Part shown: in pieces, positions 1 through 64,000 of the stretch
How positions within the stretch are numbered: the first letter of the stretch is position 1
Layout: each line of letters starts with the position of its first letter
Source of the DNA: a bacterium
Lineage (GTDB): Bacteria; Patescibacteriota; Minisyncoccia; Sungbacterales; SURF-37
Direction of reading: 5' to 3'
DNA: 64,000 bases
NCBI GenBank assembly: GCA_030648055.1
Contig: JAUSHI010000009.1
Span: 47,722-111,721 of the forward strand
Program-made: the position numbers and the translations under genes
The notes under the pieces: generated by a model
Seen by the model: the letters and a program-made list of their open reading frames with translations, nothing else
The model's database searches: none
What the model was told of the DNA's origin: nothing

Positions 1-73
1 AGCGGGACGATGGAGCACCACGTTATATATGCTCCACAAAGTAATGAAGTGCCGAGCGATGAGGCAACCTTTT

Positions 74-781
74 TTATGTTAATGCGCTATCCTCCTCCTT
101 TGCCGTAAGGCGCCAGCTGCGTTCGTCTTTGGTTACGAGTTTTGACCGCGAGATATGGAATTTGGGACGTGCGATCGCAAGGTGATACGGGAGAAGTTCA
201 TCTTTTCCGGTGACGGTGGAGCCCGCCGCGATCATTGCGCCTTCCGGCACAGTGATCGGGGCAACAAGGCATACGTTTGTTCCGATGAACGCGTCGTTGC
301 CGATGGTTGTTTGATGCTTTGTTTCCCCGTCATAGTTTGCGGTAACGACCCCCGCGCCAATGTTCACATCTTCTCCGACAACGGCATCTCCGAGATATCC
401 GTGATGCATCATTTTCGAACGAGCGCCGAACTGCGTGCGCTTAAGCTGTGCGGTATAGCCGAGCTCCGCGTTGTCTCCGACTTCGCTATTTTCCACTCGT
501 GCGCCTGCGATGATCACATTGTCGCCTATAATTGAATCAATGATGACCGAACCGAATCTTATCTTGCAGTTTTTGCCTATGACGGTTTTTCCTTCAATCC
601 ATACGTTCGGTTCAATGACCGTTCCGCCTCCGATACGCGTTTCAGTTGAGATATATATGTTTAAAGGATCAATGAATTTCGGCACGATTTCGTTGGGAAG
701 ATTTCCCCAGTGGCGGAAAAAAAGGACAAGCGTATTCCACAGGTTTTTGCGTTGCCAGCGGTAGGCGTTTGGTACCTTCAT
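74..781 (-). CDS. Hexapeptide-repeat (left-handed beta-helix) acetyltransferase resembling the GlmU C-terminal domain
   Basis: The 235-aa ORF has tandem hexapeptide repeats and a GlmU-like C-terminus (NYDGETKHQTTIGNDAFIGTNVCLVAPITV). No N-terminal nucleotidyltransferase domain lies in the same ORF. An SD (aaaggagttgaaATG) precedes the start. Confidence 0.6.
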   Translation of the reverse strand: MKVPNAYRWQRKNLWNTLVLFFRHWGNLPNEIVPKFIDPLNIYISTETRIGGGTVIEPNVWIEGKTVIGKNCKIRFGSVIIDSIIGDNVIIAGARVENSEVGDNAELGYTAQLKRTQFGARSKMMHHGYLGDAVVGEDVNIGAGVVTANYDGETKHQTTIGNDAFIGTNVCLVAPITVPEGAMIAAGSTVTGKDELLPYHLAIARPKFHISRSKLVTKDERSWRLTAKEEDSALT

Positions 782-937
782 TTCAACTCCTTTTGAAAGA
801 ACTTGTGCTCGAAGCCGTGATTGTTATGTAGCATATCCGGTGTCGCAACGGCAAATTTAGATTATAGAAATATAAAATATGGTGTGAAGCGGGCACTGTG
901 GTGTTGTGACATCAGGCATAAACTATCGGGTTACAAA

Positions 938-1918
938 ATGGGTATAATAATTTATCGGGTCATGAGGAAAAAACTGGCGAAAAATAAAAAAGTCGTTGTT
1001 ATCGGCGGGGGAACAGGTGTTTTTACCGTGCTTTCCGGGCTTCGCAAGTATTCGCTTGATCTTACAGCGGTTATTTCAATGGCTGATGACGGCGGCTCAA
1101 CGGGCGTTTTGCGGGAAGAGTTCGGCATTCTTCCGCCGGGCGACATAAGAAGAGTGCTTGTGGCTATGTCGCGAACGGACGACCGCCTGCTTTCCGATTT
1201 ATTCAATTATCGTTTTGACCGTGGCGGACTGATGGGTCATACATTCGGAAACATAATGCTTACGGCGTTAGAACGCCTTACCGGAAGTTTTGAGAGCGCG
1301 ATAAAAGAGGCCTGCCGGATTCTCGGCGTGGAGGGCGATGTTTTGCCGGTAACGCTTACCAACACGCGGCTTGCCGCCGAATTGGAAGACGGTACCATAA
1401 TTCACGGCGAATCAAACATTAACATACCCAAACATAACGGCGGTCTCAAAATTAAACGTGTGTGGCTTGACCCTAAAGCTAAAATCAACGAGCGGGCGCG
1501 CGCGGCTTTAATCGCGGCGGACATGATTGTTATAGGGCCGGGCGATCTTTATACGAGCATAATTCCCAACCTCGTCGTTGGGGGCGTGGCTGACGCCATT
1601 CGGAAGTCCATGGCCCAAAAAGTGTACGTGGTTAATCTTATGACTAAGTGGGGGGAAACAAACGGATTTAAGGCACCAGATTTTATTGCCAGTATTGAAA
1701 AATATCTCGGCAAGGGTGTGCTTGATTACGCGCTTGTCAATTCCAAACAACCCTCTTCAGAACGGTTGAAGCATTACGAAAAAGAATCCGCCGAGTTTGT
1801 TGTCGCGGGCGGGTTTTTGAAAAAACCGGTTCCGGTTTTTGGAGATTTTTTGCGGAAAAAAGGTTTTGTGCGCCACGACCCAGACCGTCTTGCTAAAACT
1901 ATTGTGTCGCTATTATAA
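938..1918 (+). CDS. yvcK: Gluconeogenesis factor YvcK / CofD-like (UPF0052)
   Basis: VVIGGGTG...AVISMADDGGSTGVLREEFGILPPGDIRR is near-identical in pattern to B. subtilis YvcK. The start is probably the internal ATG at 938 or 962 rather than the ORF-track start at 821. Confidence 0.85.
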   Translation: MGIIIYRVMRKKLAKNKKVVVIGGGTGVFTVLSGLRKYSLDLTAVISMADDGGSTGVLREEFGILPPGDIRRVLVAMSRTDDRLLSDLFNYRFDRGGLMGHTFGNIMLTALERLTGSFESAIKEACRILGVEGDVLPVTLTNTRLAAELEDGTIIHGESNINIPKHNGGLKIKRVWLDPKAKINERARAALIAADMIVIGPGDLYTSIIPNLVVGGVADAIRKSMAQKVYVVNLMTKWGETNGFKAPDFIASIEKYLGKGVLDYALVNSKQPSSERLKHYEKESAEFVVAGGFLKKPVPVFGDFLRKKGFVRHDPDRLAKTIVSLL

Positions 1919-2150
1919 AATGAGCCGGGCGGCTTATTTTTTTGTAGAATACTGCCGCGCTTTTCAAAACGCGCGGCGACTTGTTTTCGGGAGATAAAAT
2001 TGTTATCACTTTGGTATGCCGGGTAGTGAAAATTCGAATAGCCGCGTAGCGGCAAAATGAATTCAAATTAATACTTGGTGCAGTTTATTTATTCTGTTTT
2101 TTTATGAGAGGTCTTAGTTGTTAAATAATTCAAACTTCTACATACCCGGT

Positions 2151-2786
2151 ATGGCGTTAAAAATTATAAAACTTACTCAAGAAAATTATCAAAAAGCGCT
2201 TTCCTCCGCGGAGAAGGTTTTGAAGGGCGGCGGGATTGTTGTCGGGCCGAGCGATACGGTTTACGGCGTTTACGCCAGCGCTTTTGATAAAAAAGCGGTA
2301 AAAAAAATTTTTCAGTTTAAAAAACGCTCGCTTGAAAAAGCTTTACCCCTTTTTGTTAAAGATATCCAGCGCGCGCGGAAACTTGCTTATATTGATGACC
2401 GAAAAGCCGGGTTTTTGAATAAAGTGTGGCCAGGCCCGGTAACCGTAGTTTTTTACAAAAAAGATATTATTTCGGATTTAGTAAGCGGCGGAAAAGAAAC
2501 GGCGGGATTTCGCGTTCCCGATTATGTTTTTCTTGCGGATTTGATGGGCCGCGTTGATTTTCCAATCGCTCAAACTTCGGCGAATATTTCCGGCAACGAA
2601 CCGATTCGTTCTTTTGAGGAAGCTAAAGAACTCTGGAAAAACGAAAAATTAATTGATTTAATGCTTGACGGCGGAGAGCTGGCCAAGCAATCGTCAACCG
2701 TGATTGATTTTTCTCATAACGAGCCGATAATTTTACGTTCGGGAGTTATAACCAAAAAAGAACTTGACGAGGCGCTCGGCCGGTGA
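2151..2786 (+). CDS. tsaC: L-threonylcarbamoyladenylate synthase (YrdC/Sua5/TsaC family)
   Basis: The YrdC-fold signature (GGIVVGPSDTVYGVYASAFD) and its length support the call. The ATG at 2151 is preferred over the TTG at 2118. Confidence 0.75.
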   Translation: MALKIIKLTQENYQKALSSAEKVLKGGGIVVGPSDTVYGVYASAFDKKAVKKIFQFKKRSLEKALPLFVKDIQRARKLAYIDDRKAGFLNKVWPGPVTVVFYKKDIISDLVSGGKETAGFRVPDYVFLADLMGRVDFPIAQTSANISGNEPIRSFEEAKELWKNEKLIDLMLDGGELAKQSSTVIDFSHNEPIILRSGVITKKELDEALGR

Positions 2787-2828
2787 TAATTTGCAGGTAC
2801 TCTTTCACACAGAAAGGCGGAGGGTGGA

Positions 2829-3212
2829 ATGAGGAAGATTGCGAATGCCGCAATTATCCGCGATAACCGAGTTCTCCTTGTTCAGGAAAAAGATAGGACG
2901 GTGTGGACCTTTCCCGGCGGCGGAATTGAGACGCATGAAAGCGACGAGATGTGTTTGCGCCGGGAGTTGCGCGAGGAGTTGGAGGGCATTGAGAGCGTCG
3001 CGTTTGCCTTCTTAACGTTCTTTTATGGGACAAGTGTTGCAAGCGTGGATTCCATTCTTATATTTCTGTATCGCGCCGAGGTCTTGGGGCGTCTTCTGCC
3101 CGGGCAGAACGCGCGGCACATCGCATGGGTTATGGCGGACACCAGCTATCCGGTCACGGAAGCCACGAAGTCGTTTCTACAGACGCTGAAAGATAGGGGT
3201 TACCTCGCGTAG
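2829..3212 (+). CDS. NUDIX hydrolase
   Basis: Nudix box GGGIETHESDEMCLRRELREELEG (GX5EX7REUXEEXGU). Confidence 0.8.
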   Translation: MRKIANAAIIRDNRVLLVQEKDRTVWTFPGGGIETHESDEMCLRRELREELEGIESVAFAFLTFFYGTSVASVDSILIFLYRAEVLGRLLPGQNARHIAWVMADTSYPVTEATKSFLQTLKDRGYLA

Positions 3213-3276
3213 CCCCTTTTTTATTCACAGAGCGGCGGTTGCAACGGCATATACGCGCGGGTATGATACAAAGATT

Positions 3277-3954
3277 ATGCTATTATCGCGAGACGCAATT
3301 TTGCGGCATTTCAAGGAGGGGACAATCGTCATTGACCCATATGATGAAAGAAAATTAAAGACCACGAGCTATGATGTAACGCTTGGCGAATGGTTTTGGA
3401 AAGAAAAACATCCTGATGGCGGAGCTACATTGCATAACTTATACGACGAAGAATCCACCAAGCGCGTGTGGTCGGGGCCTTATCAGGCAGAGTTCTCCCA
3501 GGATGTCGCGGGGCGCACAAATGTTCCGTTAAAGAACATCAAGCCCGACGAAAGGGTTATACTTTTGCGGCCCGGAGAAACGGTTTTGGCGCATACTATT
3601 GAATTTATCGGCGGCCGCCATAAAATTGTCGGCAAGATGTACGCGCGTTCTTCCCTCGGCAGGAATTTTGTTGAGGTATGCAAAGACGCCGGCTGGGGAG
3701 ATATCGGATATTTTAACCGCTGGACAATGGAGGTTACGAATAATTCTCAATATTTTACCATCCCGCTTGTCGTTGGCCGCAGAATTGGGCAGATGGTTTT
3801 CTATGAAGTTGAGCCTTTAAAAAACGCGTTGGATTATGTCGGTGAGGGAGGAAAATATCAGCTTTCGCAGGAAATTGAAGAAGTCAAAAAATCATGGAAT
3901 CCAAACATGATGATTCCTCAGATGCATAAAGATTGGGAAGTGCGCTCGCAGTAA
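3277..3954 (+). CDS. dcd: dCTP deaminase family protein (dUTPase superfamily)
   Basis: The N-terminus MLLSRDAILRHFKEGTIVIDPYD plus 225 aa is typical of Dcd-like enzymes. Confidence 0.7.
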   Translation: MLLSRDAILRHFKEGTIVIDPYDERKLKTTSYDVTLGEWFWKEKHPDGGATLHNLYDEESTKRVWSGPYQAEFSQDVAGRTNVPLKNIKPDERVILLRPGETVLAHTIEFIGGRHKIVGKMYARSSLGRNFVEVCKDAGWGDIGYFNRWTMEVTNNSQYFTIPLVVGRRIGQMVFYEVEPLKNALDYVGEGGKYQLSQEIEEVKKSWNPNMMIPQMHKDWEVRSQ

Positions 3955-4205
3955 CCCAAAAATTTTCAGCTCCGATTCAGACAAAATTTCCTCACGCCCA
4001 GCGCAATATAATTAAGAAAAATTTGAACTCAACCTCGCTTCGGCTTAGCCGAAACTCGGGATTCAAACAGCAAATTTTTCTTATATTGCTCGCGCGTTCG
4101 TTATTTTGTAGCTGAATCTCCGCAATGAAAATTTTTGCATCACTGCTCGCTTTAATGAATACGGACGGTGAATTTGTAGTTATATCTTCGCGATGAAAAA
4201 ATTTA
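3955..4205 (+). repeat. Family A repeat, copy 1 (about 250 bp with a GC hairpin and internal 'aatcggagc / aaaatttt' sub-repeats)
   Basis: It is about 75-80% identical to the reverse complement of 34238..34490. The central hairpin is ttcggc-tta-gccgaa here versus ccccggc-ttgta-gccgggg in copy 2, so the stem is kept by different bases. It starts 1 nt after the dcd stop. Confidence 0.7.
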
Positions 4206-4274
4206 CGCAATACGCGCTTTAGTATTTTCCTAAGGTAGTAATTTTAGAGCCTCTGTCTAAAACTAAAATCAAAA

Positions 4275-4654
4275 ATGAACCCAATTATTTTTGTCATACT
4301 TACTGTTCTAAGTTTTGGGGCCTGGACCGCATTTCATAAACTTGCCTCGCCATATATTAATCAAATATTCTGGGCAATCTTCGTTTCTTTTACTGTAGTA
4401 ATTATAGGAACTATTTGGTTGCTACCCCAATTAAAAAATATACACCTTGTTACAGACTCGAAAGGTGTTTTTTCCCTTGCATTGGCTGGTGTTTGTGCCT
4501 TTTTTATAGATTTATGTGCACTAAAGGCATATTCCGGGGCTTATCAATTATCATTGGCGGCCCAATTATTATAGGTGGTAGCATTGCAGTTGCGGCAATT
4601 ATTGATTTTTTCTTGGGGGATTCGATTGGCGGTAAGTTAAGAGGTATACTATAA
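4275..4654 (+). pseudogene. EamA/DMT-like small membrane transporter, split by a 1-nt frameshift at a G4 tract (~4536)
   Basis: ORFs 4275..4574 and 4415..4654 are the N- and C-halves of one 4-TM protein. Adding one G to the ccgggg run restores ...KAYSGGLSIIIGGPIIIGGSIAVAAIIDFFLGDSIGG. Confidence 0.5.
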
Positions 4655-4657
4655 AGG

Positions 4658-5299
4658 ATGGAACAAAAAAAAAATTACTATATTGCCATGGCTGGGATTA
4701 TGGGGTCGGGTAAGACTACCGTGGCAAAATTACTTTCGCGTGAACTTGGATTCACGCTTTTTGAAGAGACCGTTGCCGAGAATTCCTTTTTGCCGCTTTT
4801 CTATAAAGATGCGCGGCGGTGGGCGTTTCACAACCAGCTTTTCTATCTTCATGATAATGTTCGGCAGCTCAAAACAATACAGGAGATGCTACAACGCATG
4901 AGTGTTGTCCAGGATTCGCTGATTCATGATCATTATTTTACATATACCAAGGCGCAACTTGAGCTTGGTCATATGCTTCCTGCAGAATTTGCTTTGTATG
5001 AACAATATGTAGCCGCAATTTGGCGCGATGTGCCAATTCCTGACTTAATAATTCAGCTGGATGCGTCAGTGTCCGTGCTTGCTGAACGAATTCAGAAGCG
5101 TTCGCGAGATTTTGAAAAAGAAATTGACACGCACTACCTTGAAACGCTTTCTCGCCTGCAGGGCGAATGGGTCCTTGCGCACCCTCACCTTCCCATTCTT
5201 TCCGTCGCGGTTGATCATATTAATTTAGCATCCGGTCGTGAAGACCAGCGGATGTTTATCGGGTTGGTGCGAGAGAGGCTTGGAATTAAAATGAAATAA
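4658..5299 (+). CDS. Deoxynucleoside kinase (dAK/dGK family)
   Basis: P-loop MAGIMGSGKTT with a dNK-family layout over 213 aa. Confidence 0.8.
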   Translation: MEQKKNYYIAMAGIMGSGKTTVAKLLSRELGFTLFEETVAENSFLPLFYKDARRWAFHNQLFYLHDNVRQLKTIQEMLQRMSVVQDSLIHDHYFTYTKAQLELGHMLPAEFALYEQYVAAIWRDVPIPDLIIQLDASVSVLAERIQKRSRDFEKEIDTHYLETLSRLQGEWVLAHPHLPILSVAVDHINLASGREDQRMFIGLVRERLGIKMK

Positions 5300-5341
5300 A
5301 AATTAAAAGACCAGCTCGTGCGCTGGTTTTTTTAAAAATTT

Positions 5342-6113
5342 TTAGGATACGAATGGGATCAGGTCTTCCAGAGAACGAAGTGTTTGTATGCGCGGGTGCT
5401 CCAGGGGTTGCGATTGGAAACCTTCACCACGGTCATGAGGGTTGAAGAGGGGTGAGCTTGAACCGTGCGGCACATAGATACCGCTCCATTCCTTTCCAAG
5501 AGAGAGGGCGGGTAGAATGTCGTTGTCGCCATTGCCGATGGCGAACCACCATTCAAACCGAGAGCTATCGGAAGTGTATCCGCTTACGCGACAGAAATCA
5601 TCCGCGGTTTTCTTCTGTTCTGTTGCCTGTACGCGTTCCTGCGGAAAAAATTCAAAAATGTTCATGTGTGTGGCACGGCGATGGAATAGTGCGGTGTCAT
5701 AGCACGAAAGAAGACAAAGGCGATGGCCGCCCGCTTTCAGGTGTTGGAGAACAGCACGGGCTTCCGGCAACCATTCTAGTTTTGTGTAGTCAAAAGGCAG
5801 ATCACCGATTGCGCGGACAAGCATTTCATGTTCCTGGCGATAATAGTTTTTTCCGAAGCGCCATTTTGCCCATGTGCATACTTCTCGGTAGAAGAGCGCC
5901 ATCGCTTCCGCGACTCTGCCCCGCCGTACTCCCCATTCTTTGAAGAGTTCTAGGTCGATCTCAAAATAACGATCTTTGACGTAGTGCAGGTTAGGGACGT
6001 GTCCTGGAAGCAGTTCATAGAGCACGCGGAAGAATTCTGAACGGGCGTGAGAATATTGCCACTCATTCATCCAGAGCGTGTCATCAGCATCAAAGACGAA
6101 TTACGTTCGGCAT
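5342..6113 (-). pseudogene. HAD-superfamily hydrolase with an apparent 1-nt frameshift immediately after the start codon
   Basis: SD gaggagg plus the ATG at 6113 encode MPNV. One extra nt (~6101) then shifts the frame before the in-frame HAD motif I FVFDADDTLW, which precedes the first ATG (6070) of the long ORF. HAD motif IV (FAIGNGDNDIL) is present. Confidence 0.6.
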
Positions 6114-6232
6114 CTCGTCCTCCTCTTCGCAGGACCTTATTTTTTTAGTAGTATGTGAAAGTACTATTACTGGCTAGTTTATATTGCTTTTCTCGCGGGC
6201 ACAATTTTTCTTATACACAGTATTTGCACACT

Positions 6233-7498
6233 ATGCGCGACAAAGAAATTTTTTCACTCCTTCAGGAAGAAGCAAAGCGTCAGCAGGAGACGCTTGATTT
6301 GATACCGTCGGAAAATATTGCCTCCGCGGCGGTGCGCGAAGCGCTTGGCTCGGAATTTGTTAATAAGTATTCGGAAGGATATCCGGGAAAACGTTATTAC
6401 GGCGGGAATAAAATCGTTGACGAGGTTGAATTGCTCGCCCAAGAACGCGCGCGCAAAGTTTTTCATCTCGGTAAAAATTGGCACGTAAACGTTCAGCCGT
6501 ATTCGGGTTCTCCGGCAAATATGGCGGTCTATTACGCCCTTTTGGGTCCGTGTGAGTCTGCGCCAAGTCAGCGTAAGTCCGCGGATATTCTGGGCATGTC
6601 GCTTCCGTTCGGCGGGCATTTGACGCACGGATGGAAAGTTAATTTTTCGGGGAGATTTTATAAGTCGGCGCAGTACACGGTCGGTCGTGATGGGTTGATT
6701 GATTACAACGAAGTCGCGCGTCTCGCACGGAAAGAACGGCCAAAAATAATTGTAGCGGGCGCGACCGCGTATCCGCGGATTATTGATTTCAAAAAGTTTG
6801 CGGCCATCAGCCGCGAAGTCGGAGCGTATTTTATGGCGGATATCGCGCACATTGCCGGGCTTATTGCCGCCGGCGCTCATCCAACGCCTTTTCCTTTCGC
6901 GGATGTCGTGACAACGACCACGCATAAAACCCTTCGCGGCCCCAGAGGGGCTATGATATTCGCAAACAAAAATTCGCAGGTTGCAAAAAAGAATTTGGTT
7001 GATATTGCCTCAGCCATAGACCGAGCGGTATTTCCAGCCTTACAGGGCGGGCCTCATGACAACCAAACCGCAGCTATTGCCGTTGCGCTCGGCGAGGCCA
7101 TGGAGCCGTCGTTCAAAAAATACGGCCATCAGATCGTGAAAAACGCGAAAGTGCTTGCGCGCGAATTGCAAAAACTCGGATTCCGGCTGGTATCTGGCGG
7201 TACGGATAATCATTTGATGCTCGTGGACCTTACCAACCTCGGCATTTCCGGCAGAGAGGCCCAAGACCGGCTGGAGGAGGCGGGCATTATCGTCAACCGG
7301 AATACTATCCCGTACGATACGCGCTCGCCCTTTGATCCTTCAGGCATTCGTGTCGGCACACCATCAGTTACTACGCGAGGGATGAAAGAAAAAGAAATTA
7401 AAATAATTGCCGGATTTATTTATGAAGCTTTGACGAATGGCGGTGGGCGTGCTATGAATTTTAAAGTTAAAGCTCTTTGCAGAAAATTTCCTGTATAA
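6233..7498 (+). CDS. glyA: Serine hydroxymethyltransferase
   Basis: SHMT motifs (DLIPSENIASAAV, GYPGKRYYGG, HLTHG, PLP Lys in TTTHKTLRGPRG). The internal ATG at 6233 matches the canonical N-terminus. Confidence 0.92.
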   Translation: MRDKEIFSLLQEEAKRQQETLDLIPSENIASAAVREALGSEFVNKYSEGYPGKRYYGGNKIVDEVELLAQERARKVFHLGKNWHVNVQPYSGSPANMAVYYALLGPCESAPSQRKSADILGMSLPFGGHLTHGWKVNFSGRFYKSAQYTVGRDGLIDYNEVARLARKERPKIIVAGATAYPRIIDFKKFAAISREVGAYFMADIAHIAGLIAAGAHPTPFPFADVVTTTTHKTLRGPRGAMIFANKNSQVAKKNLVDIASAIDRAVFPALQGGPHDNQTAAIAVALGEAMEPSFKKYGHQIVKNAKVLARELQKLGFRLVSGGTDNHLMLVDLTNLGISGREAQDRLEEAGIIVNRNTIPYDTRSPFDPSGIRVGTPSVTTRGMKEKEIKIIAGFIYEALTNGGGRAMNFKVKALCRKFPV

Positions 7499-7505
7499 GG
7501 AGGGT

Positions 7506-7757
7506 TTGGCCATGACCATGAGGAAGCTAGAAATTTATAGCGGTATGATTATAATTTTATTGGGGATTGTATGGTTTGCTTTGATGACTTGGGCGATGAC
7601 TCTGCCCGGAGGAGGCGTTTACGTTTTACGGCACGGGGGTTCTGTTCATTCCGGTGAGTTTCTTTGGCAGACATTTGCAGTGTTAGTGGGTGTTTGGGCT
7701 GTTTTTATGGGGATGTTGGTTCTTAAAGAAGGGCGGAATACCAAAAAAGATCTTTGA
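7506..7757 (+). CDS. Small membrane protein (2 TM)
   Basis: A strong SD (aaggagg) sits 7 nt upstream and there are two hydrophobic helices. Function unknown. Confidence 0.45.
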   Translation: MAMTMRKLEIYSGMIIILLGIVWFALMTWAMTLPGGGVYVLRHGGSVHSGEFLWQTFAVLVGVWAVFMGMLVLKEGRNTKKDL

Positions 7758-7800
7758 TTAGGATGAGGAAGCCATCGCGCCTCCTCGGTAGTAGAATTTC

Positions 7801-7826
7801 GGTCCGCCTTAGGCGGATTTTTCTTT
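7801..7826 (+). terminator. Rho-independent terminator (tccgcc-tta-ggcgga + T-run)
   Basis: Hairpin followed by TTTTTCTTT, downstream of glyA and the small ORF. Confidence 0.6.
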
Positions 7827-7981
7827 GTCGAAACTCACTACCGGGCCTCGCTTTTTTGTTTGGTTTTTATCTTAATTCAAAATGACCGGCCGGCCATTTT
7901 TAATTAAGATAAATTTTGGGTGGGTTTTATTGGTTGATTTTGTTGGTTGAGAAAGATTCCAAAATTTGTTACATTTAATCC

Positions 7982-8821
7982 ATGATTTTACTTGATGGCA
8001 GAAAACTTGCCGAGAAAATTCTCTCCGGTTTAAGGGAGGAAATCGTAAAGCGCAAGAAATTATTGCGGCTTGCCGTTGTGGTCGTCGGTGAAAATCCGGT
8101 GACTTTGAAATTTATTGAACAAAAAACGAAGGTCGCGAAATCTATCGGCGTTGACGTACGCGTTTATCATTTTAAAGAAGGAGTTACGACAAACGCGCTT
8201 CGTAAAAATATCGCCGCGATTGTGCGAGAAAAGAAAAACTCCGGCGTTGTTATTCAGCTTCCTTTGCCGCCACACATTAATTCGCAATATATTTTGAATG
8301 CCGTTCCTTCGGAAAAAGACGCTGACGTATTGTCAGCCAAGGCCCTCGGCAATTTTTTTGTCGGTAAGGCGGCTGTTTTGCCGCCGGTTGTCGGCGCGGT
8401 CAAGGCCCTTTTTAAAGAATATAACATTGATTGCCGCGGAAAAAATATAGCGGTGGCGGGCGCGGGGCGTTTGGTCGGCAAGCCCGTTGTGGCATGGCTC
8501 ATAAACGAGACTGGCACGGTAAGCATAGTAAATGAATTTACAAAAGATATTACTCAGTTTACGCGCGGGGCCGATATTATTATTTCAGGGGTTGGAAAGC
8601 CGAAACTTATAACTGGCGACATGGTAAAGGAGGGGGTTGTGGTAATTGACGCGGGAACTTCAGAGGCGGGCGGGAAGATCGCGGGTGACGTTGATTTTGA
8701 TTCAGTATCCGGAAAAGCGGCTTATATTACTCCTGTTCCCGGGGGCATCGGGCCGGTAACAGTCGCGATGTTGCTTGATAATTTAGTTACGCTTTCTAAA
8801 CAGAAAAGACAGACAGAATAA
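7982..8821 (+). CDS. folD: Bifunctional methylene-THF dehydrogenase / methenyl-THF cyclohydrolase
   Basis: FolD pattern (LLDGRKLA, PGGIGPVTVAML) over 279 aa. Confidence 0.9.
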   Translation: MILLDGRKLAEKILSGLREEIVKRKKLLRLAVVVVGENPVTLKFIEQKTKVAKSIGVDVRVYHFKEGVTTNALRKNIAAIVREKKNSGVVIQLPLPPHINSQYILNAVPSEKDADVLSAKALGNFFVGKAAVLPPVVGAVKALFKEYNIDCRGKNIAVAGAGRLVGKPVVAWLINETGTVSIVNEFTKDITQFTRGADIIISGVGKPKLITGDMVKEGVVVIDAGTSEAGGKIAGDVDFDSVSGKAAYITPVPGGIGPVTVAMLLDNLVTLSKQKRQTE

Positions 8822-9045
8822 AAGTTAGGGAAAATTAATAGCCCCATGGTTGCTTGTCTTCCAGTTTTACTGAGTAATGTTTATAAAAAGGGGGTTGGCG
8901 CGGGGGACTGCCTTAGAATTAATTAGTTATTTTGAATAGTACTTTTCGTGCGAAAAGTACTATGGAGAGGTTATTTGTTATGGCTACTCAATCGTGTTTC
9001 GCAGACGGACCAAACAAAAAATGACGGCGAGTTCGTCATTTAAAT

Positions 9046-9264
9046 TTAAAAGAGGCATTCGGATACTATTTTCCAAAAACGTATTTTTTGCCCGGTATAG
9101 ATGTCGCGTATGAGGCGCATAATGATAACCGGCGTTCCGACGATTAAAAGCGGAATTCCAAAGATGAAAATTATGAGAATGAAATTTATGATGAATATGA
9201 ATAGCATATCGATGGTTAATTCCCAGATCGTCATTTTGTCTCCCCAGATTAAATTTACAAGCAA
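9046..9264 (-). CDS. Small membrane protein
   Basis: Hydrophobic 72-aa ORF with a downstream terminator hairpin. Weak support. Confidence 0.3.
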   Translation of the reverse strand: MLVNLIWGDKMTIWELTIDMLFIFIINFILIIFIFGIPLLIVGTPVIIMRLIRDIYTGQKIRFWKIVSECLF

Positions 9265-9311
9265 ATTTGATCTGGCGATCGATCAGTTTTGCGAATTGGT
9301 TTAGTCTTTGG

Positions 9312-9575
9312 TTAAATCATTAAAATTTTGCCGGTGCCGTCACAGCGCGCGCAAGGAATAAATTGAATATAGGGTGAATCGTGTGTTTCTGCGGGAAGTT
9401 TGGTTGCGCCGTTGCATGCGGGGCAGGTCATTATAAACAGAGTTGTTTCTTTTGGTCCGCGTTTTTGTTGGGTTATAAGTATTGCTATTATTATAATAAT
9501 AACCAGCGCGATAAGACCAAAAAGGAAAAGCGGGTCGTTTAGCCGGCTTCCAAAATCCGAAACAATGGTAAGCAT
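9312..9575 (-). CDS. Membrane-anchored zinc-ribbon protein
   Basis: N-terminal TM helix plus CPACNG...CARCDG (CxxC...CxxC). Confidence 0.35.
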   Translation of the reverse strand: MLTIVSDFGSRLNDPLFLFGLIALVIIIIIAILITQQKRGPKETTLFIMTCPACNGATKLPAETHDSPYIQFIPCARCDGTGKILMI

Positions 9576-9727
9576 TTATTGGCCCCTTATTATGAAGGCT
9601 TGTAAATGAACTTTTGCCTTCAGCGTATACCAATAGTTCATTTTGGCAAGTAGCGTGTTATGGGGCTTAAACAGCGCCCCTTTTAGATTAATGCGATGCG
9701 GTGGCGTTGAGTCATGATATAGATACC

Positions 9728-9756
9728 TTGACAGAATTTTTGATTTACGCTATAAT
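9728..9756 (+). promoter_or_regulatory. Consensus sigma70-type promoter (TTGACA-17-TATAAT)
   Basis: cTTGACAgaatttttgatttacgcTATAATgta lies about 65 nt upstream of the ATG at 9823. Confidence 0.65.
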
Positions 9757-9822
9757 GTAAGTCAAAGTCAGAGGAGAGTGATGATCTTTTCCAAAACAAA
9801 TCACCAACAGGAGGAAGTAGCG

Positions 9823-10221
9823 ATGAAAAAGGCATGGACGGTCGTATTTGCTCTGCTTTTCGTTTTCGTGTTCGGGCAGGCGTCTGCGGATGAGCTGGGG
9901 TTCGACCCCCAGCTGCTCGTCGGAGAGTACCATGGGACCTTCAAGGTGGAGGAGGGTGGCCAAACCATCAGTGGGTCAGTCTATGTCACTATCAAGAGCG
10001 TGGAGGGTGACAAGGTGGCGTGGGTTTTGTACTTCTCCGCGTCGGTTAGCAATGCCAGCTTCAACCGTGATATCAACGGTATGGGAAAGCTGGAGGGGAA
10101 TACGATTTCCTCCAATCGCGGAGGAGCCACAGTGGTGCTCAATGTGGTGGATAAGGACACGATTGATGGGTACGCTCGCGTGCGTAGCGCCACCAAGTTC
10201 ACGGTTACGAGGAAGAAGTAG
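9823..10221 (+). CDS. Secreted protein with signal peptide, unknown function; GC-rich relative to surroundings
   Basis: SD aggagg, then MKKAWTVVFALLFVFVFGQASA signal peptide. Codon usage is biased to G/C-ending codons, unlike neighbouring genes. Confidence 0.5.
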   Translation: MKKAWTVVFALLFVFVFGQASADELGFDPQLLVGEYHGTFKVEEGGQTISGSVYVTIKSVEGDKVAWVLYFSASVSNASFNRDINGMGKLEGNTISSNRGGATVVLNVVDKDTIDGYARVRSATKFTVTRKK

Positions 10222-10244
10222 CTCAAACCCCTCTGATTCACCAA

Positions 10245-10272
10245 GGTCCGCCTCCTGACGGACCTTTTAAAT
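10245..10272 (+). terminator. Rho-independent terminator
   Basis: ggtccg-cctcctga-cggacc followed by ttttaaattt. Confidence 0.6.
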
Positions 10273-10538
10273 TTCATAAAGATGAAATAGTGCTGAAAGC
10301 TTATGCGATAAATGGCACCACCCCGCGTTTTCAAAGCCACGGTTTTTATGGATTTACGAGGCAAATACGTTGTACCTGAATATCCGATGCTGTTCTCATT
10401 TTGGTTATAATAATTTATATTGAGGATGCGGTGCGGTAGTGATTTTACTTGGAGAGGTAACAATTTTTGGGTAAAAAATTTAATCAATAATTCAAATTAG
10501 CTGACGAAATCGCGACACGCAAAGTTTGTTTGTAAAAT

Positions 10539-10991
10539 ATGATATGGTATCTTAAAAAACGAGGAGTGTCCTTTTTAGAAAAGCAGGTGACCTGTGAAGA
10601 AAAAGAGATTGCCGCCGCACTTAAAAGATATTTTTCCATACTTAATACGCATGATTTAGATGGGCTTAGTGATATTCTGGCTGAAGATGCCGAGATGCAT
10701 TCGTATGCCGCCGGCAATCGTATGGTTGGGAAAGACGAGTTTATAAAAATTGTGAAAAAAATATTTCAAGGTGTTCGGCCGATTTATATGGAAAATACAA
10801 TGATAAGAATTGTCGGCGAATCGGCAATCGTCAATACGCTGTACTTACTACATTCTCATGGCCACGCATACGGTCCACAAAGAACACAGTTTGAATTTAA
10901 AAAAGAAAATGGTGGTTGGAAATTACATACACAGCTTTTTCTTGATCAGAATGTCTCCGGTAGCACCCCGTCAAAGCAAGATGTTACCTAA
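10539..10991 (+). CDS. SnoaL-like / NTF2-fold protein
   Basis: ALKRYFSILNTHDLDGLSDILAEDAEMH is typical of SnoaL/NTF2-like (DUF4440) domains. Confidence 0.5.
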   Translation: MIWYLKKRGVSFLEKQVTCEEKEIAAALKRYFSILNTHDLDGLSDILAEDAEMHSYAAGNRMVGKDEFIKIVKKIFQGVRPIYMENTMIRIVGESAIVNTLYLLHSHGHAYGPQRTQFEFKKENGGWKLHTQLFLDQNVSGSTPSKQDVT

Positions 10992-11027
10992 AAGTTAAAA
11001 GTAATATATCTAAAATTTATATTTTGT

Positions 11028-12047
11028 ATGGAAAAACCACACCGCTACGATAATAAAGAAGATATTTTATCGCAGCTAGACGCTTTATTAAAAAATGATT
11101 ATTTGGTGGTACAAATAGGGTTTGCTTTGGAGCGAATAGGTTTTTTTAAATTATTAGAGGAGCGGGGTAAAATCAATTTTAAAGAAATTGTTGAACTATT
11201 AAAAGTGCGAGAAGATTATTTAAGGGTGTGTACGGATTTTTTATGGGCGGCATCAAGTATTCTTGAAAGAGACAAGGATTTTTTTTCTTTGAAATATAAA
11301 ACCGTTGGACGAGGATTGTGGTGGTTGGCGGCGTATAAGCCGGTTCTTGATAATTTGGCCGGGCTTCTTACCGGAGAAAAATTATACGGCCGTGACGTAA
11401 AGCGAATCGGTCATTATCTCCAAAAAGCGTCGGATTTATCAAATCAGGATGCCGCAGATAAGGCTTTGTATTTATTAAGAAACGAAGGCGGCATTTTGGT
11501 AGATATGGGATGCGGGTCTGCCCATACACTAATTACATATTGCCAGGAAAAAGCAGGGCGCTATGGGGTCGGCATTGATGTAGATCCGGAAACTGTGCAA
11601 GAGGCGCGGCGGCACGTGAAAGGCGCGGCGCTGGAAGGATCCATTAGTATAGTTGAAAGCGATGCGTTTGAAGTTGAGAGATGGAGGGACGCAGTTCTTA
11701 AAAAACAGAAGGTTTTATTTTTGTTAAACACCGTTCTGCATGAATTTTTTCGGAACGGCGACGAAGCTGTGGCGGGCTTTTTACAGGAACTGAAAAAAGA
11801 ATTTCAAGATTCTAAATTGATTATTATTGAATTTGATGCCTGGGAGTTCAGCAAAATTAAAGAAGAGAAAGACAGAAATAAGGCCGCAGCTTTTTATGCG
11901 GCCAGATATCAATTAGTTCATCCTTTAACCGATCAGGGCATGCCACGGTCGCGTAAGGAGTGGGAAGATGTGATTAAAAAAGGGGGCTGGCAAGTAAAAG
12001 ATATTATACCCGCAGAATATAATTTGGTCATTTATAATTGCGCATAA
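11028..12047 (+). CDS. Class I SAM-dependent O-methyltransferase with N-terminal winged-helix dimerisation domain
   Basis: Motif I VDMGCGSAH, preceded by about 130 aa resembling the dimerisation domain of small-molecule O-MTs. Confidence 0.65.
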   Translation: MEKPHRYDNKEDILSQLDALLKNDYLVVQIGFALERIGFFKLLEERGKINFKEIVELLKVREDYLRVCTDFLWAASSILERDKDFFSLKYKTVGRGLWWLAAYKPVLDNLAGLLTGEKLYGRDVKRIGHYLQKASDLSNQDAADKALYLLRNEGGILVDMGCGSAHTLITYCQEKAGRYGVGIDVDPETVQEARRHVKGAALEGSISIVESDAFEVERWRDAVLKKQKVLFLLNTVLHEFFRNGDEAVAGFLQELKKEFQDSKLIIIEFDAWEFSKIKEEKDRNKAAAFYAARYQLVHPLTDQGMPRSRKEWEDVIKKGGWQVKDIIPAEYNLVIYNCA

Positions 12048-12102
12048 TATACCAAGATTATAGCGGGCCCGCGATGGGTTTTTTGGCATAGTGATGACTT
12101 TT

Positions 12103-13401
12103 CTATAGCGACTCATCAACATATGGAACAGTTTTGCCGTGGTTTGTAAGATTTGGCAGATAGCTCACAATTTTTATATCGGTTATAATATTACAGTCAT
12201 CTTTTAGTTGTCTTTTTAAAGATTCTAACTTGTTTGGCGGGACTTTTCCGTTGGCAATAATCCTTAATTCCAGGCGCCCGGATGTTATTCTGGCTAACTG
12301 GTATTGCACGATGAATCTGTCAAAATTATTTATTACGCCACTTATCTCAAGTAGCGTGATATGATTTTGACCGATATTAAGTGCGATTCCATCGCGGCCG
12401 TTGATAAAAAGCCTTTTTGACCGTACGCCGCAACGGCACCGTTTTTTCAGGATGACGCCGATATCACCTGTTTTATATCTGATGAAGGGCATAATCCGGT
12501 TATAAAAGTGAGTGAGCACTACATGGCCACTTTCTCCGTTAGCAACGGCACCCCCAGCATTATTAATTATTTCAACAATGAATGATTCCTCATTAATATG
12601 AAATCCTTTGTGCTCGGCGCATTCCATTCCAACCGGACCGAATTCCTCCAAACCGTACAGGTCATAGACACCCCCCTTGTTGCTCAGAATATTTTCAATA
12701 AAATATCGCTGGCCGTAAGATAAATTTTCTCCGTAAGATATTATGTAAGGAATTTTAATTGGTTGTACGCCAACACCAGCTTCTGCCATTGTACGCCCGA
12801 CCTCGGCCAATATCGTCGGAACACTTTCTAAAATAAAAGGCTGGAATGTTCCCAGCTTACTAATGACAGATCGGGCATTTTTTCTGACGTCCGAAACCGG
12901 AATAAATAAATAATTTTTTTTCAGCGGCATCGGCCGGAATCCTATGTGGGCGACTTTTAGCGCATCCATATTTTTATTGAATCCTTCCCAAAACAGAAAT
13001 CTGTATTTCGTAAAATCGTAATATCGTTTATCACCATAAACAGCGCTGACTAGGGTAATTGGGAACCGAAATGGTTCTCCAGTGGTGCCCGATGTCTGGC
13101 GCCATATGTATTTTCCTTGGTAATTCCAGTTTAGCAACAGGTTCCGGTCTTGCTGCTTTAGCGTTCTTTTGTCCATGATCGGGAGAATATCTATATCGTT
13201 GCGCGTTTTTATGCTGTCGGGATTTATTTTTGATTCTTTAAGTATGCGCGTGTAAAAAGGGACACCATCGTACGCAATTCCCAATAGTTTTTTTAGTTGA
13301 TGCGATTGCCACGCGTACACAATCGGCGAGGGGAGCTGATGTATAATGCTCCAGGCAGAAAATTTTATTTTGTTGTTTAAATTTTTTAGAAGCTGAATCA
13401 T
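12103..13401 (-). CDS. PaaK/CapK-like adenylate-forming enzyme (phenylacetate-CoA ligase / F390 synthetase family), paralog 1
   Basis: Adenylation motif TSGTTGEP and a length of about 430 aa. Confidence 0.75.
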   Translation of the reverse strand: MIQLLKNLNNKIKFSAWSIIHQLPSPIVYAWQSHQLKKLLGIAYDGVPFYTRILKESKINPDSIKTRNDIDILPIMDKRTLKQQDRNLLLNWNYQGKYIWRQTSGTTGEPFRFPITLVSAVYGDKRYYDFTKYRFLFWEGFNKNMDALKVAHIGFRPMPLKKNYLFIPVSDVRKNARSVISKLGTFQPFILESVPTILAEVGRTMAEAGVGVQPIKIPYIISYGENLSYGQRYFIENILSNKGGVYDLYGLEEFGPVGMECAEHKGFHINEESFIVEIINNAGGAVANGESGHVVLTHFYNRIMPFIRYKTGDIGVILKKRCRCGVRSKRLFINGRDGIALNIGQNHITLLEISGVINNFDRFIVQYQLARITSGRLELRIIANGKVPPNKLESLKRQLKDDCNIITDIKIVSYLPNLTNHGKTVPYVDESL

Positions 13402-13413
13402 GGAGGCCGTCGT

Positions 13414-14391
13414 TTAATTGTTGGTACTTGTCATGAGATTTAATATTTCCCGAATAAAATCTTCTTTTTGCGGAAGAGCGTACTTGCCGAAGCCATAAGG
13501 AATAGGAACATTTGCGGCCCCCAATTTTATAATTTTTATATCTGGACACGAACTCCGCGCGATATTTTCTATAATCGGGTAAAGTCCTCCTCCGGCCAGC
13601 GGTTCTTCGTCGGCAATAAGCAGCCTTTTTGTTTTACGGGAAGTTTCTTTTATTTTTTCTGTATCAAGGGGTTTAAGGCTGACTAAATCTAAGATTTCCA
13701 CATCTACGCCTTGTGTTTTCAGTTCGTCAGCGGCACTCTCCGCCATATCCGTCATTTGCGCGTGGGTTATTATTGTTACATCTTTGCCGGTTCTTCTGTA
13801 CTCTGCTTTTCCGGACGGGTATTTATAATCGGCATCGGTGGGTTGGCCTAATTTTTTATATAAACCCCAGTGTTCAAGAAAAATAATGACCTTACCCGTT
13901 GAAGTAAAGGCCGTGCGCAAAAGTCCTTGTGCCTGCTGCACTGTGCTCGGCGATATAATCACTACTCCAAGAAAATTAAAAAATTGGGAAATGAAAGGAA
14001 TGGAAAGTTGTCCGCCCACCTTGCCGCCCCCCCAACGCACTCTTATGATTGTTGATGGCATGGTTGTGCGCGTGCACATCATGCTCCATATTCCCGATAA
14101 GAAAATATCAGAAGCGGCAATGGTAATAAGCGTGCCGTGGGCAAACTCTACTATTGGACGAAGTCCCGCTTGCGCGGCCCCCAGAGCAATGCCTACAAAA
14201 AGCTCTTCATTGATAGGCGTTTCTCGTATTCGTTCTTCACCAAATTCATCAATGAATCCTTTGGTAATGCCGTCTCTTCCCCCCCATTTTCCTATGTCCT
14301 CTCCCATTATGAAAAGGCGAGAGTCCTTTCTCATCTCATCATGGAGGACTTCTTTGATTGCCTCGGATATTGTGATGTTATTTGTTGACAT
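13414..14391 (-). CDS. TPP-dependent dehydrogenase E1 component, beta subunit-like (transketolase-like C-terminal fold)
   Basis: E1-beta pattern (MGEDIGKWGG...ETPINEELFVGIALGAAQAGLRPIVEF) over 325 aa. Confidence 0.8.
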   Translation of the reverse strand: MSTNNITISEAIKEVLHDEMRKDSRLFIMGEDIGKWGGRDGITKGFIDEFGEERIRETPINEELFVGIALGAAQAGLRPIVEFAHGTLITIAASDIFLSGIWSMMCTRTTMPSTIIRVRWGGGKVGGQLSIPFISQFFNFLGVVIISPSTVQQAQGLLRTAFTSTGKVIIFLEHWGLYKKLGQPTDADYKYPSGKAEYRRTGKDVTIITHAQMTDMAESAADELKTQGVDVEILDLVSLKPLDTEKIKETSRKTKRLLIADEEPLAGGGLYPIIENIARSSCPDIKIIKLGAANVPIPYGFGKYALPQKEDFIREILNLMTSTNN

Positions 14392-15463
14392 CGGAGTTTT
14401 CCATTAATAGTTCATCTTTAGATAACTCTTTTTGCGCACGCGCCTGGTCAAGGGCCTCTTGTACTTCACGTTCTGCCTTTTTTTCCAATACAGAAAGAGA
14501 AGCTTCGTCGGCAATATTATGTGCAATAATTTTTTTTCGCGTTGAAAGAACGGGGTCTGTCTGCTCTTTGTTGGCGGTGTCCAGAAAATTATTATCCAAC
14601 GTGTCCGACATAAAAAAAGCTTCGTGTGGTACACGCCTATAAGTTTTTATTTCTAAAAAAGCCGGAGCAGATTCGTGTCTTGTTTTTTCAAACATTTTTT
14701 TTGCTACAGGGAAAACTTTAAATAAGTCATCACCCTCGACGCAGTCGGAAAATAAGCCGATTGATCTCGCCTTTTCAAAATATGGCCTGGCGGTAAGACG
14801 AGACAGCGGTGTTGTTACGGAAAGCTGATTATTTTCGCATACCCAAATAATCGGCAATTTCCAAAGCACAGAAAGATTAAGCGCGCTGTATAATGTTCCT
14901 CGAGAGGCCGCACCGTCTCCGAAGAATATGGCAACGACACGGTCGTCATTAAAAAATCTTGCCGCCACACCCATGCCGACTGCGATTGAAAAACCGTTTC
15001 CCAGCATGCCCCCCTGGGGGAAAACGCCATATTGCGGTAACATAAAATTTATAGGTGAGACGCCTTTACCCATGCAAACGCCAGTTTTTTTACCCAAAAT
15101 TTCTGCGGCGATAGCTCTTAACGGAACACCCTTACTTAGTGCCACAGCAAAACCTCTATAGTAAGGAAGCAGAAAGTCTTTATTCTCTAAAAGTCCGCCA
15201 ACGGCGGCCTGTCCGGCTTCTTGCCCTCTTCCTTCGAAAAAACTTCTTTTTAGGAGCATATTTTTATCAGCCAGCTCCTTGACTTTTATTTCCAAAATTC
15301 TTGCCGTGACCATATGTTCCCACATTTTTAACACTGCTGCCCCTAATTCCGTATTTTTTTTTAAAAAACTATCGTTAAAAAGCGCAGTCTCGTCGTTGTT
15401 GCCATGGTTGCCCCCCCTTTTTTCTTCTGGTAGTGTCATAATATCGGGTTGGTTTATGCGCAA
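14378..15463 (-). CDS. TPP-dependent dehydrogenase E1 component, alpha subunit-like
   Basis: TPP motif FFGDGAASRGTLYSALNLSVLWKLPIIWVCENNQ. It overlaps the beta-subunit gene by 14 nt, consistent with translational coupling. Confidence 0.8.
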   Translation of the reverse strand: MRINQPDIMTLPEEKRGGNHGNNDETALFNDSFLKKNTELGAAVLKMWEHMVTARILEIKVKELADKNMLLKRSFFEGRGQEAGQAAVGGLLENKDFLLPYYRGFAVALSKGVPLRAIAAEILGKKTGVCMGKGVSPINFMLPQYGVFPQGGMLGNGFSIAVGMGVAARFFNDDRVVAIFFGDGAASRGTLYSALNLSVLWKLPIIWVCENNQLSVTTPLSRLTARPYFEKARSIGLFSDCVEGDDLFKVFPVAKKMFEKTRHESAPAFLEIKTYRRVPHEAFFMSDTLDNNFLDTANKEQTDPVLSTRKKIIAHNIADEASLSVLEKKAEREVQEALDQARAQKELSKDELLMENSDVNK

Positions 15464-15498
15464 ACCCCTAAATAATTTATAGAAACAACTATATAATT

Positions 15499-16245
15499 AT
15501 GTTTTTAGCAGATTCTTTAAAATATATTTCGGCCGATTTTTATGAAAAGACTGTTGGTACGCCGCTGGAAAAAAAATCAATAATGAGGGTTGCGCAAATT
15601 GTGCGGGCCAGGGCGCTTGAAGGAAGCAAAAAAAACGTTCTTGACATAGGTTGTGGAAGCGGTGTGCTCGCCGTAGAATTGGCCGACATTAAAACAATAG
15701 AATATATCGGTATAGATATCAATGAAGGGTTTATAAAGAGGGCTCGGGAGCGATTAAATTCTCATCATAATTTTACCTTTTTCGTAGAGGATATAGCGCG
15801 ATATTGCCCGAATCTTAAATTTGATATAATTATTCTTTGCGGCACCTATCATCATATTCCGGACGAGCATAAAGCCGTTGTGCTACGGCGGGTTGCAAGC
15901 GTTCTTGCGGAAAGAGGCATCGTGGTTTTATATGAAAAATTGCTTGCTCCGTATTCCACAAAAAAAGAGTTTATTTCCGCAAATAGGATTTTTTATAGAA
16001 AAAGATTTGCTGCTCAATTTCTCGCCGGAGAAATAGGACCCCGGCATCTATTGGCCCTTCTAAAAATAGGTTTAGGGGATATATCTGCGTTTCAGGAATA
16101 TAAGATTGATTATCAGCGCCTCATCTCATATTTTTTTTCGCACGGGCTTGTACCTGTTGAAGAACACAAGATCTGGCCAGCAAGAAATTTATTCAAAAAA
16201 AATAATATCGGCGATTTTATTTTTGTATTTGCACATGGAAATTAA
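15499..16245 (+). CDS. Class I SAM-dependent methyltransferase
   Basis: Motif I VLDIGCGSGVLAVELA. Confidence 0.7.
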   Translation: MFLADSLKYISADFYEKTVGTPLEKKSIMRVAQIVRARALEGSKKNVLDIGCGSGVLAVELADIKTIEYIGIDINEGFIKRARERLNSHHNFTFFVEDIARYCPNLKFDIIILCGTYHHIPDEHKAVVLRRVASVLAERGIVVLYEKLLAPYSTKKEFISANRIFYRKRFAAQFLAGEIGPRHLLALLKIGLGDISAFQEYKIDYQRLISYFFSHGLVPVEEHKIWPARNLFKKNNIGDFIFVFAHGN

Positions 16246-17008
16246 ATTTCATAATAAAATAATACTAGTTACCGGATCAACGCGTGGTATCGGGAAAGAA
16301 ATTGCCCGAGCATTTGGAGAGGCCGGGGGCAACATCATTATTAATTCCAGGCGGGAAGAGGCGGTTGAGGATACGGTAGATGAATTTAGAAAGTCCGGTT
16401 ATCAGGCTGTCGGTTACGCCGCGGATGTCGGCAGTTGGGATTCGGTTAAAAAACTCATGGAATTTATAGGAGCGACACACAAACGTCTGGATGTGATCGT
16501 TAATAATGCGGGAATCAGTTTTCCTTTGGCGGGCGTTAGTGAAATGGCGGTGGAAGATTGGGATAATATCTTGAAGACAAATCTTAGCGGTCCGTTCTTT
16601 GTCGCTAAAGCGGGGCTTCCACTCATGCAGTATGCCGGTGGAGGAAGTATAATTAATATAGGTTCCATGGCTTATCTCCTACAGATAGGATCGCCTAATC
16701 CAGCATATAGCGCCGCTAAGGGCGGATTAGTTTCTCTTACCAAAGCTTTGGTTAAGGATTGCTCGCCTCATAAAATTCGCGTAAATGCGATCAGTCCCTG
16801 GTATGTAAAAAATGATAAATTTGATGATATTTTTAAAAAAGCAGGAATTGACCAGAATTATGCGGCCGAACGGAATCCATTAGGCAGGACCGCTTTACCG
16901 GCAGATATTTCCAGTTTGGCGTTATTTCTGGCTTCAGACCACGCGTCGTTTATTAGCGGTCAAGTAATTCATGTTAGCGGAGCGGCAGAGGTTTTGATTA
17001 GAAAATAA
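16235..17008 (+). CDS. Short-chain dehydrogenase/reductase (SDR)
   Basis: VTGSTRGIGKEIA glycine motif and SDR topology over about 257 aa. The start is taken at the internal ATG 16235, which overlaps the upstream stop. Confidence 0.8.
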   Translation: MEIKFHNKIILVTGSTRGIGKEIARAFGEAGGNIIINSRREEAVEDTVDEFRKSGYQAVGYAADVGSWDSVKKLMEFIGATHKRLDVIVNNAGISFPLAGVSEMAVEDWDNILKTNLSGPFFVAKAGLPLMQYAGGGSIINIGSMAYLLQIGSPNPAYSAAKGGLVSLTKALVKDCSPHKIRVNAISPWYVKNDKFDDIFKKAGIDQNYAAERNPLGRTALPADISSLALFLASDHASFISGQVIHVSGAAEVLIRK

Positions 17009-17039
17009 TTTTTATAAAATCTTTTGGAGTTATTATAGT

Positions 17040-18140
17040 TTGATTAATAATGCCATGGAAGACGTAAAAATTTTGCTTGCATTATTGCGGGTGATAATAG
17101 GACGGGATTATTTTTTCCCCACAAGCAAAACAATAAAAAATTTTGAAACCGCTTTTGCAACGCTAGTCAGTTCTGCACACGCATTCGGTGTTTCTAACGG
17201 AACTGATGCGCTAATAATGGCTCTGAAGGCCTGCGGTATACAGGCGGGTGATGAAGTAATTGTCCCGGCTTCAGGTTTCATTGCAACCGCCTCGTGTGCC
17301 GCATGGATCGGCGCGAGGCCGGTATTTGTAGATATTGATTTCCGCACTTTTAATATTAATCCCTCTCTTATAGAAAATTATATTACTATTAAAACAAAAG
17401 CAATTATTGTTACGCACCTCAATGGCAGAATGGCGGACATGGATAAAATTTCTGCTATTGCAAAAAAACATAACCTATTCCTTATAGAAGATGCGGCTCA
17501 GGCTGTAGGTTCAAAATACAGAGGGGAATCAGCGGGGCATTACGGGGACATGGCTTGTTTTAGCTTCAATCCGTCCAAGGCGTTAGCGGCTTATGGAGAC
17601 GGAGGGGCGGTGGTTACAAATAATATTTCTCTTGCGGAAAAAATATCGTTAATGAGAACATACGGCGCCCGTTTTAAGGAAATTTCCGCCCACCATAAAA
17701 TTATAGGCGTAGCGAGCCGTTTGGGGGCGTTGCAGGCCGCTATATTATTGATTAAACTTGAAAATATTTCCTCTGTTATTGAGGCATGGAGACATAATTA
17801 TTTTCTTTATTTTGAGGCGCTTCGCGGTGTTGGTGATTTGATTCTTCCGGAAGTGAGCGATGATTTTTTTATCAACGGTTATCGTTTTGTGGTGCTTACA
17901 AAAAAGAGAAACGATTTACAGCAGTTTTTAAGAAAGAACGGCGTAAATAGTCATATCCAGTACGGAGTTTCAATCCCGTATTTTGAAGCTTTTTCTTATC
18001 TTCAACATAAAAGGGGGGAGTTTCCAGAAAGCGAACGGGTGGCATTCGAAAGCATTGTTCTTCCAACTGCTCCTATTTTTCGAGAAAATGATATTTATCG
18101 CGCAGTGGCGCTTATAAAAAAGTTTTTTGCGAATTTGTAA
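17040..18140 (+). CDS. DegT/DnrJ/EryC1/StrS family PLP-dependent sugar aminotransferase
   Basis: Fold-type I AT pattern with SFNPSKALAAYGDGGAVVTNN (PLP Lys). Confidence 0.85.
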   Translation: MINNAMEDVKILLALLRVIIGRDYFFPTSKTIKNFETAFATLVSSAHAFGVSNGTDALIMALKACGIQAGDEVIVPASGFIATASCAAWIGARPVFVDIDFRTFNINPSLIENYITIKTKAIIVTHLNGRMADMDKISAIAKKHNLFLIEDAAQAVGSKYRGESAGHYGDMACFSFNPSKALAAYGDGGAVVTNNISLAEKISLMRTYGARFKEISAHHKIIGVASRLGALQAAILLIKLENISSVIEAWRHNYFLYFEALRGVGDLILPEVSDDFFINGYRFVVLTKKRNDLQQFLRKNGVNSHIQYGVSIPYFEAFSYLQHKRGEFPESERVAFESIVLPTAPIFRENDIYRAVALIKKFFANL

Positions 18141-18206
18141 AGAATTATTGAGAAGGCGAAATCGGGATCGGTTATACATTTTTTAATTTGACGGTAAAAA
18201 TAAAAG

Positions 18207-19115
18207 ATGATATCAATACATATCAAGCCAAGGTTCTTTAAAACCAAAGGAGCGGCAAAAATGGGAAGTACTCATGGGTTTAATGGGAGTCGGGAAGATG
18301 TTCTAAGAATATGGGAAAAAAATTCGGAAGGGTGGTTTTCTGTCGGTTCTCCTTGGAGGCCGTCCGCCGGCGATGTAAGAGTATATCAAAAATTGTGCGG
18401 TTCAAGGATTAACGGCAGAGTGCTGATTCTTGGTTCTACTTCGGAATTGCGCGAGCTTGTAGCATCGCAACATAATAGTCCGGTTTTGGTAGACATTAGT
18501 TTCGCAATGCTTCAAAAAATGAGTCAGTCATTAACGCATGGCGACCAGGCAAATGAAATATGGATCAAATCTGATTGGTGTGAGGCGCCCCTACGGTCAA
18601 ATTACTTTGATCTTATTATCGGCGATATGGTATGGTGGGTTGTTTCGGTAGATTCACAGTTTAGACTGCGTGACAAAATAGCGGACCTTCTTGCCCCGGA
18701 CGGCATATTTGTTTCACGTTTTCGTCTGATAGGGGCGGGCAACGGACAGCACAATCCGCGCGGAGTGGTAAAGGAGTATTTGGCGAAGTACGAAGCAAAC
18801 CCTGAAAATGAAATTTTGTTGCGGAATGCCATGATGTCGCGGCTTTATGACAGTACTGCCGATGTCGGAACGAAACGTCTTAATCGCGAGAGAGCAAAAG
18901 TGATTTTGTCGGAGGTTTCGGATGGTCTGGATAATTCCAGGCACCGCGCTTTTCTTTCTGCGGCCTCAGAAAGACTTTTGAGCGCTGATTGGACAGCCCA
19001 GACGAGAGAAGAGATTTTTTCCATTTTAGCGGATAAGTTTGAGCTTTTTTCAGAGATGCACGCAACTGATTATGAGTCAGAATATTATCCAATAGTTTCA
19101 TTTAAGAAAAAATGA
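18207..19115 (+). CDS. Hypothetical protein with a methyltransferase-like Rossmann fold and a degenerate SAM loop
   Basis: VLILGSTSE replaces GxGxG. Post-I (LVDIS) and motif III-like (LLAPDGIFV) elements are present. Confidence 0.35.
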   Translation: MISIHIKPRFFKTKGAAKMGSTHGFNGSREDVLRIWEKNSEGWFSVGSPWRPSAGDVRVYQKLCGSRINGRVLILGSTSELRELVASQHNSPVLVDISFAMLQKMSQSLTHGDQANEIWIKSDWCEAPLRSNYFDLIIGDMVWWVVSVDSQFRLRDKIADLLAPDGIFVSRFRLIGAGNGQHNPRGVVKEYLAKYEANPENEILLRNAMMSRLYDSTADVGTKRLNRERAKVILSEVSDGLDNSRHRAFLSAASERLLSADWTAQTREEIFSILADKFELFSEMHATDYESEYYPIVSFKKK

Positions 19116-20485
19116 GCTTAAAGTGGTTTGCTAAAAAAATTATAATTTCAGCTCCTTTTTCTGTGGAGTATTCTTCGGAATATGTTCCATCTATTATCAA
19201 ATCAACCGCCAAAAGGGTTGATTTTTTATTGCAAAATTGGGCCTTGACCCAATCTGATTCTTTTTCCGGGGAAGAATGGCGTAAAATTCAGCTTATTAAA
19301 CTGAAGAAATTGTTGATTCATGCCAGAGAGGGTGTGCCTTCTTGGGATGATCTTTTTAAAAAGATCGGTTTTATTCCAGAAAAATTTGAACGATTTGAAG
19401 ACTTGCGACACATTCCGGTGATTACCCGCGCCGATATAAAAAAAATCCCGATTGAAGCTCTTACTGCCAAAAACATTCCTCGCTGGCGTTTTAAAGAAGC
19501 AGTGACATCGGGTTCTACAGGAGAGCCGCTGAAATTTTTTCAAGACCTCCGCGATAACTTACGGCGAGAGGTAAACACCTTTCATGAATTAAGATACGCT
19601 GGTGTTTCTTATCGCGATAATATAGTGGTATTGGATTTGGATAAGCATAATGATTTGAACAATTTCGGCAAGCGATTCAGCAGTATTGAGTGGGGCGACA
19701 GCAAATTCAGGCAATCCGTCATTTACCCTTATCTGAAATTAAAGCCGGCGGTGCTTATCGCCAACGGAAGCAATTTGAGAAGATTTTTATTTTTAATCCG
19801 GCAGGAAGCTCCAGACACAATTTTTAAAACTTTAATGTACCGGGGCGAGCACATAAGCAAGTCGGAGCGTAATAATATTTCCCGATTTTTTAAATGTCCA
19901 ATTTTTACCTGTTACGGCAGTCGGGAAACTTCACTTTTAGGAATTGAATGCGAATATCACAAATTACATTTAGCGCCGTGGATGAGTTATTTTGAAGTTG
20001 TATCGGACAGCGAACAAACCGTCCCCGAAGGCGATGAAGGCAATGTGGTTGTAACTTTTTTTGAAAATTTTGTTATGCCGTTTATGAGGTATAAAATTGG
20101 CGATAGGGCGATAATAAATACCGAATCGTGTTCTTGCGGCCGAAAATCAAAAACAATTAATTTTTTTGGGCGGGAGTCGGAATTTATTAAATTTCCGGAT
20201 TCCAATAAAAGCTTATCAATTCTTAGTTTGACGCGTCGCGTCGATGAAAATTATTGTAATAGTATTGGGCAGTATCAGTTTGAATTGATAGGCGAAAGGC
20301 TGATAGTATTTCGTTACGTTCCAGTTTCAGCAGTAAATGAAACGGAAAAGAATAATTTAAGCGGTTTGCTGGAAAAGGCTTTGGGGCATCAGTTTCGCAT
20401 TGTGCTGGAAGAAGTGGCGGCAATAAATCCATTAGCCGACGGCAAAACCCCAATTTTAATAAGAAATAAGCCGCGCAATTTGTAA
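19112..20485 (+). CDS. PaaK/CapK-like adenylate-forming enzyme, paralog 2
   Basis: TSGSTGEP motif. The overall architecture is collinear with the 12103..13401 product. Confidence 0.75.
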   Translation: MSLKWFAKKIIISAPFSVEYSSEYVPSIIKSTAKRVDFLLQNWALTQSDSFSGEEWRKIQLIKLKKLLIHAREGVPSWDDLFKKIGFIPEKFERFEDLRHIPVITRADIKKIPIEALTAKNIPRWRFKEAVTSGSTGEPLKFFQDLRDNLRREVNTFHELRYAGVSYRDNIVVLDLDKHNDLNNFGKRFSSIEWGDSKFRQSVIYPYLKLKPAVLIANGSNLRRFLFLIRQEAPDTIFKTLMYRGEHISKSERNNISRFFKCPIFTCYGSRETSLLGIECEYHKLHLAPWMSYFEVVSDSEQTVPEGDEGNVVVTFFENFVMPFMRYKIGDRAIINTESCSCGRKSKTINFFGRESEFIKFPDSNKSLSILSLTRRVDENYCNSIGQYQFELIGERLIVFRYVPVSAVNETEKNNLSGLLEKALGHQFRIVLEEVAAINPLADGKTPILIRNKPRNL

Positions 20486-20684
20486 CGCCATGAATGAATT
20501 ATTTCTAAAACTAAAAATTATCAACGCCTTGGCCAGAATTGTCTTGAAGGGGGAAAATACCGGAGATTTTATGTTAGGCAAGCCGGTCCAGATTTTTGAA
20601 CGATCTTTATTTGATTAAGTTTTAATCCCACGAGAACGAGTGTCTCATCCTTCTGACTAATTATTTATTAACAAAAGAAAATAT

Positions 20685-21658
20685 ATGTCAATAGCAGGAC
20701 CTCAATACTCCATAGTTATTCCAACTTATAATCGCGCCAAAACTCTCGCTTTAACCCTAAATTCTGTTTGCCAACAAACCCTTTCGCCTGAAAAATATGA
20801 GATCTTGGTGGTTGATGACGGATCATCGGATAACACTAAAGAAGTTGTTTTACATATCCAAAAAAATATTCTCACTGCGGTATCCTTTATTTCCATGAAC
20901 AAACCGGCGGTCCCGCTAAGGCCAGGAACTTGGGCATCAAAGAATCCAAAGGCGAAATTATATTTTTTACCGATGACGACTGCATAGTGCCGCCGGACTG
21001 GATGGCAACGCTTTTAGACGGATATAAGAGACATACGGAGGTTGTCGGGGTGGGGGGATGGCATATACCGCCGGATGGAGAACTTGAAAAAAGCGCTACC
21101 TCGCGATATACCCATTATGAAAGTTTTTATCACGACCGTTTTAACCAATCTCTTATATTTTATGAGGTTTTGACTAATAATCCTGTTATGTTTTTTGGAA
21201 CTTTCGCTTATAACACGGCGAATATATGCTATAAAAAGGAAATATTGCGAAAGGTCGGCGGTTTCAAAGAAGATTTTTACTGGCCCGGAAGCGAAGATAA
21301 CGACCTTGCCTTTAGAGTCGCGCAAGCCGGGTACTGTCTGCTTTATCTGCCATTTAATGTAATCCATTCAAAAGCCATGAATTTGTTAGAATTTATGAAA
21401 CTCCATTTCCGCCGAGGGGCCAATGGTTACTTTTTGCGTACTATGCATGTTGATATTCTCAAAAAACAAAACCCCGGATTTATTAAAGATTATGGTTCGA
21501 TAAAATATTTTATCCATCATCTCAATGGTCCGGAAAAGTTTTTGGCATTTTTGGAATGGCTTAGTTTAAACGCTGGCATTATGTATATGAAAAATAAATT
21601 AACCGAACGCGACAAGCCAGTACTTTCCAAACCAGAGGAAAAAATTAGTAACGATTGA
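20685..21658 (+). pseudogene. GT2 family glycosyltransferase, interrupted by a -1 frameshift at an A7 tract (~20859-20865)
   Basis: ORF 20685..20987 carries IVIPTYNRAKTL...LVVDDGSSDNT. The next frame carries FHEQTGGPAKARNLGIKESKGEIIFFTDDDC. Changing A7 to A8 fuses them into one intact GT2. Confidence 0.6.
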
Positions 21659-22720
21659 AACAAAAGAAAAGCGGACCATGTCCGGAATGGACTTTGAAAA
21701 TAAAGGCGGTTGGCTTCTGCTTGTAAAAATAATTTTGGAATCGTTTATGGTCCGTTTTAAAAAAAATAAAAAATCTGGGTTTTGGCGAATATCCGGATGC
21801 AGTAAATATAGAAAATGCCAATCTAAGCCCTGAAGAAGGCACTTTTTTATGTGAATGCCAAGCGAAAAATCCGCGAAATGCTTTACCATTTTCGGTTCGT
21901 ATAAAAGTTTTAATCCTAATTTACGCGCTCTTATTTTAAATTCCATAAAGCCGACATGCTTAAAATACGGATTGAATCCGCCCAACTTTTCAAAAATTTC
22001 TCTACGGTAGCAAACATTGGCGGTTAAGCCGCATTGATTATTTAGAATATCAAAGTTTTTTGTGCGAACATGCGTGCGGTAAAAATGCTTCCACATTGTA
22101 AACCGGTGATAAATATCAAGGGGGGGTTTTATCGGCCAAGGTTCTTTAAATCCGCCGACTCCGGCGATTTCCGGGTTGGCTTCCAGTTCTCGCTTGAATT
22201 CAAAAAGCCAGTCTGGCGGGACAATACAGTCGTCGTCGGTAAAGGCGAGCAAATTTCCCTGCGAATTTAAAACGGCGACATTTCGCGCTAAATCGGCGCC
22301 GTAATTTTTTTTTAATTTGATATAAACCATACTCGTCTGTCTATTTTGATCCGCAAAATCCTCCACCGCTTTTTCGGTCTTATCTTTTGAACCGTTATCA
22401 ATTATTACTATCTCAAATTCATCCAAAGAAATATTCTTCTGCCCTATTACGGCGTTAACGGTTTTTAAAAGCAGGTCGCGGCGATTATAAGTTGGAACGA
22501 TTATACTAAATAGAACAACGTTTTTTTTATTAGAGCCGAATTTTGTGACATTCTCAATGTAAGAAGTATAATCATCGCGCAAAAAATTGTTATCCTCGGG
22601 AGGAGTTTCCCCGTAAAAAAATTCAATCAGTTCACGATAGGAGGTATTGTCCTGCTCTATACGACAAATAATGCGCAGAGTTTTTAAAAAATTAGACGAC
22701 ATGTTGATAATAACTTTCAT
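21599..22720 (-). CDS. GT2 family glycosyltransferase
   Basis: FSIIVPTYNRRDLL...VIIDNGSKDKT and ...FTDDDCIVPPDW. There is an N-terminal extension of about 65 aa. Confidence 0.8.
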   Translation of the reverse strand: MKVIINMSSNFLKTLRIICRIEQDNTSYRELIEFFYGETPPEDNNFLRDDYTSYIENVTKFGSNKKNVVLFSIIVPTYNRRDLLLKTVNAVIGQKNISLDEFEIVIIDNGSKDKTEKAVEDFADQNRQTSMVYIKLKKNYGADLARNVAVLNSQGNLLAFTDDDCIVPPDWLFEFKRELEANPEIAGVGGFKEPWPIKPPLDIYHRFTMWKHFYRTHVRTKNFDILNNQCGLTANVCYRREIFEKLGGFNPYFKHVGFMEFKIRARKLGLKLLYEPKMVKHFADFSLGIHIKKCLLQGLDWHFLYLLHPDIRQNPDFLFFLKRTINDSKIIFTSRSQPPLFSKSIPDMVRFSFVSIVTNFFLWFGKYWLVAFG

Positions 22721-23567
22721 AATCTTCTTTTAATCCTGAAAATAAAGGTTGAAATTTTAATCCCAGCGCTTTAATTTTGCTGTTGTCGCATATCATATTT
22801 TCATTGGCAAAAGGGAACTCTTCTTTGTCAAAATTTTTTCCGGCGGCAGGCGGATTGAACCGCAAAACTGGATCCTTACCGGAGATTTTTCCCATCATCT
22901 TCACCAAATCAATAAGTGTTATTGTTTCGTCTCCGGCGCAGTTAAATGCGCCGACAGCGCGTTTTTCCGCAATCGCCGCGATTGCTTCGGCTACTTCTTC
23001 GGCAAACACAAATTGAATTTTGGCTTGACCATCGCCTGGTAAAATAAGCGGCCGGTTATTTTGAATTCGTGTATAGATAAAGCGTTCGCGGTTCTGATAA
23101 TTTTTTGGTCCTAAAATATAGACCGGACGAAACGAGGCATATTTTATTCCGCTTTCTTCAAGAACTTTTTCGCACCCAGCCTTGCCCCTGCCGTAGTTGC
23201 CCCAAATCGGCCAATCGCCTACGGGAGAAAGTTCGGTTAATGGAAACAAATGGGGTTTTTTATAAACCGCGGCGGTGCTAAAATGTAAAAAGAAGTCAAA
23301 ACGCAATTCCCGTATAGCGTTTTCGGTTTGCGCTTCGCTGTAAGCGCACATATCTATCACTGTATCAAAGCGCTCTTTCAGATTGTATCCTCTGTTTCTG
23401 TCACCTGTTACAAAACGCGCTTTCGCCGGATATTCTAACTGTATCAATCCGCGATTAAATATAGTTAAATTATGTCCGCGGTTTAACAGAAGTTCTACGA
23501 GATAGGGCCCCACAAAACGCGAGCCGCCGATTATTAAAATATTTTGCTTGTCAGGAGAGGTCATCAT
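22692..23567 (-). CDS. NAD-dependent epimerase/dehydratase (extended SDR)
   Basis: ILIIGGSRFVGPYLVELLLNRGH Rossmann motif. Confidence 0.8.
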   Translation of the reverse strand: MMTSPDKQNILIIGGSRFVGPYLVELLLNRGHNLTIFNRGLIQLEYPAKARFVTGDRNRGYNLKERFDTVIDMCAYSEAQTENAIRELRFDFFLHFSTAAVYKKPHLFPLTELSPVGDWPIWGNYGRGKAGCEKVLEESGIKYASFRPVYILGPKNYQNRERFIYTRIQNNRPLILPGDGQAKIQFVFAEEVAEAIAAIAEKRAVGAFNCAGDETITLIDLVKMMGKISGKDPVLRFNPPAAGKNFDKEEFPFANENMICDNSKIKALGLKFQPLFSGLKEDYESYYQHVV

Positions 23568-23573
23568 ATCATT

Positions 23574-23664
23574 GTGTATAACACATTTGCCAAGACGCTG
23601 AAAATAGTTGTATTATTATAGTGTATAACACATTTGCCAAGACGCTGAAAATAGTTGTATTATT
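23574..23664. repeat. Perfect tandem direct repeat, 2 x 44 bp separated by 3 bp, each unit promoter-like (TTGCCA-18-TATTAT)
   Basis: gtgtataacacatttgccaagacgctgaaaatagttgtattatt occurs at 23574..23617 and again at 23621..23664, in the divergent intergenic region between the epimerase and ORF 23695. Confidence 0.85.
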
Positions 23665-23694
23665 GTAAATATAAAAAATAAATTTTTAACTATT

Positions 23695-25149
23695 GTGAAA
23701 AACCTTTTTAATTCTCTTAAGTTTATTTTTAGAGCGTTTCTTTTAGTTATTATCTTACTGTTTGGCTGGGCGTTTATTAATGTCGCCAATTTAATCAAGG
23801 GCAAAAAAACGCCGGACAAAGATTCTTTGTCCGCCAACCCGTTTGGGGCGGATGAAGCAAGGGCTGACACTCCGGGAGGAGGGGGTTTTTCTTCTTGCCC
23901 TTTTCTCGCTTGTTTTAATGGAAAAGAATACAAATTAGAAAATGATATTCTTTTTGGAAGACCAAAGAGCTACTGGCCTACATACGAAACAGCCAAAGCC
24001 ATGTACGAAGATGGCCGTATAAGCCCCGATCTTTACAAAATCACCAGCCCAATAAGGCCCCATAATAATAAATTGCTTTTTCAAATTCAGGAAATAGAAC
24101 CGGAAGAAAGTTTCTTTAAGCAACTTCGTTTAAAAAGAGTTTTACATCCCCAAAATACGGAAGTCATCGTGGACTCTGAATTTAAGAAGTATTACGTTCT
24201 CCCCCAAACCGAATTTCTAAAAAGCATTATTCTTCCATCGCTTGTAAAAAATGCTGATAAAAAAGATGTGGCGGTAAGTTTTAGTTTAGGCCGGGTCTTT
24301 GTAAGCGATACGGAAGGGGACGATGGAATTAAATTTCAAAAAAACGAAGAGTTTTATTTTTATTTTAAAGACCTAAATCCTAAAGAGACTTCCCATCTTT
24401 TACTGTCTTCATTTAATCGTGACTGGCAGTTAGGATATCAAGAAGAATGGGTTGCCAACCCCCAGTTTAATATTCGCGCACTTATTAGCCGTTTAGATTT
24501 TGCGCGTGTTGGGGTCGGAGTCGCGTTACTAATTGGTGCTTGGATATCGGGAAAATGGGGTTCTGTTGCGACCGCTGCGGTATTGAGCCCTTTTTTTATC
24601 GGAGCAGGGCAAGCGGGTTGCTCATTTATAATTGAATATAAAGATAGGGACGAAACCTATTCAAGAGTAGCGGTTACTGAAGCAAGGGCATGGAAATACA
24701 ATACGGAAATTATTGAAATTCCTCGGGACAGTATTACGCCAAGTGGTGAGCTTGAGTTAAGAATAAAGTCGTCAAAAAGACATGTTCTTGGTTTCGCTGG
24801 GATATCTCAAAAAATAGAGTCGCTTAATAATAAAAATTATCAAGAAGAAATATTACCGTTAATTACAGCCGAGCATAGTAGATTACGAAAAGACGTTTCG
24901 GGCGACCTTAAGAGTAGAGAGGGATCGTATGTTCATACAATACCGGGCGATACGATTAATCTTGAGTTTAGTGTTCCGGAAAGTTTGGTTTCCGATGAAA
25001 ACAAGGAAACATATCTTATTCAGTCATCCGGTTTTTACACATCCCTTAGGCCGGAAAATATGAAGCTCGCCGGCAATTGGAAAGAAAAAATCTCTCAAGA
25101 GGCAAAAGAACGTCTTGAAAAACTTGTTTCGCTAAGTTCTTATAAATAA
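23695..25149 (+). CDS. Hypothetical membrane/extracytoplasmic protein (N-terminal TM plus an internal hydrophobic segment), unknown function
   Basis: GTG start, TM helix FLLVIILLFGWAFINVANLI. No recognisable catalytic motifs. Confidence 0.4.
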   Translation: MKNLFNSLKFIFRAFLLVIILLFGWAFINVANLIKGKKTPDKDSLSANPFGADEARADTPGGGGFSSCPFLACFNGKEYKLENDILFGRPKSYWPTYETAKAMYEDGRISPDLYKITSPIRPHNNKLLFQIQEIEPEESFFKQLRLKRVLHPQNTEVIVDSEFKKYYVLPQTEFLKSIILPSLVKNADKKDVAVSFSLGRVFVSDTEGDDGIKFQKNEEFYFYFKDLNPKETSHLLLSSFNRDWQLGYQEEWVANPQFNIRALISRLDFARVGVGVALLIGAWISGKWGSVATAAVLSPFFIGAGQAGCSFIIEYKDRDETYSRVAVTEARAWKYNTEIIEIPRDSITPSGELELRIKSSKRHVLGFAGISQKIESLNNKNYQEEILPLITAEHSRLRKDVSGDLKSREGSYVHTIPGDTINLEFSVPESLVSDENKETYLIQSSGFYTSLRPENMKLAGNWKEKISQEAKERLEKLVSLSSYK

Positions 25150-25174
25150 ATTTATTTTTAGTTTAGATATTGCT

Positions 25175-26251
25175 ATGAAAGAATGGCTAATAAATAAAAA
25201 GTTTATTGTAATTTTAGTAGCTTTAGCGGTTTTGTTTTTGGCCGCTTTTTGGGGGGCGCGCTTTGCCGCTTCTTATTATTACGAAAAAGGCGCGGGGATG
25301 TTTTTACAAAATAATTTTGAAGCTGCTAAAAGTAACTTTACCACGTCTTTAATATTTAATTCTAAAAATCCCAAAACCCATTATTTTCTCGGGAAAATAG
25401 CTTTAGGCCCGCCAGTACCCAGACAACTTGTTTACCATCCTCGGGCCGATTATAAAGAAGCGGTTAAACATTACGACAAAGCGATGTTATTCGGTCTTGA
25501 GCAAAAAAACCAGAATTTATATAAAGTCGCTCTTGATGATTTAGGCAACGCGTATTGGAATTTAAATGAGCTGGACAAGGCGCGCGAAAAATATTCTGAA
25601 AAATTATCAAAATTTCCAGAATCATCTTTTTGGGCGAGGTATTTTATCGCGTGGGACGACTTTTACCGTCTTAACAAGCCAGAAGAGGCTTTAGAAATAT
25701 TGCCGACCACTTTAAGTATTACAATGTCAGACAACGATAGATGGAATCTTTTTAGAATTCATGTGCTTTTATCTCGTCTCAATTTATATTTTGGCAATTA
25801 CGCCAACGCCATAAAATACGCCAAATTGGTTATTGAAAATGTTGAGCCCGAAAACAAATATGAAGGAATTCAGGCCGCTCATGCGCTTTTAGCAGTTGAT
25901 TATGGCCGCCAGAAAAATTTTTCTTTAGCCGAAGGCGAAGTAAAAAAGGCCAACGATTTAGCTGGAGTGATCGGCGCTTACAATTGTTCTCTCGCAGTGG
26001 CTTATATCAGCGGTGAAAATTATCTCAAAGCAATTTTAATAGCCGAAAAAACGGATAAGACCGCTCTGACTTATATAAATTCTCTCTGTATTCAGTCTTT
26101 GGCTATTTCTTATTTAGCGAAAGGCGACAAAATTAACGCCAAGAAGTATCTTGAAGAGTATTTGAATTTTACTGAAAAATTATCGGAAAAAAATATTTTT
26201 GTAATGCGCAATCGCCAACAATTTTCTGACGAGCTTTTGAAATTAAAATGA
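25175..26251 (+). CDS. Membrane-anchored TPR-repeat protein
   Basis: N-terminal TM followed by multiple TPR-like helix pairs (AxxxYxxAl...). Confidence 0.6.
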   Translation: MKEWLINKKFIVILVALAVLFLAAFWGARFAASYYYEKGAGMFLQNNFEAAKSNFTTSLIFNSKNPKTHYFLGKIALGPPVPRQLVYHPRADYKEAVKHYDKAMLFGLEQKNQNLYKVALDDLGNAYWNLNELDKAREKYSEKLSKFPESSFWARYFIAWDDFYRLNKPEEALEILPTTLSITMSDNDRWNLFRIHVLLSRLNLYFGNYANAIKYAKLVIENVEPENKYEGIQAAHALLAVDYGRQKNFSLAEGEVKKANDLAGVIGAYNCSLAVAYISGENYLKAILIAEKTDKTALTYINSLCIQSLAISYLAKGDKINAKKYLEEYLNFTEKLSEKNIFVMRNRQQFSDELLKLK

Positions 26252-27039
26252 CTTATTTAAAAACTAAAAAAGGGCCTCTCTGGTTTTCAATCGGAGCAGT
26301 GGTTATTTTTTCATTTTTTCTTTCACGGGACAGCTTAGCTCGTTTTGCTTGGCAAAAATACCACAGCGCAAATCTCGCGTTTTTTTTAGATCACGGCGAT
26401 GCTGATTTAGCTCTTAAAATAGGCAATTACTATTTTAATGTTTATAAAGACGGTGTGTATGACCTTAATAAGGCGAAAAAATATTTTAATAAAGCGCTGG
26501 AAATTGACCCTAAAACGCCGGATGCCTGGCATCAGCTAGCAAGAATTGATTTTTTGAAAGGCGATTTTACTTTGGCTCTTGAAAAAATAAATAAACAAAT
26601 AGAAATCCACGGCGACTCGTTCATGGCATCTTTTTATATTCGCGGACTTATTGAGGGGTACGCCGGCGACTTTGATCAAGCCGAAAAAGATTTTAAAAAG
26701 TTCATTGAATGGGACCGGCAGAATTGGGCGGCCCTAAACGATCTTGCTTGGATTTATTTTAAAAAAGGCGATTACAAAAATGCCGAAAATATGGCAGAAA
26801 TCGGCCTTAAAATTGCCCCTCAAAATCCATGGCTTTTAACGGTTTTTGGCGTATCTATGCTCAACCAAAACCAAAAAGAAGAAGCTAAAAAAGCCTTTAT
26901 TCAGGCTAAAATCAATGCCAATTTATTAACGGAAGCGGACTGGCACAAAGCCTATCCAGGCAATGATCCTAAATCGGCGGGAAAAGGCCTTGAATCAATG
27001 AAAAAGATAATTGAATCTGACTTAAGTCTTATCCAGTAA
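26248..27039 (+). CDS. Membrane-anchored TPR-repeat protein
   Basis: N-terminal TM plus TPR units. It overlaps the upstream gene by 4 nt (ATGA). Confidence 0.6.
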   Translation: MTYLKTKKGPLWFSIGAVVIFSFFLSRDSLARFAWQKYHSANLAFFLDHGDADLALKIGNYYFNVYKDGVYDLNKAKKYFNKALEIDPKTPDAWHQLARIDFLKGDFTLALEKINKQIEIHGDSFMASFYIRGLIEGYAGDFDQAEKDFKKFIEWDRQNWAALNDLAWIYFKKGDYKNAENMAEIGLKIAPQNPWLLTVFGVSMLNQNQKEEAKKAFIQAKINANLLTEADWHKAYPGNDPKSAGKGLESMKKIIESDLSLIQ

Positions 27040-27116
27040 AATAAATTGTGTGAATAAATTAATTGTGGTTTACCCGCTATTTAATATATGATAGTTATAT
27101 GAGCTTTAATTTTAAA

Positions 27117-27743
27117 ATGACAAAAGAGGTTGTCCGTTTAGGAACGGTGCTGATTATTTTACTTTTAATTCTAAGCCTCGGCCAAATTAAAGGAAAAGTC
27201 GCTTACTTAGATACGGAATCCATTGAAACCGGCCAGTCTTTTGTTCAAACCGGCCCCGGAATCGGCGCTGTTATTCCGGCATCCTGTCCTTCTTACGCAC
27301 ATTGGGAGAGCGAATGTTGGCAACCTCCGGCTCCGGAGCCGGCACCACCTTCAGAGCCATCGCCTCCTCCACCCCCTCCTCCACCTCCCTCGCCCCCACC
27401 CCCTCCTTCAGCGCCGGTTATTGGACCTGGCTCAGGCGGCGGTAGCGGAGGTGGCGGAGGTGGCGTTGGCGGTGGCGGTGGAGCAGGAAGTTTTACCGTA
27501 ACTCCTACTGGTTCAATTAACCCCGGTGAATCGGCAACACTTTCATGGACGACAAGCAATGCAACTTCATGCTCTATTGACCAAGGGATTGGCGGAGTGC
27601 CCATAAACGGGAGCACAATTGTAAGTCCAATGACAACAACGACATACACTCTGACCTGCTCCGGCCCCGGAGGAGCGGCGCAGGCCACGGCGACGGTTAC
27701 TGTTTCCGGAATACCGCATTTTGAAGAAGTGGTGCCGGAGTAA
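27117..27743 (+). CDS. Cell-surface protein with a Pro-rich linker, a Gly-rich linker and a C-terminal Ig-like/PKD-like beta domain
   Basis: TM/signal segment VVRLGTVLIILLLILSLG. PPAPEPAPPSEPSPPPPPPPPPSPPPPPS, then GSGGGSGGGGGGVGGGGGAG, then SATLSWTTSNATSCS...TYTLTCSG. A start at 27117 is preferred. Confidence 0.5.
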   Translation: MTKEVVRLGTVLIILLLILSLGQIKGKVAYLDTESIETGQSFVQTGPGIGAVIPASCPSYAHWESECWQPPAPEPAPPSEPSPPPPPPPPPSPPPPPSAPVIGPGSGGGSGGGGGGVGGGGGAGSFTVTPTGSINPGESATLSWTTSNATSCSIDQGIGGVPINGSTIVSPMTTTTYTLTCSGPGGAAQATATVTVSGIPHFEEVVPE

Positions 27744-27754
27744 ATCCAAAGGCA

Positions 27755-27795
27755 AAACCATCCCTCCGCATTCATGCGGAGGGATGGTTTTGGAT
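27755..27795 (+). terminator. Strong rho-independent terminator (16-bp stem)
   Basis: aaaccatccctccgca-ttca-tgcggagggatggttt followed by a T-run. Confidence 0.7.
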
Positions 27796-27890
27796 TCAAG
27801 AGTCTCATAACCATAAACATTTCAGCATAAATTCCCGTTAAATGTGCTATCGCTTGCTAAAACGGCATTTGTTAGCTACTGTCAAACGTA

Positions 27891-28469
27891 ATGGGACGAG
27901 GTAAAGATATAAAACCCAGATTGGGCCCAGTGATGCAGAAAATATTGCTACTCTTGGCCGGAGGTTCTGCGCTCGGGCTTTCTCGGAGGCCCGATACTTA
28001 TTTTCGAATTCTCAGAGGCATCACAAAGGAATGGCGGGCAATAGAACGGCGGCGCCTTCACGAGGCAATAAGAAATCTTTATAGTTCACAGTTGGTTGAC
28101 TGCCGAGAGCATCCCGATGGCACGGCCTCTTTGGTGTTGACCAATAGTGGTAAGGAGCGAGTGCTACATTATGATCCCGAGGCGATAAAAATAAAGCGCC
28201 CTAAACGGTGGGATGGTTTGTGGCGGGTTGTTATGTTTGATATTCCCGAGCTCCAGAAACGAGCGCGCGACGCGCTTTCATTTAAATTAAGACAGATCGG
28301 TTTTTATCCAATGCAAAAGAGCGTGTTTGTACATCCGTACGATTGTAAAGATGAAATAGATTTTCTTATTGAATTCCATCAGGTTAGACCGCACGTGAGA
28401 TTTTTATTGGTAAAAGAAACTGACATCGATTTGAAACTAAAACAGCATTTTCACATTAATATGTTATGA
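27891..28469 (+). CDS. PaaX-like putative transcriptional regulator (N-terminal wHTH-like plus PaaX C-terminal domain)
   Basis: MQKILLLLAG...LVLTNSGKERVL resembles the PaaX N-domain. The C-terminal VVMFDIPE...QKSVFVHP segment is PaaX-C-like. Confidence 0.4.
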   Translation: MGRGKDIKPRLGPVMQKILLLLAGGSALGLSRRPDTYFRILRGITKEWRAIERRRLHEAIRNLYSSQLVDCREHPDGTASLVLTNSGKERVLHYDPEAIKIKRPKRWDGLWRVVMFDIPELQKRARDALSFKLRQIGFYPMQKSVFVHPYDCKDEIDFLIEFHQVRPHVRFLLVKETDIDLKLKQHFHINML

Positions 28470-28473
28470 ATTA

Positions 28474-28503
28474 CCGTTTAATATGCTATAGCATATTAAA
28501 CGG
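28474..28503. terminator. Perfect 30-bp palindrome, putative bidirectional terminator
   Basis: ccgtttaatatgcta|tagcatattaaacgg lies between the 3' ends of the PaaX-like gene (+) and tRNA-Leu (-). Confidence 0.55.
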
Positions 28504-28516
28504 GCAAAAAGAAAAA

Positions 28517-28600
28517 TGGGCGAGGAGGGAGTTGAACCCTCATGAGCTTGCGCTCGCAGGATTTTGAGTCCTGTGCGTCTGCCAGTTCCGCCACTCGCCC
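28517..28600 (-). tRNA. tRNA-Leu (anticodon CAA), type II with long variable arm
   Basis: The reverse complement folds as GGGCGAG / TG / GCGG-AACTGGCAGA-CGC / A / CAGGA-CTCAAAA-TCCTG / long variable arm / GAGGG-TTCAACT-CCCTC / CTCGCCC-A. This is near the E. coli tRNA-Leu pattern. No encoded CCA. Confidence 0.88.
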
Positions 28601-28681
28601 TTCGTTGGAGATATTTTACTCCACAATTTTAATAATTTCAATTGTTGCGGAGCTTAGTAAAATGGCTTACTGTGGAATTAC

Positions 28682-29443
28682 ATGGCTACCGTAATTTCTG
28701 TTCTCAATCAAAAAGGAGGAACCGGCAAGACAACAACTAGCGTTAATCTGTCTGCTTATTTGGTCGCCTTGGGAAAGAAAGTTCTCTTGGTTGATATTGA
28801 TCCGCAGGCTAATGCCACATCCGGGCTTGGTGTGGACCGCAAGACCCTCAAGGAAAATCTTTATCACGCGCTTGTGCTGGATGTTTCTCCGGGCGGCGTT
28901 ATAAGAAAAACACGGCTTTTAAATCTTGATATTTTACCGGGCTCGCCGGATCTTGCCGGAGCCTCGGTGGAGCTTGTTGGTATGAAAAGGCGCGAGTTTA
29001 GGCTGAGAGACCTTCTCAAAAAAGTTTCCGGAGGGTACGATTATATAATAATTGATCCTCCGCCCTCGCTCGGGCTTTTGACGCTGAATTCCATTACCGC
29101 CTCCGACAAAGTGATTATTCCCGTGCAGTGCGAGTATTACGCCATGGAGGGGTTGGCCGAGCTTTTAAGGACAATTCAGCTTGTAAAGAAAAACTTAAAA
29201 TCAAAAATTGAAGTCGGCGGGGTGGTGCTTACCATGTTTGATAAAACTTCTCGTCTTCACAGGGCGGTTGCCAAAGAAATACGGAAAAAATTTCCCGGAC
29301 ATGTGTTTGAAACGGTAGTCCCGAGAAATATCAGCCTCGCGGAGGCCCCCAGTTTCGGCAAGGCGATTCTGCAATACGACCCTTATAGCCACGGAGCAAA
29401 GGCCTATAGACAATTGGCCCAGGAACTAATACAGATGAAGTAA
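28682..29443 (+). CDS. parA: Chromosome partitioning ATPase ParA/Soj
   Basis: Deviant Walker A NQKGGTGKTTTSVNL. Confidence 0.9.
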   Translation: MATVISVLNQKGGTGKTTTSVNLSAYLVALGKKVLLVDIDPQANATSGLGVDRKTLKENLYHALVLDVSPGGVIRKTRLLNLDILPGSPDLAGASVELVGMKRREFRLRDLLKKVSGGYDYIIIDPPPSLGLLTLNSITASDKVIIPVQCEYYAMEGLAELLRTIQLVKKNLKSKIEVGGVVLTMFDKTSRLHRAVAKEIRKKFPGHVFETVVPRNISLAEAPSFGKAILQYDPYSHGAKAYRQLAQELIQMK

Positions 29444-29582
29444 GATAAAGAAATTTATGAATCCCGTTAGAAGCCGCGGTCGCGGTGCGGGAAATATATA
29501 GTACTAATAATATGAGAAAGGAGATTATAAATTATCAGTATAATAATCAGCAGGCACCGACCGCGACCCGCTTTTAAACGGA

Positions 29583-30680
29583 ATGAACCCATTAGGTAAA
29601 GGACTTGAATCACTAATACCAGACAAAGACCCCTTGGAGTTAAGCGATAAGGAGCCGCTGGATATTTTAGATGCGCAAGCAAATATTCCAGAGCCAGTTT
29701 ATCGTCTCGCTTCTTTGGGAGGCGCGACTGTGCCAAGAGCTGATTTTGGAACCAGTGCTCATAATGAAATTAAGGCCGAGGTCGCCAAAACGATGCTCGC
29801 ACTCGCCCCTAGCCAAGAAAATTTTCACGAGGAAGTGCCTCGCTACGCGCGCTCTAGGGGAGAGAGTGTTTTTTGGATTGACATAGGTAAGATTGAGCCG
29901 AACCCTTATCAGCCCAGAAAGGAGTTTGATGAGGAGGCGTTAAAAAGTTTGTCGGATTCAATACGGACGCACGGAGTGCTTCAGCCTATCGTAGTTTATA
30001 AAGTTGAGGTGGAAACTCCCCGGGGCCTTGATGTCCGCTATCAGCTAATAGCGGGTGAGAGAAGGTGGAGAGCGTCAAAAATGGCTGGGCTTCGTGAGGT
30101 TCCGGCAATGGTTAAGCGGGGGCAGGCCGAAGAGCGTCAAAAATTAGAGTGGGCTATTATTGAAAATGTTCAGCGCGAGGATTTAAGTCCGGTTGAGCGC
30201 GCGCGTGCTTTCAAACAGCTTATTGGTGAGTTCAACCTTTCCCAACGAGATGTCGCCGGCCGAATCGGGAAAAGCCGCGAATATGTGGCCAATGCCATCC
30301 GGCTTTTGTCGCTTCCCGTACATATTCAGACGGCGATTGAAAGCGGGACTATAAGCGAAGGTCATGCCCGAGCTATTTTGACTATGCAGGGTTTGCCGGA
30401 AAGCCAGAATAAACTTTTTGAAGAAATTAAGGCCAACAGTTTGACGGTGCGCGACGCAGAGCTCGCCACCCGCGCGATGCTTGGCGCGCGGAGGCCCACT
30501 AAACGGAGGAACGCTTCTTTTCTTGACCCGGAAGTGCGCTCGGTTCAGTCGCGGCTTGAGGAGACGCTAGGCACAAAAGTGCTTTTGCAAAAGGACGGCG
30601 AACGCGGGAAAATCATCGTGGAGTTTTATTCCGATGAAGAACTGCGGAGTATAATTAGCAAGATGATGAGCGGAGAATAA
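29583..30680 (+). CDS. parB: Chromosome partitioning protein ParB/Spo0J (with a lineage-specific insert of about 90 aa after the N-terminal motif)
   Basis: N-terminal GKGLESLIP, ParB box IEPNPYQPRKEF...GVLQPIVV, and the HTH region. Confidence 0.85.
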   Translation: MNPLGKGLESLIPDKDPLELSDKEPLDILDAQANIPEPVYRLASLGGATVPRADFGTSAHNEIKAEVAKTMLALAPSQENFHEEVPRYARSRGESVFWIDIGKIEPNPYQPRKEFDEEALKSLSDSIRTHGVLQPIVVYKVEVETPRGLDVRYQLIAGERRWRASKMAGLREVPAMVKRGQAEERQKLEWAIIENVQREDLSPVERARAFKQLIGEFNLSQRDVAGRIGKSREYVANAIRLLSLPVHIQTAIESGTISEGHARAILTMQGLPESQNKLFEEIKANSLTVRDAELATRAMLGARRPTKRRNASFLDPEVRSVQSRLEETLGTKVLLQKDGERGKIIVEFYSDEELRSIISKMMSGE

Positions 30681-30710
30681 GCGCGCGGGATTTTAAAACA
30701 GAAATTTATC

Positions 30711-30738
30711 AAAAAAACGGTCTTAGGCCGTTTTTTTT
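30711..30738. terminator. Bidirectional rho-independent terminator (A-run / hairpin / T-run)
   Basis: aaaaaaacggtcttaggccgtttttttt lies between the convergent parB and rel. Confidence 0.6.
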
Positions 30739-30760
30739 GATGCTGATTTTAACAGGCGGA

Positions 30761-32509
30761 CTATGCCAATTTATAGTTTATTTCTTCAACTCCGTTTACT
30801 TTTTTGAGGCGAAAAATTAATTTTTCCAGAGAGGGCTTGGTCTTAACCGAAATCTGGATGACTATCAGTGGATACAGGCGGTTCTTCGTCTCGCTGGTAA
30901 CGCTTTTCATGTTTATTTTTTGATCGGAAATAACTTGAGAGACGTCTTTTAAGAGTCCTATGCGGTCTTTTATGTTTAATCGGAGCTCCACGGAAGAGCC
31001 TGTTTTTTTGGCAAACGCAAAATGTTCCCGTCCTTTTCTAATTGATGTGGTTATTTTTTTACGCGCTCCAGAGGTTTTTACGAACTCAAGCCAGTCTTGG
31101 TTTGGCCTTTTATTTTTTTGAGTAAGAATTTCAACAACATCCCCCGATGAAAGGCGGTAGTCAAGCGATACCATTTTGGAGTTAACCTTGGCACCCGCGG
31201 CAGTGTCTCCAATTGTTGAGTGAACCTGGTAGGCAAAATCAACCGGCGTTGCTCCTTCTGGGAGGTCAAGAACCTCGCCCTTGGGCGTGAAGACAAAGAT
31301 GCGGTTTTTGAAAAAATCAATTTTTAACGATTCAAGAAATTCTTCCGGATTTTGAAATTCTTTGTGCCATTCTCTTAATTGCTGGACCCAGGCCAGATTT
31401 TTATTACGGGCAATTCCGCTGAAAGATGGAGTATTTTTTGGCGATTCGGTTTTGGCTTCCGAATACGCCCAGTGGGCGGTAATTCCATTTTCTGCCTCTT
31501 GGTGCATTTCCAGCGTTCTGATTTGGAATTCCGTCATTTTGCCTTCGGGGCCGAATATCGTGGTGTGAAGCGAGCGGTAGCCGTTGGGTTTGGGAATGGC
31601 GATATAATCTTTGATACGCCCCGGGATTGGTTTCCAAAGTTTGTGGATGGCGCCCAGTGTTTTGTAGCAATCCTCAATATTTTTTACGACAACACGCACG
31701 GCGATTAAGTCGTGGATTTTATCTATATCCATGCCGTGGGCGAGAAGTTTTTTATAAAGGGAGTAATAGTGTTTTGCCCGCGCGTGGATATCAATCGGAT
31801 AAAGGCCTTCTTTAGAAAATTCATTTTTTACGACTGGAATCAGGCGTTCAATATAATTTTTCCGGTCTTCAAATGTGTCTTTTGTGTGGTCTTTAAGCCA
31901 GCTATGTTCTTGGGGGTAAATATAAGGAAAAGCGAGGTCTTCAAGCTGACCTTTTGTCTCGCCGATTCCGAGCCGGTAGGCAAGGGGCGCGTAAATTTCA
32001 AGAGTTTCAAGCGCTATACGGCGCTTCTTTTCGGGCGCTACGTGTTCAAGCGTTTCCATGTTATGTTGGCGGTCGGCAAGTTTTATTAAAACCACCCTTA
32101 TATCTTCAGCCACAGCCAGAAACATTTTTCTTAAGTTTTCCGCGTTTCGTTCAGTACCTTTGTAGCGGATTTGGTCAAGTTTTGTCACACCCTCAACAAG
32201 AAAAGCGATTTCGTCGCCGAAATTTTTTCTTATGTCGTCAATTGTGCGCTCGGTGTCTTCAACGGTGTCGTGCAGAAGTCCGGCCGCTATCGTCTCTTTG
32301 TCCAGTTTCATGTTGGTAAGTCTCTCCGCGACCGCAAGCGGGTGCACTATATAGGGCTCGCCTGATTTTCTTTTCTGGTCTTTGTGGGCCTCTGTTGCGA
32401 ATTCATACGTGCGTTTTATCAACGCCAAATTAGCTTCGGCATGCCCCGTTTCGCGCATCTTTTTCAGAATATCGTTTAAAATTTTATCGTTCGTTCTCTT
32501 TACATCCAT
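30761..32509 (-). CDS. rel: Bifunctional (p)ppGpp synthetase/hydrolase (RelA/SpoT homolog)
   Basis: HD domain (HPLAVAERL...LHDTVEDT), RelA/SpoT synthetase domain, and TGS and ACT-like C-terminus. Confidence 0.9.
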   Translation of the reverse strand: MDVKRTNDKILNDILKKMRETGHAEANLALIKRTYEFATEAHKDQKRKSGEPYIVHPLAVAERLTNMKLDKETIAAGLLHDTVEDTERTIDDIRKNFGDEIAFLVEGVTKLDQIRYKGTERNAENLRKMFLAVAEDIRVVLIKLADRQHNMETLEHVAPEKKRRIALETLEIYAPLAYRLGIGETKGQLEDLAFPYIYPQEHSWLKDHTKDTFEDRKNYIERLIPVVKNEFSKEGLYPIDIHARAKHYYSLYKKLLAHGMDIDKIHDLIAVRVVVKNIEDCYKTLGAIHKLWKPIPGRIKDYIAIPKPNGYRSLHTTIFGPEGKMTEFQIRTLEMHQEAENGITAHWAYSEAKTESPKNTPSFSGIARNKNLAWVQQLREWHKEFQNPEEFLESLKIDFFKNRIFVFTPKGEVLDLPEGATPVDFAYQVHSTIGDTAAGAKVNSKMVSLDYRLSSGDVVEILTQKNKRPNQDWLEFVKTSGARKKITTSIRKGREHFAFAKKTGSSVELRLNIKDRIGLLKDVSQVISDQKINMKSVTSETKNRLYPLIVIQISVKTKPSLEKLIFRLKKVNGVEEINYKLA

Positions 32510-32546
32510 GTGGCATTATTGTATTCTTTGACGCGCGTTTTTTCAA

Positions 32547-32679
32547 CCCCGTAGTAGAACGCGGCATAGCGCCTTTAATTTTTTGGCAGTAAAATGTTTT
32601 GTCAGAAAAATTGTATGTGCGGCATCGGTTTTTTATTTAATTATGCGCAAAAAATATTATGCCGCGTTTCACTACGGGG
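32547..32679. repeat. Family C inverted-repeat element, copy C1 (22-bp arms ccccgtagtagaacgcggcata / tatgccgcgtttcactacgggg with a 90-bp loop)
   Basis: Arms are complementary with 2 mismatches. Arm sequence is related to the other CCSGGTAGTGAAA-motif sites. Confidence 0.6.
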
Positions 32680-32758
32680 TCAATCCTTGACCGGTTTATG
32701 GCATTGCATTAGTATTGTTTAGGAATAAGTTCGTTAAAAAATTAAATAAAGAAAGAGG

Positions 32759-33856
32759 ATGATAATGAATCCCTATCTTGCAAGGCTTGAACCCTATTTC
32801 TCGCTTCCCAAGAAGCATGTGAAGTTGAATCGCGAGCGTCTTAGCGCTTTCGTGTATGAGGTAGCACTTCAAGAACTGGAAGCGCCTTCGTGGAAAGAGC
32901 CAGTATACCCTGTTGATGATTTGGAATTCGTTCAGTTTCTTGGAATGGGCAGTAGCATCAATTTTTATTACACCGACCTTGCTACAGGAGAAAAATTCCA
33001 GACACTTTGGCCGGAGTGTGGGTTGTGCCGACAGGTGGTGTCTTTTTATGCAGAAATCGGGAAACGTAAATTCCGCTGTATCGCGCACGGAGTTGAGGCG
33101 ACGATGTGGGGCGGGGCCTATGCTATGTGGGCCTGTCTCAAGCGCGCGGAAGGGGACGGTATTTCTATCACTGACGCCCGGTTTTTGAGAGACAAGCAGA
33201 AGTGGACCAAAGAGCTCGCGCGTTTTGTTTTCAGGGGCACAGAGCCGGTTCCGGTAATTCCCATGCTGATAGAACGGCACAAACTTTTGCGTGATAGCGC
33301 GGTTTTTCTTGAAGGTTACAGGAATAAGTGGATGAATGTTTTTAAATTGGCTAAATTCAGAGCTTTTAATGACGGATCTGGCGCGGTTGAATTGCTGGCA
33401 AACTTTTCTTCGTATCATGATGAATATCTCGGGTTTTCGGGAAGTTCCGGTCCAGCAATTCCATTCTATAAACGAGCCCATCTTTTTGTGCAGATGTATG
33501 AAGGACGGGCGCGCGCGTCAGAAGTTTTGCCGCGCATCAAAGACCCGGAGCTTTTGATTCTTCCTGCTGACTACGAACTCCCGAGAGCGCTTAGGGCCAA
33601 ACAAATTACCGAATATTCGCCCGCGCTTTTGGAAAGAATTGTTAACAAGCGAGAGGTTAAAGAGGGAAGTAGGATGGAGATTGAGATCCGCCTCGCGACG
33701 GTTGAGGCCGGAGAAATTTTGGAGAAAGAAATTAATTTTTTACGGAAAGCTCACAATTTGCCGCTTTACACCAAAGTTGAAACCGATTATCTTCTTTGGA
33801 CAAGCGGTCGGGCCCATTCTGAAACGCACCATATTACTCGTACGACCAAATACTAA
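32759..33856 (+). CDS. Conserved hypothetical protein (365 aa), function unknown
   Basis: Long ORF with coding-like composition. No motif is assignable from sequence alone. Confidence 0.35.
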   Translation: MIMNPYLARLEPYFSLPKKHVKLNRERLSAFVYEVALQELEAPSWKEPVYPVDDLEFVQFLGMGSSINFYYTDLATGEKFQTLWPECGLCRQVVSFYAEIGKRKFRCIAHGVEATMWGGAYAMWACLKRAEGDGISITDARFLRDKQKWTKELARFVFRGTEPVPVIPMLIERHKLLRDSAVFLEGYRNKWMNVFKLAKFRAFNDGSGAVELLANFSSYHDEYLGFSGSSGPAIPFYKRAHLFVQMYEGRARASEVLPRIKDPELLILPADYELPRALRAKQITEYSPALLERIVNKREVKEGSRMEIEIRLATVEAGEILEKEINFLRKAHNLPLYTKVETDYLLWTSGRAHSETHHITRTTKY

Positions 33857-33872
33857 GGAGGAGGGAGGATAA

Positions 33873-34097
33873 ATGACTGACCGGTGTCCTTCTTGCGGAA
33901 CGTGGCATCTTATTTTTGACTCCCGCGCGCGCGGTGCCAGATGCACGAATCCCGATTGTGATTTTCAGGAAACGCTTTCTTATGCCGATTATCTCCGGTG
34001 TTATGCCGACCGGAGCCGGATGGTTGTTTTACCCAAAGAACTCGGCGGAGGATTAAATCCGGAATGGCGCGGCTCTGTCCGCGGAACACGTCAATGA
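33873..34097 (+). CDS. Small zinc-ribbon protein
   Basis: Strong SD (aaggaggagggagg). CPSCGTW...CTNPDC. Confidence 0.45.
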   Translation: MTDRCPSCGTWHLIFDSRARGARCTNPDCDFQETLSYADYLRCYADRSRMVVLPKELGGGLNPEWRGSVRGTRQ

Positions 34098-34237
34098 ATC
34101 AAAAACGCCCAAACGGGCGTTTTTCATTTTTAATTTATTCCAAGCGAGCTTTTCCTGAAATTTTCCATTGCGTAGGTTTTACCCAAGCGAGTCATTTCAG
34201 AATTTTCCCCTCGCCCCTTTAATCATATGAGCGAGGT

Positions 34238-34490
34238 ATTAGCAAAATTTTTTATTGCGCAGATTTAGGAACAAAATGACGAGCATATTAGCAACATAAG
34301 GAAAATCTGCTGTGTGAATCCCCCGGCTTGTAGCCGGGGATGAGTTCAGATTTTCCTTAATAATGTTGCGAAATATGAGAGGAGATTTTGTCTCAATCGG
34401 AGCTGAATAAATTTTTGTTGATGCCGAGCGTTGTTTTGTGAAGTGCGCGAAGTAGAATTTGTTCAAATCGGAGCGGGGAAAATTTTGAAA
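34238..34490 (-). repeat. Family A repeat, copy 2 (inverted relative to copy 1)
   Basis: The reverse complement aligns with 3955..4205. Its central hairpin is ccccggc-ttgta-gccgggg. It lies immediately 3' of the topA stop (34500). Confidence 0.7.
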
Positions 34491-34499
34491 TGGCGAGCG

Positions 34500-36665
34500 T
34501 CACTTTTTATGCGGATTGTGATTTGGGCAAGTTTTATTACTGCACCTTTCGGGAATGGTTTTTGTTCCCTGCATCATTAAGGACCCGCAAAGTGGGCAGA
34601 CGTTTCCTGTGGGGCGCGCCTTCACGGCGAAGATGCATTTGGGGTAATTTGAACAGCTGAAAAACGGACCAAAGCGCCCTCTTCGTTCAACAATCTCACC
34701 CTCTTTGCACTGCGGGCACTTGACTCCGGTTTTGGCGCGCTCTTCTTCTTCAGCGCTCTTCTTTATGTATTTACATTTCGGATAATTTTTACAGGCTATA
34801 AATTTTCCGAATCTTCCTTCGCGTTCTATCAGCTTGCCTTCTTTGCACTCGGGGCATATTTCTCCGGTCTCTCTTGGTGCTTCAAGAACACTGCCGTCCA
34901 TTTTTCTTGCCCCACTGCATTCTGGAAAACGGCTACAGCTTAAAAATTTTCCATTTCTTGAAAGTTTTATAATCATGGGGCTTCCGCACACCGGACAAGG
35001 AAATTCAGCAGGGCCTTCGCCGAGGTTTGTGAGCTTAGCGATTTTTTCTTTTGATTTTATTTCTTTGCTAAAAGGGCCGTAGAAATCGCGCAGTGTTTTA
35101 ACATATTCTTTTTTGCCGTCCGCGATTTCATCTAAAGTATTTTCCATATCTGCGGTGAAAGAGTCGCTTATGTATGAAGCAAAATTTTCTTCCAAAAATG
35201 AACTTACCACTTCGCCGGTGTCTGTAGGTTTTAGGGCTCTTCCTACTTTCTCGGCGTATCCCCGGTCTTGAAGCGTTTTAAGAATTGCCGCGTAAGTTGA
35301 GGGGCGTCCGATTTCGCGTTTTTCAAGTTCTTTGACTAAACCGGCTTCAGTGTAGCGGGAGGGCGGCTCGGTTGCTTTAGCTTCGCTTGTTACATCTTTT
35401 AGAGATAAAGCCGTGCCTTCCGCAAGGTGCGGAAGTTCAATGTCTTCGCCCCTAGCCGCGGGATCGGCATTAAGCCAGCCCGGGAAAACAATCACGCTTC
35501 CGTTGATTGAAAAATCAGGAATCAGTTCTTTTGGCCCGGTGATATTTGCCGATATTTTTGTGCGAAGCGTTTTTGCGTCAGTCATTTGCGAGGCAAGGGC
35601 GCGCGCGCGGATGAGCGAGTACAATTTTTTTTGCTCCGGAGTTGAACCGGCGGTCTTCGCGTTCATTTTTGTCGGGCGCACCGCTTCGTGCGCTTCCTGG
35701 GCGGTTTTTGATTTGGTGGTATACACTCTCGGAGATAAATATTCTTGGCCGTAGGTTTTTTCTATTTCGGCGTGGATCGCGGCTTGGGCCTCGGTTGATA
35801 ATGTCGGGCTGTCGGTGCGCATGTAGCTGATGTGCCCCTGCTCATAGAGCTTTTGCGCGATTGACATGGTGTATGACGGAGAGAATCCAAAGCGGGAGCT
35901 CGCTGTCTGCTGCATGGTTGAGGTAGTAAGCGGTGGCTTGGGAGAGCGCTTTACTTCGGCTTGCGTAACGGAGTTTATTTGCCAAGAATGTTTTTTGGCC
36001 TCCTCAATAATTCGTGATGATTCTTTTTCGGTTTTCGGCTCCTCATCGCAGGTAAGTGTCAGTATGTGTTTTTGAGGCGTTTCAAATTGCCCAGATATAA
36101 TCCAGTAAGCTTCAGGAATAAAAGCGCGTATTTCGCGCTCGCGCTCCATAATAATGCGAAGTGCTGGAGATTGTACTCTTCCGGCCGAAAGGCCGTAGCG
36201 CACTTTTTTCCAAATAAGACCGCTTAAGTCGTATCCGAACAAGCGATCTAAAACTCGCCGCGCCTCTTGTGCGGTTCGCAGATGTTCGTCAATATCCCGG
36301 GGATGTTTTAACGCTTCGTTGACCGCGTGTTCGGTGATTTCATTGAAGACAACGCGTTTCGGGCTTTTTAAATTACAGGCCTCTTTGACGTGCCAGGCGA
36401 TTGCTTCGCCTTCGCGGTCGGGGTCGGTTGCGAGAACCACCTCACTTGCTTTTTCCGAAAGCGAAGTTAGTTCCTGCACAATTTTTTCTTTACCTTTGAC
36501 TATTTCATAATGGGGAATGAAGCCGGCTTTGATATCTATGGCTTTTTTGTTTGATTTCGGCAAATCACGAATATGCCCGACGCTCGCGCGGACCTCATAT
36601 GTTCCATGAAGATATTTAGATATTGTTTTTGCCTTTGCCGGAGATTCGACAATCAATAATTTCAT
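34500..36665 (-). CDS. topA: DNA topoisomerase I with C-terminal zinc ribbons
   Basis: TOPRIM MKLLIVESPAKAKTI, active-site region, and multiple C-terminal CxxC zinc fingers. The ATG at 36665 matches the canonical N-terminus, so the ORF-track start at 36704 is probably spurious. Confidence 0.9.
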   Translation of the reverse strand: MKLLIVESPAKAKTISKYLHGTYEVRASVGHIRDLPKSNKKAIDIKAGFIPHYEIVKGKEKIVQELTSLSEKASEVVLATDPDREGEAIAWHVKEACNLKSPKRVVFNEITEHAVNEALKHPRDIDEHLRTAQEARRVLDRLFGYDLSGLIWKKVRYGLSAGRVQSPALRIIMEREREIRAFIPEAYWIISGQFETPQKHILTLTCDEEPKTEKESSRIIEEAKKHSWQINSVTQAEVKRSPKPPLTTSTMQQTASSRFGFSPSYTMSIAQKLYEQGHISYMRTDSPTLSTEAQAAIHAEIEKTYGQEYLSPRVYTTKSKTAQEAHEAVRPTKMNAKTAGSTPEQKKLYSLIRARALASQMTDAKTLRTKISANITGPKELIPDFSINGSVIVFPGWLNADPAARGEDIELPHLAEGTALSLKDVTSEAKATEPPSRYTEAGLVKELEKREIGRPSTYAAILKTLQDRGYAEKVGRALKPTDTGEVVSSFLEENFASYISDSFTADMENTLDEIADGKKEYVKTLRDFYGPFSKEIKSKEKIAKLTNLGEGPAEFPCPVCGSPMIIKLSRNGKFLSCSRFPECSGARKMDGSVLEAPRETGEICPECKEGKLIEREGRFGKFIACKNYPKCKYIKKSAEEEERAKTGVKCPQCKEGEIVERRGRFGPFFSCSNYPKCIFAVKARPTGNVCPLCGSLMMQGTKTIPERCSNKTCPNHNPHKK

Positions 36666-36776
36666 CCCGTACGAAATAGGACGCGGACGCAGAATATCCC
36701 GCATCCCAGATTATTACTAATTTTTTCTAACAAAATTCATATATATGATGTGCACGCGTCCGCGATTTCGTACGGG
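36666..36776. repeat. Family C-like inverted repeat, copy C2 (arms cccgtacgaaataggacgcggacgc / gcgtccgcgatttcgtacggg) abutting the topA start codon
   Basis: Arms of about 22 bp are separated by about 64 bp. The left arm ends at the topA ATG. Confidence 0.5.
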
Positions 36777-36813
36777 ATTCATAGCCTCACTTCTTGCGGA
36801 ACTTTCGAAAGAT

Positions 36814-37905
36814 TTAAATTCTTGTCCACTTTCCGTTCATATTTTTAATAAGCCCCTTTAATTCTAACATTGAAAGCAAGGAAATGATATCGGGGGCTGG
36901 AATTTTGATGCGCATCTTTAATTCATCTAGCCCCAGTGGCTCAGAAAGAGTTTCTAAAATATGTTTTTCGCTTTCATTTGTCAGGGGGTTTTCTTTATTT
37001 TCTTGTATAGTTTTTCTTTGAAGATTTAATTCATCAATTATATCCATGGCCGAGAATATAGGCGTTGCCCCTTCTTTTAAAAGCATATTTGTACCTTGCG
37101 AATAGGGTGAAAAAATTGAGCCGGGAATCGCGAAAACTTCTTTATTCTGTTCAAGCGCGAAGCGCGCGGTTATAAGAGCGCCTGATTTTTCTGCCGCCTC
37201 AACGACAAGCGTGCCGACGGAAAGCCCCGATATGATTCTGTTTCTTTGAATGAAGTTTTGTCTGAACGCCGGCATGCCGAGGGGGTATTCGGAAATTATT
37301 GCTCCACACTTATCAATAATATCTTCAGAGAGGCGTATGTTTTTGGGTGGGAAGAATGATTTTCGGTCAAGGCCGGTACCGATAACCGCGATAGCCGGAA
37401 GGCCGTGTCTTAAACTTGATATGTGCGCCTGGGCGTCAATTCCCGTTGCGAGGCCGCTTATGATGGTTATATCGGTAAGCACGGAAAGGCCGGAGATAAT
37501 TTTTTCCGTCGCTTCCCTGCCGTATGAAGTAGCTTTTCTGGAGCCGACTATGGCAAGCGATGGCGCGTTTAATTTTGCCCCCCCTTTAATATAGAGCCAG
37601 TATGGGGGAGACGGGATTTCTTTTAGTAATTCAGGAAAATCGGGGTCACTGTATTCTAAAAATATGATACCTTCTTTGGATAGGCGCTCCATTTCAGAAT
37701 CCGGATCAAGGCGTGTTTTGCTTGTGGTTAATTGTTTCGCTGTTTTTTCAGTAACGCCTGCCGCCTTAAATTCTGTTTCACTTGCCCGCCACGCCTCTTC
37801 ATATGAAGGGAAAAATTTTTTGAGGCGCGACATTGTCTCATATCCGACGCCGGGCGTCAGGAGAAACGAATTTATAAATTTTTTCTCGTTTAAGGGGTTC
37901 GCCAT
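36814..37905 (-). CDS. dprA: DNA processing protein DprA/Smf
   Basis: Rossmann-like IVGSRKATSYGRE...GLATGIDAQAH. The smf-topA pairing is conserved. Confidence 0.85.
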   Translation of the reverse strand: MANPLNEKKFINSFLLTPGVGYETMSRLKKFFPSYEEAWRASETEFKAAGVTEKTAKQLTTSKTRLDPDSEMERLSKEGIIFLEYSDPDFPELLKEIPSPPYWLYIKGGAKLNAPSLAIVGSRKATSYGREATEKIISGLSVLTDITIISGLATGIDAQAHISSLRHGLPAIAVIGTGLDRKSFFPPKNIRLSEDIIDKCGAIISEYPLGMPAFRQNFIQRNRIISGLSVGTLVVEAAEKSGALITARFALEQNKEVFAIPGSIFSPYSQGTNMLLKEGATPIFSAMDIIDELNLQRKTIQENKENPLTNESEKHILETLSEPLGLDELKMRIKIPAPDIISLLSMLELKGLIKNMNGKWTRI

Positions 37906-37944
37906 GTTTATTTAGATATAAGCGAGTTTTCAATTTAGCGCAAA

Positions 37945-38078
37945 CCCGGTAGTGAAAAGTGGCATGGTATTTCTTGCGCGCGAGCAGCTCGTTAGATCAA
38001 TCCGGCATTTATCTTGTTTTAGATAATAGCATTTTATTCGGGGGAATGCGGCATCTTGCCATTTTCTACTAACGGGGT
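37945..38078. repeat. Family C inverted-repeat element, copy C3 (arms cccggtagtgaaaagtggcatgg / ...ttgccattttctactaacgggg)
   Basis: Imperfect 25-35-bp arms lie upstream of the MoxR gene. The left arm contains CCCGGTAGTGAAAA. Confidence 0.55.
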
Positions 38079-38122
38079 TAGGGTAAGCGCAAAGTTCGTT
38101 GACATTTTAGGAGGGTCTGCAC

Positions 38123-39277
38123 ATGCATACGCTCTCGAGCGTTGCTCAATTCGTTGATTCTGATTTTGGTCCTGATCCTTATTTTGAGCGATACCTATCA
38201 CGCGGCCAGGTTTCGTGTACTAACCGGCACATTGAATACATGTTTCGCATCATGTGGCCGCTTTTGTCTTCGTATCGAAAGATCATTGTTGCGCAAAAAG
38301 CGTTCACTAGCTATACCGCTCTTGCTCCCGTGGCACCAGGTGACCGTGACGGCACATATATAGCTCCAGGCCACGTTCTCTTTGTGGATTTTCCTGGCAA
38401 AGGGAAGACTCTTCTTGGAAGTATTCCTGCTGTCGTGCTTGGCGGAAGGTTTACGCGGTTTCAGGGTGCGTTTGACAATTTGGCACCGGACTATCTTGGC
38501 CATAGGTATCCCGACTTCGATGCCAACGGGAAAAAGATATATAAACTTGAAGAAGGTCCCGCGTTTGGCGACATTCAGCTCATTGATGAGATTAATCGGA
38601 ATACGGAAAAGATGCAGGGGCATTTGCTTCCTGTTCTTGCCGAGGGGAAGATCATTCTTGCTGGTCAGATTTATCAGAGACAGCCCTTCGCGATCATGAC
38701 GATGAATCAGATTGAGAGCGAAGGCGTAAATCCTATTATCGAGGCGCTAGCCGACCGAATCATGTTTAAACTTCGCGGTGAGTGGTTTACTGCGAAGGAT
38801 TTTTCGGAAATTGGCGAGCGAAGCGCGCGTTTTGGAGAACTTAGGGGCGAGCTCAAACAGGTCTGCGACATATCCACCATTCATGAAATCCGCGAATTTG
38901 TATTGAAGCAGATTTACGTTGACCCCGATCTTCGTCAAAATCGAATGGGCCGTTTCGCAGAAATTTCCAATAACCCACAAAGGTTTGGTTATCTCGCGCA
39001 GTATTCAAAGCATCTTGATGGCGCGCCAATCTTAAAAAGCGGCTTATGGGGACGGGCGTTTACGCATTGGCTTGGGGCGGCACAAGCACTTGCCTTCTTT
39101 CGGTATCGTGATTATGTTCTTCCTGAAGACGCGAAAAAGGTGCTTCTGCCAATTATGCGTCATCGCGTCGTTTTTGCCCCAGGAGTAGTTCGTCGTCTTA
39201 AGAATGTCTTTGGGTATATTGATCAAGAAGAAACAATAGATCGAATTCTTTCTGATCTTATCAAGGAGGCCTTCTAA
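38123..39277 (+). CDS. MoxR-family AAA+ ATPase (with N-terminal extension)
   Basis: Walker A FPGKGKT, Walker B/sensor IQLIDEINRNTEKMQGHLLPVLAEG...PFAIMTMNQ (MoxR hallmark DEINR...ATQNP-like). Confidence 0.8.
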   Translation: MHTLSSVAQFVDSDFGPDPYFERYLSRGQVSCTNRHIEYMFRIMWPLLSSYRKIIVAQKAFTSYTALAPVAPGDRDGTYIAPGHVLFVDFPGKGKTLLGSIPAVVLGGRFTRFQGAFDNLAPDYLGHRYPDFDANGKKIYKLEEGPAFGDIQLIDEINRNTEKMQGHLLPVLAEGKIILAGQIYQRQPFAIMTMNQIESEGVNPIIEALADRIMFKLRGEWFTAKDFSEIGERSARFGELRGELKQVCDISTIHEIREFVLKQIYVDPDLRQNRMGRFAEISNNPQRFGYLAQYSKHLDGAPILKSGLWGRAFTHWLGAAQALAFFRYRDYVLPEDAKKVLLPIMRHRVVFAPGVVRRLKNVFGYIDQEETIDRILSDLIKEAF

Positions 39278-40167
39278 TGGATGCCTCTTTTTTTTCAGCT
39301 CGTCCCTCTGTTTCGTTGCGGCTTAAGATCGGGCGCGTACTTACGCAATTTCGTGGCGGCATTCATAAAAGTAGGGTCATTGGGGGAGGTCATGAGTTCA
39401 GGGGCTTTCGGCCCTGGAGTTCAGACGACAGTCCGTCACGGATCAACTATCCCGCATCATATAAACTTTCGCCCGATCTTGACGAAGTTGTTGTTCGGAC
39501 GTCATACGGAGAGAAACGAACTTCTGTTGTTGTTGTTTTTGATGCGCGCGCAACAATGCTGAGTCCGTCTCAAAAGATGGTGCACGCAGGAAGCCTTTTT
39601 TGGCTTTTTGCTCTTTCTGCTTTCCAGGCGCACGACCGATTCCGGGCGATGTTCATGTTAGATAGTGGGTTTGTGGATTCCGGGTGGGTATCAAAAGAAG
39701 ATAATCTCGCAGAGTTTCTTGACCAGGATATTTTGGGACGGAGAGCGAGTGCATTATTTCTTCGTGCAGAGAATCCTCTTTCGCTGCTTGTTGATGAGCG
39801 TACTCGCGATGCGTTTCTTATCGTGCTTTCTGACTTCTGTACTTCATGGGATAAAGAGATCACGGCGTTTTCATTGCTCGGCGCGCAGGAAAATAATATT
39901 CATGGCGCATTTCTCGCTATGGACGAGTGGGCTGGTTCGGTATCGCTTGGTTACAGCATGAATATTCGAGACCTTCGTACGGGTGTGTTTCATCGGATGA
40001 CCAGCGGTGATCTTGACGAGGCGGCACGAGCCGCATGTGAGTCGTATTTACGCTTTTCTCGAAAACTTGACCAACACTCCGCTTCGTTCATTAAAATTCC
40101 GCTCACGAATGACCCAATTGCTTCATTTTGCCGTGCCGCGCTTGGGTTTGAGCTTAAAATAGAATAA
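39277..40167 (+). CDS. DUF58-family protein (MoxR partner)
   Basis: GGGHEFRGFRPWSSDDSPSRINYPASYK...VVVVFDARATM matches the DUF58 core. Start overlaps the moxR stop. Confidence 0.7.
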   Translation: MDASFFSARPSVSLRLKIGRVLTQFRGGIHKSRVIGGGHEFRGFRPWSSDDSPSRINYPASYKLSPDLDEVVVRTSYGEKRTSVVVVFDARATMLSPSQKMVHAGSLFWLFALSAFQAHDRFRAMFMLDSGFVDSGWVSKEDNLAEFLDQDILGRRASALFLRAENPLSLLVDERTRDAFLIVLSDFCTSWDKEITAFSLLGAQENNIHGAFLAMDEWAGSVSLGYSMNIRDLRTGVFHRMTSGDLDEAARAACESYLRFSRKLDQHSASFIKIPLTNDPIASFCRAALGFELKIE

Positions 40168-40182
40168 GCAATCTTTTATATT

Positions 40183-40208
40183 CCGTACCCGATGGGTACG
40201 GTTTTTTC
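40183..40208 (+). terminator. Rho-independent terminator
   Basis: ccgtaccc-gat-gggtacgg followed by ttttttc. Confidence 0.6.
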
Positions 40209-40212
40209 TTTC

Positions 40213-40243
40213 TTGACAAGGGAGGGGCTTTACGTGGTATATA
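40213..40243 (+). promoter_or_regulatory. Putative promoter TTGACA-19-TATATA with an extended -10 (TGg)
   Basis: cTTGACAagggaggggctttacgTGgTATATAt lies 45 nt upstream of ORF 40287. Confidence 0.45.
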
Positions 40244-40286
40244 TTGTTTAAATAAGATCTTTGACATTTCTAAAAAGGAGAAACAC

Positions 40287-41894
40287 ATGAGACGACTGGT
40301 GCCTCTTTTGCTTCTTGCTTTCTTTTCCGTTCATCTTCCCGTCTTCGCCGCGGATGACAAACCCAAAAACAATATTTCCTGGCGTCTTCGTGATTTGTAT
40401 TACCATGATGCTAACGGCACGATAGTTCAGCTTGAGCTTGCTCGAAAGCTTTTGGTCCGATTTACCCGTGAAATATCCAATGAGGAAAAAACGGCTCTAC
40501 TCGCGGAATTTTCTCCTATTGCCCAGAAGGAACAGCCTGGTAATCCGTCTCGCATCGTTTTTTCGTTCAATGAATCCACTTCGCTGTCTGATATTCTTGA
40601 CGCGGCAAATAAAATTACTGCCTCTGGCAATGCCGAGGCGTCGCTGGTTTTCTTTGTTGATAATATCGAGGCGGTACTTGAAGGAGTTGTTATTGAACCC
40701 AAAATTGTTCTTACTCCAGATCGGCTTAAGGCCAGAATGCAAAAGTATGGCGGTTTCACGTTACGTCAGGCGGTCAGTGAAAACGGCTCTTGGATTTTTC
40801 TAATTGACGAGGTAAAGCCGCCGCTCAATCTTCTTGTGCTTACAAATCTTATCTCAAATGATATTTGGGTTCGGCGTGCATATCCGCGGTTTAAGTTCCT
40901 GCATGATCCAATCGTTGCTTCCATCAATGTGGAGCCGGTATCGGGGACAATAGGCGAGACGCGAACAATAATATTCACGGTCAAAATCTTTGATTCAGCA
41001 ATAACACTTTCAACAGAGTATCCCGAGTTTGGTGCCGGACTTTTTCGGCCGATTCAAGGGTCGCCGTCAAGCCCTTTAAGTATACGCCATGTGCCTGGGC
41101 ATCTTTTTGAGCTTGTTGGAGATCCGGTGAGGCATCCCGTAAAACAAGAGAAACGGAGCAGGGTGTATACGACATCATGGAAGTTCAAACACTACGCGGT
41201 CGGTGAATGGGTAATACACCCGCTGACTGTTCCTTATACCAAAAACGGGGTTGCTCAAGAGATCAAGTCATCAGGCTTTACGCTTGTGGTTAATTCACAG
41301 ATCGGTAATCTCAATATTACTGATATGCCAAATCCGCGCTCACTTATTTATTTTTCCGAGAAATCCGAGGCTCCTCCCATTGCCGCACTTCCGCCGGTTC
41401 CATCATATTGGTTTGACGCATGGACGTCGCATGCCGATATTATTGCGCGATACGCCGGGTTTGCCGGGATGTTACTCGGCACATTGCCGGTGGCAGGAGC
41501 AGCAGTACTTGTTGTCTGTGTGGTAAAAAGAAACAGAAAGAAGGCGCGTGAGCGTCGTTATAGGGTCAAGCACATTGAGGAGCTTTTGCAAGAAGCCTAC
41601 GCGAACCATTCATATGCTAAATATGATGAGGCGCTTTCCTTCATGTTTGCCGCACTTTTTCCCGATCTTCCCTTGCATCCTGCTTGGGAAGACGTCAAAA
41701 ATAATGACGGCGCTTGCGAAGTTTTTGGCGGTGAAACAATGGCGCATCTTGAAATGGTTTTCGGTAAACTCAGTCGGCGATACGCGAGTAACTTTACGCC
41801 TAGTACGGAAGACATCATGAAGCTTCACGAAAGTATGTGTAGTATCTTTGACACAGTGAAGCGGGTTCTAAAAATGGAAAAGGAGGTCCGGTGA
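40287..41894 (+). CDS. Exported protein with a C-terminal TM anchor and cytoplasmic tail, possibly BatD-like
   Basis: Signal peptide MRRLVPLLLLAFFSVHLPVFA, a large periplasmic region, then TM GFAGMLLGTLPVAGAAVLVVCVV followed by RK-rich residues. The BatD call rests mainly on position in the operon. Confidence 0.4.
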   Translation: MRRLVPLLLLAFFSVHLPVFAADDKPKNNISWRLRDLYYHDANGTIVQLELARKLLVRFTREISNEEKTALLAEFSPIAQKEQPGNPSRIVFSFNESTSLSDILDAANKITASGNAEASLVFFVDNIEAVLEGVVIEPKIVLTPDRLKARMQKYGGFTLRQAVSENGSWIFLIDEVKPPLNLLVLTNLISNDIWVRRAYPRFKFLHDPIVASINVEPVSGTIGETRTIIFTVKIFDSAITLSTEYPEFGAGLFRPIQGSPSSPLSIRHVPGHLFELVGDPVRHPVKQEKRSRVYTTSWKFKHYAVGEWVIHPLTVPYTKNGVAQEIKSSGFTLVVNSQIGNLNITDMPNPRSLIYFSEKSEAPPIAALPPVPSYWFDAWTSHADIIARYAGFAGMLLGTLPVAGAAVLVVCVVKRNRKKARERRYRVKHIEELLQEAYANHSYAKYDEALSFMFAALFPDLPLHPAWEDVKNNDGACEVFGGETMAHLEMVFGKLSRRYASNFTPSTEDIMKLHESMCSIFDTVKRVLKMEKEVR

Positions 41895-43102
41895 TGTTTG
41901 TGTCCCTGGTTTCGGGGCATCCATGGTGGTTACTTTTGCTCATTCCTATCGTAATCGGAGTTTTTACGCGAATTCCCTCAACATACATTTCCAAGGCGCA
42001 TTCTCATATTGCGCCTTTTTTTCTCATAGCGGGAACTCGATGGGGGAGGGCTTTACGATATATTGTCCATACTCTTCCTTCTTTTGTGAGCGTGCTTGTT
42101 TTGATATTAATCGTTGTGGCACTCGTTGATGTTACCAGGGGCTATGTCGTTGTAGTAGGACAAAAGATTTCCCAGCGCCTTATTGTCGCTCTTGACGTTT
42201 CAAGCTCGATGTATGGCTTTAGCACCAACCTTCCGACCGTAACTTGCCGGAAAAACTCTATGCTATTTCCGCGCATTCACGGATCTTGCCGCGCGCTTTA
42301 TCGCGTGGTGGACGATATTGAGAAGGAAACAAAAGATGAACTACGCCCGCGGATATTAATTGGTCTTATGCAGTGGGCATACAGATCGGCTGTTGTTTCG
42401 TATCCAACATCCGATTACAAGCGCTATCGTGAGAAAATCGATATGCTTGAATTCAGGTCGCATAACCTTGGTGCTTCTACGGGCATGCATGGAGCTCTTT
42501 GGGACATGTTTCTTATGTCGTTAGACAGGAACATGAAAAAGAATTCCGGATTTATGCATTTTTCCGGTAAAGATATGCAGGTGATTTACGCGTCGCTTGC
42601 GCCAGGACCAAAGGAATCATCATTATATCTTCCTAAGGATATAATGCAAAAAGTTGCCAAGGTTAAAGAAGAGATGCGGGATACGGTTTTTATTATACCG
42701 ACCGATGCGGTGGTTTCATATCTTGAGAGCCGTATGGACGGGCAACATCCTTCAATAAGGCGTCTTCTTCAACTTGCTGAAATTTTTGAGATTCCGGTTT
42801 ACTTCATCTCAACAGATGAAGATTATCCGGAACTTAAGCGTCTTGCGCGCCGCACAGGCTTCGGGCCTGCCGGCGGACTGCAACGCGGGGACTTCAAGAT
42901 TGTTCGGAAGGAAGGCGATGCCTATCTCATTGATGAGGTGATGAGCGGGGTTCTAAAATCTCGTTTCGGGCTTACGGTTCCCACATACGAAACACGCCGC
43001 GAATCGTATGCTGATCTCGCTCTTGAACTTGCATTGACATTTGCCCTCTTTGGGGTACTGTGGAAAAAGTTAGTGGTTCGCTCTTTGACAGATAGGGAAT
43101 AG
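41891..43102 (+). CDS. Membrane-anchored von Willebrand factor A (VWA) protein, BatA-like
   Basis: Two N-terminal TM helices, then the MIDAS motif LIVALDVSSSM. Confidence 0.7.
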   Translation: MMFVSLVSGHPWWLLLLIPIVIGVFTRIPSTYISKAHSHIAPFFLIAGTRWGRALRYIVHTLPSFVSVLVLILIVVALVDVTRGYVVVVGQKISQRLIVALDVSSSMYGFSTNLPTVTCRKNSMLFPRIHGSCRALYRVVDDIEKETKDELRPRILIGLMQWAYRSAVVSYPTSDYKRYREKIDMLEFRSHNLGASTGMHGALWDMFLMSLDRNMKKNSGFMHFSGKDMQVIYASLAPGPKESSLYLPKDIMQKVAKVKEEMRDTVFIIPTDAVVSYLESRMDGQHPSIRRLLQLAEIFEIPVYFISTDEDYPELKRLARRTGFGPAGGLQRGDFKIVRKEGDAYLIDEVMSGVLKSRFGLTVPTYETRRESYADLALELALTFALFGVLWKKLVVRSLTDRE

Positions 43103-43113
43103 GAGAGGGGACA

Positions 43114-43896
43114 ATGATGAAGAAATGGGTAACTCTTGGATTAGTTTTATTTTTTATCGCGCTTGCGCTAGTTGGGTTTTCCCGCTATGTGAGGGTGCGA
43201 CTTGACGAAAGGCGCGCTGTTGCTGAAACGCGTGCGCGCCTTGAGACAGAGGCGAAGCTTGTTTCAACCGATCGGGTTGAAAATATCATGACAAAGCTTG
43301 AAAAACTCAGGCGTCTTGAAGACATGGAAGAGTTTGCTGTCAAGAATATCGCGAGCCTCCCTCAAGGAGAGCGCACGGTCGTAGGGCCCGCGTTTCGAGT
43401 GAAACTTTTCGGAGCATATTTTCGCAGAGGAGAACTTCTCCTTGGCCGTGCCGGTGATCTTCTTCGGAAGGATGAGAACCATCCAACCGGAAAGGAGTAC
43501 ATTGAGCGCGCCCGGAAGATTTATGAGAAAATGGATAAGCTTATTGACGAAGGTGTCTCTGCACACTCCAAAGATGCGGAGGAAAATGCACGGCTTAACT
43601 ATTTGAAAGGTGTATATTATTTTCGCTCACTGGTTTTCATAACAGACGCGAAAGCCGAGGCGCCGCGCGTGGAAGAGCTTGTTGGCCTTTCCGCCAAACA
43701 TCTCTCGGCGGTATTCCAGTACAAACCAAAGGATCGCGATACAGAAGTTGCGCTTGAGATTCTTCAAAAGAAAGCGCAACAAATGGGCGCCGGCGGTGAT
43801 GGTTCCGGCAAAATGCAACTCGAACTTTTGCCTTCTCAAGGCAATAATCAGGGCCCGACCTTTTCAATCGAAGGGTCAGAGGGCGGAAGGCATTAA
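43114..43896 (+). CDS. Membrane-anchored helical/TPR-like protein, BatC-like
   Basis: N-terminal TM and a helical repeat region (RGELLLGRAGDLL...YLKGVYYF). Confidence 0.4.
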   Translation: MMKKWVTLGLVLFFIALALVGFSRYVRVRLDERRAVAETRARLETEAKLVSTDRVENIMTKLEKLRRLEDMEEFAVKNIASLPQGERTVVGPAFRVKLFGAYFRRGELLLGRAGDLLRKDENHPTGKEYIERARKIYEKMDKLIDEGVSAHSKDAEENARLNYLKGVYYFRSLVFITDAKAEAPRVEELVGLSAKHLSAVFQYKPKDRDTEVALEILQKKAQQMGAGGDGSGKMQLELLPSQGNNQGPTFSIEGSEGGRH

Positions 43897-43986
43897 GTTC
43901 ATGCAAAACACATTTCAGTTAAACGTCCCCTTACGGGGACTTTTCTTTTCCTGCAAGATCGGGTCAAAAGAAAGGAGGCACAAAAA

Positions 43987-45210
43987 ATGACAATGCATTT
44001 TCCATTAGCGTTTGACCTTGTGTTCCGTCATCCGTCACGGTTTTGGTGGGCATCTGTTTTCGCTTTAGTTTTTCTTCTTGTTTTATTGGAAGGACGAAAG
44101 AGGGCTGCAGCGTTTCAGCACCCATGGATAGCGCTTCACTCCTCGACGTCAAATCTTCCTAATTTTTTCGCGCGTTTGTGCTGGTGGACTTGTTGGACTG
44201 TTGCAACAATCCTTTTGGTGGCCGCGTACGCGAATCCCGAGAGGGTTTTTTATGACTGGGAGCGGGTATTTGAGCGAATTCGCATTTCGTTCATTCTCGA
44301 CATATCGCACTCAATGAAAAAAGCTGAAGATGTTTTACCAAATCGGCTTGAGGCGGAAAAAGGCGTTGTCCGGGATTTTGCCGCAAAGCTGGAACAAGAC
44401 AAAGAACTGAAAGGCAAATATTCTTTGGCGCTTATTCCGTTCTCCGGAGCCGCATTGCCTTACTATCTTCCGTTTACAACCTCGCGGGATGAGTTTCTTG
44501 CGCATCTTGATGCGATGGATACGGATACGGTCAATCGCAAAGGAACAAGTTTGTGGGCGGCGATTCGGGCTTTCGACGAACTGTTGCTTGCAAAGCCGGC
44601 GTCGGATAAAGGTACGGTGGATCTGGGCATTCTCATTTCTGACGGCGGCAAGGAAGAAGGGAAAAAGGAGCGCGCACTTATTCCGCGCACCATCGATGAA
44701 TTGCGCGATCCGTATCGGGCGCCGCGTCTTACGATGAGCGGAGAACGGGTTATAGTAAGAGCGAGAGAATCGCAGAGGAAGGTGGTATTAAATACAGTTG
44801 GAATTGGCAAGATTGAAATTAATGAAGGAAGGCGCGTACCATATCCCGCGCGTCTCATTAATCGCGATAAAGCCGGAAATTTCATGGGGTACGATCACGT
44901 GAAAGAAGATGATTCGAAAGGCCCCGTGCTTACCACTATGCTTGATGAGCAGATTCTTAGTGAGGTGGCTGTACGTGGCGGCGGGGTGTACCGGCATTTT
45001 TATGATCACGAAACCATACTGCAGGAGTTTAAGGCATTTGTGCTGGCAAATCGCGTCGAAGTTGATAAAATTCCTGTGCCGCGATATGAATCAGTGCGCG
45101 CGTGGTTCCTCGTCCCCGCATTTATAATGTATTATTTTCTCTTCGGTTATGGCGTATGGATGCTCCGCTTTTTTTCACGGATCTTAAGAGTGAATCGCCG
45201 AAGCTTCTAA
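43987..45210 (+). CDS. Membrane-anchored VWA protein, BatB-like
   Basis: N-terminal TM, MIDAS ISFILDISHSM and a C-terminal TM (AWFLVPAFIMYYFLFGYGVWML). Confidence 0.7.
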   Translation: MTMHFPLAFDLVFRHPSRFWWASVFALVFLLVLLEGRKRAAAFQHPWIALHSSTSNLPNFFARLCWWTCWTVATILLVAAYANPERVFYDWERVFERIRISFILDISHSMKKAEDVLPNRLEAEKGVVRDFAAKLEQDKELKGKYSLALIPFSGAALPYYLPFTTSRDEFLAHLDAMDTDTVNRKGTSLWAAIRAFDELLLAKPASDKGTVDLGILISDGGKEEGKKERALIPRTIDELRDPYRAPRLTMSGERVIVRARESQRKVVLNTVGIGKIEINEGRRVPYPARLINRDKAGNFMGYDHVKEDDSKGPVLTTMLDEQILSEVAVRGGGVYRHFYDHETILQEFKAFVLANRVEVDKIPVPRYESVRAWFLVPAFIMYYFLFGYGVWMLRFFSRILRVNRRSF

Positions 45211-45231
45211 GGATCACTTATAAAAATACTT

Positions 45232-45257
45232 AGCTACCCCATTGGGTAGCTTTTTTC
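45232..45257 (+). terminator. Rho-independent terminator
   Basis: agctacccc-at-tgggtagct followed by tttttt. Confidence 0.65.
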
Positions 45258-45264
45258 ATATGAT

Positions 45265-45294
45265 TTGACCGTGCGGTGATAGATGTGGTATTAC
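45265..45294 (+). promoter_or_regulatory. Putative promoter TTGACC-18-TATTAC with an extended -10 TG
   Basis: tTTGACCgtgcggtgatagatgTGgTATTAC. An SD aaggagg lies 8 nt before the ATG at 45329. Confidence 0.5.
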
Positions 45295-45328
45295 AAAGCA
45301 AGTTCCTTGAAATATAAAGGAGGGGAAA

Positions 45329-46366
45329 ATGTATATAAGGGCGATTTTTGTTATCACGGCTCTTTTTTGTGGCTCATTTGGTATTTTTTCTTTCGCCGTA
45401 GCGAATGAAGAGCTTTGCAATTCTGTATGCAAGAAAATGCAGGAGATCAAGGAAAGAAGTAATAATGTGGTACTCATTTATGCGTTCGGTTCAAAAGGCG
45501 CTTCAAGCGGTACTGGTACAGTTATATCGACGGCTGAGGGCAATACATATATTCTTACGAATAACCATGTGGTTGAGGGGGCCTCATCCGGCCGTGTGTG
45601 GGTGGTTTTCGAAAGTGGAAAGAAAGAAGAGGTCGCGGTTATAGGACGGGATCCCGCGGCAGATCTTGCTCTCCTTCAGTCCCCAGAGCTTCCTCCGGGC
45701 GCGACACCGGTTATTTTCGGCAGAGAACTTAAAATAGGGCAGCAGGTATACGCGCTTGGATATCCTTTTGGCATGCGGAGTGTGACCTTTGGTTATATCA
45801 ACGCGCTTGAGCCGACTCTTACCTGGCCTTTTATTTGGACGCAAACGCCCATAAATCCTGGAAATTCCGGCGGTCCGCTCTTTAATGAGAAACGGGAGAT
45901 GGTGGGTGTAAATACCGCAGTTGTTCCAGTGAATATCGCGGTCGGGGGCGGTATCAGTTTGGTGATACCCATTGACCATGTGAAGCGGCTTTTACCACGC
46001 CTTACTCTGGAGCGTGTTGTGCGTCATGGCGTTGTCGGATTTGAGCTTGATGATTCAGCGCGAATACTACCAGTTTTTTTTGATAAATACGGTCTTCGCT
46101 ATCCTCCAGAACGTGAAGGGATTATGGTGACGGTTGTTGTGCCAGGTTTGCCCGCCGCACAGGCGAACATTAAAGTTGGTGATATTGTCCTTAAATGGAA
46201 GGGTGTCTCTTTTAGAAAAGCGCTTGATTTGAAGGCAAAGATTTTCTTTGACCATCGTCCGGGTGAAGAGGTTACCATTACTCTCCAGCGGGACGGTCAA
46301 ATATTTGAGCGCCGCGTTTTACTCTCTGAACACACGCGTCCCAAGGCAGAGGAAGGGACTCAATAG
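45329..46366 (+). CDS. htrA: HtrA/DegP-family trypsin-like serine protease with a C-terminal PDZ domain
   Basis: Catalytic His (ILTNNHVV), Ser (GNSGGPLFN), a PDZ-like C-terminus and an N-terminal TM/signal segment. Confidence 0.8.
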   Translation: MYIRAIFVITALFCGSFGIFSFAVANEELCNSVCKKMQEIKERSNNVVLIYAFGSKGASSGTGTVISTAEGNTYILTNNHVVEGASSGRVWVVFESGKKEEVAVIGRDPAADLALLQSPELPPGATPVIFGRELKIGQQVYALGYPFGMRSVTFGYINALEPTLTWPFIWTQTPINPGNSGGPLFNEKREMVGVNTAVVPVNIAVGGGISLVIPIDHVKRLLPRLTLERVVRHGVVGFELDDSARILPVFFDKYGLRYPPEREGIMVTVVVPGLPAAQANIKVGDIVLKWKGVSFRKALDLKAKIFFDHRPGEEVTITLQRDGQIFERRVLLSEHTRPKAEEGTQ

Positions 46367-46382
46367 TATAAATAGCCAAATG

Positions 46383-46418
46383 ATACGGCCCAAGGGGGCC
46401 GTATTTTATTTTTATTTT
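46383..46418 (+). terminator. Rho-independent terminator
   Basis: atacggccc-aag-ggggccgtat followed by tttatttttatttt. Confidence 0.65.
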
Positions 46419-46518
46419 GGCAAACGCCCATATGATTATTATTTTAAATCCCACCAAATAGAATCTATGGATATTATTTGATGGCAGAGGAACGGGGGTG
46501 TTACGGATAGTTTATGGG

Positions 46519-46548
46519 TTGACCTACATAAGGTTGGCTTGCTACAGA
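46519..46548 (+). promoter_or_regulatory. Putative promoter TTGACC-18-TACAGA
   Basis: gTTGACCtacataaggttggcttgcTACAGAt. An SD aaaggagg lies at 46573. Confidence 0.4.
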
Positions 46549-46589
46549 TGAGCTAATTCGTTTGTTCCTTTAAATTTAAAGGAGGCCGC

Positions 46590-48071
46590 ATGATCGCTTT
46601 GGCGCGGAAAACATGGCATCGTTTTTTTGGTGACTTCAGGGCCAGATACATTCCGCTTCTTATGGTGTATTTTGCTTACGGAGCAGCCGGCTTCTCGGCT
46701 ATTGCCGAGAGCTTTTGGGTCAAGGAACAGCTTTCTCTTTCAGCTCGAGACCTTGCCGTTATCGGTTTTTGGGTTGGCATTCCCTGGACCGTCAAGATGG
46801 TTTTTGGACAGTTTGCCGATAGCATTTCTATTTTCGGGTCGCGCCGAAAAATTTATATTTTTGCGGGCGCGGGCCTTATTGCGCTTGGTCAGGCGATTCT
46901 AATCGGGCTTGCGGCGGGATGGCCGCTAGTGAAACAGTTTGGAATGCCGGAGAATCTATTTTTTCTTGCCGCGGTTGTTTCCGTGGTCGGCTTCGTCTTG
47001 CAGGACGTCATTGCCGATACGATGAGTACCGAAGTTGTTGACCGGGTGAATCTCGATGGCACTCCTCGGCCACAAGAAGAAGTTGATTCCGATCTCGCTC
47101 AGGTTCAATGGCTCGGCCGGATCGCACTCATAGTGGCCGGTGTTTTGGTCTCCGGTATCGGCGGCTGGCTGGCCCAAGTGACGAGCTATACCACGATGTT
47201 CACACTTGCTCTCTTTGTTCCGGTGATTTCTATGACTGGAGCCGTGTTTATCCGCGTGAATCAAGCGCCACAGAGCCCGGTTAACTGGTGGGTTCTCGGT
47301 GGCGGGCTTCTCTTTGGTGTCTTTGTAGTCGGCATTAAGTTTTCCGGCCTTCCGCTTGCCGAAGAGATCGTCTTTGCCGCATCTCTGGGGACTCTCATTT
47401 TTTTGATCTCCAGGATTGGCATTTCTCGGGCCTTGGCTTTTGCGGCAATCACTTTATTTCTTTTCCGCGCGACTCCGGGCGCGGGGCCGGGTGTTGGTTG
47501 GTGGACGATTGATGTTTTGGGATTTGATAAGGCCTTTCAGGGGACGCTCCAGCAGATCGGGTCAATCCTTACTCTTGCCGGCCTCTTTTTGTTCCGAAAG
47601 TATATTATTGAGAAGCCCATTGGGTTTACTCTTGCTTGGCTTACGGTGGCGGGCGCGATAGTTTCGCTTCCGACCATTGGTCTTTTTTACAGCATTCACG
47701 AGATGATCGGCGTCTCGGCGCGCACCATAGCGCTCGTTGATACTACGATTGCCTCACCTCTTGGCCAGCTTTCCATGGTGCCGCTTCTTACCCTTACTGC
47801 GAGGACTTGCCCTAAGGGTAATGCGGGTACATGGTTTGCTTTGATGGCATCACTAATGAATTTAGCATTATCCGCAAGTCAGCTCGGGACAAAGTATTTA
47901 AACACCGCTTGGGTAGTGACGCGCGAAGTGCGTAATGCTTCGGGCTCGGTGGTTACCGCGGCTGATTATTCAAATGTCGGCGTGCTCCTCATCACCACGT
48001 GGGTGATCGGGCTTGTCGTGCCGCTTTTCACTATTTGGTTCTTTCTCCGGAGAAGTAGTTCTTCCGGCTAA
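46590..48071 (+). CDS. BT1-family folate-biopterin transporter (MFS)
   Basis: Twelve predicted TM segments. IPWTVKMVFGQFADSISIFGSRRK matches the BT1 signature. Confidence 0.6.
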   Translation: MIALARKTWHRFFGDFRARYIPLLMVYFAYGAAGFSAIAESFWVKEQLSLSARDLAVIGFWVGIPWTVKMVFGQFADSISIFGSRRKIYIFAGAGLIALGQAILIGLAAGWPLVKQFGMPENLFFLAAVVSVVGFVLQDVIADTMSTEVVDRVNLDGTPRPQEEVDSDLAQVQWLGRIALIVAGVLVSGIGGWLAQVTSYTTMFTLALFVPVISMTGAVFIRVNQAPQSPVNWWVLGGGLLFGVFVVGIKFSGLPLAEEIVFAASLGTLIFLISRIGISRALAFAAITLFLFRATPGAGPGVGWWTIDVLGFDKAFQGTLQQIGSILTLAGLFLFRKYIIEKPIGFTLAWLTVAGAIVSLPTIGLFYSIHEMIGVSARTIALVDTTIASPLGQLSMVPLLTLTARTCPKGNAGTWFALMASLMNLALSASQLGTKYLNTAWVVTREVRNASGSVVTAADYSNVGVLLITTWVIGLVVPLFTIWFFLRRSSSSG

Positions 48072-48098
48072 CAGACGGGAAATCCCGTCTGTTTTTTC
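48071..48098 (+). terminator. Rho-independent terminator
   Basis: acagacggg-aaat-cccgtctgt followed by tttttc. Confidence 0.7.
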
Positions 48099-48124
48099 AT
48101 TGTTTGCCTTCGACGTGTCGTCGG

Positions 48125-48265
48125 AGTTGCAAACAATAGAACCCAGCCCTCTAAGCCATTGAATTACTTTGCTTCTTTGACTAAAAGCCCTTCACTTATA
48201 TTTATAAATGACACTTATTCGAACAGCATAGAGGGCTGGGTGAAGGTTTTGTAACCAAAATTTGG
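48125..48265. mobile_element. Family B MITE-like element, copy I (diverged outer TIRs; core TIR CCCAGCCCTCTA...TAGAGGGCTGGG)
   Basis: Core 48142..48240. The flanking sequence resembles the family consensus TIR extension. Confidence 0.65.
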
Positions 48266-48380
48266 AACAAATTTTGGACAAAGCCCTTCATTTGACTCAA
48301 TTATTTTTATGTAGTACAGCTAAATATATAGCAGGTTCGTTTAAAACCTCTACGGAGGAAATAAGAAAAGGAGAAAGCTC

Positions 48381-49607
48381 ATGAAACTTCATTGGGTTTT
48401 CGTTATCGTTTTTGCGTTTCTTGTCGTTTCTCTTGGTACGGTTATGGCGCCGGTTACGGTCCATTCGGCGGAGCCTACTGGCGAAGAGGTAAACACTATC
48501 AAGGCAGAGATGATGACGTTCGCTGAAATTCTTTACTACTACGCCACAGAAGCGCTTGAAAAGCCCGCGGACCTCAAGGCCTGTGCCTATGAGATGCTTC
48601 GCATGAAGCCCGCGGAGCAGAAGAGTTGCCGTGACAAGTATTCGGTTTGGTATCCGAAGGAAGAGGTTGAAATGGTTGAGGCAGACATGGAGGGAAAGTT
48701 TGGCGGCATCGGCGCGGAGCTTACTGACAAGGACGGAAAAGTTGTGGTCGTGGCTCCCATTGACGGCACGCCGGCATTTCGCGCAGGTTTGAAGCCCGGG
48801 GACGAAATTCTTGAAGTTGATGGCGTTAAGGTTGAGAGTGTGTCTGGTGCGGTAAAGCGCGTTCGCGGGAAGATCGGAACATCAGTTGAGATAAAAGTTA
48901 GGCGCGATGGGAAGAACGACACGATCGTTTTCACAATCGTTCGTGCCGAGATCGTCATTCAGGCGGTTGAGATGAAAGTGCTTCACGGCGCGAATGGAGA
49001 GGCGGGGTATCTTCGCGTGAAGACCTTCAGCGAAGTGATGCCCGATGAGTTTCACAAAGAGATGACGAAACTTCGTGATTCCGGTATTACCAAGGTTGTT
49101 CTTGATTTTCGTGGTAATCCCGGTGGGTTTCTTAATGTAGCATTAGATATTCTTTACGATTTTGCGCGTGAAAGCGATACTTTGATGGTCATGCGCGAGC
49201 GCGATGAGGAAACGGTGTTTGATGCTCTGTCTGTGGGGCGCGCGGTTTTGAAAACCGAGCGCAAACGCACACATGGAATGTTTCTCGGTATGGCGGTTGT
49301 GATTCTCGTGAACAAAGGGAGCGCTTCTGCCTCGGAGGTCTTCGCCGGGACCATGAAGGATTGGGGGTATCCGGTGATTGGCACGAATACTTTCGGCAAG
49401 GGGATTGGACAAACGCATCTTCCGCTTTCCGATGGTTCGGTTTTGAGTCTGACCACTTTTGAGTTCCTGGTCGGCAACTCCAGGACTAAGATTCACGGCA
49501 TCGGTGTTATTCCGACTCATAGTGTTGTCGGGCCGAGGCCAGCCACTTCCGAAATTCTTCGTGAAGACAAACAGCTTGAAAAAGCGCTTGAATTGCTTTT
49601 CAAGTAA
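48381..49607 (+). CDS. ctpA: S41-family C-terminal processing peptidase with PDZ domain
   Basis: Signal peptide, PDZ (GIGAELTDKDGKVVVVAPIDGTPAFRAGLKPGDEIL), S41 motifs VLDFRGNPGGFL and GSASASE. Confidence 0.8.
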   Translation: MKLHWVFVIVFAFLVVSLGTVMAPVTVHSAEPTGEEVNTIKAEMMTFAEILYYYATEALEKPADLKACAYEMLRMKPAEQKSCRDKYSVWYPKEEVEMVEADMEGKFGGIGAELTDKDGKVVVVAPIDGTPAFRAGLKPGDEILEVDGVKVESVSGAVKRVRGKIGTSVEIKVRRDGKNDTIVFTIVRAEIVIQAVEMKVLHGANGEAGYLRVKTFSEVMPDEFHKEMTKLRDSGITKVVLDFRGNPGGFLNVALDILYDFARESDTLMVMRERDEETVFDALSVGRAVLKTERKRTHGMFLGMAVVILVNKGSASASEVFAGTMKDWGYPVIGTNTFGKGIGQTHLPLSDGSVLSLTTFEFLVGNSRTKIHGIGVIPTHSVVGPRPATSEILREDKQLEKALELLFK

Positions 49608-49616
49608 TAAATGATT

Positions 49617-49643
49617 CAAAAAGGCGCCAGCGCGCCTTTTTTC
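49617..49643 (+). terminator. Rho-independent terminator
   Basis: aaaaaggcgc-cagc-gcgcc followed by ttttttc. Confidence 0.65.
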
Positions 49644-49693
49644 TTTGCCAATGTTGTCTAAATTTATAAGCTGAGTTCAATGCGAGGCGCAAT

Positions 49694-49836
49694 AAATTTA
49701 GTTACAACATTGAGCACCCAGCCCTCTATGCTGTTCGAATAAGTGCAATTCATAAATATAAGTGAAGAGTTTTTAATCAAAGAAGCAAAGTAATTCAATG
49801 GCTTAGAGGGCTGGGTGAAGGTTTTGTTGCCAAAAT
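49694..49836. mobile_element. Family B MITE-like element, copy II (inverted relative to copy I; long TIRs)
   Basis: aaatttagttacaacattgagcaCCCAGCCCTCTA ... TAGAGGGCTGGGtgaaggttttgttgccaaaatt. The internal segment is the reverse complement of copy I's internal segment. Confidence 0.7.
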
Positions 49837-49845
49837 TATGCGCGC

Positions 49846-51852
49846 TTACGCGCTTTTATTTTGGACAAAGCCCCTCATTTCCTCCAAAGTTTCGTTCAGC
49901 ATTTGGCAGTATAAATTGAAGCCGACTTTGTTGATCGCACCCGATTGTTCGCGGCCGAGAATATTCCCAGCACCCCGGATTTCAAGATCTCTTAACGCGA
50001 TTTCATATCCCGAGCCGAGTTCCGAAAATTCCTGAAGAGCGGTGAGCCGGGCAAGGGCTTTTTCGGTGAGGCTAGCCCGGGCGCCGGTCGCCCTAGGGTT
50101 TTGCGATCGATAAAGGAAATAAGAATAAGCTTGCCTGTCGCCCCGGCCGATCCTGCCTCGCAATTGGTGCGCCTGGGCAAGACCAAGTTTTGTCGCGTCT
50201 TCAACGATGAGTGTGTTTACGTTTGAAAAATCAAGCCCGTTTTCAATGATGGTCGTGGCCAGGAGCATGTCAAATTTTTTATTGCGGAATTCATTCATTA
50301 CCGAGAGCATTTCTTGTTCCGGCATTCTTCCGTGTATTATGCGGATTTTTACTTGCGGAAGAAGTTTGGCAAGTTTTTCTTTGAAAAGGCCCATGGTCTC
50401 TACGCGGTTATGCAGAAAATAGATCTGTCCGCCTCTTGCCAGCTCCTCATTAACGGCTCCGCGGATAATTTTTTGTGAATAGGGCAGTACTATGGTTTTT
50501 ATGGCGATTCTCCCGGGTGGCGGCGTTTCTATTACAGATATGTCCCGGAGGCGCGTTAAGGCCAAAGAAAGAGTCCGCGGTATCGGGGTTGCCGAAAGCG
50601 AGATAATATCAACTTCTCCGCGCATTTCTTTGAAGCGTTCTTTTTGTTTGACTCCGAATTTTTGTTCTTCATCAATTATGGCGAGTCCCAGATTGGCGAA
50701 ATTTATATCTTTTGAAATTAGGCGGTGGGTTCCGATGACTATGTCAATTTTTCCCGAAGAAATTTTGGAAAGAATTTCCTTTTCTTCTTTTTTGGGAGTA
50801 AGCCGTGAAAGGAGGGCTATTGTCACTCCGGTCTCGCTGAAGCGCTCGGTAAAATTCCTAAGATGCTGATCGGCGAGAATAGTGGTCGGGCTTATGAGGG
50901 CGACTTGTTTTCCTGTGGCAACCGCGCGAAAAGCCGCGCGCATGGCAATCTCCGTTTTCCCGAAGCCGACGTCTCCGCAGATAATTCTATCCATCGGTCT
51001 TTTTTTAAGCATGTCGTCTTTAACGTCGTCAGTTGCTTTACGCTGGTCCGCTGTTTCATTAAACGCGAAATTTTCTTCAAATTCCTTTTGAAAGCCCTCG
51101 TTGTCCTGATACGGAGGGCGCGTGGAGAGAGCTCGTTTTTTATAAAGCTCCAGGAGTTCACGCGCCAAAATTTCAGTTGATTCTTTTACTTTTCTTCTTG
51201 TTGTAAACCAAACTGTTCCACCGAGGCGGTGTACGCTCGGCGTTTCAAAGCCGATGTATGGCGAGAGTTTTTTGGCCTGCTCTCTCGGGACAAGCAGGCG
51301 GTCGGGTTCGGTCCTGTTTTTGGGCGGGGCGTATTCCAGCAAAAAATATTCTTTGCCGTTTTCTTTTATTTTTCCGCGGTATATTCCGATACCATGGTCA
51401 AGATGAACCATAAAACTGTTTGGCAGAGTTTTTTCAAGCGACATTCTGAATGAAATCTTCGGCCCCGTTGTTGCCGATTCGCGCTCAAAAATTTTTATGG
51501 TTTCAATAGTGTTTCCGAAAAATTCAATTCTGAAGGGTGATGGTGAGTTTATCGGCCATACTTCAAGGATATTCCCCTGCCAGAGGAATTCTCCCCGGCC
51601 GAAAATTTTTCCGGTTTTTTCATAACCAAAATCAACAAGGTGTCTTAAAACTTGCGACGGCTTGATTGTTTGGCCTTTTTCAAGGAATAACGCCGAATCT
51701 TTCCACGTGTCGGAGGTTTCTTTGGCCTTTTTGATTTGTGATAAGTTTTCCGAAAACCATGAAAACCCCCGTTCTAAAAATTGGGGGGTGATGCGAACTA
51801 TTAAAATTTCTTTTAATTCATTCGGCACGCGGAGCATTTTACGCTCATTCAT
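49846..51852 (-). CDS. mfd: Transcription-repair coupling factor Mfd, minimal form (RNAP-interaction region plus translocase; lacks UvrB-homology N-module and C-terminal D7)
   Basis: Walker A GDVGFGKTEIAMRAAF, helicase motifs, and the TRG motif LRDLEIRGAGNILGREQSG. It is only 668 aa, against about 1150 aa for canonical Mfd. Confidence 0.75.
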   Translation of the reverse strand: MNERKMLRVPNELKEILIVRITPQFLERGFSWFSENLSQIKKAKETSDTWKDSALFLEKGQTIKPSQVLRHLVDFGYEKTGKIFGRGEFLWQGNILEVWPINSPSPFRIEFFGNTIETIKIFERESATTGPKISFRMSLEKTLPNSFMVHLDHGIGIYRGKIKENGKEYFLLEYAPPKNRTEPDRLLVPREQAKKLSPYIGFETPSVHRLGGTVWFTTRRKVKESTEILARELLELYKKRALSTRPPYQDNEGFQKEFEENFAFNETADQRKATDDVKDDMLKKRPMDRIICGDVGFGKTEIAMRAAFRAVATGKQVALISPTTILADQHLRNFTERFSETGVTIALLSRLTPKKEEKEILSKISSGKIDIVIGTHRLISKDINFANLGLAIIDEEQKFGVKQKERFKEMRGEVDIISLSATPIPRTLSLALTRLRDISVIETPPPGRIAIKTIVLPYSQKIIRGAVNEELARGGQIYFLHNRVETMGLFKEKLAKLLPQVKIRIIHGRMPEQEMLSVMNEFRNKKFDMLLATTIIENGLDFSNVNTLIVEDATKLGLAQAHQLRGRIGRGDRQAYSYFLYRSQNPRATGARASLTEKALARLTALQEFSELGSGYEIALRDLEIRGAGNILGREQSGAINKVGFNLYCQMLNETLEEMRGFVQNKSA

Positions 51853-51969
51853 GCTAACATAACGAGTGTTTTTTTTGAAAATGCGTTATTAAAATGTTTT
51901 CGGATTTATTCTAACAAATCAGATGATCGTCGGTTGTGTTAGAATAAAAAATCAATGAACTCGGCGAGT

Positions 51970-52537
51970 TTATTGTGCGTTATATGCGTTCATTATAATT
52001 TCCGGCCGGTTTTCTCTAAGTGTTTCAAGCGCGTTGGCGGTTTGTTTAATTATTTTTGCAATCGCGCGTTTTTCGTTGGGTGTGAATTTTTGCAATACTA
52101 ATTTTTCCGCTGGAACTCTCTTTTTTTTCTGGACACCTATTCTAAACCGCCAATAGGCTTCGGTTTTTAACGCGCGTTTCACTGATTCAACGCCTTTATG
52201 GCCTCCTGAACTTTTATTGAAAGAAAGTTTTGCTCTCCCAAGTTCAATATCGGAATCGTCGTGCACGATAATAACGGCGGAGGGTTTAGTTTTATAAAAA
52301 CGCGCGGCTGGTCCTACTGCGTTTCCGGATTTATTCATAAATGTTTCGGGTAGCACTAAAACCAATTTTTCCTTTCCAAGTTTTGTCTCGGCGACCAGTG
52401 CGTTCCATTTTTTGTTGAATGAAAAATCATTCGCGTTTATTTTTTTGTGGAATGCCAAAAGAACCATGCGCCCGACGTTGTGGCGCGTTTCCTCATATTC
52501 TTTTCCGGGGTTTCCCAGGCCAACTATTAAATACATG
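51970..52537 (-). CDS. pth: Peptidyl-tRNA hydrolase
   Basis: MYLIVGLGNPGKEYEETRHNVG is the canonical Pth N-terminus. The ORF-track extension to 52671 runs into the repeat element and is probably not translated. Confidence 0.85.
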
Positions 52538-52559
52538 CCAATTTTATTTGAGCGGAGCG

Positions 52560-52705
52560 AAATTATAAAATTGAGCACCCCGCCCTCTAAGTTGTAAGCG
52601 TTTTTTGTGTCCGACAAATGAAATGAGCCGGCTCTTAAAAATAATAATACTCCTATTATGTCATACGGCATAGGGGGCGGGGTTCTGGTTTTTGTTTCAA
52701 CAGTT
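52560..52705. mobile_element. Family B MITE-like element, copy III (variant core TIR CCCCGCCCTCTA...TAGGGGGCGGGG)
   Basis: ttgagcaCCCCGCCCTCTAag ... caTAGGGGGCGGGGttctggtttttg. The tail tttcgctccgctcaaataaaattggcATG ends at the pth start codon. Confidence 0.65.
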
Positions 52706-52764
52706 CTTCGCCATTTATGGCTTAAACTTTTGACAAAAACCGAAAAGTGCGCTAAAATGCGATA

Positions 52765-53316
52765 ATGGATCAGGAAACATCATTTGGAAAGAGCGTAAAA
52801 GAGTTTGTTAAATTTCTTCTTATTGCTTCCGCGATTGCTCTTCCAATACGGTATTTTATAGCACAGCCCTTTATTGTTAAGGGTGCCTCAATGGTCCCCA
52901 CGTTTGAAAACGGACAGTATTTGATTGTTGATGAAGCGACTTATTTTTTGCGTCAGCCGGCGCGCGGCGAAGTAATTGTATTTCGTTATCCGCTTGATCA
53001 GCGGCAATTTTTTATTAAACGCATAATCGGCCTTCCTGGCGAGACGGTAGAGGTAAAAGACGGTAAAGTGAAAATTGATCTTCCAAACGGGAGAGGAGAA
53101 ATGGTTTTGGACGAGCCGTATCTTCCCAAGGACTTGCGAACCGACGGAAATACAAAAGTTGCGCTTGGAATAGAAGATTATTTTGTTCTCGGCGATAATC
53201 GTTCACAGAGTTCAGACAGCAGAATGTGGGGGGTTTTGCCGAGGAGCCTGATAACCGGGCGCGCCTTAATACGGGCTTGGCCGGTTTCTGCGGCAGGTAT
53301 ATTGGTTGGTCACTAA
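52765..53316 (+). CDS. lepB: Signal peptidase I
   Basis: S26 motifs GASMVPTF (Ser) and GDNRSQSSDSRMWG, plus an N-terminal TM. Confidence 0.8.
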   Translation: MDQETSFGKSVKEFVKFLLIASAIALPIRYFIAQPFIVKGASMVPTFENGQYLIVDEATYFLRQPARGEVIVFRYPLDQRQFFIKRIIGLPGETVEVKDGKVKIDLPNGRGEMVLDEPYLPKDLRTDGNTKVALGIEDYFVLGDNRSQSSDSRMWGVLPRSLITGRALIRAWPVSAAGILVGH

Positions 53317-53545
53317 CATAGAAGGAAAAATAATTTGGACATGCCATCCCCCGCCAATTTTGGGGGGCATGCCGGGGCGAAGCGCTTCGCCCAAAAGGGT
53401 TGTCCTATTCGGACACGCGCTTCGCAAAAGTTACTCATGACATTTTTCTTCCAAATATTTGTCCAGTTGTAACGGCAAAATTGGAGGAGGATGCTCATGA
53501 TTGTAACTAAATTTTATTCGCTTGTGCTCTAAAATTTAGACAATC

Positions 53546-54967
53546 ATGGCAAAACAAAAAATAAAAGAATTTCGCTCTCCGCGCGGAACACACGATATTC
53601 TTCCCGAAGAACAGAGGTTGTGGGATAAAATCCGGCAGGAAGCGCGGGAAATTTCTCTTTTTTACGGTTTCGACAGGATTGACCCGCCGCATTTTGAGCA
53701 TACCGAACTTTTTGAATTAGGCATCGGGAGCGATACCGAAATAGTTACAAAACAAATGTATTCATTTAGAACAAGGGGTGGCGATTCTTTAACTTTGAGG
53801 CCTGAAGGTACGCCTTCAATTATGCGGGCTTTTTTTGAGCATGGCATGCTGAATCTACCCCAGCCCGTAAAGCTTTATTATTTTGGTTCGTTTTTTCGCC
53901 ACGAATCTCCTCAGCGCGGAAGGTCCCGTGAATTTAACCAATGGGGTCTTGAGCTTATCGGAGAGCAAGGCCCGGTGGCGGACGCGCAGATAATTCAGGC
54001 ACTTTTTGTTTTCTTGAAAGAGCTTGGCCTTAAAAACGCGATTATAGAAATAAATTCCATTGGCTGTGAGGTTTGCAGGCCGCGATATCGCTCGGAACTT
54101 GCCGCGTATTATCGCTCAAGAGCTAAAGGGCTTTGCAAAGATTGTAAAGAAAGATTCCGCCAGAATCCACTGCGCCTTTTGGACTGCAAAGAGGAAAAAT
54201 GCATGATTGTCCGCCAGGGAGCTCCGCAGATTTTGGACCACTTGTGCGAAAACTGTAAAACCCATTTTAAACTGCTTTTGGAATTTCTAGATGAGTCCTC
54301 GCTCCCCTATCTTTTAAATCCATATCTTGTCAGGGGGCTGGATTATTATACTCGGACTGTCTTTGAGGTTTTTGTTGGCGAAGAGGAAGAAAAAAAAGAG
54401 AAGAAGCCCGGGGTGGTGGAGGAGGCCGTTGAAGTTTCGGAAAATAAAGAAGAACCTCCGGATTTAGGTTTGGAGCAAAAAGAAAAAGAGGTAATACCCG
54501 TAAAAGAAGAAGTATCGGAAATGCCAAAGCGTCTTGCGCTTGGGGGTGGAGGTAGGTACGATAATTTGGCGGAGATTATCGGCGGTAAAATTGTTCCGGC
54601 GGTCGGCGCGGCTATGGGCATTGAACGGGTAATTCTTGCTTTAAAGATGCAAGGACATAAAATGCCCGAACCCAACAAGCCAAAAGTATTTTTTGTACAG
54701 CTTGGAGAGCTTGCTCGGAGGAAAAGTTTGCCCCTGATTGAAGAGCTAAGAAAAGCAAGGATTTCAATGGCTGAATCATTGGGTAAGGACAGTATTAAAA
54801 CGCAATTAAAAATTGCTGATAAGGTCGGGGCTGAATACGCGCTTATTTTCGGGCAGAAAGAGGCTCTGGACGGGACTATGATATTGCGCGAGATGTCATC
54901 GGGTATTCAGGAGGCCCTACCGCAGGATAAGCTTATAGAAGCGCTTAAAAAGAGATTGAGGAAGTAA
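53546..54967 (+). CDS. hisS: Histidyl-tRNA synthetase (with a Zn-ribbon insertion and an acidic KE-rich insertion)
   Basis: Class II motifs (RGTHDILPEE, LRPEGT, FRHESPQRGRSREFNQWGLE, GGGRYDNL) and an anticodon-binding C-terminus. Confidence 0.9.
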   Translation: MAKQKIKEFRSPRGTHDILPEEQRLWDKIRQEAREISLFYGFDRIDPPHFEHTELFELGIGSDTEIVTKQMYSFRTRGGDSLTLRPEGTPSIMRAFFEHGMLNLPQPVKLYYFGSFFRHESPQRGRSREFNQWGLELIGEQGPVADAQIIQALFVFLKELGLKNAIIEINSIGCEVCRPRYRSELAAYYRSRAKGLCKDCKERFRQNPLRLLDCKEEKCMIVRQGAPQILDHLCENCKTHFKLLLEFLDESSLPYLLNPYLVRGLDYYTRTVFEVFVGEEEEKKEKKPGVVEEAVEVSENKEEPPDLGLEQKEKEVIPVKEEVSEMPKRLALGGGGRYDNLAEIIGGKIVPAVGAAMGIERVILALKMQGHKMPEPNKPKVFFVQLGELARRKSLPLIEELRKARISMAESLGKDSIKTQLKIADKVGAEYALIFGQKEALDGTMILREMSSGIQEALPQDKLIEALKKRLRK

Positions 54968-55003
54968 AGGGCTTTTTCTAAAATTTGTCATTCATAGCCA
55001 CAA

Positions 55004-55173
55004 ATTTTAGCTAAAAAACCTTTACCCAGCCCCTTATGCAGTTCAAAATTAATAACAGTAAATAATGCGGTAGGTTAACATAAGAGAAAACTTAGCCCAG
55101 GCGGCTTAAGGGGCTGGGTGCTCATGTTTGTAGCTAAATTTATTTCGCTATGAGCTCATAAATTTCGACAAAC
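55004..55173 (+). mobile_element. Family B MITE-like element, copy IV (core TIR CCCAGCCCCTTA...TAAGGGGCTGGG) with a tail ending at the ATG of the HIT gene
   Basis: aaattttagctaaaaaacctttaCCCAGCCCCTTA ... TAAGGGGCTGGGtgctcatgtttgtagctaaattt + tatttcgctatgagctcataaatttcgacaaacATG. Confidence 0.7.
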
Positions 55174-55512
55174 ATGGAAGATTGTATTTTTTGCAAAATT
55201 GCCGCTAAAATTGTTTCGGCGGACATAGTTTCAGAGGATGATGAAGTAATTGTTTTCAGAGACCTTCATCCCAAAGCGCCGGTACATCTTCTGGTAGTCC
55301 CCAAAGAGCATATCCAGTCCATCGCGTACTTAAAAGAAAATCATTCCGAAATAATAGCGAAGATTATTTACCAAGCGAAGGAAAATGCCGAGAAAATTGG
55401 GTTAAAAGGATATAAATTGGTGTTTAACGTCGGGCGTGAAGGGGGCCAGGTAATTGATCACTTGCATCTTCATCTTCTCGGCGGCTGGGATAAAGCAGAG
55501 GAAGAAGCTTAA
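55174..55512 (+). CDS. HIT-family histidine triad protein
   Basis: HLHLHLLGG histidine triad. 112 aa. Confidence 0.8.
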   Translation: MEDCIFCKIAAKIVSADIVSEDDEVIVFRDLHPKAPVHLLVVPKEHIQSIAYLKENHSEIIAKIIYQAKENAEKIGLKGYKLVFNVGREGGQVIDHLHLHLLGGWDKAEEEA

Positions 55513-55571
55513 AATAGGTTGTCAGTAGAAGTTATTAAAAGCCAATAAAGCTATAAGTAATAAAAGAAAAT

Positions 55572-55829
55572 ATGGTTTACGCGATTAGAAAACAAAAAGA
55601 AACCACCGGCGCTCTTTTGCGGCGTTTTACAAAAAACGTCCAGCAATCCGGAATTCTTCTTGAGGCAAGGCGTACCCGCTTTTTTTCTAAAAAGAAGAAT
55701 AAGCGTGCGCGAAAAATCAGCGCGTTGAGGAGAATGAAGCTCGGCAAAGAGCGGGAAAAACTTATGAAGCTCGGCCGGTTAAGGCCAAAGGAAAAAAGAC
55801 CCCGCCCGACAAGAGAGCTTTCTTCGTAG
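55572..55829 (+). CDS. rpsU: 30S ribosomal protein S21
   Basis: ALRRFTKNVQQSGILLEARRTRFFSKK...RKISALRR matches the bS21 pattern, with a basic C-terminus. Confidence 0.7.
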   Translation: MVYAIRKQKETTGALLRRFTKNVQQSGILLEARRTRFFSKKKNKRARKISALRRMKLGKEREKLMKLGRLRPKEKRPRPTRELSS

Positions 55830-55874
55830 AGGTTTTTTGTGATGGGTTTTTATGCCAGGTAGTGAAAATTCGAT

Positions 55875-56336
55875 ATGGATACAAAAGAAAAAATAGCGGG
55901 CGATCTGAAAGAGGCCATGAAAAATAAGGAGGAGTTGCGTCTTTCGGTTTTAAGGATGATTTTTTCGGCTCTTCACAATAAAGAAATTGAAAAGCGGGGT
56001 AGGGGCCTGCCCGCGAAGCTTTCCGTGGAAGAAGTAGTCGCTGTATTGAGGACTGAGGTTAAAAAGCGTAAGGACTCCGTAGAAAGTTTTGAAAAAGGAG
56101 GGAGGCAGGAACTTGCCGAAAAAGAGAAGAAAGAGATTAAAATCATTGAGCCGTATTTGCCATCAGAGCTTTCAGATAGCGACTTGGAAAAAATCGTCAG
56201 TGAGGTTGTCGCGGCCGCCGGCGAGGTCACTCAAAAGGATTTTGGCAGGGTTATGGGCGAAGTTATGAAAAAAATTAAAGGCCAAGCATCGGGAGATAGG
56301 GTAAGCGCGCTTGTAAAAAAACACTTGTATAAATAA
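55875..56336 (+). CDS. yqeY: GatB/YqeY domain protein
   Basis: Helical YqeY pattern (IAGDLKEAMKNKEELRLSVLRMI...). The rpsU-yqeY adjacency is conserved. Confidence 0.7.
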   Translation: MDTKEKIAGDLKEAMKNKEELRLSVLRMIFSALHNKEIEKRGRGLPAKLSVEEVVAVLRTEVKKRKDSVESFEKGGRQELAEKEKKEIKIIEPYLPSELSDSDLEKIVSEVVAAAGEVTQKDFGRVMGEVMKKIKGQASGDRVSALVKKHLYK

Positions 56337-56374
56337 AAAAGCGCGGACTTTTGTCCGCGCGAGCGAGAAGTGTG

Positions 56375-56704
56375 TTAACCAATACCGAGAAGTTTGGCGA
56401 GTCCGCCAGCAAAGATGAGGCAAAGTAGAAGCCACGCGCCGTAGGTGAGCCACCCCGCAAGGGGGAAAAAAAGATGGAGCAATGGCCATGAGAACATAAA
56501 GACCAGTTGGTCCATTAGAAGTGTGTGTTCCCTGCAGTTATTTGGGCTTGTAATCGACCATACTATTTGCCAGAAGGTCTGCGGAACTTTGCAGAGAATG
56601 CGGTTGTGCCAATAAGTTCCGAGTGCCCACCCGATATTGAGGTATAGGGCGAGAAAAACAACATAAAGCATGCTGTATACAGGGTGGTTCCTCAAGTATT
56701 TCAT
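56375..56704 (-). CDS. Small integral membrane protein
   Basis: SD ggagg precedes the start and there are 3 predicted TM helices. Function unknown. Confidence 0.4.
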   Translation of the reverse strand: MKYLRNHPVYSMLYVVFLALYLNIGWALGTYWHNRILCKVPQTFWQIVWSITSPNNCREHTLLMDQLVFMFSWPLLHLFFPLAGWLTYGAWLLLCLIFAGGLAKLLGIG

Positions 56705-56750
56705 TCTTACCTCCAGTTAGGGGTTTTTAAAAAGCTGTCAGTGTGTTTCT

Positions 56751-57137
56751 ATGAAACAATTCGTAGCATTTAAAATAAAAGTTGTCAAGCTATTTCCGCG
56801 GACATTTCATAAAAAACTGCCAAAAAAAACCGCAATAATTGCGGTTTCAAAAAAAGAATCAAGCCTGTTTAACTGGCAGTACCGCGGGAAAAAGAAAGCC
56901 ACCAATGTTCTATCGTTTAGATATGGGTCGGATTACGGCGAGATTTTGATTTGCCCAGAGATTATCAGGCGTGAGGCGAAAAAAGCCGGAAATAATTATA
57001 ATTACCAGCTGACATGGATGATTATTCATGGTATGGTGCATTTAGCGGGCCTTCATCATGAAAAGTCGCAGCTTATACAGAAAAAAGTTGAACGGCTTGA
57101 GGAAAATCTCCTTGGAAAAATATTTGGCGCGTCTTAA
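56751..57137 (+). CDS. ybeY: rRNA maturation endoribonuclease YbeY
   Basis: Zinc motif IIHGMVHLAGLHHE (HxxxHxxHLxGxDH-like). Confidence 0.85.
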   Translation: MKQFVAFKIKVVKLFPRTFHKKLPKKTAIIAVSKKESSLFNWQYRGKKKATNVLSFRYGSDYGEILICPEIIRREAKKAGNNYNYQLTWMIIHGMVHLAGLHHEKSQLIQKKVERLEENLLGKIFGAS

Positions 57138-57149
57138 AAGGGTTAATGG

Positions 57150-58388
57150 ATGCCATTTATGAAGAGCGTTTCAATAGGCATTGACGTAGGAACTACTTTA
57201 ATCACTACGGCGGTTATAAAAAGCGACAAAACAGGAAAGCCGCGGCTTTTGGCTTTGGCAAAAACCCCGTCCAGAGGCGTCAGGAAAGGAACCGTTATTG
57301 AACCTTCAGAGCTTGCGCCCGCCATTAAAGTCTCGGTTGCCGAGGCATCTAAGATTTCGGGATTCAGGATAAAGAGCGCTGTTGTGGGTTTTAGCGGCGC
57401 GGGGGTTGCCTCGTCGCTTTCACGCGGGGTTGTTGCGATTTCTCGACCGGATGGCGAGATTACCGGCGAGGATATAAAACGCGTGATGCAGGCCGCGGAA
57501 GCTCTTCATCCTAAAAATCTAAATAGAGAGATTATTCATATGATTCCCCGCGAATATCGGGTTGACCACGAAAGAGGAATTAAAAATCCGATAGGCATGG
57601 CGGGTATGCGGCTTGAGGTTGATGCTTTGATTATTGACGCTCAAAAAACAGCTCTTCAGAATATGGTCAGGGCCTTTGATATGGCTGGGGTTGAGGTGGA
57701 GGACTGGCTTTTCTCGCCGGTCGCGGCCGCGGAGGCGGTTTTGTCTCAAAGGCAGAAAGAATTGGGTGTAATGCTTTTGGATATCGGGGGCGGCACGACG
57801 GATTACGCTATTTTTTCCGAGGGCGAGTTGGTGGACGCCGGATTGATTCCTTTAGGCGGGGAACACATAAGCCACGACATTGCCTTGGGTTTTAAAACCC
57901 ATATTGATGTCGCTGAAGCGGTGAAGTTAAGATACGGGCAGGTGGTTCCAGATGTTTTTTCAAAACGCGACGTTATAACGCTAACCGAGTTTAGCGGGGA
58001 CGATGAGTCGGTTTATTCTCAAAAAGAGCTTGCCGAAATAATTCAGGCGCGGGTTACCGACATTCTTGAACTTGCCCAGAAAGCGCTTCGGCGCGCAGGA
58101 GCTGATAATCGTCTGCCGGGCGGAGTTGTGGTTATTGGAGGTTCAGCTTTGTTTCCCGGGCTTAAGGAATTTGTTAAAAAAGAAATGCGACTCCCTGTGG
58201 AGAGGGGGGTTGTGCAAGCGATTGAACTTCCCGTCTCTCTCGGCGCAGGAATCAATGTTGCCGTTTCACTTGGTCTTGGCCTGTGGCATTTGCGTGAAGG
58301 TGGTGCATCGTCTGGTCGCTATTTTCCGCCGGTTTTTGGCAAAGCGGCATCTGGCCTTAGGTCATGGCTTAAGATGTTCCTTCCTTAG
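57150..58388 (+). CDS. ftsA: Cell division protein FtsA
   Basis: Actin-like ATPase motifs (SIGIDVGTT, LLDIGGGTTD, VIGGSALFPGL). Adjacent to ftsZ. Confidence 0.9.
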   Translation: MPFMKSVSIGIDVGTTLITTAVIKSDKTGKPRLLALAKTPSRGVRKGTVIEPSELAPAIKVSVAEASKISGFRIKSAVVGFSGAGVASSLSRGVVAISRPDGEITGEDIKRVMQAAEALHPKNLNREIIHMIPREYRVDHERGIKNPIGMAGMRLEVDALIIDAQKTALQNMVRAFDMAGVEVEDWLFSPVAAAEAVLSQRQKELGVMLLDIGGGTTDYAIFSEGELVDAGLIPLGGEHISHDIALGFKTHIDVAEAVKLRYGQVVPDVFSKRDVITLTEFSGDDESVYSQKELAEIIQARVTDILELAQKALRRAGADNRLPGGVVVIGGSALFPGLKEFVKKEMRLPVERGVVQAIELPVSLGAGINVAVSLGLGLWHLREGGASSGRYFPPVFGKAASGLRSWLKMFLP

Positions 58389-58499
58389 CAGGAATTATTA
58401 AAACACTAACCCAGATTTTGTAAAGGTTGTCTTTTAAGGACGCAGGCTTATTATAAAAGAGGAGTTCCACATTTTTAAAAATCTATAATTTTTGTAAAC

Positions 58500-59594
58500 A
58501 TGCCTCAAATAAAACCGGAAATTGAAACATTCGCGCGGATTAAAGTGGTCGGAGTTGGTGGCTCCGGCGGATCGGCGATTACTCGTATGATGGAAGCGCG
58601 GGTCCGTGGGGTTGATTTTATCGCCGTTAATTCTGATGCGCAGGCGCTTCACAACAATAAAGCCAGCCACAAGATTCATATCGGGAAGAATTTGACACGG
58701 GGGCTGGGCGCGGGTATGAACCCCGAAGTAGGCCGCCAGGCCGCTGAAGAAAATCGCGATGAATTGCACGAGAGCTTAAAAGGAGCCGACATGATTTTTA
58801 TTACCTGCGGGCTTGGCGGTGGGACCGGTTCCGGGGCCGCACCCATTGTTGCTGAAGTGGCGAAGGAATCCGGCGCCCTTACGGTCGCTGTCGTAACCAA
58901 GCCATTCGGTTTTGAAGGAAGCCAGAGGATGCGCATAGCTGATGAGGCATGGACAAAGTTAAAGGACAAAGTTGACGCTTTAATTACTATTCCAAACGAT
59001 AGAATTTTAAATGTTATTCAAAAAGACACTTCATTGGTTAAAGCTTTTGAGACATGCGATGACGTTTTAAAACACGCGGTGCAGGGCATTTCGGATTTGA
59101 TAATTATGCCAGGTCTTGTCAATGTTGACTTTGCCGATGTGCGGGCAGTGATGCAAGACGCGGGCTCGGCTCTGATGGGTGTCGGCATTGCTACGGGCGA
59201 GACGAGAGCGGTGGACGCGGCAAAGGCCGCGGTGTCCTCGCCCTTGCTTGATCTTTCAATTGACGGCGCGAAGGGTGTGCTCTTTAATGTTTCGGGTGGG
59301 TCGGATATGACTATGTGGGAAATCAACGAGGCGGCGAAAACCATCACCGAATCAGTTGATCGCGACGCGAAACTTATTTTTGGGGCTGTGCATGACGAAC
59401 GCCTTAAGAAGGGTGAAATTAAGATTACGGTTATTGCTACAGGTTTTAATGGTATGGGTAAGACTTCGGACTCAAAGAAACCGGGAGTTTTTGGGACAAC
59501 CCTTGCCAAGAGTGACGTTTCTTCGCGTATTGAGGTTAAAAGTGAGGATGATGAATGGGATTCGGTACCGGCATTCTTGCGAAGGAAAAAGTAA
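58500..59594 (+). CDS. ftsZ: Cell division GTPase FtsZ
   Basis: GVGGSGGSAI and the tubulin signature GGGTGSGAAP. Confidence 0.95.
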   Translation: MPQIKPEIETFARIKVVGVGGSGGSAITRMMEARVRGVDFIAVNSDAQALHNNKASHKIHIGKNLTRGLGAGMNPEVGRQAAEENRDELHESLKGADMIFITCGLGGGTGSGAAPIVAEVAKESGALTVAVVTKPFGFEGSQRMRIADEAWTKLKDKVDALITIPNDRILNVIQKDTSLVKAFETCDDVLKHAVQGISDLIIMPGLVNVDFADVRAVMQDAGSALMGVGIATGETRAVDAAKAAVSSPLLDLSIDGAKGVLFNVSGGSDMTMWEINEAAKTITESVDRDAKLIFGAVHDERLKKGEIKITVIATGFNGMGKTSDSKKPGVFGTTLAKSDVSSRIEVKSEDDEWDSVPAFLRRKK

Positions 59595-59662
59595 CAATTA
59601 TGATGTTTTATAAAAATGCCCATTGTGTGGGTATTTTTTGTTTTCGGCTCGGTTAAATAAAG

Positions 59663-59724
59663 AAGCGGTCAAAATGTTCCAAATAGCAAGCGACCGCTTT
59701 CTATTTGGAACATTTCAAATTTTT
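59663..59724 (+). terminator. Rho-independent terminator with two interleaved inverted repeats
   Basis: aaatgttccaaatag ... ctatttggaacattt (15-bp stems) followed by caaattttt. A second pair, aagcggtc/gaccgctt, is interleaved with it. Confidence 0.55.
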
Positions 59725-59760
59725 GTCGTTAATTTGCCTTTAAAAGTTGTGGTTTTCTGA

Positions 59761-59785
59761 AAAGAAAAAAGCCGCAAGACGCGGC
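59761..59785 (-). terminator. Rho-independent terminator for the minus-strand gene 59785..60687
   Basis: On the minus strand: gccgcg-tcttg-cggc followed by ttttttcttt. Confidence 0.5.
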
Positions 59786-60687
59786 TATTTGTTTATATTT
59801 TTCTGTTTGTTGATAATCTCCTCAAGCTTAATCTCCTCAAGTTGGGTAAGCACGTCCGGAGCAATACGCTCCAAGACCCCTCTTTCTCTCCCGTCTGTGT
59901 AGGCCCGGCTCATGTGATTGGGATAGGTGCGGGCGAATTCAAGAAGATAGCCGGCGAGCGTTATCAAGTCAGCATCTGTTGGTCCTCCTTGTTCCTCCTC
60001 TATCTGGCTGAAAAGTGGACCTCTTATTGCCCATTGAAGAGCTGAAACCACGATACTATTGTCGGGATGGTCCTTTTGTTTTACGGAAAGTTTGGTTAAA
60101 GAGGTTATGATCTTTTTTCCGTAGCGCTGCCAGTGTTCGGTTGTTATGTATGAAAGGCGACCTATATATGAAAGGCGACCGAGGGCGGTGTATCCTTCCC
60201 CGTCCCGATACCAGACACTATCTGGGTCAGTCCAGCCAGCGGATTCCAGCTCTTCTTCAATCTGAGAGAATAACGCATCAGCCACCCGATAGTCATGCGG
60301 CCTTTCCTCCGGCTTCATTAGAAAGAGGACATGGGCAAAAGTTTCAACAAGCATTTTAAGAGCGTAGCCCTTGGTCACGCCTGCCGACTTCATGGCTTCT
60401 GTAATGTTTTGGATACCGCAGTTCTGGAGTGCTACTTCAGGCACGGAAGGCACAATTTCTAGAGGCATGTTGGCCGTCTCGTTCCACGGCGTTTTAGCGT
60501 CCTTTCCACAAACCACAAGCGTGCCATCTTCGGCGAGGACTTTCGCGTAGCCGCCGCCTGATTTCAAGCGCTCGGCGCAGAGCTCTTTTGTCCGCGAAAG
60601 CGAGCGAATTTCATCGGTTGAGGCGAAACTACAAAAAGGAAAGCCAAAAAGCAGTAGCGCGATAAACGCTGGCACGGTTTTTTTCAT
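59785..60687 (-). CDS. Secreted hypothetical protein with internal duplications
   Basis: Signal peptide MKKTVPAFIALLLFGFPFCSFA. The tandem GRLSYI x2 is encoded by a perfect 18-nt tandem repeat (~60148-60183). LFSQIEEE occurs twice. Confidence 0.4.
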   Translation of the reverse strand: MKKTVPAFIALLLFGFPFCSFASTDEIRSLSRTKELCAERLKSGGGYAKVLAEDGTLVVCGKDAKTPWNETANMPLEIVPSVPEVALQNCGIQNITEAMKSAGVTKGYALKMLVETFAHVLFLMKPEERPHDYRVADALFSQIEEELESAGWTDPDSVWYRDGEGYTALGRLSYIGRLSYITTEHWQRYGKKIITSLTKLSVKQKDHPDNSIVVSALQWAIRGPLFSQIEEEQGGPTDADLITLAGYLLEFARTYPNHMSRAYTDGRERGVLERIAPDVLTQLEEIKLEEIINKQKNINK

Positions 60688-60984
60688 AGCTTCTCCTTAT
60701 TAAAGAGCAATTCCCCTTCATTATGTGTTGCAATTTTTATGCTTTTTGTCAAGCAATCTTATAACTTATCCACAAGAAATTTGATTGCGTTTTTTTTGGT
60801 GATAAGATTAAGACAACGGAAGCGTTTGAGGGAAAAAAGTTTTTAACAATCTGATATTCAATCAAAATGTTCAGGGAATTTTTACAAAAGGCCTTAAGCA
60901 TTTGCCGCATCAAGAAAATGGCGGGGTATCGCCATGTACCGAGGTGCGGATTTTTATTCGTTTGTTCGCGAGGCGTAGCCGAGC

Positions 60985-61166
60985 GATTACAAACGAATAA
61001 CCCAGCCCTCTATGCTGATTGATTGCGTAAATGCAATAATTTATGAAGAAAAAACTTGTAAAGAGTAATAAACGAAATTCGGGCGGCTTAGAGGGCTGGG
61101 TGCTCAATGTTGTAGCTAAATTCTTTCGCTCGCATTGGGCTCGCTCATAATTTAGACATCATTGGC
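60985..61166 (+). mobile_element. Family B MITE-like element, copy V, with a tail ending at the ATG of the RNR gene
   Basis: CCCAGCCCTCTAtgctg ... cttAGAGGGCTGGGtgctcaatgttgtagctaaatt + ctttcgctcgcattgggctcgctcataatttagacatcattggcATG. Confidence 0.7.
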
Positions 61167-63470
61167 ATGCCTCCAAAAATCACAATCCCATTTAAAACAG
61201 TTAGGAAGCGCGACGGCAGGATCGTGCCTTTTGACCAATCTCGTATTACAAGCGCGATTTACCGCGCCATGGGGGCCTCTTCCGAGGGTGATCTTCAGCG
61301 CGACCCGACGAGAGTTTCCGAGAGAGTTCTACGTGAACTCATAAGAAAATTTCCGGCTGGATATACTCCGGGCATTGAAGAAATTCAGGACGCGGCCGAA
61401 GAGGCGCTCATTCTTATGGATTTCCCCAAAACCGCCAAGCATTATATTTTGTACCGCTCAAAGCGGGCCGAAATTCGCGATCAGATGAAGTTGGTTCCCG
61501 AGCGCGTTAAGGATCTTGCCCGTGAAAGCAAGAAATATTTCAGGAATACCCTTTCCGAGTTTATTTATTACCGTACTTATTCGCGGTGGATTGATGAAGA
61601 GAACCGCCGGGAAACATGGATAGAGACCGTTGAGCGCTATGTCGCTTTTATGAAAGAGAACCTCGGCAATAAGTTGGACGAGGATGAATATATAGAAATC
61701 AAAAACGCTATTTTCCATCAAGAGGTCATGCCTTCAATGCGCCTGATGTGGAGCGCGGGGTCCGCGGCGCGAAAGACCAACGTCTGCGCTTACAACTGCG
61801 CGTATATTGCTCCGTCTAAAATTGAAGATTTCGCTGAAATTATGTATCTCTTGATGTGCGGAACTGGCGTTGGTTTTTCTATTGAGTCGCAGACCGTTCA
61901 GCAGCTTCCCATAATCAAACGCCAGAGTGGCAAGAAATTAAAAGATTATGTCATTGAAGACAGCAAAGAGGGCTGGGGTAACTCCTTAACACTCGGTCTT
62001 AAGACATGGTTCGGGGGCAAGGATGTAAAATTTGATTTTTCAAAATTGCGACCGGCTGGCGCGCGCCTTAAGACAATGGGCGGAAGAAGTTCCGGGCCGG
62101 AGCCGTTAAAAGCACTTTTAGAGTTTGCCAGAGTGAAAATACTTACCGCGGAAGGTAGGCGTCTTACTAACATTAATGTCCATGATATTATCTGCAAAAT
62201 CGGCGAGGTCGTGGTTATGGGCGGAGTAAGAAGATCCGCGCTTATTTCTCTTTCCGACCTTGATGACAATGAAATGCGCCTTGCTAAAACAGGCAAGTTT
62301 TATCTTACAAATCCGCAGAGAATGATGGCTAATAATTCCGCAGTTTATAATGTGAAGCCTACGACAACAAAGTTTCTTGAGGAATGGCTGGCCTTGGCGG
62401 AAAGCGGTACCGGCGAGCGCGGGATTTTTAACCGAGGTGGCCTTGAAAAGCAACTGCCGGCTCGTAGATGGAAAGTGTTCGGAAAACATGTATCCACCGC
62501 GGGTATAAACCCGTGCGGCGAAATAGTTCTTCGTTCAAAGCAGTTTTGCAATCTTACAGAGGTGGTCGCGCGCCACGAGGATACTGAGGCGACACTTTTG
62601 AAAAAAATCCGTCTGGCGACGATTATTGGCACTTATCAGTCGTTGTTGACCAACTTTCAATATATATCCAAGGAGTGGAAGAAAAACTGCGAAGAAGAGC
62701 GTTTGCTCGGCGTTTCCGTTACCGGTCAATGGGATTCGCCTGCGGTCCGGCATTCGGCAACTTTGAAAAAACTTAGAGACAAAGCGATAGCCGTAAACAA
62801 AGAATATGCGAAACGGTTTGGTATGAACGAATCAACATGCATCACCTGCGTTAAGCCCTCGGGAACGGTTTCCCAATTAGTAGATGCTTCTTCTGGAATG
62901 CATCCGCGCCATGCGCGCTATTATATTCGCCGCATCCGCATTTCGGCGACTGATCCATTGTTCCATATGATGAAAGAACAGAAATTTCCTTATCAGTCGG
63001 AAGTGGGCCAGCTTGAAAGTTCAGCCACAACTTATGTTTTGGAGTTTCCAGTTGAGGCCCCGAAGGGGGCGGTATTTAGGAACGATCTTACTGCGCTTGA
63101 ACAGCTTCAGTACTGGAAAATGGTTAAAGAAAATTATACCGAGCACAATCCTTCGGTTACGGTCTCGGTGGGGGATGACGAATGGATTGAAACCGCTAAC
63201 TGGTTGTATAAAGAATGGGAAATGCTTGGCGGTCTTTCGTTTTTGCCGAGAACCGAGCATGTTTATCAATTAGCACCTTACGAGGAAATAAACGAAGAGC
63301 AATACAAAGAGCTTTTGGCTAAAATGCCGCAGATTGATTTTTCGCATATTGTTGCCTATGAAGAAGAAGACCAGACAAGTGGCGCTAAAGAGCTTGCTTG
63401 CGTCAGCGGGGTTTGTGAGATTGATTCCGAAGAAGAGTTGTCTTCAATTAAAGTGTTTCTGCCATCCTGA
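61167..63470 (+). CDS. Class II (adenosylcobalamin-dependent) ribonucleoside-triphosphate reductase, monomeric RTPR-like
   Basis: 767 aa. Thiyl-radical loop NPCGEIVL, and a C-terminal redox pair CVSGVC (C-x4-C) as in the L. leichmannii-type RTPR. Confidence 0.7.
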   Translation: MPPKITIPFKTVRKRDGRIVPFDQSRITSAIYRAMGASSEGDLQRDPTRVSERVLRELIRKFPAGYTPGIEEIQDAAEEALILMDFPKTAKHYILYRSKRAEIRDQMKLVPERVKDLARESKKYFRNTLSEFIYYRTYSRWIDEENRRETWIETVERYVAFMKENLGNKLDEDEYIEIKNAIFHQEVMPSMRLMWSAGSAARKTNVCAYNCAYIAPSKIEDFAEIMYLLMCGTGVGFSIESQTVQQLPIIKRQSGKKLKDYVIEDSKEGWGNSLTLGLKTWFGGKDVKFDFSKLRPAGARLKTMGGRSSGPEPLKALLEFARVKILTAEGRRLTNINVHDIICKIGEVVVMGGVRRSALISLSDLDDNEMRLAKTGKFYLTNPQRMMANNSAVYNVKPTTTKFLEEWLALAESGTGERGIFNRGGLEKQLPARRWKVFGKHVSTAGINPCGEIVLRSKQFCNLTEVVARHEDTEATLLKKIRLATIIGTYQSLLTNFQYISKEWKKNCEEERLLGVSVTGQWDSPAVRHSATLKKLRDKAIAVNKEYAKRFGMNESTCITCVKPSGTVSQLVDASSGMHPRHARYYIRRIRISATDPLFHMMKEQKFPYQSEVGQLESSATTYVLEFPVEAPKGAVFRNDLTALEQLQYWKMVKENYTEHNPSVTVSVGDDEWIETANWLYKEWEMLGGLSFLPRTEHVYQLAPYEEINEEQYKELLAKMPQIDFSHIVAYEEEDQTSGAKELACVSGVCEIDSEEELSSIKVFLPS

Positions 63471-63585
63471 TGTTTCTTTGCAGTCCGCTCCTTTTGGGGC
63501 GGTTTTTTTAAATTACATTTTTTGACAAAAAAGAGGGATCATTATATTCATAAGTACGAGGAGATTTTTTAGAAGGAGAGGCGAG

Positions 63586-64000
63586 ATGCTTAGAAGCAGA
63601 GTTTTCCGTTTTCTCCGAAGACATGGTTTGCCCACGCAACCGGAAATGTGGCTTATTATGGTTTTTGTGTGCGTTCTTGGAGGAGCATTTAGCGCATACG
63701 TCACATCGGATGCATTTCGCTTTGCAAGCGTGGAAGTTTTAGCGCGTCAGCACCTTTTCAACACAACCGGGAAAGATGTTCCGGTCTCGGTCACTGGAGG
63801 AAATCTCAAGGACGGTTTCACGTTCTCCATTCTCTATAAAAAAGTAGAACAAGATGGAACCGTTTCGCGCCGCGGGGTGTTCTCCGGAACGGCATGGCCG
63901 AATAATGGCCGCGTTGAAGGGCGAACTAAGGAGCAGGTTTTGCTCCGTGGCGACCGCGGACATCACAGCGTTTCCACAACGCCGGAGGGCGTGGTCGAGA
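63586..64000 (+). CDS. Partial ORF (5' part) running off the window end; hypothetical membrane protein, GC-rich
   Basis: The ATG at 63586 opens a frame with a TM segment (MWLIMVFVCVLGGAFSAY) that is still open at 64000. GC is higher than neighbouring genes. Confidence 0.3.
   Translation, partial: MLRSRVFRFLRRHGLPTQPEMWLIMVFVCVLGGAFSAYVTSDAFRFASVEVLARQHLFNTTGKDVPVSVTGGNLKDGFTFSILYKKVEQDGTVSRRGVFSGTAWPNNGRVEGRTKEQVLLRGDRGHHSVSTTPEGVVE

Follow-up and report, generated by a model that had tools for sequence, protein, structure and literature searches.

Phase-variable surface glycosyltransferases are known from the Neisseria lgt genes, the Campylobacter jejuni LOS and capsule genes and the Helicobacter pylori fucosyltransferases. 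The tracts of the known phase-variable transferases are strain-variable poly-G/C or multi-base repeats, longer than the run described here. Homopolymer runs of at least 7 nt are strong indel hot spots generally, and in Mycobacterium tuberculosis their per-kb rate of indel accumulation is hundreds of times that of the remaining genome (PMC10334774).

We analysed a family GT2 glycosyltransferase gene that is split at a run of seven A's. It lies in a 64-kb stretch of DNA, analysed as a whole and called the window below, from a 245-kb contig of an NCBI metagenome-assembled genome (MAG; locus tag prefix Q7R91_). Topoisomerase I from the window was 79–84% identical to Patescibacteria and Sungbacteria proteins, and the best homologs of the GT2 came from Parcubacteria, Saccharibacteria and Azambacteria MAGs; these matches place the organism among the CPR/Patescibacteria bacteria. 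The window is chromosomal, since it carries ParA, ParB, TopA, DprA, RelA/SpoT, SHMT and FolD genes. The explanation we favour, with a probability of about 0.55, is a recent and genuine A8 to A7 slippage deletion, inactivating, in the dominant genotype, one of a pair of neighbouring GT2 genes, rather than an evolved switch.

The split gene and its product

The features of the locus, in window coordinates, are the following.

20685-21658, forward strand: whole GT2 glycosyltransferase gene, disrupted by a 1-nt deletion; 324 aa if the run is A8
20685-20987, forward strand: 5' ORF in frame 0, from ATG 20685 to TAG 20985-20987, 100 aa
20860-20866, forward strand: A7 homopolymer, the frameshift site; probably A8 ancestrally, with CAA AAA AAA encoding Gln-Lys-Lys
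20861-20867, forward strand: A_AAA_AAT heptamer in the register for -1 slippage, 0-frame codons CAA AAA AAT
20864-21658, forward strand: 3' part in the -1 frame, residues 61-324 of the intact protein, no internal stop
20972-20980, forward strand: DDD (DxD) metal and nucleotide-sugar motif within FFTDDDC, codons GAT GAC GAC, D97/D98/D99 invariant in 14 sequences
21599-22720, reverse strand: convergent paralogous GT2, intact, 373 aa, 33% identical, its 3' end overlapping the broken gene by 60 nt

The run stands in the context ATCC-AAAAAAA-TATTC and is read as CAT ATC CAA AAA AAT ATT CTC. Frame 0 passes through it to end in ...HIQKNILTAVSFISMNKPAVP...TTA and a stop codon. Residues 1-60 of the 100-aa product are native, and the last 40, which begin NILTAVSFISMNKPAVP, come from the wrong frame. 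From 20840 the -1 frame stays open as far as the stop at 21656-21658, and it is translated as ...YPKKYSHCGILYFHEQTGGPAKARNLGIKESKGEIIFFTDDDC..., a reading also given across the same stretch as ...PKKYSHCGILYFHEQTGGPAKARNLGIKESKGEIIFFTDDDCIVPPDW.... Insertion of one A yielded an uninterrupted protein of 324 aa. Removal of two A's (A5) likewise restored the frame, with one residue fewer than in the homologs. The run lies early in the gene, at 18% of its length, and changes of +1 or -1 toggle the frame, such that A7 is out of frame and A8 in frame. In the database record, the gene is deposited as two CDS, MDO8561013.1 (100 aa) and MDO8561014.1 (242 aa, start TTG 20930).

The repaired protein aligned end to end, with no gap at the junction, with 13 intact homologs, at identities from 60 to 38%. 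Homology follows frame 0 through ...KEVVLHIQK and the -1 frame from KYSH on, and this switch places the lesion within the run itself. The sequence-only reading of this DNA had proposed a GT2 gene split at the A-run, with a frame-0 stop at 20987 and a complete enzyme if the run were A8. All of this held: homology changes frame exactly at the run, the TAG occupies 20985-20987, and the 324-aa protein is a GT2 colinear with intact homologs. The same reading was right in calling the run an A7 and misplaced it by 1 nt, at 20859-20865, the correct position being 1 nt to the right. The orthologs that it proposed to inspect carry an intact gene: the 13 closest homologs are single chains, and the syntenic ortholog P0002 of locus L083, where the order is GT2, convergent GT2 and epimerase, is intact and has no run at the site.

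The identification as GT2 was also borne out. The repaired protein matched Pfam PF00535 (Glycos_transf_2) over residues 9-164 with an E-value of 2e-35 and 122.6 bits, for a cut-off of 23.3, and related GT2 models matched across residues 6-243. In the alignment of 14 sequences, 40 columns were invariant, FFTDDDC among them. An AlphaFold2 model built on the homolog alignment gave a single GT-A domain (pLDDT 84.6, pTM 0.85), for which the best Foldseek match was the K4CP chondroitin polymerase 2z87 (E 5e-14); matches to K4CP, TarP, RmlT and WrtF were found at E-values of about 1e-13. By phmmer, the best solved relative was the E. coli K4 chondroitin polymerase (E 5e-26). The protein thus has the profile score, the DxD motif and the GT-A fold of a PF00535 GT2. 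No NCBIfam equivalog scored above its cut-off; the best sub-threshold model was EpsD, at an E-value of 1e-40 but well below the cut-off.

On the secondary-structure map of the model, the frameshift maps to residue 60/61, where helix 51-61 ends, ahead of strand 66-71. The A7 product retains only the VVDDGS motif, strand 1, helix 1, strand 2 and helix 2. The DDD motif is encoded 3' of the frameshift and is missing from it. In GT-A enzymes, a product without the DDD motif and everything after it is null. Lacking this motif and the acceptor side, the A7 product is predicted from the model to be a null allele, barring trace read-through.

The ancestral state of the run can be approached from L082/P0014, a Hainich groundwater homolog 56% identical to the repaired protein. 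It reads V-V-F-N-L-Q-K-K-Y-S-H at the junction, encoded by ...CTC CAG AAA AAA TAT TCT CAT, and the window with A8 would read ATC CAA AAA AAA TAT TCT CAC, or I-Q-K-K-Y-S-H. Together with the gap-free alignment, the QKKYSH of L082 points to an ancestral A8 that lost one A. We infer that this A8 arose from Gln-Lys-Lys codons. At the homologous codons, the run is A6 in L004 and L082, interrupted in L003, and absent from L002, L083 and L005-L007. A 201-aa homolog covering the C-terminal part only (P0030) was considered as a recurrent split and set aside, the same gene being intact in L006; on the ENA scaffold of P0030, no gene is called upstream.

Conservation was scored over the columns on which 12 or more of the 13 other sequences agreed. 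Of 64 such columns, the repaired protein matched 62 (16/16 upstream of the break and 46/48 downstream), and intact homologs scored 56-62 of 62-75. No stop was found in the 264 downstream codons. The gene is therefore disrupted relative to intact orthologs, with no further lesion and no loss of conserved residues, and a true pseudogene with a decaying downstream half, which the sequence-only reading had offered as one outcome, is not what we found. Absence of downstream decay makes the lesion very recent, artefactual or compensated. Such preservation is equally expected of an error, of a compensated gene and of a switching gene.

Homopolymer runs, neighbouring genes and a second assembly

The window contains 75 homopolymer runs of at least 7 nt, 70 of them A/T runs of up to A10; A7 occurs 19 times and T7 26 times. 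In its 54 gene-length ORFs (54.7 kb), 59 A/T runs of at least 7 nt were counted versus 42.9 ± 6.5 expected under within-gene codon shuffling, a count reached in 1.7% of the shuffles. This excess is opposite to the situation in E. coli genes, where AAAAAAA and UUUUUUU are under-represented (PMC4066793). In the split GT2 gene, one run was observed versus 1.07 expected. Lys is encoded by AAA in 72% and Gln by CAA in 47% of cases, and from codon usage alone the probability of A8 given Gln-Lys-Lys is 0.25. An A7 run by itself is within chance expectation; the splitting of the gene lies far outside it. Among the 59 A/T runs in coding sequence, 58 are in frame, including an A10, a T9 and more than 20 runs of 8, and a greedy ORF map of the window gave dense, uninterrupted genes.

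The A10, at 4665-4674, is the longest homopolymer of the window. It spans codons 3-6 of a deoxynucleoside-kinase gene (4658-5299, forward strand) and is in frame (ATG GAA CAA AAA AAA AAT, window 4658-4680). Judged by its physical properties, it is a much stronger candidate for slippage than the A7. The strongest local excess lies in two adjacent genes with 6 and 5 A/T runs of at least 7 nt, for about 1 expected in each by codon shuffling. The intact GT2 paralog (21599-22720, reverse strand) contains five homopolymer runs of at least 7 nt, all in frame; counting A/T runs only, 4 were observed versus 1.57 expected.

14378-15463, reverse strand: E1 dehydrogenase alpha-like gene, 6 A/T runs of at least 7 nt
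15499-16245, forward strand: methyltransferase gene, 5 A/T runs of at least 7 nt
22305-22313, in the paralog, as read on the forward strand: T9 (A9 on the coding strand)
22521-22528, in the paralog, as read on the forward strand: T8
21759-21766, in the paralog, as read on the forward strand: A8
22120-22126, in the paralog, as read on the forward strand: G7
22615-22621, in the paralog, as read on the forward strand: A7

One other ORF pair in the window looked suspicious: the overlap between 15499-16245 and 16106-17008 was inspected as a second frameshift and rejected. It consists of a methyltransferase followed by a short-chain dehydrogenase, which are two genes, and the overlap arises because the upstream TTG of the latter is spurious, the dehydrogenase domain starting at residue 51.

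The split gene belongs to a surface-glycan cluster. The 3' overlap of the convergent GT2 pair measures 60 nt here (21599-21658) and about 123 nt in L083 (1670-1792); found in both, the convergent overlapping layout is conserved. Partial redundancy between the paralog and the broken GT2 is possible. Two paralogous adenylate-forming enzymes are encoded in the cluster, at 12103-13401 on the reverse and 19112-20485 on the forward strand. They gave sub-threshold NCBIfam matches to the DVU_1553-family AMP-dependent CoA ligase, PaaK and coenzyme F390 synthetase, and the adjacent gene in the homolog locus L081 has Pfam CapK_C. The cluster further includes a DegT aminotransferase, a short-chain dehydrogenase, three methyltransferases and a TPP-dependent E1 alpha/beta pair, a gene content that suggests an elaborately modified sugar.

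Elsewhere in the window, the 1.7 kb at 8822-10538 carry only small ORFs, on both strands and of 72-168 aa, none with a Pfam match; among four of them looked up in the protein collection, none had an exact match. This stretch could consist of fast-evolving small genes or of degraded sequence. A promoter and terminator scan of 20300-21900 returned counts at or below the shuffled expectation, and the sole match of the Rfam and tRNA scans was a tRNA-Leu at 28517-28600.

The locus is also present in the Logan assembly of run SRR13727527, which is identical to the window over 19.3 kb. Three Logan contigs cover window positions 7040-19552, 19531-23603 and 23635-26334, each at 100% identity. The A-run is A7 in both assemblies, MAG and Logan; the latter is built from this one run, and the reads are probably common to the two. 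One Logan contig reaches 24 kb, which makes very thin coverage unlikely. A literature search on the run accession yielded no paper. The contig break at 19531-19552 lies within sequence encoding VTSGSTGEPLKF, which we took as a conserved adenylation motif, and could reflect shared k-mers. The break at 23603 was considered as a sign of strain variation and is explained by a 47-nt tandem duplication at 23567-23664 (2.1 copies, 96% identical, unit TATTATAGTGTATAACACATTTGCCAAGACGCTGAAAATAGTTGTAT) that coincides with the contig end. This duplication occupies the divergent intergenic region between the epimerase gene (22692-23567, reverse strand) and an ORF of 484 aa (23695-25149, forward strand) for which no family match was obtained.

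Other alleles were sought more widely. In the homolog search, no sequence had an identity above 60% and below 100%. The JGI metagenomes had 0 matches to a pattern in which the run could be 5-10 bases long, and showed no other allele; neither the A8 nor the A5 protein had an exact match among 15 billion sequences.

Explanations of the frameshift

The lesion is most economically explained by slipped-strand loss of one A. Under the reading that we favour, an ordinary GT2 of the GT-A fold, in the surface-glycan cluster of an uncultured, groundwater-type Patescibacteria/Parcubacteria-like bacterium, would originally have had CAA AAA AAA (Gln-Lys-Lys) at codons 59-61, an A8 produced by codon usage alone. 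One A would then have been lost, presumably by slipped-strand mispairing at replication, leaving A7 and a -1 frameshift in the dominant genotype of the sample. The reads would truly carry A7, and the allele would be null apart from trace read-through by RNA-polymerase or ribosome slippage. With nothing else decayed in the gene, the lesion would be young, and reversion would be possible at the elevated indel rate of any run of at least 7 nt. Nothing indicates that the run was selected as a switch.

A dropped A in the sequencing or assembly consensus, the organism truly having A8 and an intact gene, is an alternative explanation. A single base in a homopolymer is the classic signature of such errors, the downstream half is perfectly preserved, the source is a MAG, and the Logan contig rests on a single run, whose reads may also underlie the MAG. 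However, two different assemblers gave the same A7 and do not differ at any base of the 19.3 kb, and the neighbouring 24-kb Logan contig speaks against very low coverage. Nor is there a systematic homopolymer error, since 58 of the 59 coding A/T runs, up to A10, are in frame, whereas an error-prone platform would have broken several; the split GT2 was the only homopolymer-linked frame break seen. The assembly error put forward by the sequence-only reading is thus weakened, and we retain it as unlikely. Its other proposal, phase variation, would have the A-run kept as a slipped-strand switch that turns a surface-glycan transferase ON and OFF, the sampled population being mostly OFF. The position of the run, at 18% of a gene whose frame is toggled by +1 or -1, fits this, as do the surface-glycan cluster, the adjoining paralog with its A9 and A8 runs, the undecayed downstream half and the somewhat higher number of genic A/T runs than in shuffled sequence; in other bacteria, 7-base runs can phase-vary (PMC10334774). 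A reversible A7/A8 toggle is physically plausible because runs of at least 7 nt are genuine indel hot spots. But the tract bears no mark of selection, being neither conserved among the homologs (A6, interrupted or absent) nor in excess in this gene, and Gln-Lys-Lys codon usage accounts for it. A single allele was seen, that of the two assemblies, with no other in the JGI metagenomes or the collection of 15 billion proteins, and the only length seen, A7, comes from assemblies whose reads are probably common. The phrase 'phase variation' does not occur in the papers ranked highest by a literature search that joined phase variation with Patescibacteria/CPR terms. Beyond the presence of a run, which is short, unconserved, not enriched and derived from Gln-Lys-Lys codons, we found no support for the switch, and we hold it to be improbable. 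That A7/A8 is a working switch in an episymbiotic member of the Patescibacteria (CPR), as one element in a broader use of the genome's very dense A/T runs (about 1.2 per kb) to diversify the surface, is more doubtful still; if true, this group would have its first described contingency locus.

Two further explanations would have the gene produce active enzyme from the A7 template. A full-length protein could be made by programmed -1 frameshifting on A_AAA_AAT or by transcriptional slippage adding an A. The heptamer is indeed in the correct register for -1 slippage and the downstream half is intact, and AT-rich endosymbionts with small genomes rescue frameshifted cell-wall genes at poly(A) runs (Atkins et al., PMC5009743). 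The cited rescue cases are, however, long poly(A) runs, not A7, and no stimulatory element, such as a hairpin or pseudoknot 5-9 nt downstream, accompanies the heptamer: the 94-nt downstream stretch folds worse than its shuffles (z +1.25), the best downstream hairpin, at -8 kcal/mol (z -0.79), was matched by 43 of 200 shuffles, and in the upstream sequence, read by eye, no Shine-Dalgarno-like stimulator was seen. The two-frame layout is not conserved either, all inspected orthologs being single ORFs. Unstimulated heptamers in E. coli reach 2-10 times a background of about 0.05% (PMC4066793). The heptamer comes with the run incidentally and could at most allow some leaky read-through; trace read-through is plausible, but a programmed mechanism is not supported, and we consider recoding very improbable. 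It could also be that the 100-aa and 242-aa pieces associate non-covalently as a functional split enzyme, both being annotated as CDS in the record. Against this, the model shows one compact GT-A domain whose nucleotide-binding half is interrupted by the break, the 100-aa piece carries 40 out-of-frame residues, the 242-aa piece has as its start a TTG with an AGGA only 2 nt ahead of it, and all 13 closest homologs are single chains, so that we find a split enzyme hardly credible.

MDO8561013.1 and MDO8561014.1 each represent half of a single disrupted gene, and their annotation should mark it as a frameshifted gene or pseudogene. On its own, a frameshifted accessory glycosyltransferase in a MAG carries little weight, such genes being routine in bacterial genomes and MAGs. 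The window is nevertheless unusually rich in genic A/T runs of at least 7 nt, and length mixtures at many of them, if true, would raise the question of slippage-driven surface variation in the CPR.

Comparison with known systems

In the Neisseria, Campylobacter and Helicobacter loci, as in this GT2 gene, the 5' part of the surface-glycan transferase contains a homopolymer in which one base switches the frame. The runs of those loci, in contrast, are typically longer, of poly-G/C or of poly-A of about 9 or more, conserved and variable in length between and within strains, none of which was seen here. As a glycosyltransferase, the protein has the DxD motif and the GT-A fold of the E. coli K4 chondroitin polymerase domain (PDB 2z86/2z87) and of EpsD-like exopolysaccharide transferases, but with only 25% identity and no equivalog-level assignment. 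The AT-rich insect endosymbionts offer another parallel, that of a small-genome, symbiont-type bacterium rich in A/T runs with an envelope gene frameshifted in poly(A) (PMC5009743). In those insects' symbionts, however, the poly(A) runs are long and 12-50% of transcripts are corrected (PMC5009743), whereas the A7 here is short and known from DNA alone.

The M. tuberculosis hot spots, such as the 7C run of glpK (PMC10334774, bioRxiv 10.1101/717272), differ in that recurrence and reversibility were demonstrated there across 31,428 isolates, and here one allele is at hand from one sample. The whole M. tuberculosis genome has 145 such runs and this window alone 75, a density that makes the run here unremarkable. 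In both, a short coding run of 7-8 nt toggles the frame by +1 or -1, and the change would arise by slipped-strand mispairing and be reversible in principle. The event in the GT2 gene is of an ordinary kind, already known.

Follow-up and report, generated by a model that had tools for sequence, protein, structure and literature searches.

The window analysed here (the whole 64-kb stretch of 64,000 nucleotides) stems from an uncultured groundwater-type Parcubacteria-type member of the Candidate Phyla Radiation (CPR) and contains two operons that diverge from a common spacer of 127 bp (80 + 47). The minus-strand operon (21599–23567) consists of a gene for an NAD-dependent epimerase/dehydratase (22692–23567), whose ORF has an ATG at 23567 and a second ATG at 23564, and a gene for a family-2 glycosyltransferase (21599–22720). 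The plus-strand operon (23695–27039) starts with a GTG at 23695 and encodes a 484-amino-acid membrane protein (23695–25149) followed by two TPR proteins (25175–26251 and 26248–27039). A fourth gene on the plus strand (27099–27743) encodes a Pro/Gly-rich protein and is likely to start at ATG 27099, not at TTG 27063 of the longest ORF. The divergent arrangement around an intergenic region, with exactly these start codons of the epimerase and membrane protein genes, had been described in an initial annotation of this DNA and was borne out.

The 484-amino-acid protein has no Pfam match. Its AlphaFold model (pLDDT 82) shows a membrane helix at the N-terminus and a pair of beta-sandwich domains, and a Foldseek search of the model against the PDB returned just weak jelly-roll matches (E > 1e-3). 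The closest homologues share 73–77% identity with it, and those that carry a name are from assemblies of Candidatus Sungbacteria, Azambacteria and the 'Parcubacteria group'. Given the membrane helix, the beta-sandwich domains and the TPR proteins, the surface role that the initial annotation had tentatively assigned to the segment 23695–27743 is plausible. The accompanying view of this segment as a single operon fared less well because the fourth gene is preceded by a box-plus-promoter module of its own (see below); 23695–27743 is therefore probably not one simple transcription unit. Within the fourth gene, positions 27363–27481 hold short CCT/CCA and then GGC/GGT repeats encoding Pro-rich and Gly-rich runs, which could be slippage-prone. 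The stretch from about 12000 to 28000, with its glycosyltransferase, epimerase and membrane/TPR genes, has a G+C content of 0.39–0.42 compared with 0.45–0.49 elsewhere in the window, and it looks like a variable envelope-glycan region. A tRNA-Leu(CAA) gene is located at 28517–28600 (minus strand) between a PaaX/Cas2-like gene and parA-parB, and genes for FtsA, FtsZ, topoisomerase I, DprA and RelA/SpoT are found further along the window.

Most of the spacer is taken up by a tandem repeat. The 44-mer GTGTATAACACATTTGCCAAGACGCTGAAAATAGTTGTATTATT occurs on the plus strand at 23574–23617 (copy 1; distal to the 484-amino-acid protein gene and proximal to the epimerase gene) and again at 23621–23664 (copy 2), with 44/44 identical positions and the trinucleotide ATA (23618–23620) between the copies, as had been stated in the claim of a perfect 44-bp tandem duplication with a 3-bp gap. 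Tandem Repeats Finder reports the array at 23567–23664 with a period of 47, 2.1 copies and a score of 182, by far the strongest in the 64 kb, where the next-best arrays score 65 or less. When up to three mismatches are allowed, the 44-bp unit has only these two matches in the window as compared with 0.00 expected from 100 shuffles. The ATA junction sets the 47-bp period, and in the head-to-tail reading the copies are identical at 46/47 positions, the single misfit base lying at the junction (23618 A versus 23665 G, or 23573 T versus 23620 A). The zero divergence noted previously consequently applies to the 44-bp core and not to the junction. With regard to the absolute recency of the duplication, the junction is imperfect, and gene conversion may be another source of the identity between the copies.

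Two relatives share the gene order of the window, that is, glycosyltransferase and epimerase genes on one strand and genes for a 482- or 484-amino-acid protein and TPR proteins on the other, at 73–74% protein identity (L003, Logan SRR22387992; L004, ENA k141_969666); for L003 the synteny of the divergent operon is identical. Each of them has one copy of the unit, in spacers of 81 bp (L003) and 89 bp (L004), whereas the window has two copies in 127 bp and hence a spacer that is longer by exactly one period (80 + 47). From this difference in copy number and spacer length we infer that the promoter-bearing unit was not only tandemly duplicated, as initially proposed, but that the duplication is derived in the lineage of the window. 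Every more distant locus likewise has one copy, and no direct repeats longer than 9 bp were present in the 250 bp upstream among the 14 other homologous loci; this variation in copy number is one between related genomes of different species, not between strains. For DNA of the same species, exact-protein look-ups with both flanking genes gave no match, and an exact 24-mer of the unit was absent from metagenome contigs. In three more distant relatives (L017, 287–2422; L020, 1–1430; L018, 1021–2439) the epimerase gene is near the gene for the 484-amino-acid protein, with genes for YcaO plus nitroreductase or for a kinase/methyltransferase fusion inserted between them, and the box-plus-promoter module stays with the latter gene.

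Each unit contains the hexamers TTGCCA and TATTAT separated by 18 bp, a 10/12 match to the σ70 consensus that ranks among the best σ70-like sites upstream of genes in the window. The distal promoter-like site, P1 (23587–23616, plus strand; TTGCCA at 23587–23592, TATTAT at 23611–23616), would start transcription near 23623, and the proximal one, P2 (23634–23663, plus strand; TTGCCA at 23634–23639, TATTAT at 23658–23663), near 23670. A start at the latter position would give a leader of approximately 24 nt that is A/T-rich and has no Shine-Dalgarno sequence. In L003 and L004 the 18-bp spacing of the hexamers and a distance of 29–31 nt from the −10 hexamer to the start codon are kept, which agrees with the −35/−10 pair recognized previously; the distance in the window is 31 nt from the −10 hexamer of copy 2 to GTG 23695, and copy 2 has thus retained the ancestral one. 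Identity between the window and these two relatives amounts to 16/17 in the first 17 nt of the unit and 5–6/6 in the −10 hexamer, and falls to 7–9/18 in the 18-bp spacer and to 49–60% at fourfold-degenerate codon sites of the adjacent gene. Conservation of hexamers, spacing and start distance in the face of heavy divergence of the spacer and of fourfold-degenerate sites supports the prediction that the unit is a promoter. A weaker alternative −10 hexamer, TAAATT, is located 10 nt before GTG 23695.

The best-conserved block of the module, TGTGTATAA, is located upstream of the −35 hexamer. It is the reverse complement of TTATACACA and matches the DnaA-box consensus TTATNCACA at 9/9 positions; DnaA is known to act as a transcription factor in addition (PMC4447404, PMC8203912). 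In the window this DnaA-box-like site occupies 23573–23581 on the minus strand, 29 bp upstream of the −10 hexamer of P1 and roughly at −50 to −42. It is only 5 nt away from the epimerase ATG at 23567 (8 nt from the second ATG), and the duplicated piece is therefore likely to serve both divergent operons. The second box, TTATACACT (23620–23628, minus strand), matches at 8/9 positions and falls below the stringent consensus because the junction donates an A in place of the first T of the box, which is a T in 16/16 aligned sites. Copy 1 keeps a perfect box and the promoter-proximal copy 2 has lost an otherwise invariant base. The perfect repeat extends from position 2 of the box through one base beyond the −10 hexamer, and as such covers the predicted functional module of box and promoter almost exactly.

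Conservation of the box reaches far beyond the syntenic relatives. The motif TGTGNATAA is found upstream of the gene for the homologue of the 484-amino-acid protein in 13 of 15 distinct loci, which cover 35–77% protein identity and have varied neighbours, and it is always in the same orientation, 39–75 nt before the start codon (additionally at 122 nt in the case of window copy 1); the remaining two loci have the near-matches TGTGCACAA and TGTGGATAT. The first 103 kb of the fetched loci (L001–L019) contain 19 matches to TGTGNATAA compared with 5.4 expected from shuffles. Fifteen of the 19 are upstream of the homologue gene; of the remaining four, three are located in front of a gene further down the same cluster. 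When 16 sites from promoters of the window and of its relatives are aligned on the box without gaps, eight positions of the box are invariant and position 5, which corresponds to the consensus N, is free (G10 T4 A1 C1). Information also peaks at the TT of the −35 hexamer and at A, T and T of the −10 hexamer, and since the alignment is anchored at the box and ungapped, the distance from the box to the −10 hexamer must be fixed at about 29 bp (28–31). In B. subtilis the regions most strongly bound by DnaA hold more boxes than weaker ones (PMC4447404); the promoters described here have one box each. No dnaA gene was found among the annotated genes of the window. We regard the conserved DnaA-box-like promoter module as being of greater interest than its duplication.

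In the window, perfect matches to TTATNCACA are confined to promoter regions. All five are intergenic although intergenic DNA accounts for only 11.4% of the sequence, whereas sequences with a single mismatch at another box position occur at chance frequency and in 10/10 cases within coding DNA. Apart from the perfect box of copy 1, these matches comprise a box at 3221–3229 upstream of the gene for dCTP deaminase (box, 9 nt, TTGCAA, 17 nt, TATGAT, 9 nt, ATG), one at 6211–6219 upstream of the gene for serine hydroxymethyltransferase, and one at 60766–60774 upstream of a gene for a 300-amino-acid protein that is divergent from ribonucleotide reductase. The box at 6211–6219 ends 13 nt before ATG 6233, which is most likely the start codon of the serine hydroxymethyltransferase gene despite a longest ORF of 6155–7498. 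The fifth belongs to the second box-plus-promoter module (27049–27092, plus strand), in which TGTGAATAA (27049–27057) is followed by 5 nt, TTGTGG, 18 nt, TATGAT and 6 nt to ATG 27099 of the fourth gene; to judge from this spacing the promoter looks leaderless. The occurrence of boxes at nucleotide-supply genes fits with known DnaA regulons (PMC8203912).

Taking these data together, we consider it rather probable that the 47 bp duplicated head to tail in this lineage hold an entire conserved control module, that both resulting promoters fire and that they are subject to the predicted control by DnaA. Its parts are, in order, a DnaA-box-like operator of 9 bp (TGTGTATAA, or TTATACACA when read on the opposite strand), 5 nt, TTGCCA, 18 nt and TATTAT, and in the relatives a single module would drive the operon of the Parcubacteria-specific 484-amino-acid membrane protein and its TPR partners. 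In the duplicated state, P2 has kept its ancestral spacing to the start codon and has a box clipped to 8/9, and P1 is found 47 bp further upstream, with an intact box and directly before the divergent epimerase/glycosyltransferase operon. Both promoters are predicted to fire, from start sites about 47 bp apart. As mutual occlusion of RNA polymerases reaches no further than approximately 35 bp, transcription of the operon should rise, presumably less than twofold. The box would be a site at which DnaA binds to regulate transcription, and its control over the proximal promoter may be looser.

The duplication is likely to have originated by replication slippage or unequal exchange. In the presumed single-copy ancestor, ATTGT both precedes and follows the unit; recombination between these microhomologies predicts a period of 44 bp versus the 47 bp observed. 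Simple models in which either ATT plus the unit or the unit plus GTA was duplicated each need one more base change at the junction. This misfit is a small oddity and no argument against a slippage-type event.

A broader proposal, which we put forward as a speculation of rather doubtful standing, is that TGTGNATAA at 29 bp from a −10 hexamer may mark a putative DnaA regulon in Parcubacteria, tying the envelope operon (484-amino-acid, TPR and Pro/Gly-rich proteins) as well as dcd and glyA to replication status. The copy number of the module might then be an evolvable and possibly phase-variable switch, the clipped proximal copy partly escaping from control.

It is conceivable, if on balance unlikely, that the duplication is real and neutral or transient, a product of slippage that became fixed or dominant with no meaningful change in the expression of either operon. 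The two-copy state is unique among the 15 distinct loci, identical copies are what a young event would give, the proximal box has been damaged and not improved, and close tandem promoters interfere such that the gain can be small (PMC8830795). By contrast, the almost exact fit of the repeat to the module is expected if a second promoter matters and would otherwise be a coincidence, and engineered second copies of promoter repeats alter the phenotype of M. tuberculosis (PMC12817950).

We also attribute a limited chance to the view that TGTGNATAA is the operator of a regulator other than DnaA or, in the form of TGTGTATAA, mainly an extended −10 element (TRTGnTATACA, minus strand) of a leaderless epimerase promoter. 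The minus strand indeed reads TGTG-T-TATACA at a distance of 7 nt from the epimerase ATG, genes that look leaderless, with TANNNT 5–10 nt before their starts, are common in the window, and in L015 and L016 the orthologous epimerase gene is preceded by a −10-like hexamer at 6–7 nt from its ATG. The block is, however, equally conserved where a divergent epimerase gene is missing, and there it takes the form TGTGGATAA, which lacks a −10-like hexamer; for this reason we demote the extended −10 element to a possible secondary use. Moreover, the distance between TATACA and the epimerase ATG varies (7, 10 and 16 nt) and that to the plus-strand −10 hexamer is fixed, and the sole variable position of the block coincides with the N of the DnaA consensus; these points speak against this alternative.

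That the main effect is exerted on the other side of the spacer appears improbable. According to this explanation the duplication uncoupled the divergent promoters and created a new one on the minus strand, with raised expression of the epimerase and glycosyltransferase genes as the consequence. A promoter-like site facing the epimerase gene (TTGGCA-17-AATAAT at 23612–23640, minus strand; 10/12) indeed exists only across the junction, its −35 hexamer being derived from copy 2 and its −10 hexamer from the end of copy 1, and it arises only through the duplication. In the single-copy state, furthermore, the plus-strand −35 hexamer is just about 20 bp away from the epimerase ATG. The minus-strand TTGGCA, however, is kept in neither relative (ACGGCA in L004, TAAGCA in L003), and we interpret it as a by-product of the near-palindromic TTGCCAA.

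An assembly artefact, or a true copy number of one or of more than two, is very unlikely. The source is a metagenome-assembled genome, and the identical epimerase protein (P0064, 100% identity) is listed from only one NCBI metagenome-assembled contig. The junction TATTATT-ATA-GTGTATAA, on the other hand, could hardly have been assembled unless it was present in the reads. Ordinary reads are longer than the 91-bp array and the final k-mers usually exceed the 44-bp repeat, so that the array ought to be resolved unambiguously, and the length difference to the relatives is exactly one period. Finally, we dismiss as most implausible that the repeat, instead of being a promoter, belongs to an origin of replication or an iteron array, or acts as a structured RNA with a regulatory role: DnaA-box-like sequences, A/T-rich DNA and the presence of parA and parB 5–7 kb away would be in line with an origin, but an oriC or DnaA-box cluster was rejected on account of a GC skew that is positive over the entire window with no switch and of too few boxes (two only, and one in the relatives), and a riboswitch or attenuator because the repeat region has no Rfam match and folds no better than shuffled sequence on either strand (z-scores of +1.34 and +0.55).

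The duplication represents a known, textbook kind of regulatory mutation. In the TR34 and TR46 alleles of the Aspergillus fumigatus cyp51A promoter, a segment of 34 or 46 bp with a regulator site is tandemly duplicated and expression is raised; this is an analogy only, as cyp51A involves a eukaryotic promoter, drug selection and a demonstrated effect. Closer counterparts are the promoter tandem repeats (VNTR-type) of M. tuberculosis, which include a 57-bp duplication in the dop promoter and repeats at lpdA and cysG and document that such repeats change expression, in keeping with the initial description of tandem promoters as an established route to altered expression (PMC12817950). Like those, the array in the window is a head-to-tail repeat of an intergenic unit of about 50 bp that has promoter elements and immediately precedes an operon; its copies match completely or almost so, and it presumably arose by slippage or recombination. 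The M. tuberculosis repeats vary in copy number between strains and within cultures, which for lpdA has been shown to change expression, whereas the present array is known from the sequence of one genome alone. Unlike the M. tuberculosis repeats, the unit in the window would also hold an operator and serve two divergent operons. The two putative promoters further resemble natural tandem promoters of E. coli, in that they are co-directional, belong to one operon and have predicted starts more than 35 bp apart. At this distance the E. coli promoters do not occlude each other, and only a polymerase that occupies the downstream one causes interference (PMC8830795). Pairs in E. coli are of old origin and divergent in sequence, in contrast to the window pair, which consists of identical copies made by a presumably recent duplication.

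DnaA-regulated promoters have been described for nrdAB, dnaA and guaBA of E. coli and for the DnaA regulons of B. subtilis and Caulobacter (PMC8203912, PMC4447404). As in these systems, a 9-mer matching TTATNCACA is present in promoter regions only, with companion boxes at the genes for dCTP deaminase and serine hydroxymethyltransferase, and its position just upstream of the −35 hexamer would suit a stabilisation of RNA polymerase. The putative module, with a box known from its sequence, has every feature by which a DnaA-controlled promoter such as that of nrdAB is recognizable at this level. It differs from known DnaA promoters with regard to the CPR host, the main target, which is a lineage-specific membrane/TPR operon, and the presence of just one box per promoter, whose distance is strictly fixed.

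To our knowledge, almost nothing is known about transcriptional regulation in CPR organisms. The duplication amounts to a natural experiment with one versus two copies on a promoter of an uncultured CPR bacterium, and the DnaA-box-like operator, conserved at a fixed distance across 35–77% protein identity, defines a concrete, testable candidate regulon. The box, which is also found upstream of the genes for dCTP deaminase and serine hydroxymethyltransferase, provides a hint of a link between the membrane/TPR operon and the replication cycle.

Several other regulatory signals were noticed in the window. −10-like TANNNT hexamers are enriched at 5–10 nt from start codons (16 of the 45 genes that have a gap upstream; examples are found at the gene starts 52765, 30761–32509 on the minus strand, 3277, 7982, 4658 and 27891), a placement that suggests many leaderless mRNAs. 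In a second set of genes (38–49 kb) the ribosome-binding sites are strong and read AAGGAGG. The sequence GGCGGCTTA..GGGCTGGGTGCTCATGTTTGTAGCTAAATTT..TCGCT..GCTC..AAATTTAGACA, roughly 70 nt long, is a conserved element that occurs at 53470–53545, 55100–55173 and 61085–61166, directly 5′ of the start codons of the genes for histidyl-tRNA synthetase, a HIT-family protein and ribonucleotide reductase; it has no Rfam match at the gathering score. The motif TGCC(g/a)c(g/t)TT(c/t)(t/c)ACTAC(g/c)GGG, which spans about 20 nt, is present in four copies within 32510–32758 and 37906–38122. With one copy per gene in two divergent spacers, between relA/spoT and a queuosine-salvage gene and between dprA and the gene for a MoxR-type ATPase, it is probably a shared operator.

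Follow-up and report, generated by a model that had tools for sequence, protein, structure and literature searches.

A six-gene MoxR-DUF58-VWA cassette of probable Bat-like type, predicted to form two transcription units, in a Parcubacteria-like bacterium

What kind of system is encoded by the run of MoxR, VWA and HtrA genes found in a tiny-genome, Parcubacteria-like bacterium, and is it the Bat operon it was first taken for? Seven plus-strand ORFs occupy positions 38123-46366 of the window (the whole 64,000-nt stretch of DNA analysed), where the first-pass annotation had placed them, as checked in the sequence; the motifs it quoted (DEINR, GGGHEFRGFRPW and the two DxSxS motifs, which read DVSSS and DISHS) were all found in the ORF translations. 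To our knowledge, Bat systems are without established biochemistry. The first six genes, g1 to g6, very probably constitute a highly diverged Bat-like MoxR-DUF58-VWA variant. The block exceeds chance, and its six genes are collinear in related and distant loci: five Parcubacteria-type loci and four more distant ones. Collinearity holds in 10 loci, and L011 has both units swapped as blocks. The window cassette sits inside conserved housekeeping synteny, with neither mobility genes nor a composition shift; the neighbouring relA-topA-dprA...pth synteny is also conserved.

The cassette proteins

When the window proteins alone were considered, only MoxR, g6 and HtrA passed curated family thresholds (Pfam/NCBIfam), and none of BatA_N (PF07584), BatC/TPR, BatD and BatE was detected among the cassette proteins. 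Two of the six, g3 and g5, have no recognised family, which leaves room for another logic of assembly.

The first gene (g1, 38123..39277, 384 aa) is predicted to encode a catalytically intact, cytoplasmic MoxR-type (MRP-like) AAA+ ATPase, as first proposed: it matched AAA_3 (74.7 bits, 8e-21, cut-off 27), AAA_lid_2 (44.2 bits, 1.6e-11) and PDB 2r44 (6.9e-25), and Walker A K95, Walker B D155/E156, N195, R212, R311 and R346-H347-R348 are invariant relative to canonical MoxRs. Alignment with the latter also confirmed a clade-specific N-terminal extension (about 45 aa, motif DPxFGxDPYF); an insert precedes Walker A. The g1 stop and the start of g2 (39277..40167, 296 aa) share 1 nt. The g2 product is a DUF58 protein, i.e. 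a VWA-like cytoplasmic MoxR partner, with a degenerate MIDAS of its own (D-A-R-A-T). The window protein itself had no match in a Pfam search; orthologues exceeded the DUF58 cut-off of 23.4 (54.4, 29.7 and 60.6 bits) and a six-orthologue profile aligned with canonical DUF58 over its full length (hhalign 98.6%, E 9.5e-16), so that the initial DUF58 call is borne out at the profile level only.

The membrane VWA proteins are the paralogues g4 (41894..43102, 402 aa; 403 aa if the GTG at 41891 is the start), which is divergent and BatA-like, and g6 (43987..45210, 407 aa), which is BatA/BatB-like. The likelier g4 start, ATG 41894, overlaps the g3 stop as TGATG. The prediction for both is an extracytoplasmic VWA domain flanked by two TM helices on its N-terminal side and one on its C-terminal side; g4 ends in a conserved cytosolic tail, RSLTDRE, of the pattern R-x-Phi-T-[DE]. 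Against VWA_2, g6 scored 34.6 bits (cut-off 27), the window g4 only 14.1 and a phage g4 orthologue 29.0; by hhalign, g4 aligned with canonical BatA (80.8%, E 1.3e-5) and with g6 (80.2%). The g6 protein matched BatB_Lepto (9.2e-13, under its cut-off), and its profile matched PDB 4jdu, an 'aerotolerance-related membrane protein' (8e-13), and 3ibs, BatB (1.9e-12). The MIDAS residues (D102/S104/S106/T197/D272 in g4, D105/S107/S109/T187/D219 in g6) align with those of canonical BatA/BatB. Conservation of this site had been named beforehand as a test of the claim of two membrane VWA proteins with a MIDAS: the full DxSxS...T...D was found in both at 10 of 10 related loci. From the TM layout, hydropathy, the positive-inside rule and Borrelia BB0173, we infer that the VWA domains of g4 and g6 lie outside and the g3 tail inside; in excerpts of PMC5700661, the VWA domain of BB0173 is periplasmic by experiment, in agreement with the topology predicted here.

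The 535-aa product of g3 (40287..41894) had been called BatD-like, a label that is not supported as a family assignment: PF13584 was unmatched, hhalign probability was at most 10%, and g3 stands third in the operon versus last for BatD in a canonical operon (L006). It is a bitopic membrane protein of an orphan family (only 87 cluster representatives in a set of 1.84 billion proteins), with no match in Pfam and NCBIfam searches. A signal peptide is followed by two alpha/beta domains (~38-205) and an Ig-like beta-sandwich (~209-336); hydropathy and flanking charges predict that residues 395-413 form a TM helix and that the 120-aa helical domain after it (414-535) is cytosolic. Its AF2 model (pLDDT 78.8) gave generic RRM and Ig-like matches only in PDB and BFVD. 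The sole sequence link from g3 to the canonical Bat operon, a weak one, is the alignment of its tail with X, the third gene of L006 (E 5.8e-4, probability 29%).

The remaining protein, g5 (43114..43896, 260 aa), from an orphan family of 28 proteins, models as a membrane-anchored alpha-solenoid, in which an N-terminal TM helix precedes alpha-alpha repeats. The AF2 model is all helical (pLDDT 85.8, pTM 0.74), its best PDB matches being 14-3-3 proteins (E 0.04, TM 0.32-0.38). The former TPR-like label fits loosely, in the sense of an all-alpha solenoid, and fails as a family assignment: the Pfam search, TPR HMMs included, returned no match. The signs of its membrane orientation are ambiguous: the N-terminal MKK favours N-in, whereas in the canonical BatB-TPR fusion the TPR is on the cytosolic side.

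Two predicted transcription units

Because a conserved hairpin plus T-run and then a TTGACA follow the DUF58 gene, the cassette is predicted to split into a motor unit (MoxR-DUF58) and a membrane unit (the four genes g3-g6). The terminator-like hairpin directly 3' of g2 (40183..40201; like all features below, on the plus strand) has an 8-bp stem with 6 G-C pairs, followed by T7, and has equivalents in L001, L002, L003 and L004. The promoter-like site beyond it (40213..40243) is made of TTGACA (40213-40218), a 19-nt spacer and an extended -10, TGgTATATA (40235-40243). It was read directly from the sequence, since the 19-nt spacer caused the consensus scan to miss it; the TTGACA is at the same place in L001-L004 and is thus conserved in five loci. 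The promoter first proposed at 40213 has its counterpart in this site, which would drive the membrane unit. The terminator proposed at 45232 also has its counterpart, a terminator-like hairpin and T-run (45232..45251) that ends this unit, with equivalents in L001, L002 and L004.

Three hairpins that the first-pass annotation lacked are as good as the one at 45232-45251: that at 40183-40201, one with a T-run between g5 and g6 (43925..43940) and one with a T-run 3' of the HtrA gene (46382-46405). The g5-g6 hairpin is possibly an internal attenuator; it has equivalents in L002 and L004, and the two genes abut in L001 and L003. Over the region, terminator-like sites were enriched (23 versus 12.4 ± 3.6 in shuffles) and promoter-like sites were not (14 versus 11.8 ± 3.6).

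Distribution, mechanism and alternatives

The cassette pattern was found in 3 of the 185,579 species representatives scanned. A collinear six-gene cassette is also carried by a 595-kb GenBank huge phage and by a related 634-kb phage-like contig, and its neighbours vary by locus: they may be housekeeping genes, genes for phage replication or a capsid module. The rarity of the cassette and its presence in huge phages argue that it is accessory rather than indispensable; together with the 87 representatives of the g3 family, they contradict the idea that a minimal genome 'cannot dispense with' the system. In Leptospira, deletion of batABD left growth rate and morphology unaffected (PMC3557215).

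The best overall explanation, which we regard as reasonably probable, is a two-unit Bat-like variant whose MoxR/DUF58 motor acts on a membrane VWA complex. MoxR-family ATPases generally work with VWA proteins, in target remodelling or metal insertion (excerpts of PMC13036017), and the MRP subfamily is defined by its DUF58 neighbour (PMC12067865). How the motor might engage cytosolic handles and remodel the VWA complex can be sketched only tentatively. Unit 1 would provide a cytoplasmic motor, the MoxR ATPase translationally coupled to its VWA-fold DUF58 adaptor, and unit 2 four membrane proteins: g4 and g6 with outward MIDAS-VWA domains, the bitopic g3 and the membrane-anchored solenoid g5. 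A MoxR hexamer, with DUF58 as adaptor, would grip the membrane complex by two handles, the tail domain of g3 and the conserved C-terminus of g4, and would then use ATP hydrolysis to drive assembly or a conformational switch of the outward-facing, metal-dependent VWA complex. The domain identities, the conserved MIDAS sites and gene order, and the constant position of the hairpin and TTGACA are seen in the sequences themselves; which proteins touch, what the substrate is and what the system does for the cell are our inferences.

A role in surface recognition or adhesion is unlikely. In this reading, the Ig-like ectodomain of g3 would join the outward MIDAS-VWA domains in binding a ligand on another cell or particle (matrix, a phage receptor or, for an episymbiont, its host cell), with affinity set from inside by the cytosolic MoxR/DUF58 motor, as in integrin inside-out activation. 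The MIDAS sites are indeed intact and invariant in both paralogues, their VWA domains are predicted to be extracytoplasmic, huge phages carry the cassette, and the Borrelia VWA protein BB0172 is reported as integrin-binding (excerpts of PMC5700661). MoxR retains ~73% of its self bit score in the group of the phages and L008, versus 11-13% for g3 and 25-35% for g6, which is the pattern expected of exposed, fast-evolving recognition proteins but may also reflect relaxed constraint; within the Parcubacteria group, the six proteins have diverged at much the same pace. Neither a ligand nor adhesin-type repeats were found, and there is no evidence of an episymbiont lifestyle in the host organism.

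It is quite improbable that the cassette serves a single enzyme as its dedicated chaperone, for maturation or metal insertion, with the membrane proteins as scaffolds. This is the best-established MoxR-VWA biochemistry, e.g. NorQ/NorD with nitric oxide reductase and CbbQ/CbbO with Rubisco (excerpts of PMC13036017 and PMC9976466), and DUF58 is a cytosolic VWA-fold protein; but its MIDAS is the degenerate one, the intact sites face outward, and no client enzyme candidate is conserved beside the cassette.

The seventh gene (g7, 45329..46366, 345 aa) encodes a membrane-anchored HtrA/DegS-like serine protease. Matches to Trypsin_2 (99.3 bits) and PDZ_2 (43.8 bits) uphold the original protease-PDZ identification, with a single PDZ domain; degP_htrA_DO was matched at 1.8e-50, under the equivalog cut-off, and the translation contains H (NNHV), D (DLAL) and S (GNSGGP). 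The promoter of its own that had been claimed also agrees with our data: a promoter-like site is present, and a terminator-like hairpin separates HtrA from g6. Judging from the sequence, HtrA is a separately transcribed neighbour, limited to this clade and outside the cassette elsewhere: the gene after g6 encodes it in the window, L001, L002 and L004, and no HtrA gene adjoins the cassette in L005, L008, L010, L011 and L012. That it belongs to an envelope quality control system, in which a MoxR-driven complex presents misfolded exported proteins to the protease, is likewise quite improbable, for all the other proteases nearby: a second trypsin-like gene after HtrA in L001 and L002, an S41 PDZ peptidase 2 kb beyond HtrA in the window, an S49/NfeD protease after the cassette in L011 and a trypsin-like gene 3 kb upstream in L008. 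Besides the separate transcription signals and the lack of adjacency in L005, L010 and L012, the HtrA position looks like an inherited neighbourhood, because the relA-topA-dprA...pth synteny is conserved too.

The phage-borne cassettes and the link of MoxR-vWA systems to biological conflict (PMC7159879 and PMC12067865) could point to a vWA-MoxR-type system for defence against phages or for conflict between elements, or else to a module of phage origin for superinfection exclusion or takeover. This is nevertheless the least credible reading, as PADLOC models were unmatched by MoxR, DUF58, g3, g5 and g6, matched g4 at a marginal, chance level and HtrA through a generic trypsin domain only, the cassette has no effector domain, and its housekeeping setting in the window shows no sign of mobility.

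Comparison with known systems

The two-unit Bat-like variant that we favour was compared with a canonical Bat/MRP-subfamily operon (L006, MoxR-DUF58-X-BatA-BatB/TPR-BatD); the literature offers Borrelia BB0170-BB0176 and the Leptospira bat cluster as examples (PMC5700661 and PMC3557215). In both the cassette and the canonical operon, the MoxR and DUF58 genes stand at the 5' end, the third gene encodes a bitopic membrane protein, two VWA paralogues share the same membrane layout with outward MIDAS-VWA domains, and a helical-repeat partner (here g5) is present. The gene order, said earlier to match Bat operons, differs from that of L006, and BatC, BatD and BatE are not demonstrably present. Unlike canonical Bat, the cassette lacks BatA_N, TPR and BatD Pfam signatures, BatE and a separate BatD gene at its end; g3 is enlarged to 535 aa by two alpha/beta domains and an Ig-like domain, the helical protein lies between the two VWA genes, MoxR is extended at its N-terminus and carries an insert, DUF58 has a degenerate MIDAS, and a conserved terminator and promoter divide the genes into two units.

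The mycobacterial moxR1-DUF58-membrane VWA operon and the bifidobacterial PFNA cluster (MoxR-DUF58-transglutaminase) share with the cassette a MoxR-DUF58 dyad and membrane proteins with large extracytoplasmic domains, adjoined by envelope-acting enzymes (PMC12067865). They have one VWA protein or a transglutaminase, versus two VWA paralogues, g3 and g5 here, and their kinase and FN3 have no equivalent in the cassette. An AAA+ MoxR hexamer with a VWA-fold partner is also common to NorQ/NorD, CbbQ/CbbO and RavA/ViaA, the only pairs with solved MoxR biochemistry (excerpts of PMC13036017, PMC9976466, PMC4660213 and PMC3893208). Their VWA partners are soluble and cytosolic and act on a defined enzyme, whereas the cassette has no evident client and its intact MIDAS domains are predicted to lie on the outer side of the membrane. 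Finally, the huge-phage cassette is, like the MoxR-vWA pairs of jumbo phages and archaeal viruses, a virus-encoded MoxR plus vWA; those pairs are two-gene, cytosolic, with a vWA-metallopeptidase fusion and a proposed role in virion assembly (PMC7824862), whereas the huge-phage cassette has six genes, is of the membrane type and is collinear with its bacterial counterpart.

Gene layout and proposed expression units

The seven plus-strand ORFs described in the first-pass annotation were all found in the sequence at the positions proposed, together with the motifs quoted for them: MoxR (g1, 38123-39277), DUF58 (g2, 39277-40167), an orphan protein (g3, 40287-41894), a membrane VWA protein (g4, 41894-43102), a second orphan (g5, 43114-43896), a second membrane VWA protein (g6, 43987-45210) and HtrA (g7, 45329-46366); g1 to g6 are referred to below as the cassette. 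One-base overlaps (TGATG) link g1 to g2 and g3 to g4, which suggests translational coupling. For g4, the ATG at 41894 appears a likelier start than the GTG at 41891: the ORF starting at the GTG was missing from the protein collection, and the orthologue in L001, one of five related Parcubacteria-type loci (L001-L005), was called at the equivalent ATG.

The promoter that had been proposed could be read in the sequence (TTGACA at 40213-40218, a 19-nt spacer, then TGgTATATA), as could the terminator, a hairpin with a T-run at 45232-45251. Three further intergenic hairpins followed by T-runs had been overlooked: one directly 3' of DUF58 (40183-40201), one in the g5/g6 gap (43925-43940) and one 3' of HtrA (46382-46405). 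Terminator-like sites were over-represented (23 versus 12.4 ± 3.6) and promoter-like sites showed no enrichment in the same scan. The comparison across L001-L004 is a stronger test than site enrichment. In these four loci g2 is followed, at equivalent positions, by a G+C-rich hairpin with a T-run and then by TTGACA; another hairpin is found 3' of g6 in L001, L002 and L004. Since these signals are kept, the cassette is best divided into a g1-g2 unit and a g3-g6 unit, HtrA being separate from both. This two-module reading fits, and is supported by, the distant small-genome locus L011 (10001-17186), where the blocks are swapped and g3-g4-g5-g6 (VWA) precede MoxR-DUF58.

One repeat was observed beside these signals. 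The 9-mer TTGACATTT is present at 38099-38107 and at 40261-40269, i.e. 16-18 nt 5' of the g1 and g3 starts and in both cases immediately 5' of the ribosome-binding site; the distance to the starts is too small for it to be a -35 element of these genes. In L003 the same 9-mer also makes up a promoter-like hexamer 3' of g2. The repeat could be a common regulatory site, or it could be there by chance.

The MoxR-DUF58 pair and the membrane VWA proteins

The identification of g1 as a MoxR ATPase stood up well when checked against Pfam: both AAA_3 (PF07726, 74.7 bits for a gathering score of 27) and AAA_lid_2 (44.2 versus 22.7) were passed, and the closest solved structure was the MoxR protein 2r44 (6.9e-25). 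When aligned with canonical MoxRs, the catalytic residues K95 (Walker A), D155/E156 (Walker B), N195 (sensor 1), R212 (arginine finger) and R311 (sensor 2) were found to be invariant. The lineage-specific N-terminal extension that had been pointed out is real: it is about 45 residues long, carries a conserved DPxFGxDPYF motif and is specific to the clade, which also has an insert ahead of Walker A. According to Snider and Houry, as cited in PMC12067865, the MRP subfamily is defined by an adjacent DUF58 gene, and here the DUF58 gene g2 overlaps the stop codon of g1.

The DUF58 assignment held through the orthologues of g2 but not through its own Pfam score. The g2 sequence gave no Pfam match even at E ≤ 10 and thus missed the gathering score of PF01882 (23.4), which the orthologues of L002, L005 and the phage passed with 54.4, 29.7 and 60.6 bits; a profile of six orthologues aligned full-length with canonical DUF58 (hhalign 98.6%, E 9.5e-16, 269 columns). 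Canonical DUF58 proteins have DxSxS at the MIDAS, whereas in g2 the site is degenerate (residues 89-93, 39541-39555: D-A-R-A-T, with D-x-R-D-T as the clade consensus). As a consequence, the system has just two intact MIDAS sites, in g4 and g6, both predicted to face outward.

Of the two VWA proteins, g6 is the easier to place: it passed VWA_2 (34.6 bits for a cut-off of 27), and its profile retrieved from the PDB the VWA structures of Bacteroides BatA/BatB, 4jdu (8e-13) and 3ibs (1.9e-12). Far more diverged, g4 scored 14.1 by itself, below the VWA_2 cut-off, and its profile found nothing under E 0.1 among PDB sequences; in hhalign it reached 80.8% against canonical BatA and about 80% against g6, and its huge-phage orthologue passed VWA_2 (29.0 bits). 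No match to BatA_N (PF07584) was found in either protein, and the NCBIfam cut-offs were missed by a wide margin (48 bits versus 350 for BatB_Lepto, 18-35 versus 380 for BatA_Lepto). As had been claimed for both proteins, the MIDAS is kept: the full set (DxSxS, Thr, Asp) is invariant in 10 of the 10 loci for both paralogues, and it aligns with that of canonical BatA/BatB. A lack of MIDAS conservation, named beforehand as an argument against the Bat-like assignment, was therefore not seen.

Hydropathy and flanking charges of g4 and g6 fit an arrangement in which two N-terminal TM helices are followed by an outside VWA domain and a C-terminal TM helix. Together with the experimental topology of Borrelia BB0173, whose VWA domain is periplasmic (PMC5700661), these features place, by prediction, the VWA domains of g4 and g6 and the ectodomain of g3 outside the membrane, and the tails of all three proteins (C-terminal in g4 and g6) on its inner side. 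The g4 tail (last seven codons, 43079-43099) carries the motif R-x-[LFIY]-T-[DEQG] two to three residues from the C-terminus, and this motif is kept in all groups from Parcubacteria to phage (RSLTDRE, ARSFTQD, NRDITDLK, NRRYTEV), which makes the tail a candidate docking peptide, with either the motor or the g5 solenoid as its possible partner. A separate feature of g4 is an insert, specific to the clade, that separates the first MIDAS loop from the helix after it (residues ~120-133, 42248-42290). Two cysteines lie in this insert (ITC…GxCRAL), one of them (C133) being invariant in six loci, and an extracytoplasmic disulfide between the two is conceivable.

The orphan proteins and the HtrA neighbour

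The 535-aa product of g3 had been described as BatD-like. It matched no Pfam or NCBIfam model, and its family comprises 22 proteins in a word-indexed search and 87 cluster representatives (E ≤ 1e-3) in an exhaustive profile search of 1.84 billion proteins. In the AF2 model (pLDDT 78.8) the signal peptide is followed by two alpha/beta domains, then by an Ig-like sandwich and a disordered linker; the model and hydropathy then give a TM helix (395-413), a stretch with 10 Lys/Arg in 15 residues and a helical domain of 120 residues. Foldseek against the PDB and BFVD returned at most generic RRM-like, Ig-like or DUF11-like matches (TM < 0.4), and the g3 profile found nothing under E 0.1 among PDB sequences.

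As a family assignment, the BatD label had to be dropped. No match to the BatD HMM (PF13584) was obtained, and hhalign against the BatD of L006, a canonical Bat operon, gave probabilities of 1.1% and 10%; that reference is a genuine BatD (PF13584 at 4.8e-28). One in 38 distant g3 relatives reached PF13584 (9.7e-4), and a wider superfamily profile (94 sequences) was weak against both BatD and X, the unnamed third gene of L006 (probability 10-14%). The best of these weak links is between X, which itself weakly matches DUF4381, and g3 residues 332-524 (E 5.8e-4, probability 29%), a stretch that takes in the last part of the Ig-like domain and, beyond it, the TM helix and tail. Position also speaks against BatD: g3 is the third cassette gene (ten loci, with the units swapped in L011), whereas BatD is the last gene in L006 and in locus L007. 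What g3 does have is the BatD-type layout (signal peptide, beta-sandwich ectodomain, TM helix, cytosolic tail), which is also that of X and, from inspection of the sequence, of canonical BatD. Thus g3 has the general layout of BatD and X alike, but the third-gene position of X, and does not belong to the BatD family on these comparisons. Profile comparison revealed no relation of g3 to the DUF4381 protein or the TPR protein of L007.

For g5 (260 aa), the TPR-like label is acceptable as a loose description of the fold but not as a family name. No family matched, and no TPR family did so even at E ≤ 10; among 28 homologues there was no match to TPR or to any other family. The AF2 model (pLDDT 85.8, pTM 0.74) is all helical, with a long N-terminal TM helix and then an alpha-solenoid, for which the best PDB fold matches were 14-3-3 proteins (E 0.04, TM 0.32-0.38); the g5 profile found nothing under E 0.1 among PDB sequences.

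The HtrA identity of g7 was confirmed (Trypsin_2, 99.3 bits; PDZ_2, 43.8 bits): it is an HtrA/DegS-like protease that has one PDZ domain and is anchored at its N-terminus, the His/Asp/Ser motifs being NNHV, DLAL and GNSGGP in the translation, and it reached no NCBIfam equivalog cut-off. An HtrA gene 3' of g6 is confined to the Parcubacteria clade, where it is seen in the window, in L001 and L002 and, with an intervening ORF, in L004; beside the cassette it is absent in L005, L010 and L012. HtrA is best taken to be a conserved neighbour. Further envelope proteases are loosely near the cassette: the window has an S41 peptidase, L011 an S49/NfeD membrane protease gene 3' of MoxR-DUF58, and L008 a trypsin-like gene.

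Distribution and possible meaning

The proteins of the region correspond, exactly or within the same 90%-identity cluster, to NCBI MAG proteins MDO8561029-MDO8561035 (locus tags Q7R91_023xx, 245-kb contig), named by PGAP as MoxR family ATPase, DUF58 domain-containing, hypothetical, hypothetical, VWA domain-containing and trypsin-like peptidase; the MAGs holding relatives are labelled Parcubacteria group or Candidatus Sungbacteria. Housekeeping genes flank the cassette on both sides: relA/spoT, topA and dprA upstream, and downstream mfd and pth together with genes for a BT1 transporter and an S41 PDZ peptidase. No composition shift was found across the cassette region, and Rfam and tRNA scans of the window gave a single tRNA-Leu, far from the locus. 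That the window itself is a huge phage was rejected because it carries relA/spoT, topA, dprA, mfd and pth and because of the synteny with other Parcubacteria MAGs, hisS, rpsU and ybeY included. The BT1 (folate/biopterin-type MFS) and S41 (C-terminal-processing) genes lie 3' of HtrA at 46590-49607, so that two PDZ proteases are found less than 4 kb from the cassette; in L004 a BT1 gene is likewise near, on the opposite side.

The six genes are collinear in L001-L005. More distant g3 relatives led to the same cassette in L008, L010 and L012. L008 is an 82-kb contig with glutamate dehydrogenase, thiolase and FadB-like genes; judged by gene content, the sole basis for the taxonomy of L008, L010 and L011, it is probably from a larger-genome bacterium. 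In L010, a phage-like contig of 633,754 bp, genes for a T4-type major head protein (phrog_138, 3.9e-80) and for a prohead protease (phrog_207, 1.3e-48) lie 3.4 kb upstream of the cassette (8108-14370). L012 is the "uncultured phage" LR756511.1 (595,163 bp), whose head protein shares 78% identity with the L010 one; in its segment 380581-399789, at 7047-13149, MoxR, DUF58, g3-like, g4-like VWA, g5-like and VWA genes are collinear between a family-A DNA polymerase and a DnaB-like helicase. Among 50,697 phage records no other had a g3 relative, and a scan of IMG/VR with P0134 gave no relative.

In the L008/phage group (L008, L010, L012) about 73% of the self bit score is kept by MoxR, 25-35% by g6 and 11-13% by g3, and the rates of divergence are similar for all components in the Parcubacteria group; the exposed parts may be fast-evolving in the phage-associated group. 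The cassette is rare: a pattern-limited scan of 185,579 species representatives gave 3 loci. This rarity and the presence in huge phages contradict the earlier argument that the system is indispensable in a minimal genome. In a literature search on MoxR in Patescibacteria/CPR, MoxR was not mentioned by the 15 top-ranked papers.

From the above, the main call of the first-pass annotation stands, in that the core is a Bat-like MoxR system of the MRP type; the gene order, said to match Bat operons, is not the canonical one. The cassette anatomy, taken with known MoxR-VWA pairs (PMC13036017), points to a cytosolic MoxR-DUF58 motor that would act on a membrane complex of four proteins through its cytosolic handles, the metal-dependent VWA domains of this complex facing outward. 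As to its purpose, an assignment to vWA-MoxR conflict or anti-phage defence was not supported, as no defence-system model matched and no effector domain was found: PADLOC gave nothing for MoxR, DUF58, g3, g5 and g6, a single marginal match for g4 (Cmr1, E 0.0048) and generic protease-domain matches only for HtrA. No conserved client enzyme was found near the cassette. A bolder proposal, which we hold to be improbable, is that the cassette forms a mobile machine for surface recognition, powered by ATP, which huge phages, their hosts and ultra-small Parcubacteria exchange with one another. If this were true, MoxR/DUF58 would act from the cytosol to switch the two outward-facing MIDAS-VWA domains and the Ig-like ectodomain, a prokaryotic counterpart of the inside-out activation of integrins; the machine would serve phages in remodelling or re-targeting the surface of the cells they infect, and episymbionts in holding on to their partners. 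By function, a Bat system is defined by a contribution to aerotolerance or to survival of oxidative stress; the present organism is uncultured, and even in Leptospira deletion of batABD left growth rate and morphology unaffected (PMC3557215).

By itself the finding reveals no new mechanism. Its cassette occurs in three very different genomic settings (Parcubacteria, the probable larger-genome bacterium and huge phages), a breadth that gives comparative leverage for separating the motor, the scaffold and the exposed, fast-evolving parts. As the phage copies show, the module is able to function away from its native genome, so that its reconstitution in a heterologous host is plausible. Bat/MRP-type MoxR systems are widespread and, to our knowledge, their biochemistry is unsolved; among them this variant is compact and well delimited, with two orphan families (g3 and g5), invariant MIDAS sites and clear candidates for the cytosolic handles, namely the tail domain of g3 and, in g4, the conserved C-terminal tail.

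Follow-up and report, generated by a model that had tools for sequence, protein, structure and literature searches.

In the window, by which we mean the whole 64,000-nt stretch of DNA analysed, the genes pth and hisS, a HIT-family gene and an nrdJ-like gene each start at the end of an intergenic repeat. The initial annotation had described five copies of this repeat as MITE-like elements with terminal inverted repeats (TIRs) of about 35 bp, some of them followed by a tail that runs into the next start codon. The repeated unit is larger than was supposed, a three-part cassette made of a hairpin A, a core hairpin (the former element) and a hairpin B (the former tail), arranged in this order from 5' to 3' on the gene strand and predicted to form three abutting hairpins (fold z-scores -3.0 to -5.9). 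Hairpin A has the consensus (TA)AAGGGCTTTGTCCAAAATTT, a loop and AAATTTTGGTTACAAAACCTTTA, and its start often lies at the upstream stop codon. The core arms begin with CCC and end with GGG, and in the window CCCAGCCCTCTA and TAGAGGGCTGGG enclose about 75 nt of freely drifting sequence. Hairpin B comprises TGCTCAATGTTGTAGCTAAATT, a structured loop and AAATTTAGACAACATTGGC, with the downstream ATG directly after its last base. The count of five also fell short, as a sixth, diverged copy is present at 53345-53545, upstream of hisS, and ends at its ATG. The features are as follows.

48098-48290, minus strand: cassette I; A, core and B-like order on the minus strand; no downstream gene
48241-48290, minus strand: A hairpin of cassette I, TGAAGGTTTTGTAACCAAAATTTG gaa CAAATTTTGGACAAAGCCCTTCA
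48142-48240, minus strand: core of cassette I; arm pair at 48142/48229
48098-48139, minus strand: degenerate B-like hairpin of cassette I
49647-49877, minus strand: cassette II, an orphan
49816-49877, minus strand: A hairpin of cassette II, with a nested GC hairpin at 49840-53
49717-49815, minus strand: core of cassette II; arm pair at 49717/49804
49647-49716, minus strand: B hairpin of cassette II; tail AAATTTAGACAACATTGGC (49647-49665), then AAAG instead of ATG
51970-52536, minus strand: pth, peptidyl-tRNA hydrolase (Pfam PF01195, E = 2.8e-54); preceded directly by the B tail of cassette III
52537-52741, minus strand: cassette III
52687-52741, minus strand: A hairpin of cassette III; its outer arm supplies the TTGACA of a lepB promoter-like site (52730-52758)
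52578-52682, minus strand: core of cassette III, CCCCGCCCTCTA..TAGGGGGCGGGG; arm pair at 52578/52671
52537-52577, minus strand: short B hairpin of cassette III; adjoins the pth ATG at 52536
53345-53550, plus strand: cassette VI, the diverged sixth copy
53345-53493, plus strand: core-like inverted repeat of cassette VI, CATCCCCCGCCAATTTTG / CAAAATTGGAGGAGGATG, with a 113-nt interior
53491-53550, plus strand: B hairpin of cassette VI; hisS ATG (53546) inside its 3' arm
53546-54967, plus strand: hisS, histidyl-tRNA synthetase, between cassettes VI and IV
54968-55177, plus strand: cassette IV, the canonical stop-to-start form; hisS stop TAA at 54965-54967
54968-55024, plus strand: A hairpin of cassette IV
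55025-55118, plus strand: core of cassette IV, CCCAGCCCCTTA..TAAGGGGCTGGG; arm pair at 55025/55107
55119-55177, plus strand: B hairpin of cassette IV; HIT ATG (55174) inside its 3' arm
55174-55512, plus strand: HIT-family gene (PF01230); preceded directly by the B tail of cassette IV
60955-61166, plus strand: cassette V
60955-60999, plus strand: variant A hairpin of cassette V, TTATTCGTTTGT..ACAAACGAATAA
61001-61100, plus strand: core of cassette V; arm pair at 61001/61089
61101-61166, plus strand: B hairpin of cassette V; adjoins the nrdJ ATG at 61167
61167-63470, plus strand: nrdJ-like ribonucleotide reductase (ATP-cone, RNR_Alpha and RNR-II insertion domain); preceded directly by the B tail of cassette V

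The last nine codons and the stop codon of mfd extend into the A hairpin of cassette II. At the other end of this cassette the tail is followed by AAAG and the terminator of an S41 gene and thus, as the initial annotation had recognized, by no gene.

With up to two mismatches allowed, CCCAGCCCTCTA matched the window 16 times, while 2.7 matches were expected and none of 100 shuffles reached 16. Ten of the 16 matches make up five inward-facing CCCAGCCCTCTA/TAGAGGGCTGGG arm pairs between 48.1 and 61.1 kb, which confirms the five copies first described. The two compensatory arm variants that had been pointed out are likewise real, copy III carrying CCCCGCCC../..GGGCGGGG with one T.G pair and copy IV carrying CCCAGCCCCTTA/TAAGGGGCTGGG. 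The cores measure 94-105 bp, have arms of 12-13 bp and are without coding capacity; the interiors between the arms span 70-81 nt in the five copies. The interiors of copies III, IV and V are mutually unrelated. Copies I and II are 94% identical but have opposite orientations with respect to their right flanks, which are direct repeats, and to the A flank that they share.

The proposed TIRs resolve into 12-13 perfect pairs and two unlike flanks, which belong to hairpin A (its 3' arm) and hairpin B (its 5' arm) and resemble each other only in an AAATTT.G.TACAA part. According to fold prediction the two flanks do not pair with each other; each has a local partner within its own hairpin. No target-site duplication was seen at any of the five copies, whose flanks (tagaa/tgaag, gagca/tgaag, gagca/ttctg, cttta/tgctc and aataa/tgctc) contain no direct repeat. 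An Rfam scan of the window returned a tRNA-Leu as its sole match; the elements themselves gave none even at E values up to 5, nor did family members in 13 other loci, so that reclassification as a known RNA family does not apply.

The relation of hairpin B to start codons was examined in metagenomes, where a scan with the exact 25-nt B 5' arm yielded 64 contigs, a sample that over-represents one B type because of that query. Among 49 complete, non-redundant cases, 46 have an ATG immediately after hairpin B, and the reading frames that follow are diverse housekeeping ORFs. The earlier claim that the tail stops exactly at the ATG therefore stands for the HIT gene, for nrdJ and in general, with the correction that the pth ATG lies at 52536 on the minus strand and not at 52537. 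Of 25 cases examined for hairpin A, 18 have it next to or overlapping a stop codon that closes an ORF of 60 codons or more; the hisS TAA of the window is included. Taken together, these two boundaries indicate that a cassette often constitutes the whole intercistronic spacer.

In an alignment of 32 B hairpins, 97.7% of cells are paired and eight pairs show double changes, values that none of 500 shuffles reached; a U.G pair is conserved on the gene strand in 29 of the 32 sequences. Hairpin B, which is also combined with quite different cores, is a separate, strongly covarying hairpin, of which the tail, formerly assigned to the inverted-repeat element, is the 3' arm. The TATAAA/CATAAT motif within it had been read as a -10 box. 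It corresponds to the 3' strand of the B helix, in which two pairs have each undergone seven double-compensatory changes, and the sequence there is not conserved, other members having CGCAAA, CGAAAA or TGCAAA; a promoter reading is therefore unlikely. The region is not enriched in promoter-like matches either (24 found, 17.3 +/- 3.8 expected). Many genes of the window have very short leaders without a Shine-Dalgarno sequence. As to expression, the transcribed cassette may fold tightly between the two cistrons, perhaps as a site of RNA processing, and would leave the AUG at the foot of hairpin B.

The same A and B flanks enclose a CCCAGCCCTCTA-type core in other Patescibacteria MAGs, and this core occurs in many other genomes. 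The closest relative found shares 81% HisRS identity and the gene order but lacks the core in the same three spacers, which are 6-91 nt long there, indicating that the cassettes are dispensable. Conversely, locus L056 has a cassette before ftsZ, with the arm type of cassette VI, where the window has none. Cassettes were also found inside ribosomal-protein and cell-division operons, and in loci L068 and L117 further hairpins are nested inside the loops. The core can occur alone, without A or B, as at the tip of 23S rRNA helix 63 in L028. Relative to the polarity of A and B, both core orientations are about equally frequent across genomes (10 vs 9); in L001, one other contig of the window's organism, copy IV is oriented as in the window.

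The core slot between A and B is occupied by many unrelated inverted-repeat families. In our census, 51 of 53 occupants have inverted ends of 11-28 nt of the CCC../..GGG form; they fall into at least 19 unrelated arm families and into size classes of 35-70, 93-111, 144-172 and 258-298 bp. Nine sampled cassettes (L085, L087, L094, L121, L111, L124, L126, L128 and L129) hold full elements of about 260-300 bp, in which the same kind of inverted arms surrounds a gene for a single-domain GIY-YIG nuclease of 74-88 aa. In these nine loci hairpin A and the left arm lie upstream of the gene and the right arm and hairpin B downstream, the start and stop codons are situated at or inside the arms, and the gene always points one way. 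Each of four ORFs scanned matched Pfam PF01541 over nearly its whole length (E = 6e-11 to 6e-13). The best match of the nuclease among solved structures was UPF0213 BH0048 (E = 3e-5), which covers the N-terminal 32 residues only and is not a named Ssn nuclease. Precise loss of the interior of such an element can account for a core of about 100 bp: the 107-bp cores of L103 and L108 equal the 295-bp element of L087 minus an internal 188 bp.

The window's own organism encodes a 75-aa GIY-YIG protein (P0146) in an A-core-B cassette, whose arms differ from those in the window but likewise begin with CCCA.C and end with GCTGGG. A full-length element with CCCAGCCCTCTA arms was found neither in 45 loci of that family, nor in the window, nor among the nuclease homologues sampled, so that for the CCCAGCCCTCTA family the link to GIY-YIG rests on analogy. 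Sister cores in the same slot still carry the miniature nuclease gene, and by that comparison the window repeats resemble remnants of a tiny mobile element more than they resemble transposons that carry promoters.

Based on these results, we suggest, with a probability of roughly 0.6, that the window repeats are the middle hairpins of modular three-hairpin cassettes that fill spacers between genes and are common in Patescibacteria, tiny bacteria of groundwater, and that they are relics of mini elements encoding a GIY-YIG nuclease and moved by it. The window cores would be non-autonomous relics of the same kind as the GIY-YIG elements, and the conserved T.T mismatch after the 12-bp stem may be a vestige of CTCT-ATG at one side and of GCT-TAG-AGGG at the opposite side. 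Such cores may have been propagated in trans by a GIY-YIG nuclease acting on the hairpin as single-stranded DNA, by analogy with Ssn and NTS hairpins. Their insertion sites would be the junction of A and B or the tips of hairpins, with no fixed orientation, and they would survive only where the folded cassette leaves stop and start codons intact.

An alternative, which we regard as rather improbable, is that the cassette is mainly a host RNA element, a stack of stop-to-start hairpins in operon transcripts that serves as a processing site, a stabiliser or an aid to translation start without a Shine-Dalgarno sequence, the nuclease genes being later squatters in the central loop. The exact boundaries at stop and start codons, an orientation consistent with the genes, the strong covariation of hairpin B with its U.G wobble kept on the gene strand, and the base-pairing of the first two AUG nucleotides at the foot of B would all fit such a role, as would the many window genes with very short leaders and no Shine-Dalgarno sequence and the cassettes inside ribosomal-protein and cell-division operons. 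However, cassettes are not conserved at orthologous spacers, as the closest relative and the ftsZ cassette of L056 illustrate; the genes downstream of them span every functional class; cassettes I and II are orphans without a downstream gene; no Rfam family matched; and a stable helix ending at -1 would be expected to hinder ribosome loading rather than help it.

Much less probable is the MITE view, to which the initial annotation inclined: a DDE-type transposase would recognise the 12-bp TIRs of the cores and move them as classical MITEs, and the tails would act as outward promoters. The data do support the part of this view in which the core behaves like a small non-autonomous mobile element: it is missing from the spacers of a relative, many genomes carry it, both orientations occur, and sister cores in the same slot are deletion derivatives of elements encoding a nuclease. 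Short perfect inverted ends, small size, several copies without coding capacity and the 94% identity of copies I and II agree with a classical MITE as well, and the outer arms contain outward-facing -35-like boxes (TTGACA/TAGACA), one of which gives an 11-of-12 promoter match for lepB. However, target-site duplications are absent at all five copies, the loci around 45 family members contain no transposase, and no parent with CCCAGCCCTCTA ends was found while the parents of sister arm families encode a GIY-YIG nuclease and not a DDE enzyme; on the promoter side, the TATAAA box covaries as a stem and promoter-like matches are not enriched.

We consider it very improbable that the cores are invertible switches, in which inversion of the 75-nt interior by a site-specific recombinase acting at the 12-bp inverted repeats would toggle a nearby gene. 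Copies I and II share an interior in opposite orientation relative to homologous flanks and the two orientations are balanced across genomes, but the interiors have no conserved promoter and no promoter match above chance, are unrelated between copies, and are accompanied by no recombinase among the window ORFs inspected or in neighbouring loci; the nuclease genes in the same slot always point in one direction, and copy IV in L001 is oriented as in the window. A REP/BIME-type system moved by a RAYT encoded elsewhere in the genome is equally improbable: the palindromic units do form a mosaic, with a conserved GTAGC in the B 5' arm and hairpins nested in loops, but no Y1-transposase gene was seen in the loci examined (for this genome, 64 kb plus 15 kb around P0146), and the gene between the arms is GIY-YIG in nine cases.

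The reading of the window repeats as GIY-YIG relics has its closest parallel in the Ssn nucleases, GIY-YIG enzymes that cut hairpin repeats as single-stranded DNA and whose genes are flanked by those repeats; the authors of that study note a likeness to insertion sequences and to REP/RAYT (Chenal et al. 2025, PMC11893778). Both systems have a tiny GIY-YIG protein with a single domain, of 74-88 aa in the present elements and 94 aa in Neisseria SsnA, encoded by a gene bracketed on both sides by hairpin-forming repeats whose stems start with CCC and end with GGG, and in both the same hairpins are scattered through the genome without the gene (six gene-less cassettes in the window). Here, however, the gene is enclosed in a single long hairpin, whose arms of 11-28 nt overlap start and stop and which is itself nested between two conserved hairpins; the repeats carry a relic interior of 70-110 nt, in contrast to hairpins of 28-30 nt; and the cassette spans from stop codon to start codon. 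The published SRM motif (HGTCWY..YYVSBRH..WNVSBRG..RNCYNB) has no match on either strand of the window, shuffles giving 0.3. The system resembles an Ssn nuclease with its hairpin repeats and looks like a new variant of that kind. More tentatively, and with the odds against it, it might represent an undescribed class of minimal mobile element, a single-domain GIY-YIG gene of about 225-265 bp in 11-28-bp inverted arms overlapping start and stop, whose relics with the two flanking hairpins form exact stop-to-start cassettes acting as an RNA processing or re-initiation device. If so, genes would stay expressed across a 200-300-nt insertion by means of that device.

REP/BIME-RAYT systems share with the cassettes intergenic palindromic units in mosaics, often within operons, an enzyme gene flanked by inverted repeat copies, and stems kept by compensatory evolution; here, however, the enzyme is a GIY-YIG nuclease and not a Y1 (HUH) transposase, and the units are longer, nested and exactly adjoin coding sequences. 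Correia elements of Neisseria and similar MITEs are likewise intergenic inverted-repeat elements of about 100-150 bp that form hairpins in mRNA, can contribute promoter boxes and differ in presence between close relatives. The TIRs of Correia elements are 26 bp long and their target duplication is TA; here, in contrast, no duplication is seen, the arms measure 12 bp and the parents found encode a nuclease.

The rRNA genes of these bacteria are reported to contain non-intron insertions encoding GIY-YIG proteins as well as short ORF-less insertions at stem-loop tips (PMC11270868). The family member that replaces 23S helix 63 (L028:3567-3662) resembles these and the RNase III-cleaved 23S intervening sequences. 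The window copies differ in lying between protein genes, and inverted arms, A and B hairpins and a deletion series are not described in that report.

Two further features of the window copies speak against the proposed model. All six are confined to 13 kb, with none in the remaining 48 kb and no arm or flank motif of the cassettes within the first 48 kb, a clustering for which the proposed model has no explanation. Their interiors are unrelated while their arms are near-perfect or compensated, a degree of preservation beyond what a selfish relic in decay would show; it suggests selection or correction of one arm against the other, for which the model does not account.

The arm CCCAGCCCTCTA, allowing at most two mismatches, was matched 16 times in the window, as compared to a chance expectation of 2.7, and longer flank motifs likewise occurred at frequencies far above chance. 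Ten of these 16 matches form five inward-facing pairs, confirming the five-copy repeat family recognized in the initial annotation, and a diverged sixth copy was found in addition:

48142/48229, inward-facing arm pair of copy I
49717/49804, inward-facing arm pair of copy II
52578/52671, inward-facing arm pair of copy III
53345-53545, diverged copy VI, 5' of hisS
55025/55107, inward-facing arm pair of copy IV
61001/61089, inward-facing arm pair of copy V

The first 48 kb of the window contain none of the repeat motifs. The interiors of the copies span 70-81 nt; those of copies III, IV and V are mutually unrelated, and copies III and IV carry compensatory arm variants. The interiors of copies I and II are 94% identical but oppositely oriented with respect to the right flanks, which are direct repeats. 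Small ORFs starting from an ATG at the arm junction comprise 1-20 codons and lack conservation; small peptide genes in the interiors were therefore rejected.

Folding of each region predicted three abutting hairpins, an upstream hairpin A (AAGGGCTTTGTCCAAAATTT, loop, AAATTTTGGTTACAAAACCTTTA), a core hairpin and a downstream hairpin B (TGCTCAATGTTGTAGCTAAATT, loop, AAATTTAGACAACATTGGC), and the same flanks A and B recur at many core-family loci besides those in the window. The original description of MITE-like elements with long terminal inverted repeats, whose tails fuse to start codons and may supply promoters, is partly right for the core. The "long" repeats reflect a partial resemblance between the inner arms of A and B, the tail corresponds to the outer B arm, and the promoter idea is unsupported (see below). 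For the HIT gene and nrdJ, the tail stops precisely at the ATG; the ATG of pth lies at 52536, one base from the position first given, and the pth ORF call runs 45 codons too long, through copy III.

A metagenome scan with the 25-nt inner arm of B retrieved 64 contigs, for the most part from groundwater and sediment, yielding 55 non-redundant cases, 49 with a complete tail. In 46 of these 49, the final GGC of B is directly followed by an ATG that opens an ORF, often encoding a ribosomal protein or representing ftsZ, dnaJ, adk, pilB/C or alaS. Hairpin A was recognizable in 25 cases, and in 18 of them it abuts or overlaps a stop codon terminating an ORF of 60 codons or more, one being the TAA of hisS in the window. 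This stop-to-start placement raises the testable question of how genes without a Shine-Dalgarno sequence are translated directly behind a stable helix. The cassettes also mislead ORF callers. In a Portnoybacteria MAG (L015:6162-7708), three near-identical cassettes (about 198 nt) lie in front of successive genes for type IV pili, and ORF calling through B endows two neighboring genes with the same spurious N-terminus, MELQNFDKM. The B loops of L068, L076, L122, L117 and L110 contain extra nested small hairpins, e.g. CCCAGCACTCAAAATTTTGAGTGCTGGG, which enlarge the 29-nt loop to 71-100 nt; hairpin tips thus seem to receive insertions repeatedly.

We aligned 32 B hairpins, all of the 28-30-nt loop class. 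They form a long interrupted helix, in which 97.7% of cells are paired and eight pairs exhibit double compensatory changes; none of 500 shuffles reached the observed covariation values. The TATAAA-like letters constitute the 3' strand of the second B helix and are replaced by GCAAA, GGAAA or GAAAA, with their partners changing in step. Moreover, one U.G wobble is conserved on the gene strand in 29 of the 32 sequences, and in the predicted fold the first two bases of the start codon (A and U) pair at the foot of the helix. Together, the covariation, the conserved U.G wobble and the paired start codon favor a single strand folded in the sense orientation over a conserved promoter. A promoter in the tail, as proposed initially based on a TATAAA/CATAAT -10 box, was therefore rejected, as the box is a covarying stem; promoter-like matches are also not in excess in the region, and annotators should not call promoters from this box. 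The one strong match, TTGACA-17-TAAAAT, 6 nt before the lepB ATG (window 52730-52764), draws on the outer arm of copy III's hairpin A, and an element-free relative with 81% HisRS identity (see below) keeps a promoter of the same spacing. Many gene starts in the window lack a Shine-Dalgarno sequence and are preceded, at a distance of 6-11 nt from the ATG, by a -10-like box, while genes at 38-48 kb instead carry strong GGAGG sites; this pattern suggests that leaderless or near-leaderless transcripts may be widespread.

The genes of the window are housekeeping genes (BT1 transporter, S41 peptidase, mfd, pth, lepB, hisS, HIT, S21, ftsA, ftsZ, nrdJ). HisRS is 100% identical to a protein encoded on a 245-kb contig of an NCBI MAG; the next best match (81%) comes from Candidatus Sungiibacteriota, which places the window in a Patescibacteria genome of Parcubacteria type. 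In the closest relative found, this Candidatus Sungiibacteriota, the gene order is the same, and the pth-lepB, lepB-hisS and hisS-HIT spacers of 91, 6 and 83 nt contain no elements. The elements therefore represent insertions or deletions rather than conserved regulatory regions. A known RNA family was rejected as well, since Rfam returned nothing over the elements, neither at the gathering score in the window and 13 related loci nor at E values up to 5 across 47.9-61.4 kb.

Scanning one genome per species for arm pairs separated by 60-90 nt gave 53 loci. About 45 belong to the window's core family, are 94-103 bp long and have interiors that start with TGC and end with GCT, or the reverse complement. 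Their hosts are MAGs labeled as Saccharibacteria, several Parcubacteria groups, Omnitrophota, Elusimicrobia and others, although some of these labels may be binning errors. The remaining loci, from Bacteroidota (Mucilaginibacter and others), were set aside as a different palindrome type with chance resemblance, GCCC-CCCAGCCCCCTA-AAGGGGGAG ... CTCCCCCTT-TAGGGGGCTGGG-GGGC (L003, L013, L019, L021-L023, L038, L041, L042, L046, L048, L051, L053, L054). Clustering the ORFs of 45 loci for a recurrent neighboring transposase yielded only housekeeping families, a search of viral contigs for phage carriage gave no match, and the only literature matches to the 12-mers were eukaryotic primers of no relation to these elements.

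Inverted ends of 11-28 nt, starting with CCC and finishing with GGG, delimit the A-B segment in 51 of 53 non-redundant cassettes. This slot is occupied by no fewer than 19 unrelated arm families, with core sizes clustering at 35-70, 93-111, 144-172 and 258-298 bp. The largest class, together with further cases reached via protein homologs, contains an ORF of 74-88 amino acids; in all four ORFs scanned, the GIY-YIG domain PF01541 matches nearly the full length. Start and stop codons of this nuclease ORF lie at or inside the left and right arms, respectively, and the ORF always points toward B. Removing an internal 188 bp from the 295-bp element of L087 gives the 107-bp cores found in L103 and L108, and non-autonomous elements classically arise through such internal deletions. 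The organism of the window encodes one GIY-YIG gene (P0146, 75 amino acids) on the same 245,087-nt NCBI contig; the sequence of its locus, taken from a Logan contig of the same run, again shows an A-core-B cassette, with arms CCCAACACATAACTTTATG / CGTAAAGTTATGTGCTGGG. The organism is represented in run SRR13727527.

We infer that the cores in the window are relics of such GIY-YIG elements. Four points link them: the window's arm family occupies the same A-B slot; it shares CCCAGC..GCTGGG outer ends with the nuclease-bearing family of this genome; its cores, at about 100 bp, fall into the size class of proven deletion derivatives; and a nearly universal T.T mismatch after a 12-bp stem reads CTCT-ATG-C on one side and GCT-TAG-AGGG on the other, as expected for putative start- and stop-codon relics. 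A full-length element with the window's arms (CCCAGCCCTCTATGN .. TAGAGGGCTGGG) was not found among the sampled loci and nuclease homologs; 213 homologs were retrieved and four, three of them picked for an MH start, were followed to their contigs, all of which carry other arm families. Relative to A/B, short cores are found in either orientation (10 versus 9 in our own tally). Based on these two orientations, the nuclease genes always pointing toward B and a lone rRNA member, we consider the core a unit in its own right. The rRNA member (L028:3567-3662; Wildermuthbacteria MAG JBBIKX010000008.1) is a core, CCCCGCCCTCTA, 72 nt, TAGAGGGCGGGG, located inside a 23S rRNA gene, at the tip of helix 63 and exactly in the place expected for this helix, and devoid of A and B hairpins. 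This gene comprises 3967 nt compared to a 2925-position model, indicating that further insertions are present.

The cassette anatomy, the covariation, the nuclease-encoding parents of sister families and the presence of elements in one relative but not in the other are direct observations. As to mechanism, the GIY-YIG nuclease would recognize the arms folded as single-stranded DNA, and its activity on them would drive the spread of the cores; in compact genomes, persistence might be limited to insertions that fold neatly and leave the stop and start codons restored. The folded RNA might in addition benefit the host, e.g. as a processing site releasing the AUG. The closest known system is that of the Ssn nucleases, for which recognition of NTS hairpins as single-stranded DNA has been demonstrated and whose genes are flanked by repeats (PMC11893778). 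A nuclease gene flanked by hairpin repeats is common to both, but the published SRM motif has no match in the window, which fits poorly. Further relatives in kind are REP/BIME elements and the non-intron insertions in rRNA genes of these bacteria (PMC11270868). Three further observations are at odds with this explanation: the best solved relative of the nuclease is UPF0213, all copies in the window are confined to 13 kb, and the arms of the five copies remain intact or compensated despite interiors diverged beyond recognition. If correct, it would provide a concrete origin for abundant unannotated intergenic hairpins in reduced Patescibacteria genomes, possibly describe a gene-carrying mobile unit that ranks among the smallest known, and, with an architecture differing from that of Ssn, carry the recently recognized association of GIY-YIG nucleases with hairpin repeats over to a major uncultured lineage.

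Six members from different MAGs (L007, L016, L030, L032, L028:299-396, L036) share another outer context, GCCTAACGG..GGATAAAAGAAG, core, TTTGGG-hairpin-CTTTTATCCGCTGTTAGGC (right side also TTTGGG..CTTTTATCC), which folds as a three-way junction; ACTTTCATTATGAAATCTT is common to three of the six interiors. Rfam gave no match to this conserved context, which is probably another flanking-hairpin type rather than a conserved RNA gene. Within the window, an unrelated inverted repeat at 32546-32680 (23-nt arms, ACCCCGTAGTAGAACGCGGCATA and its complement, 91% complementary, 89 nt between) lies between divergent genes and shows core-like geometry with other sequence and no A/B. A segment of about 130 nt occurs twice, inverted and 30 kb apart (3948-4095 and 34290-34424; 78% identical), each time with a GC-rich hairpin in a poorly coding stretch, and may represent either a small RNA or a further repeat family. 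Finally, a 47-nt unit (TATCATTGTGTATAACACATTTGCCAAGACGCTGAAAATAGTTGTAT) is present in two tandem copies with 96% identity at 23567-23660, between the divergent genes 22692-23567 (-) and 23695-25149 (+).
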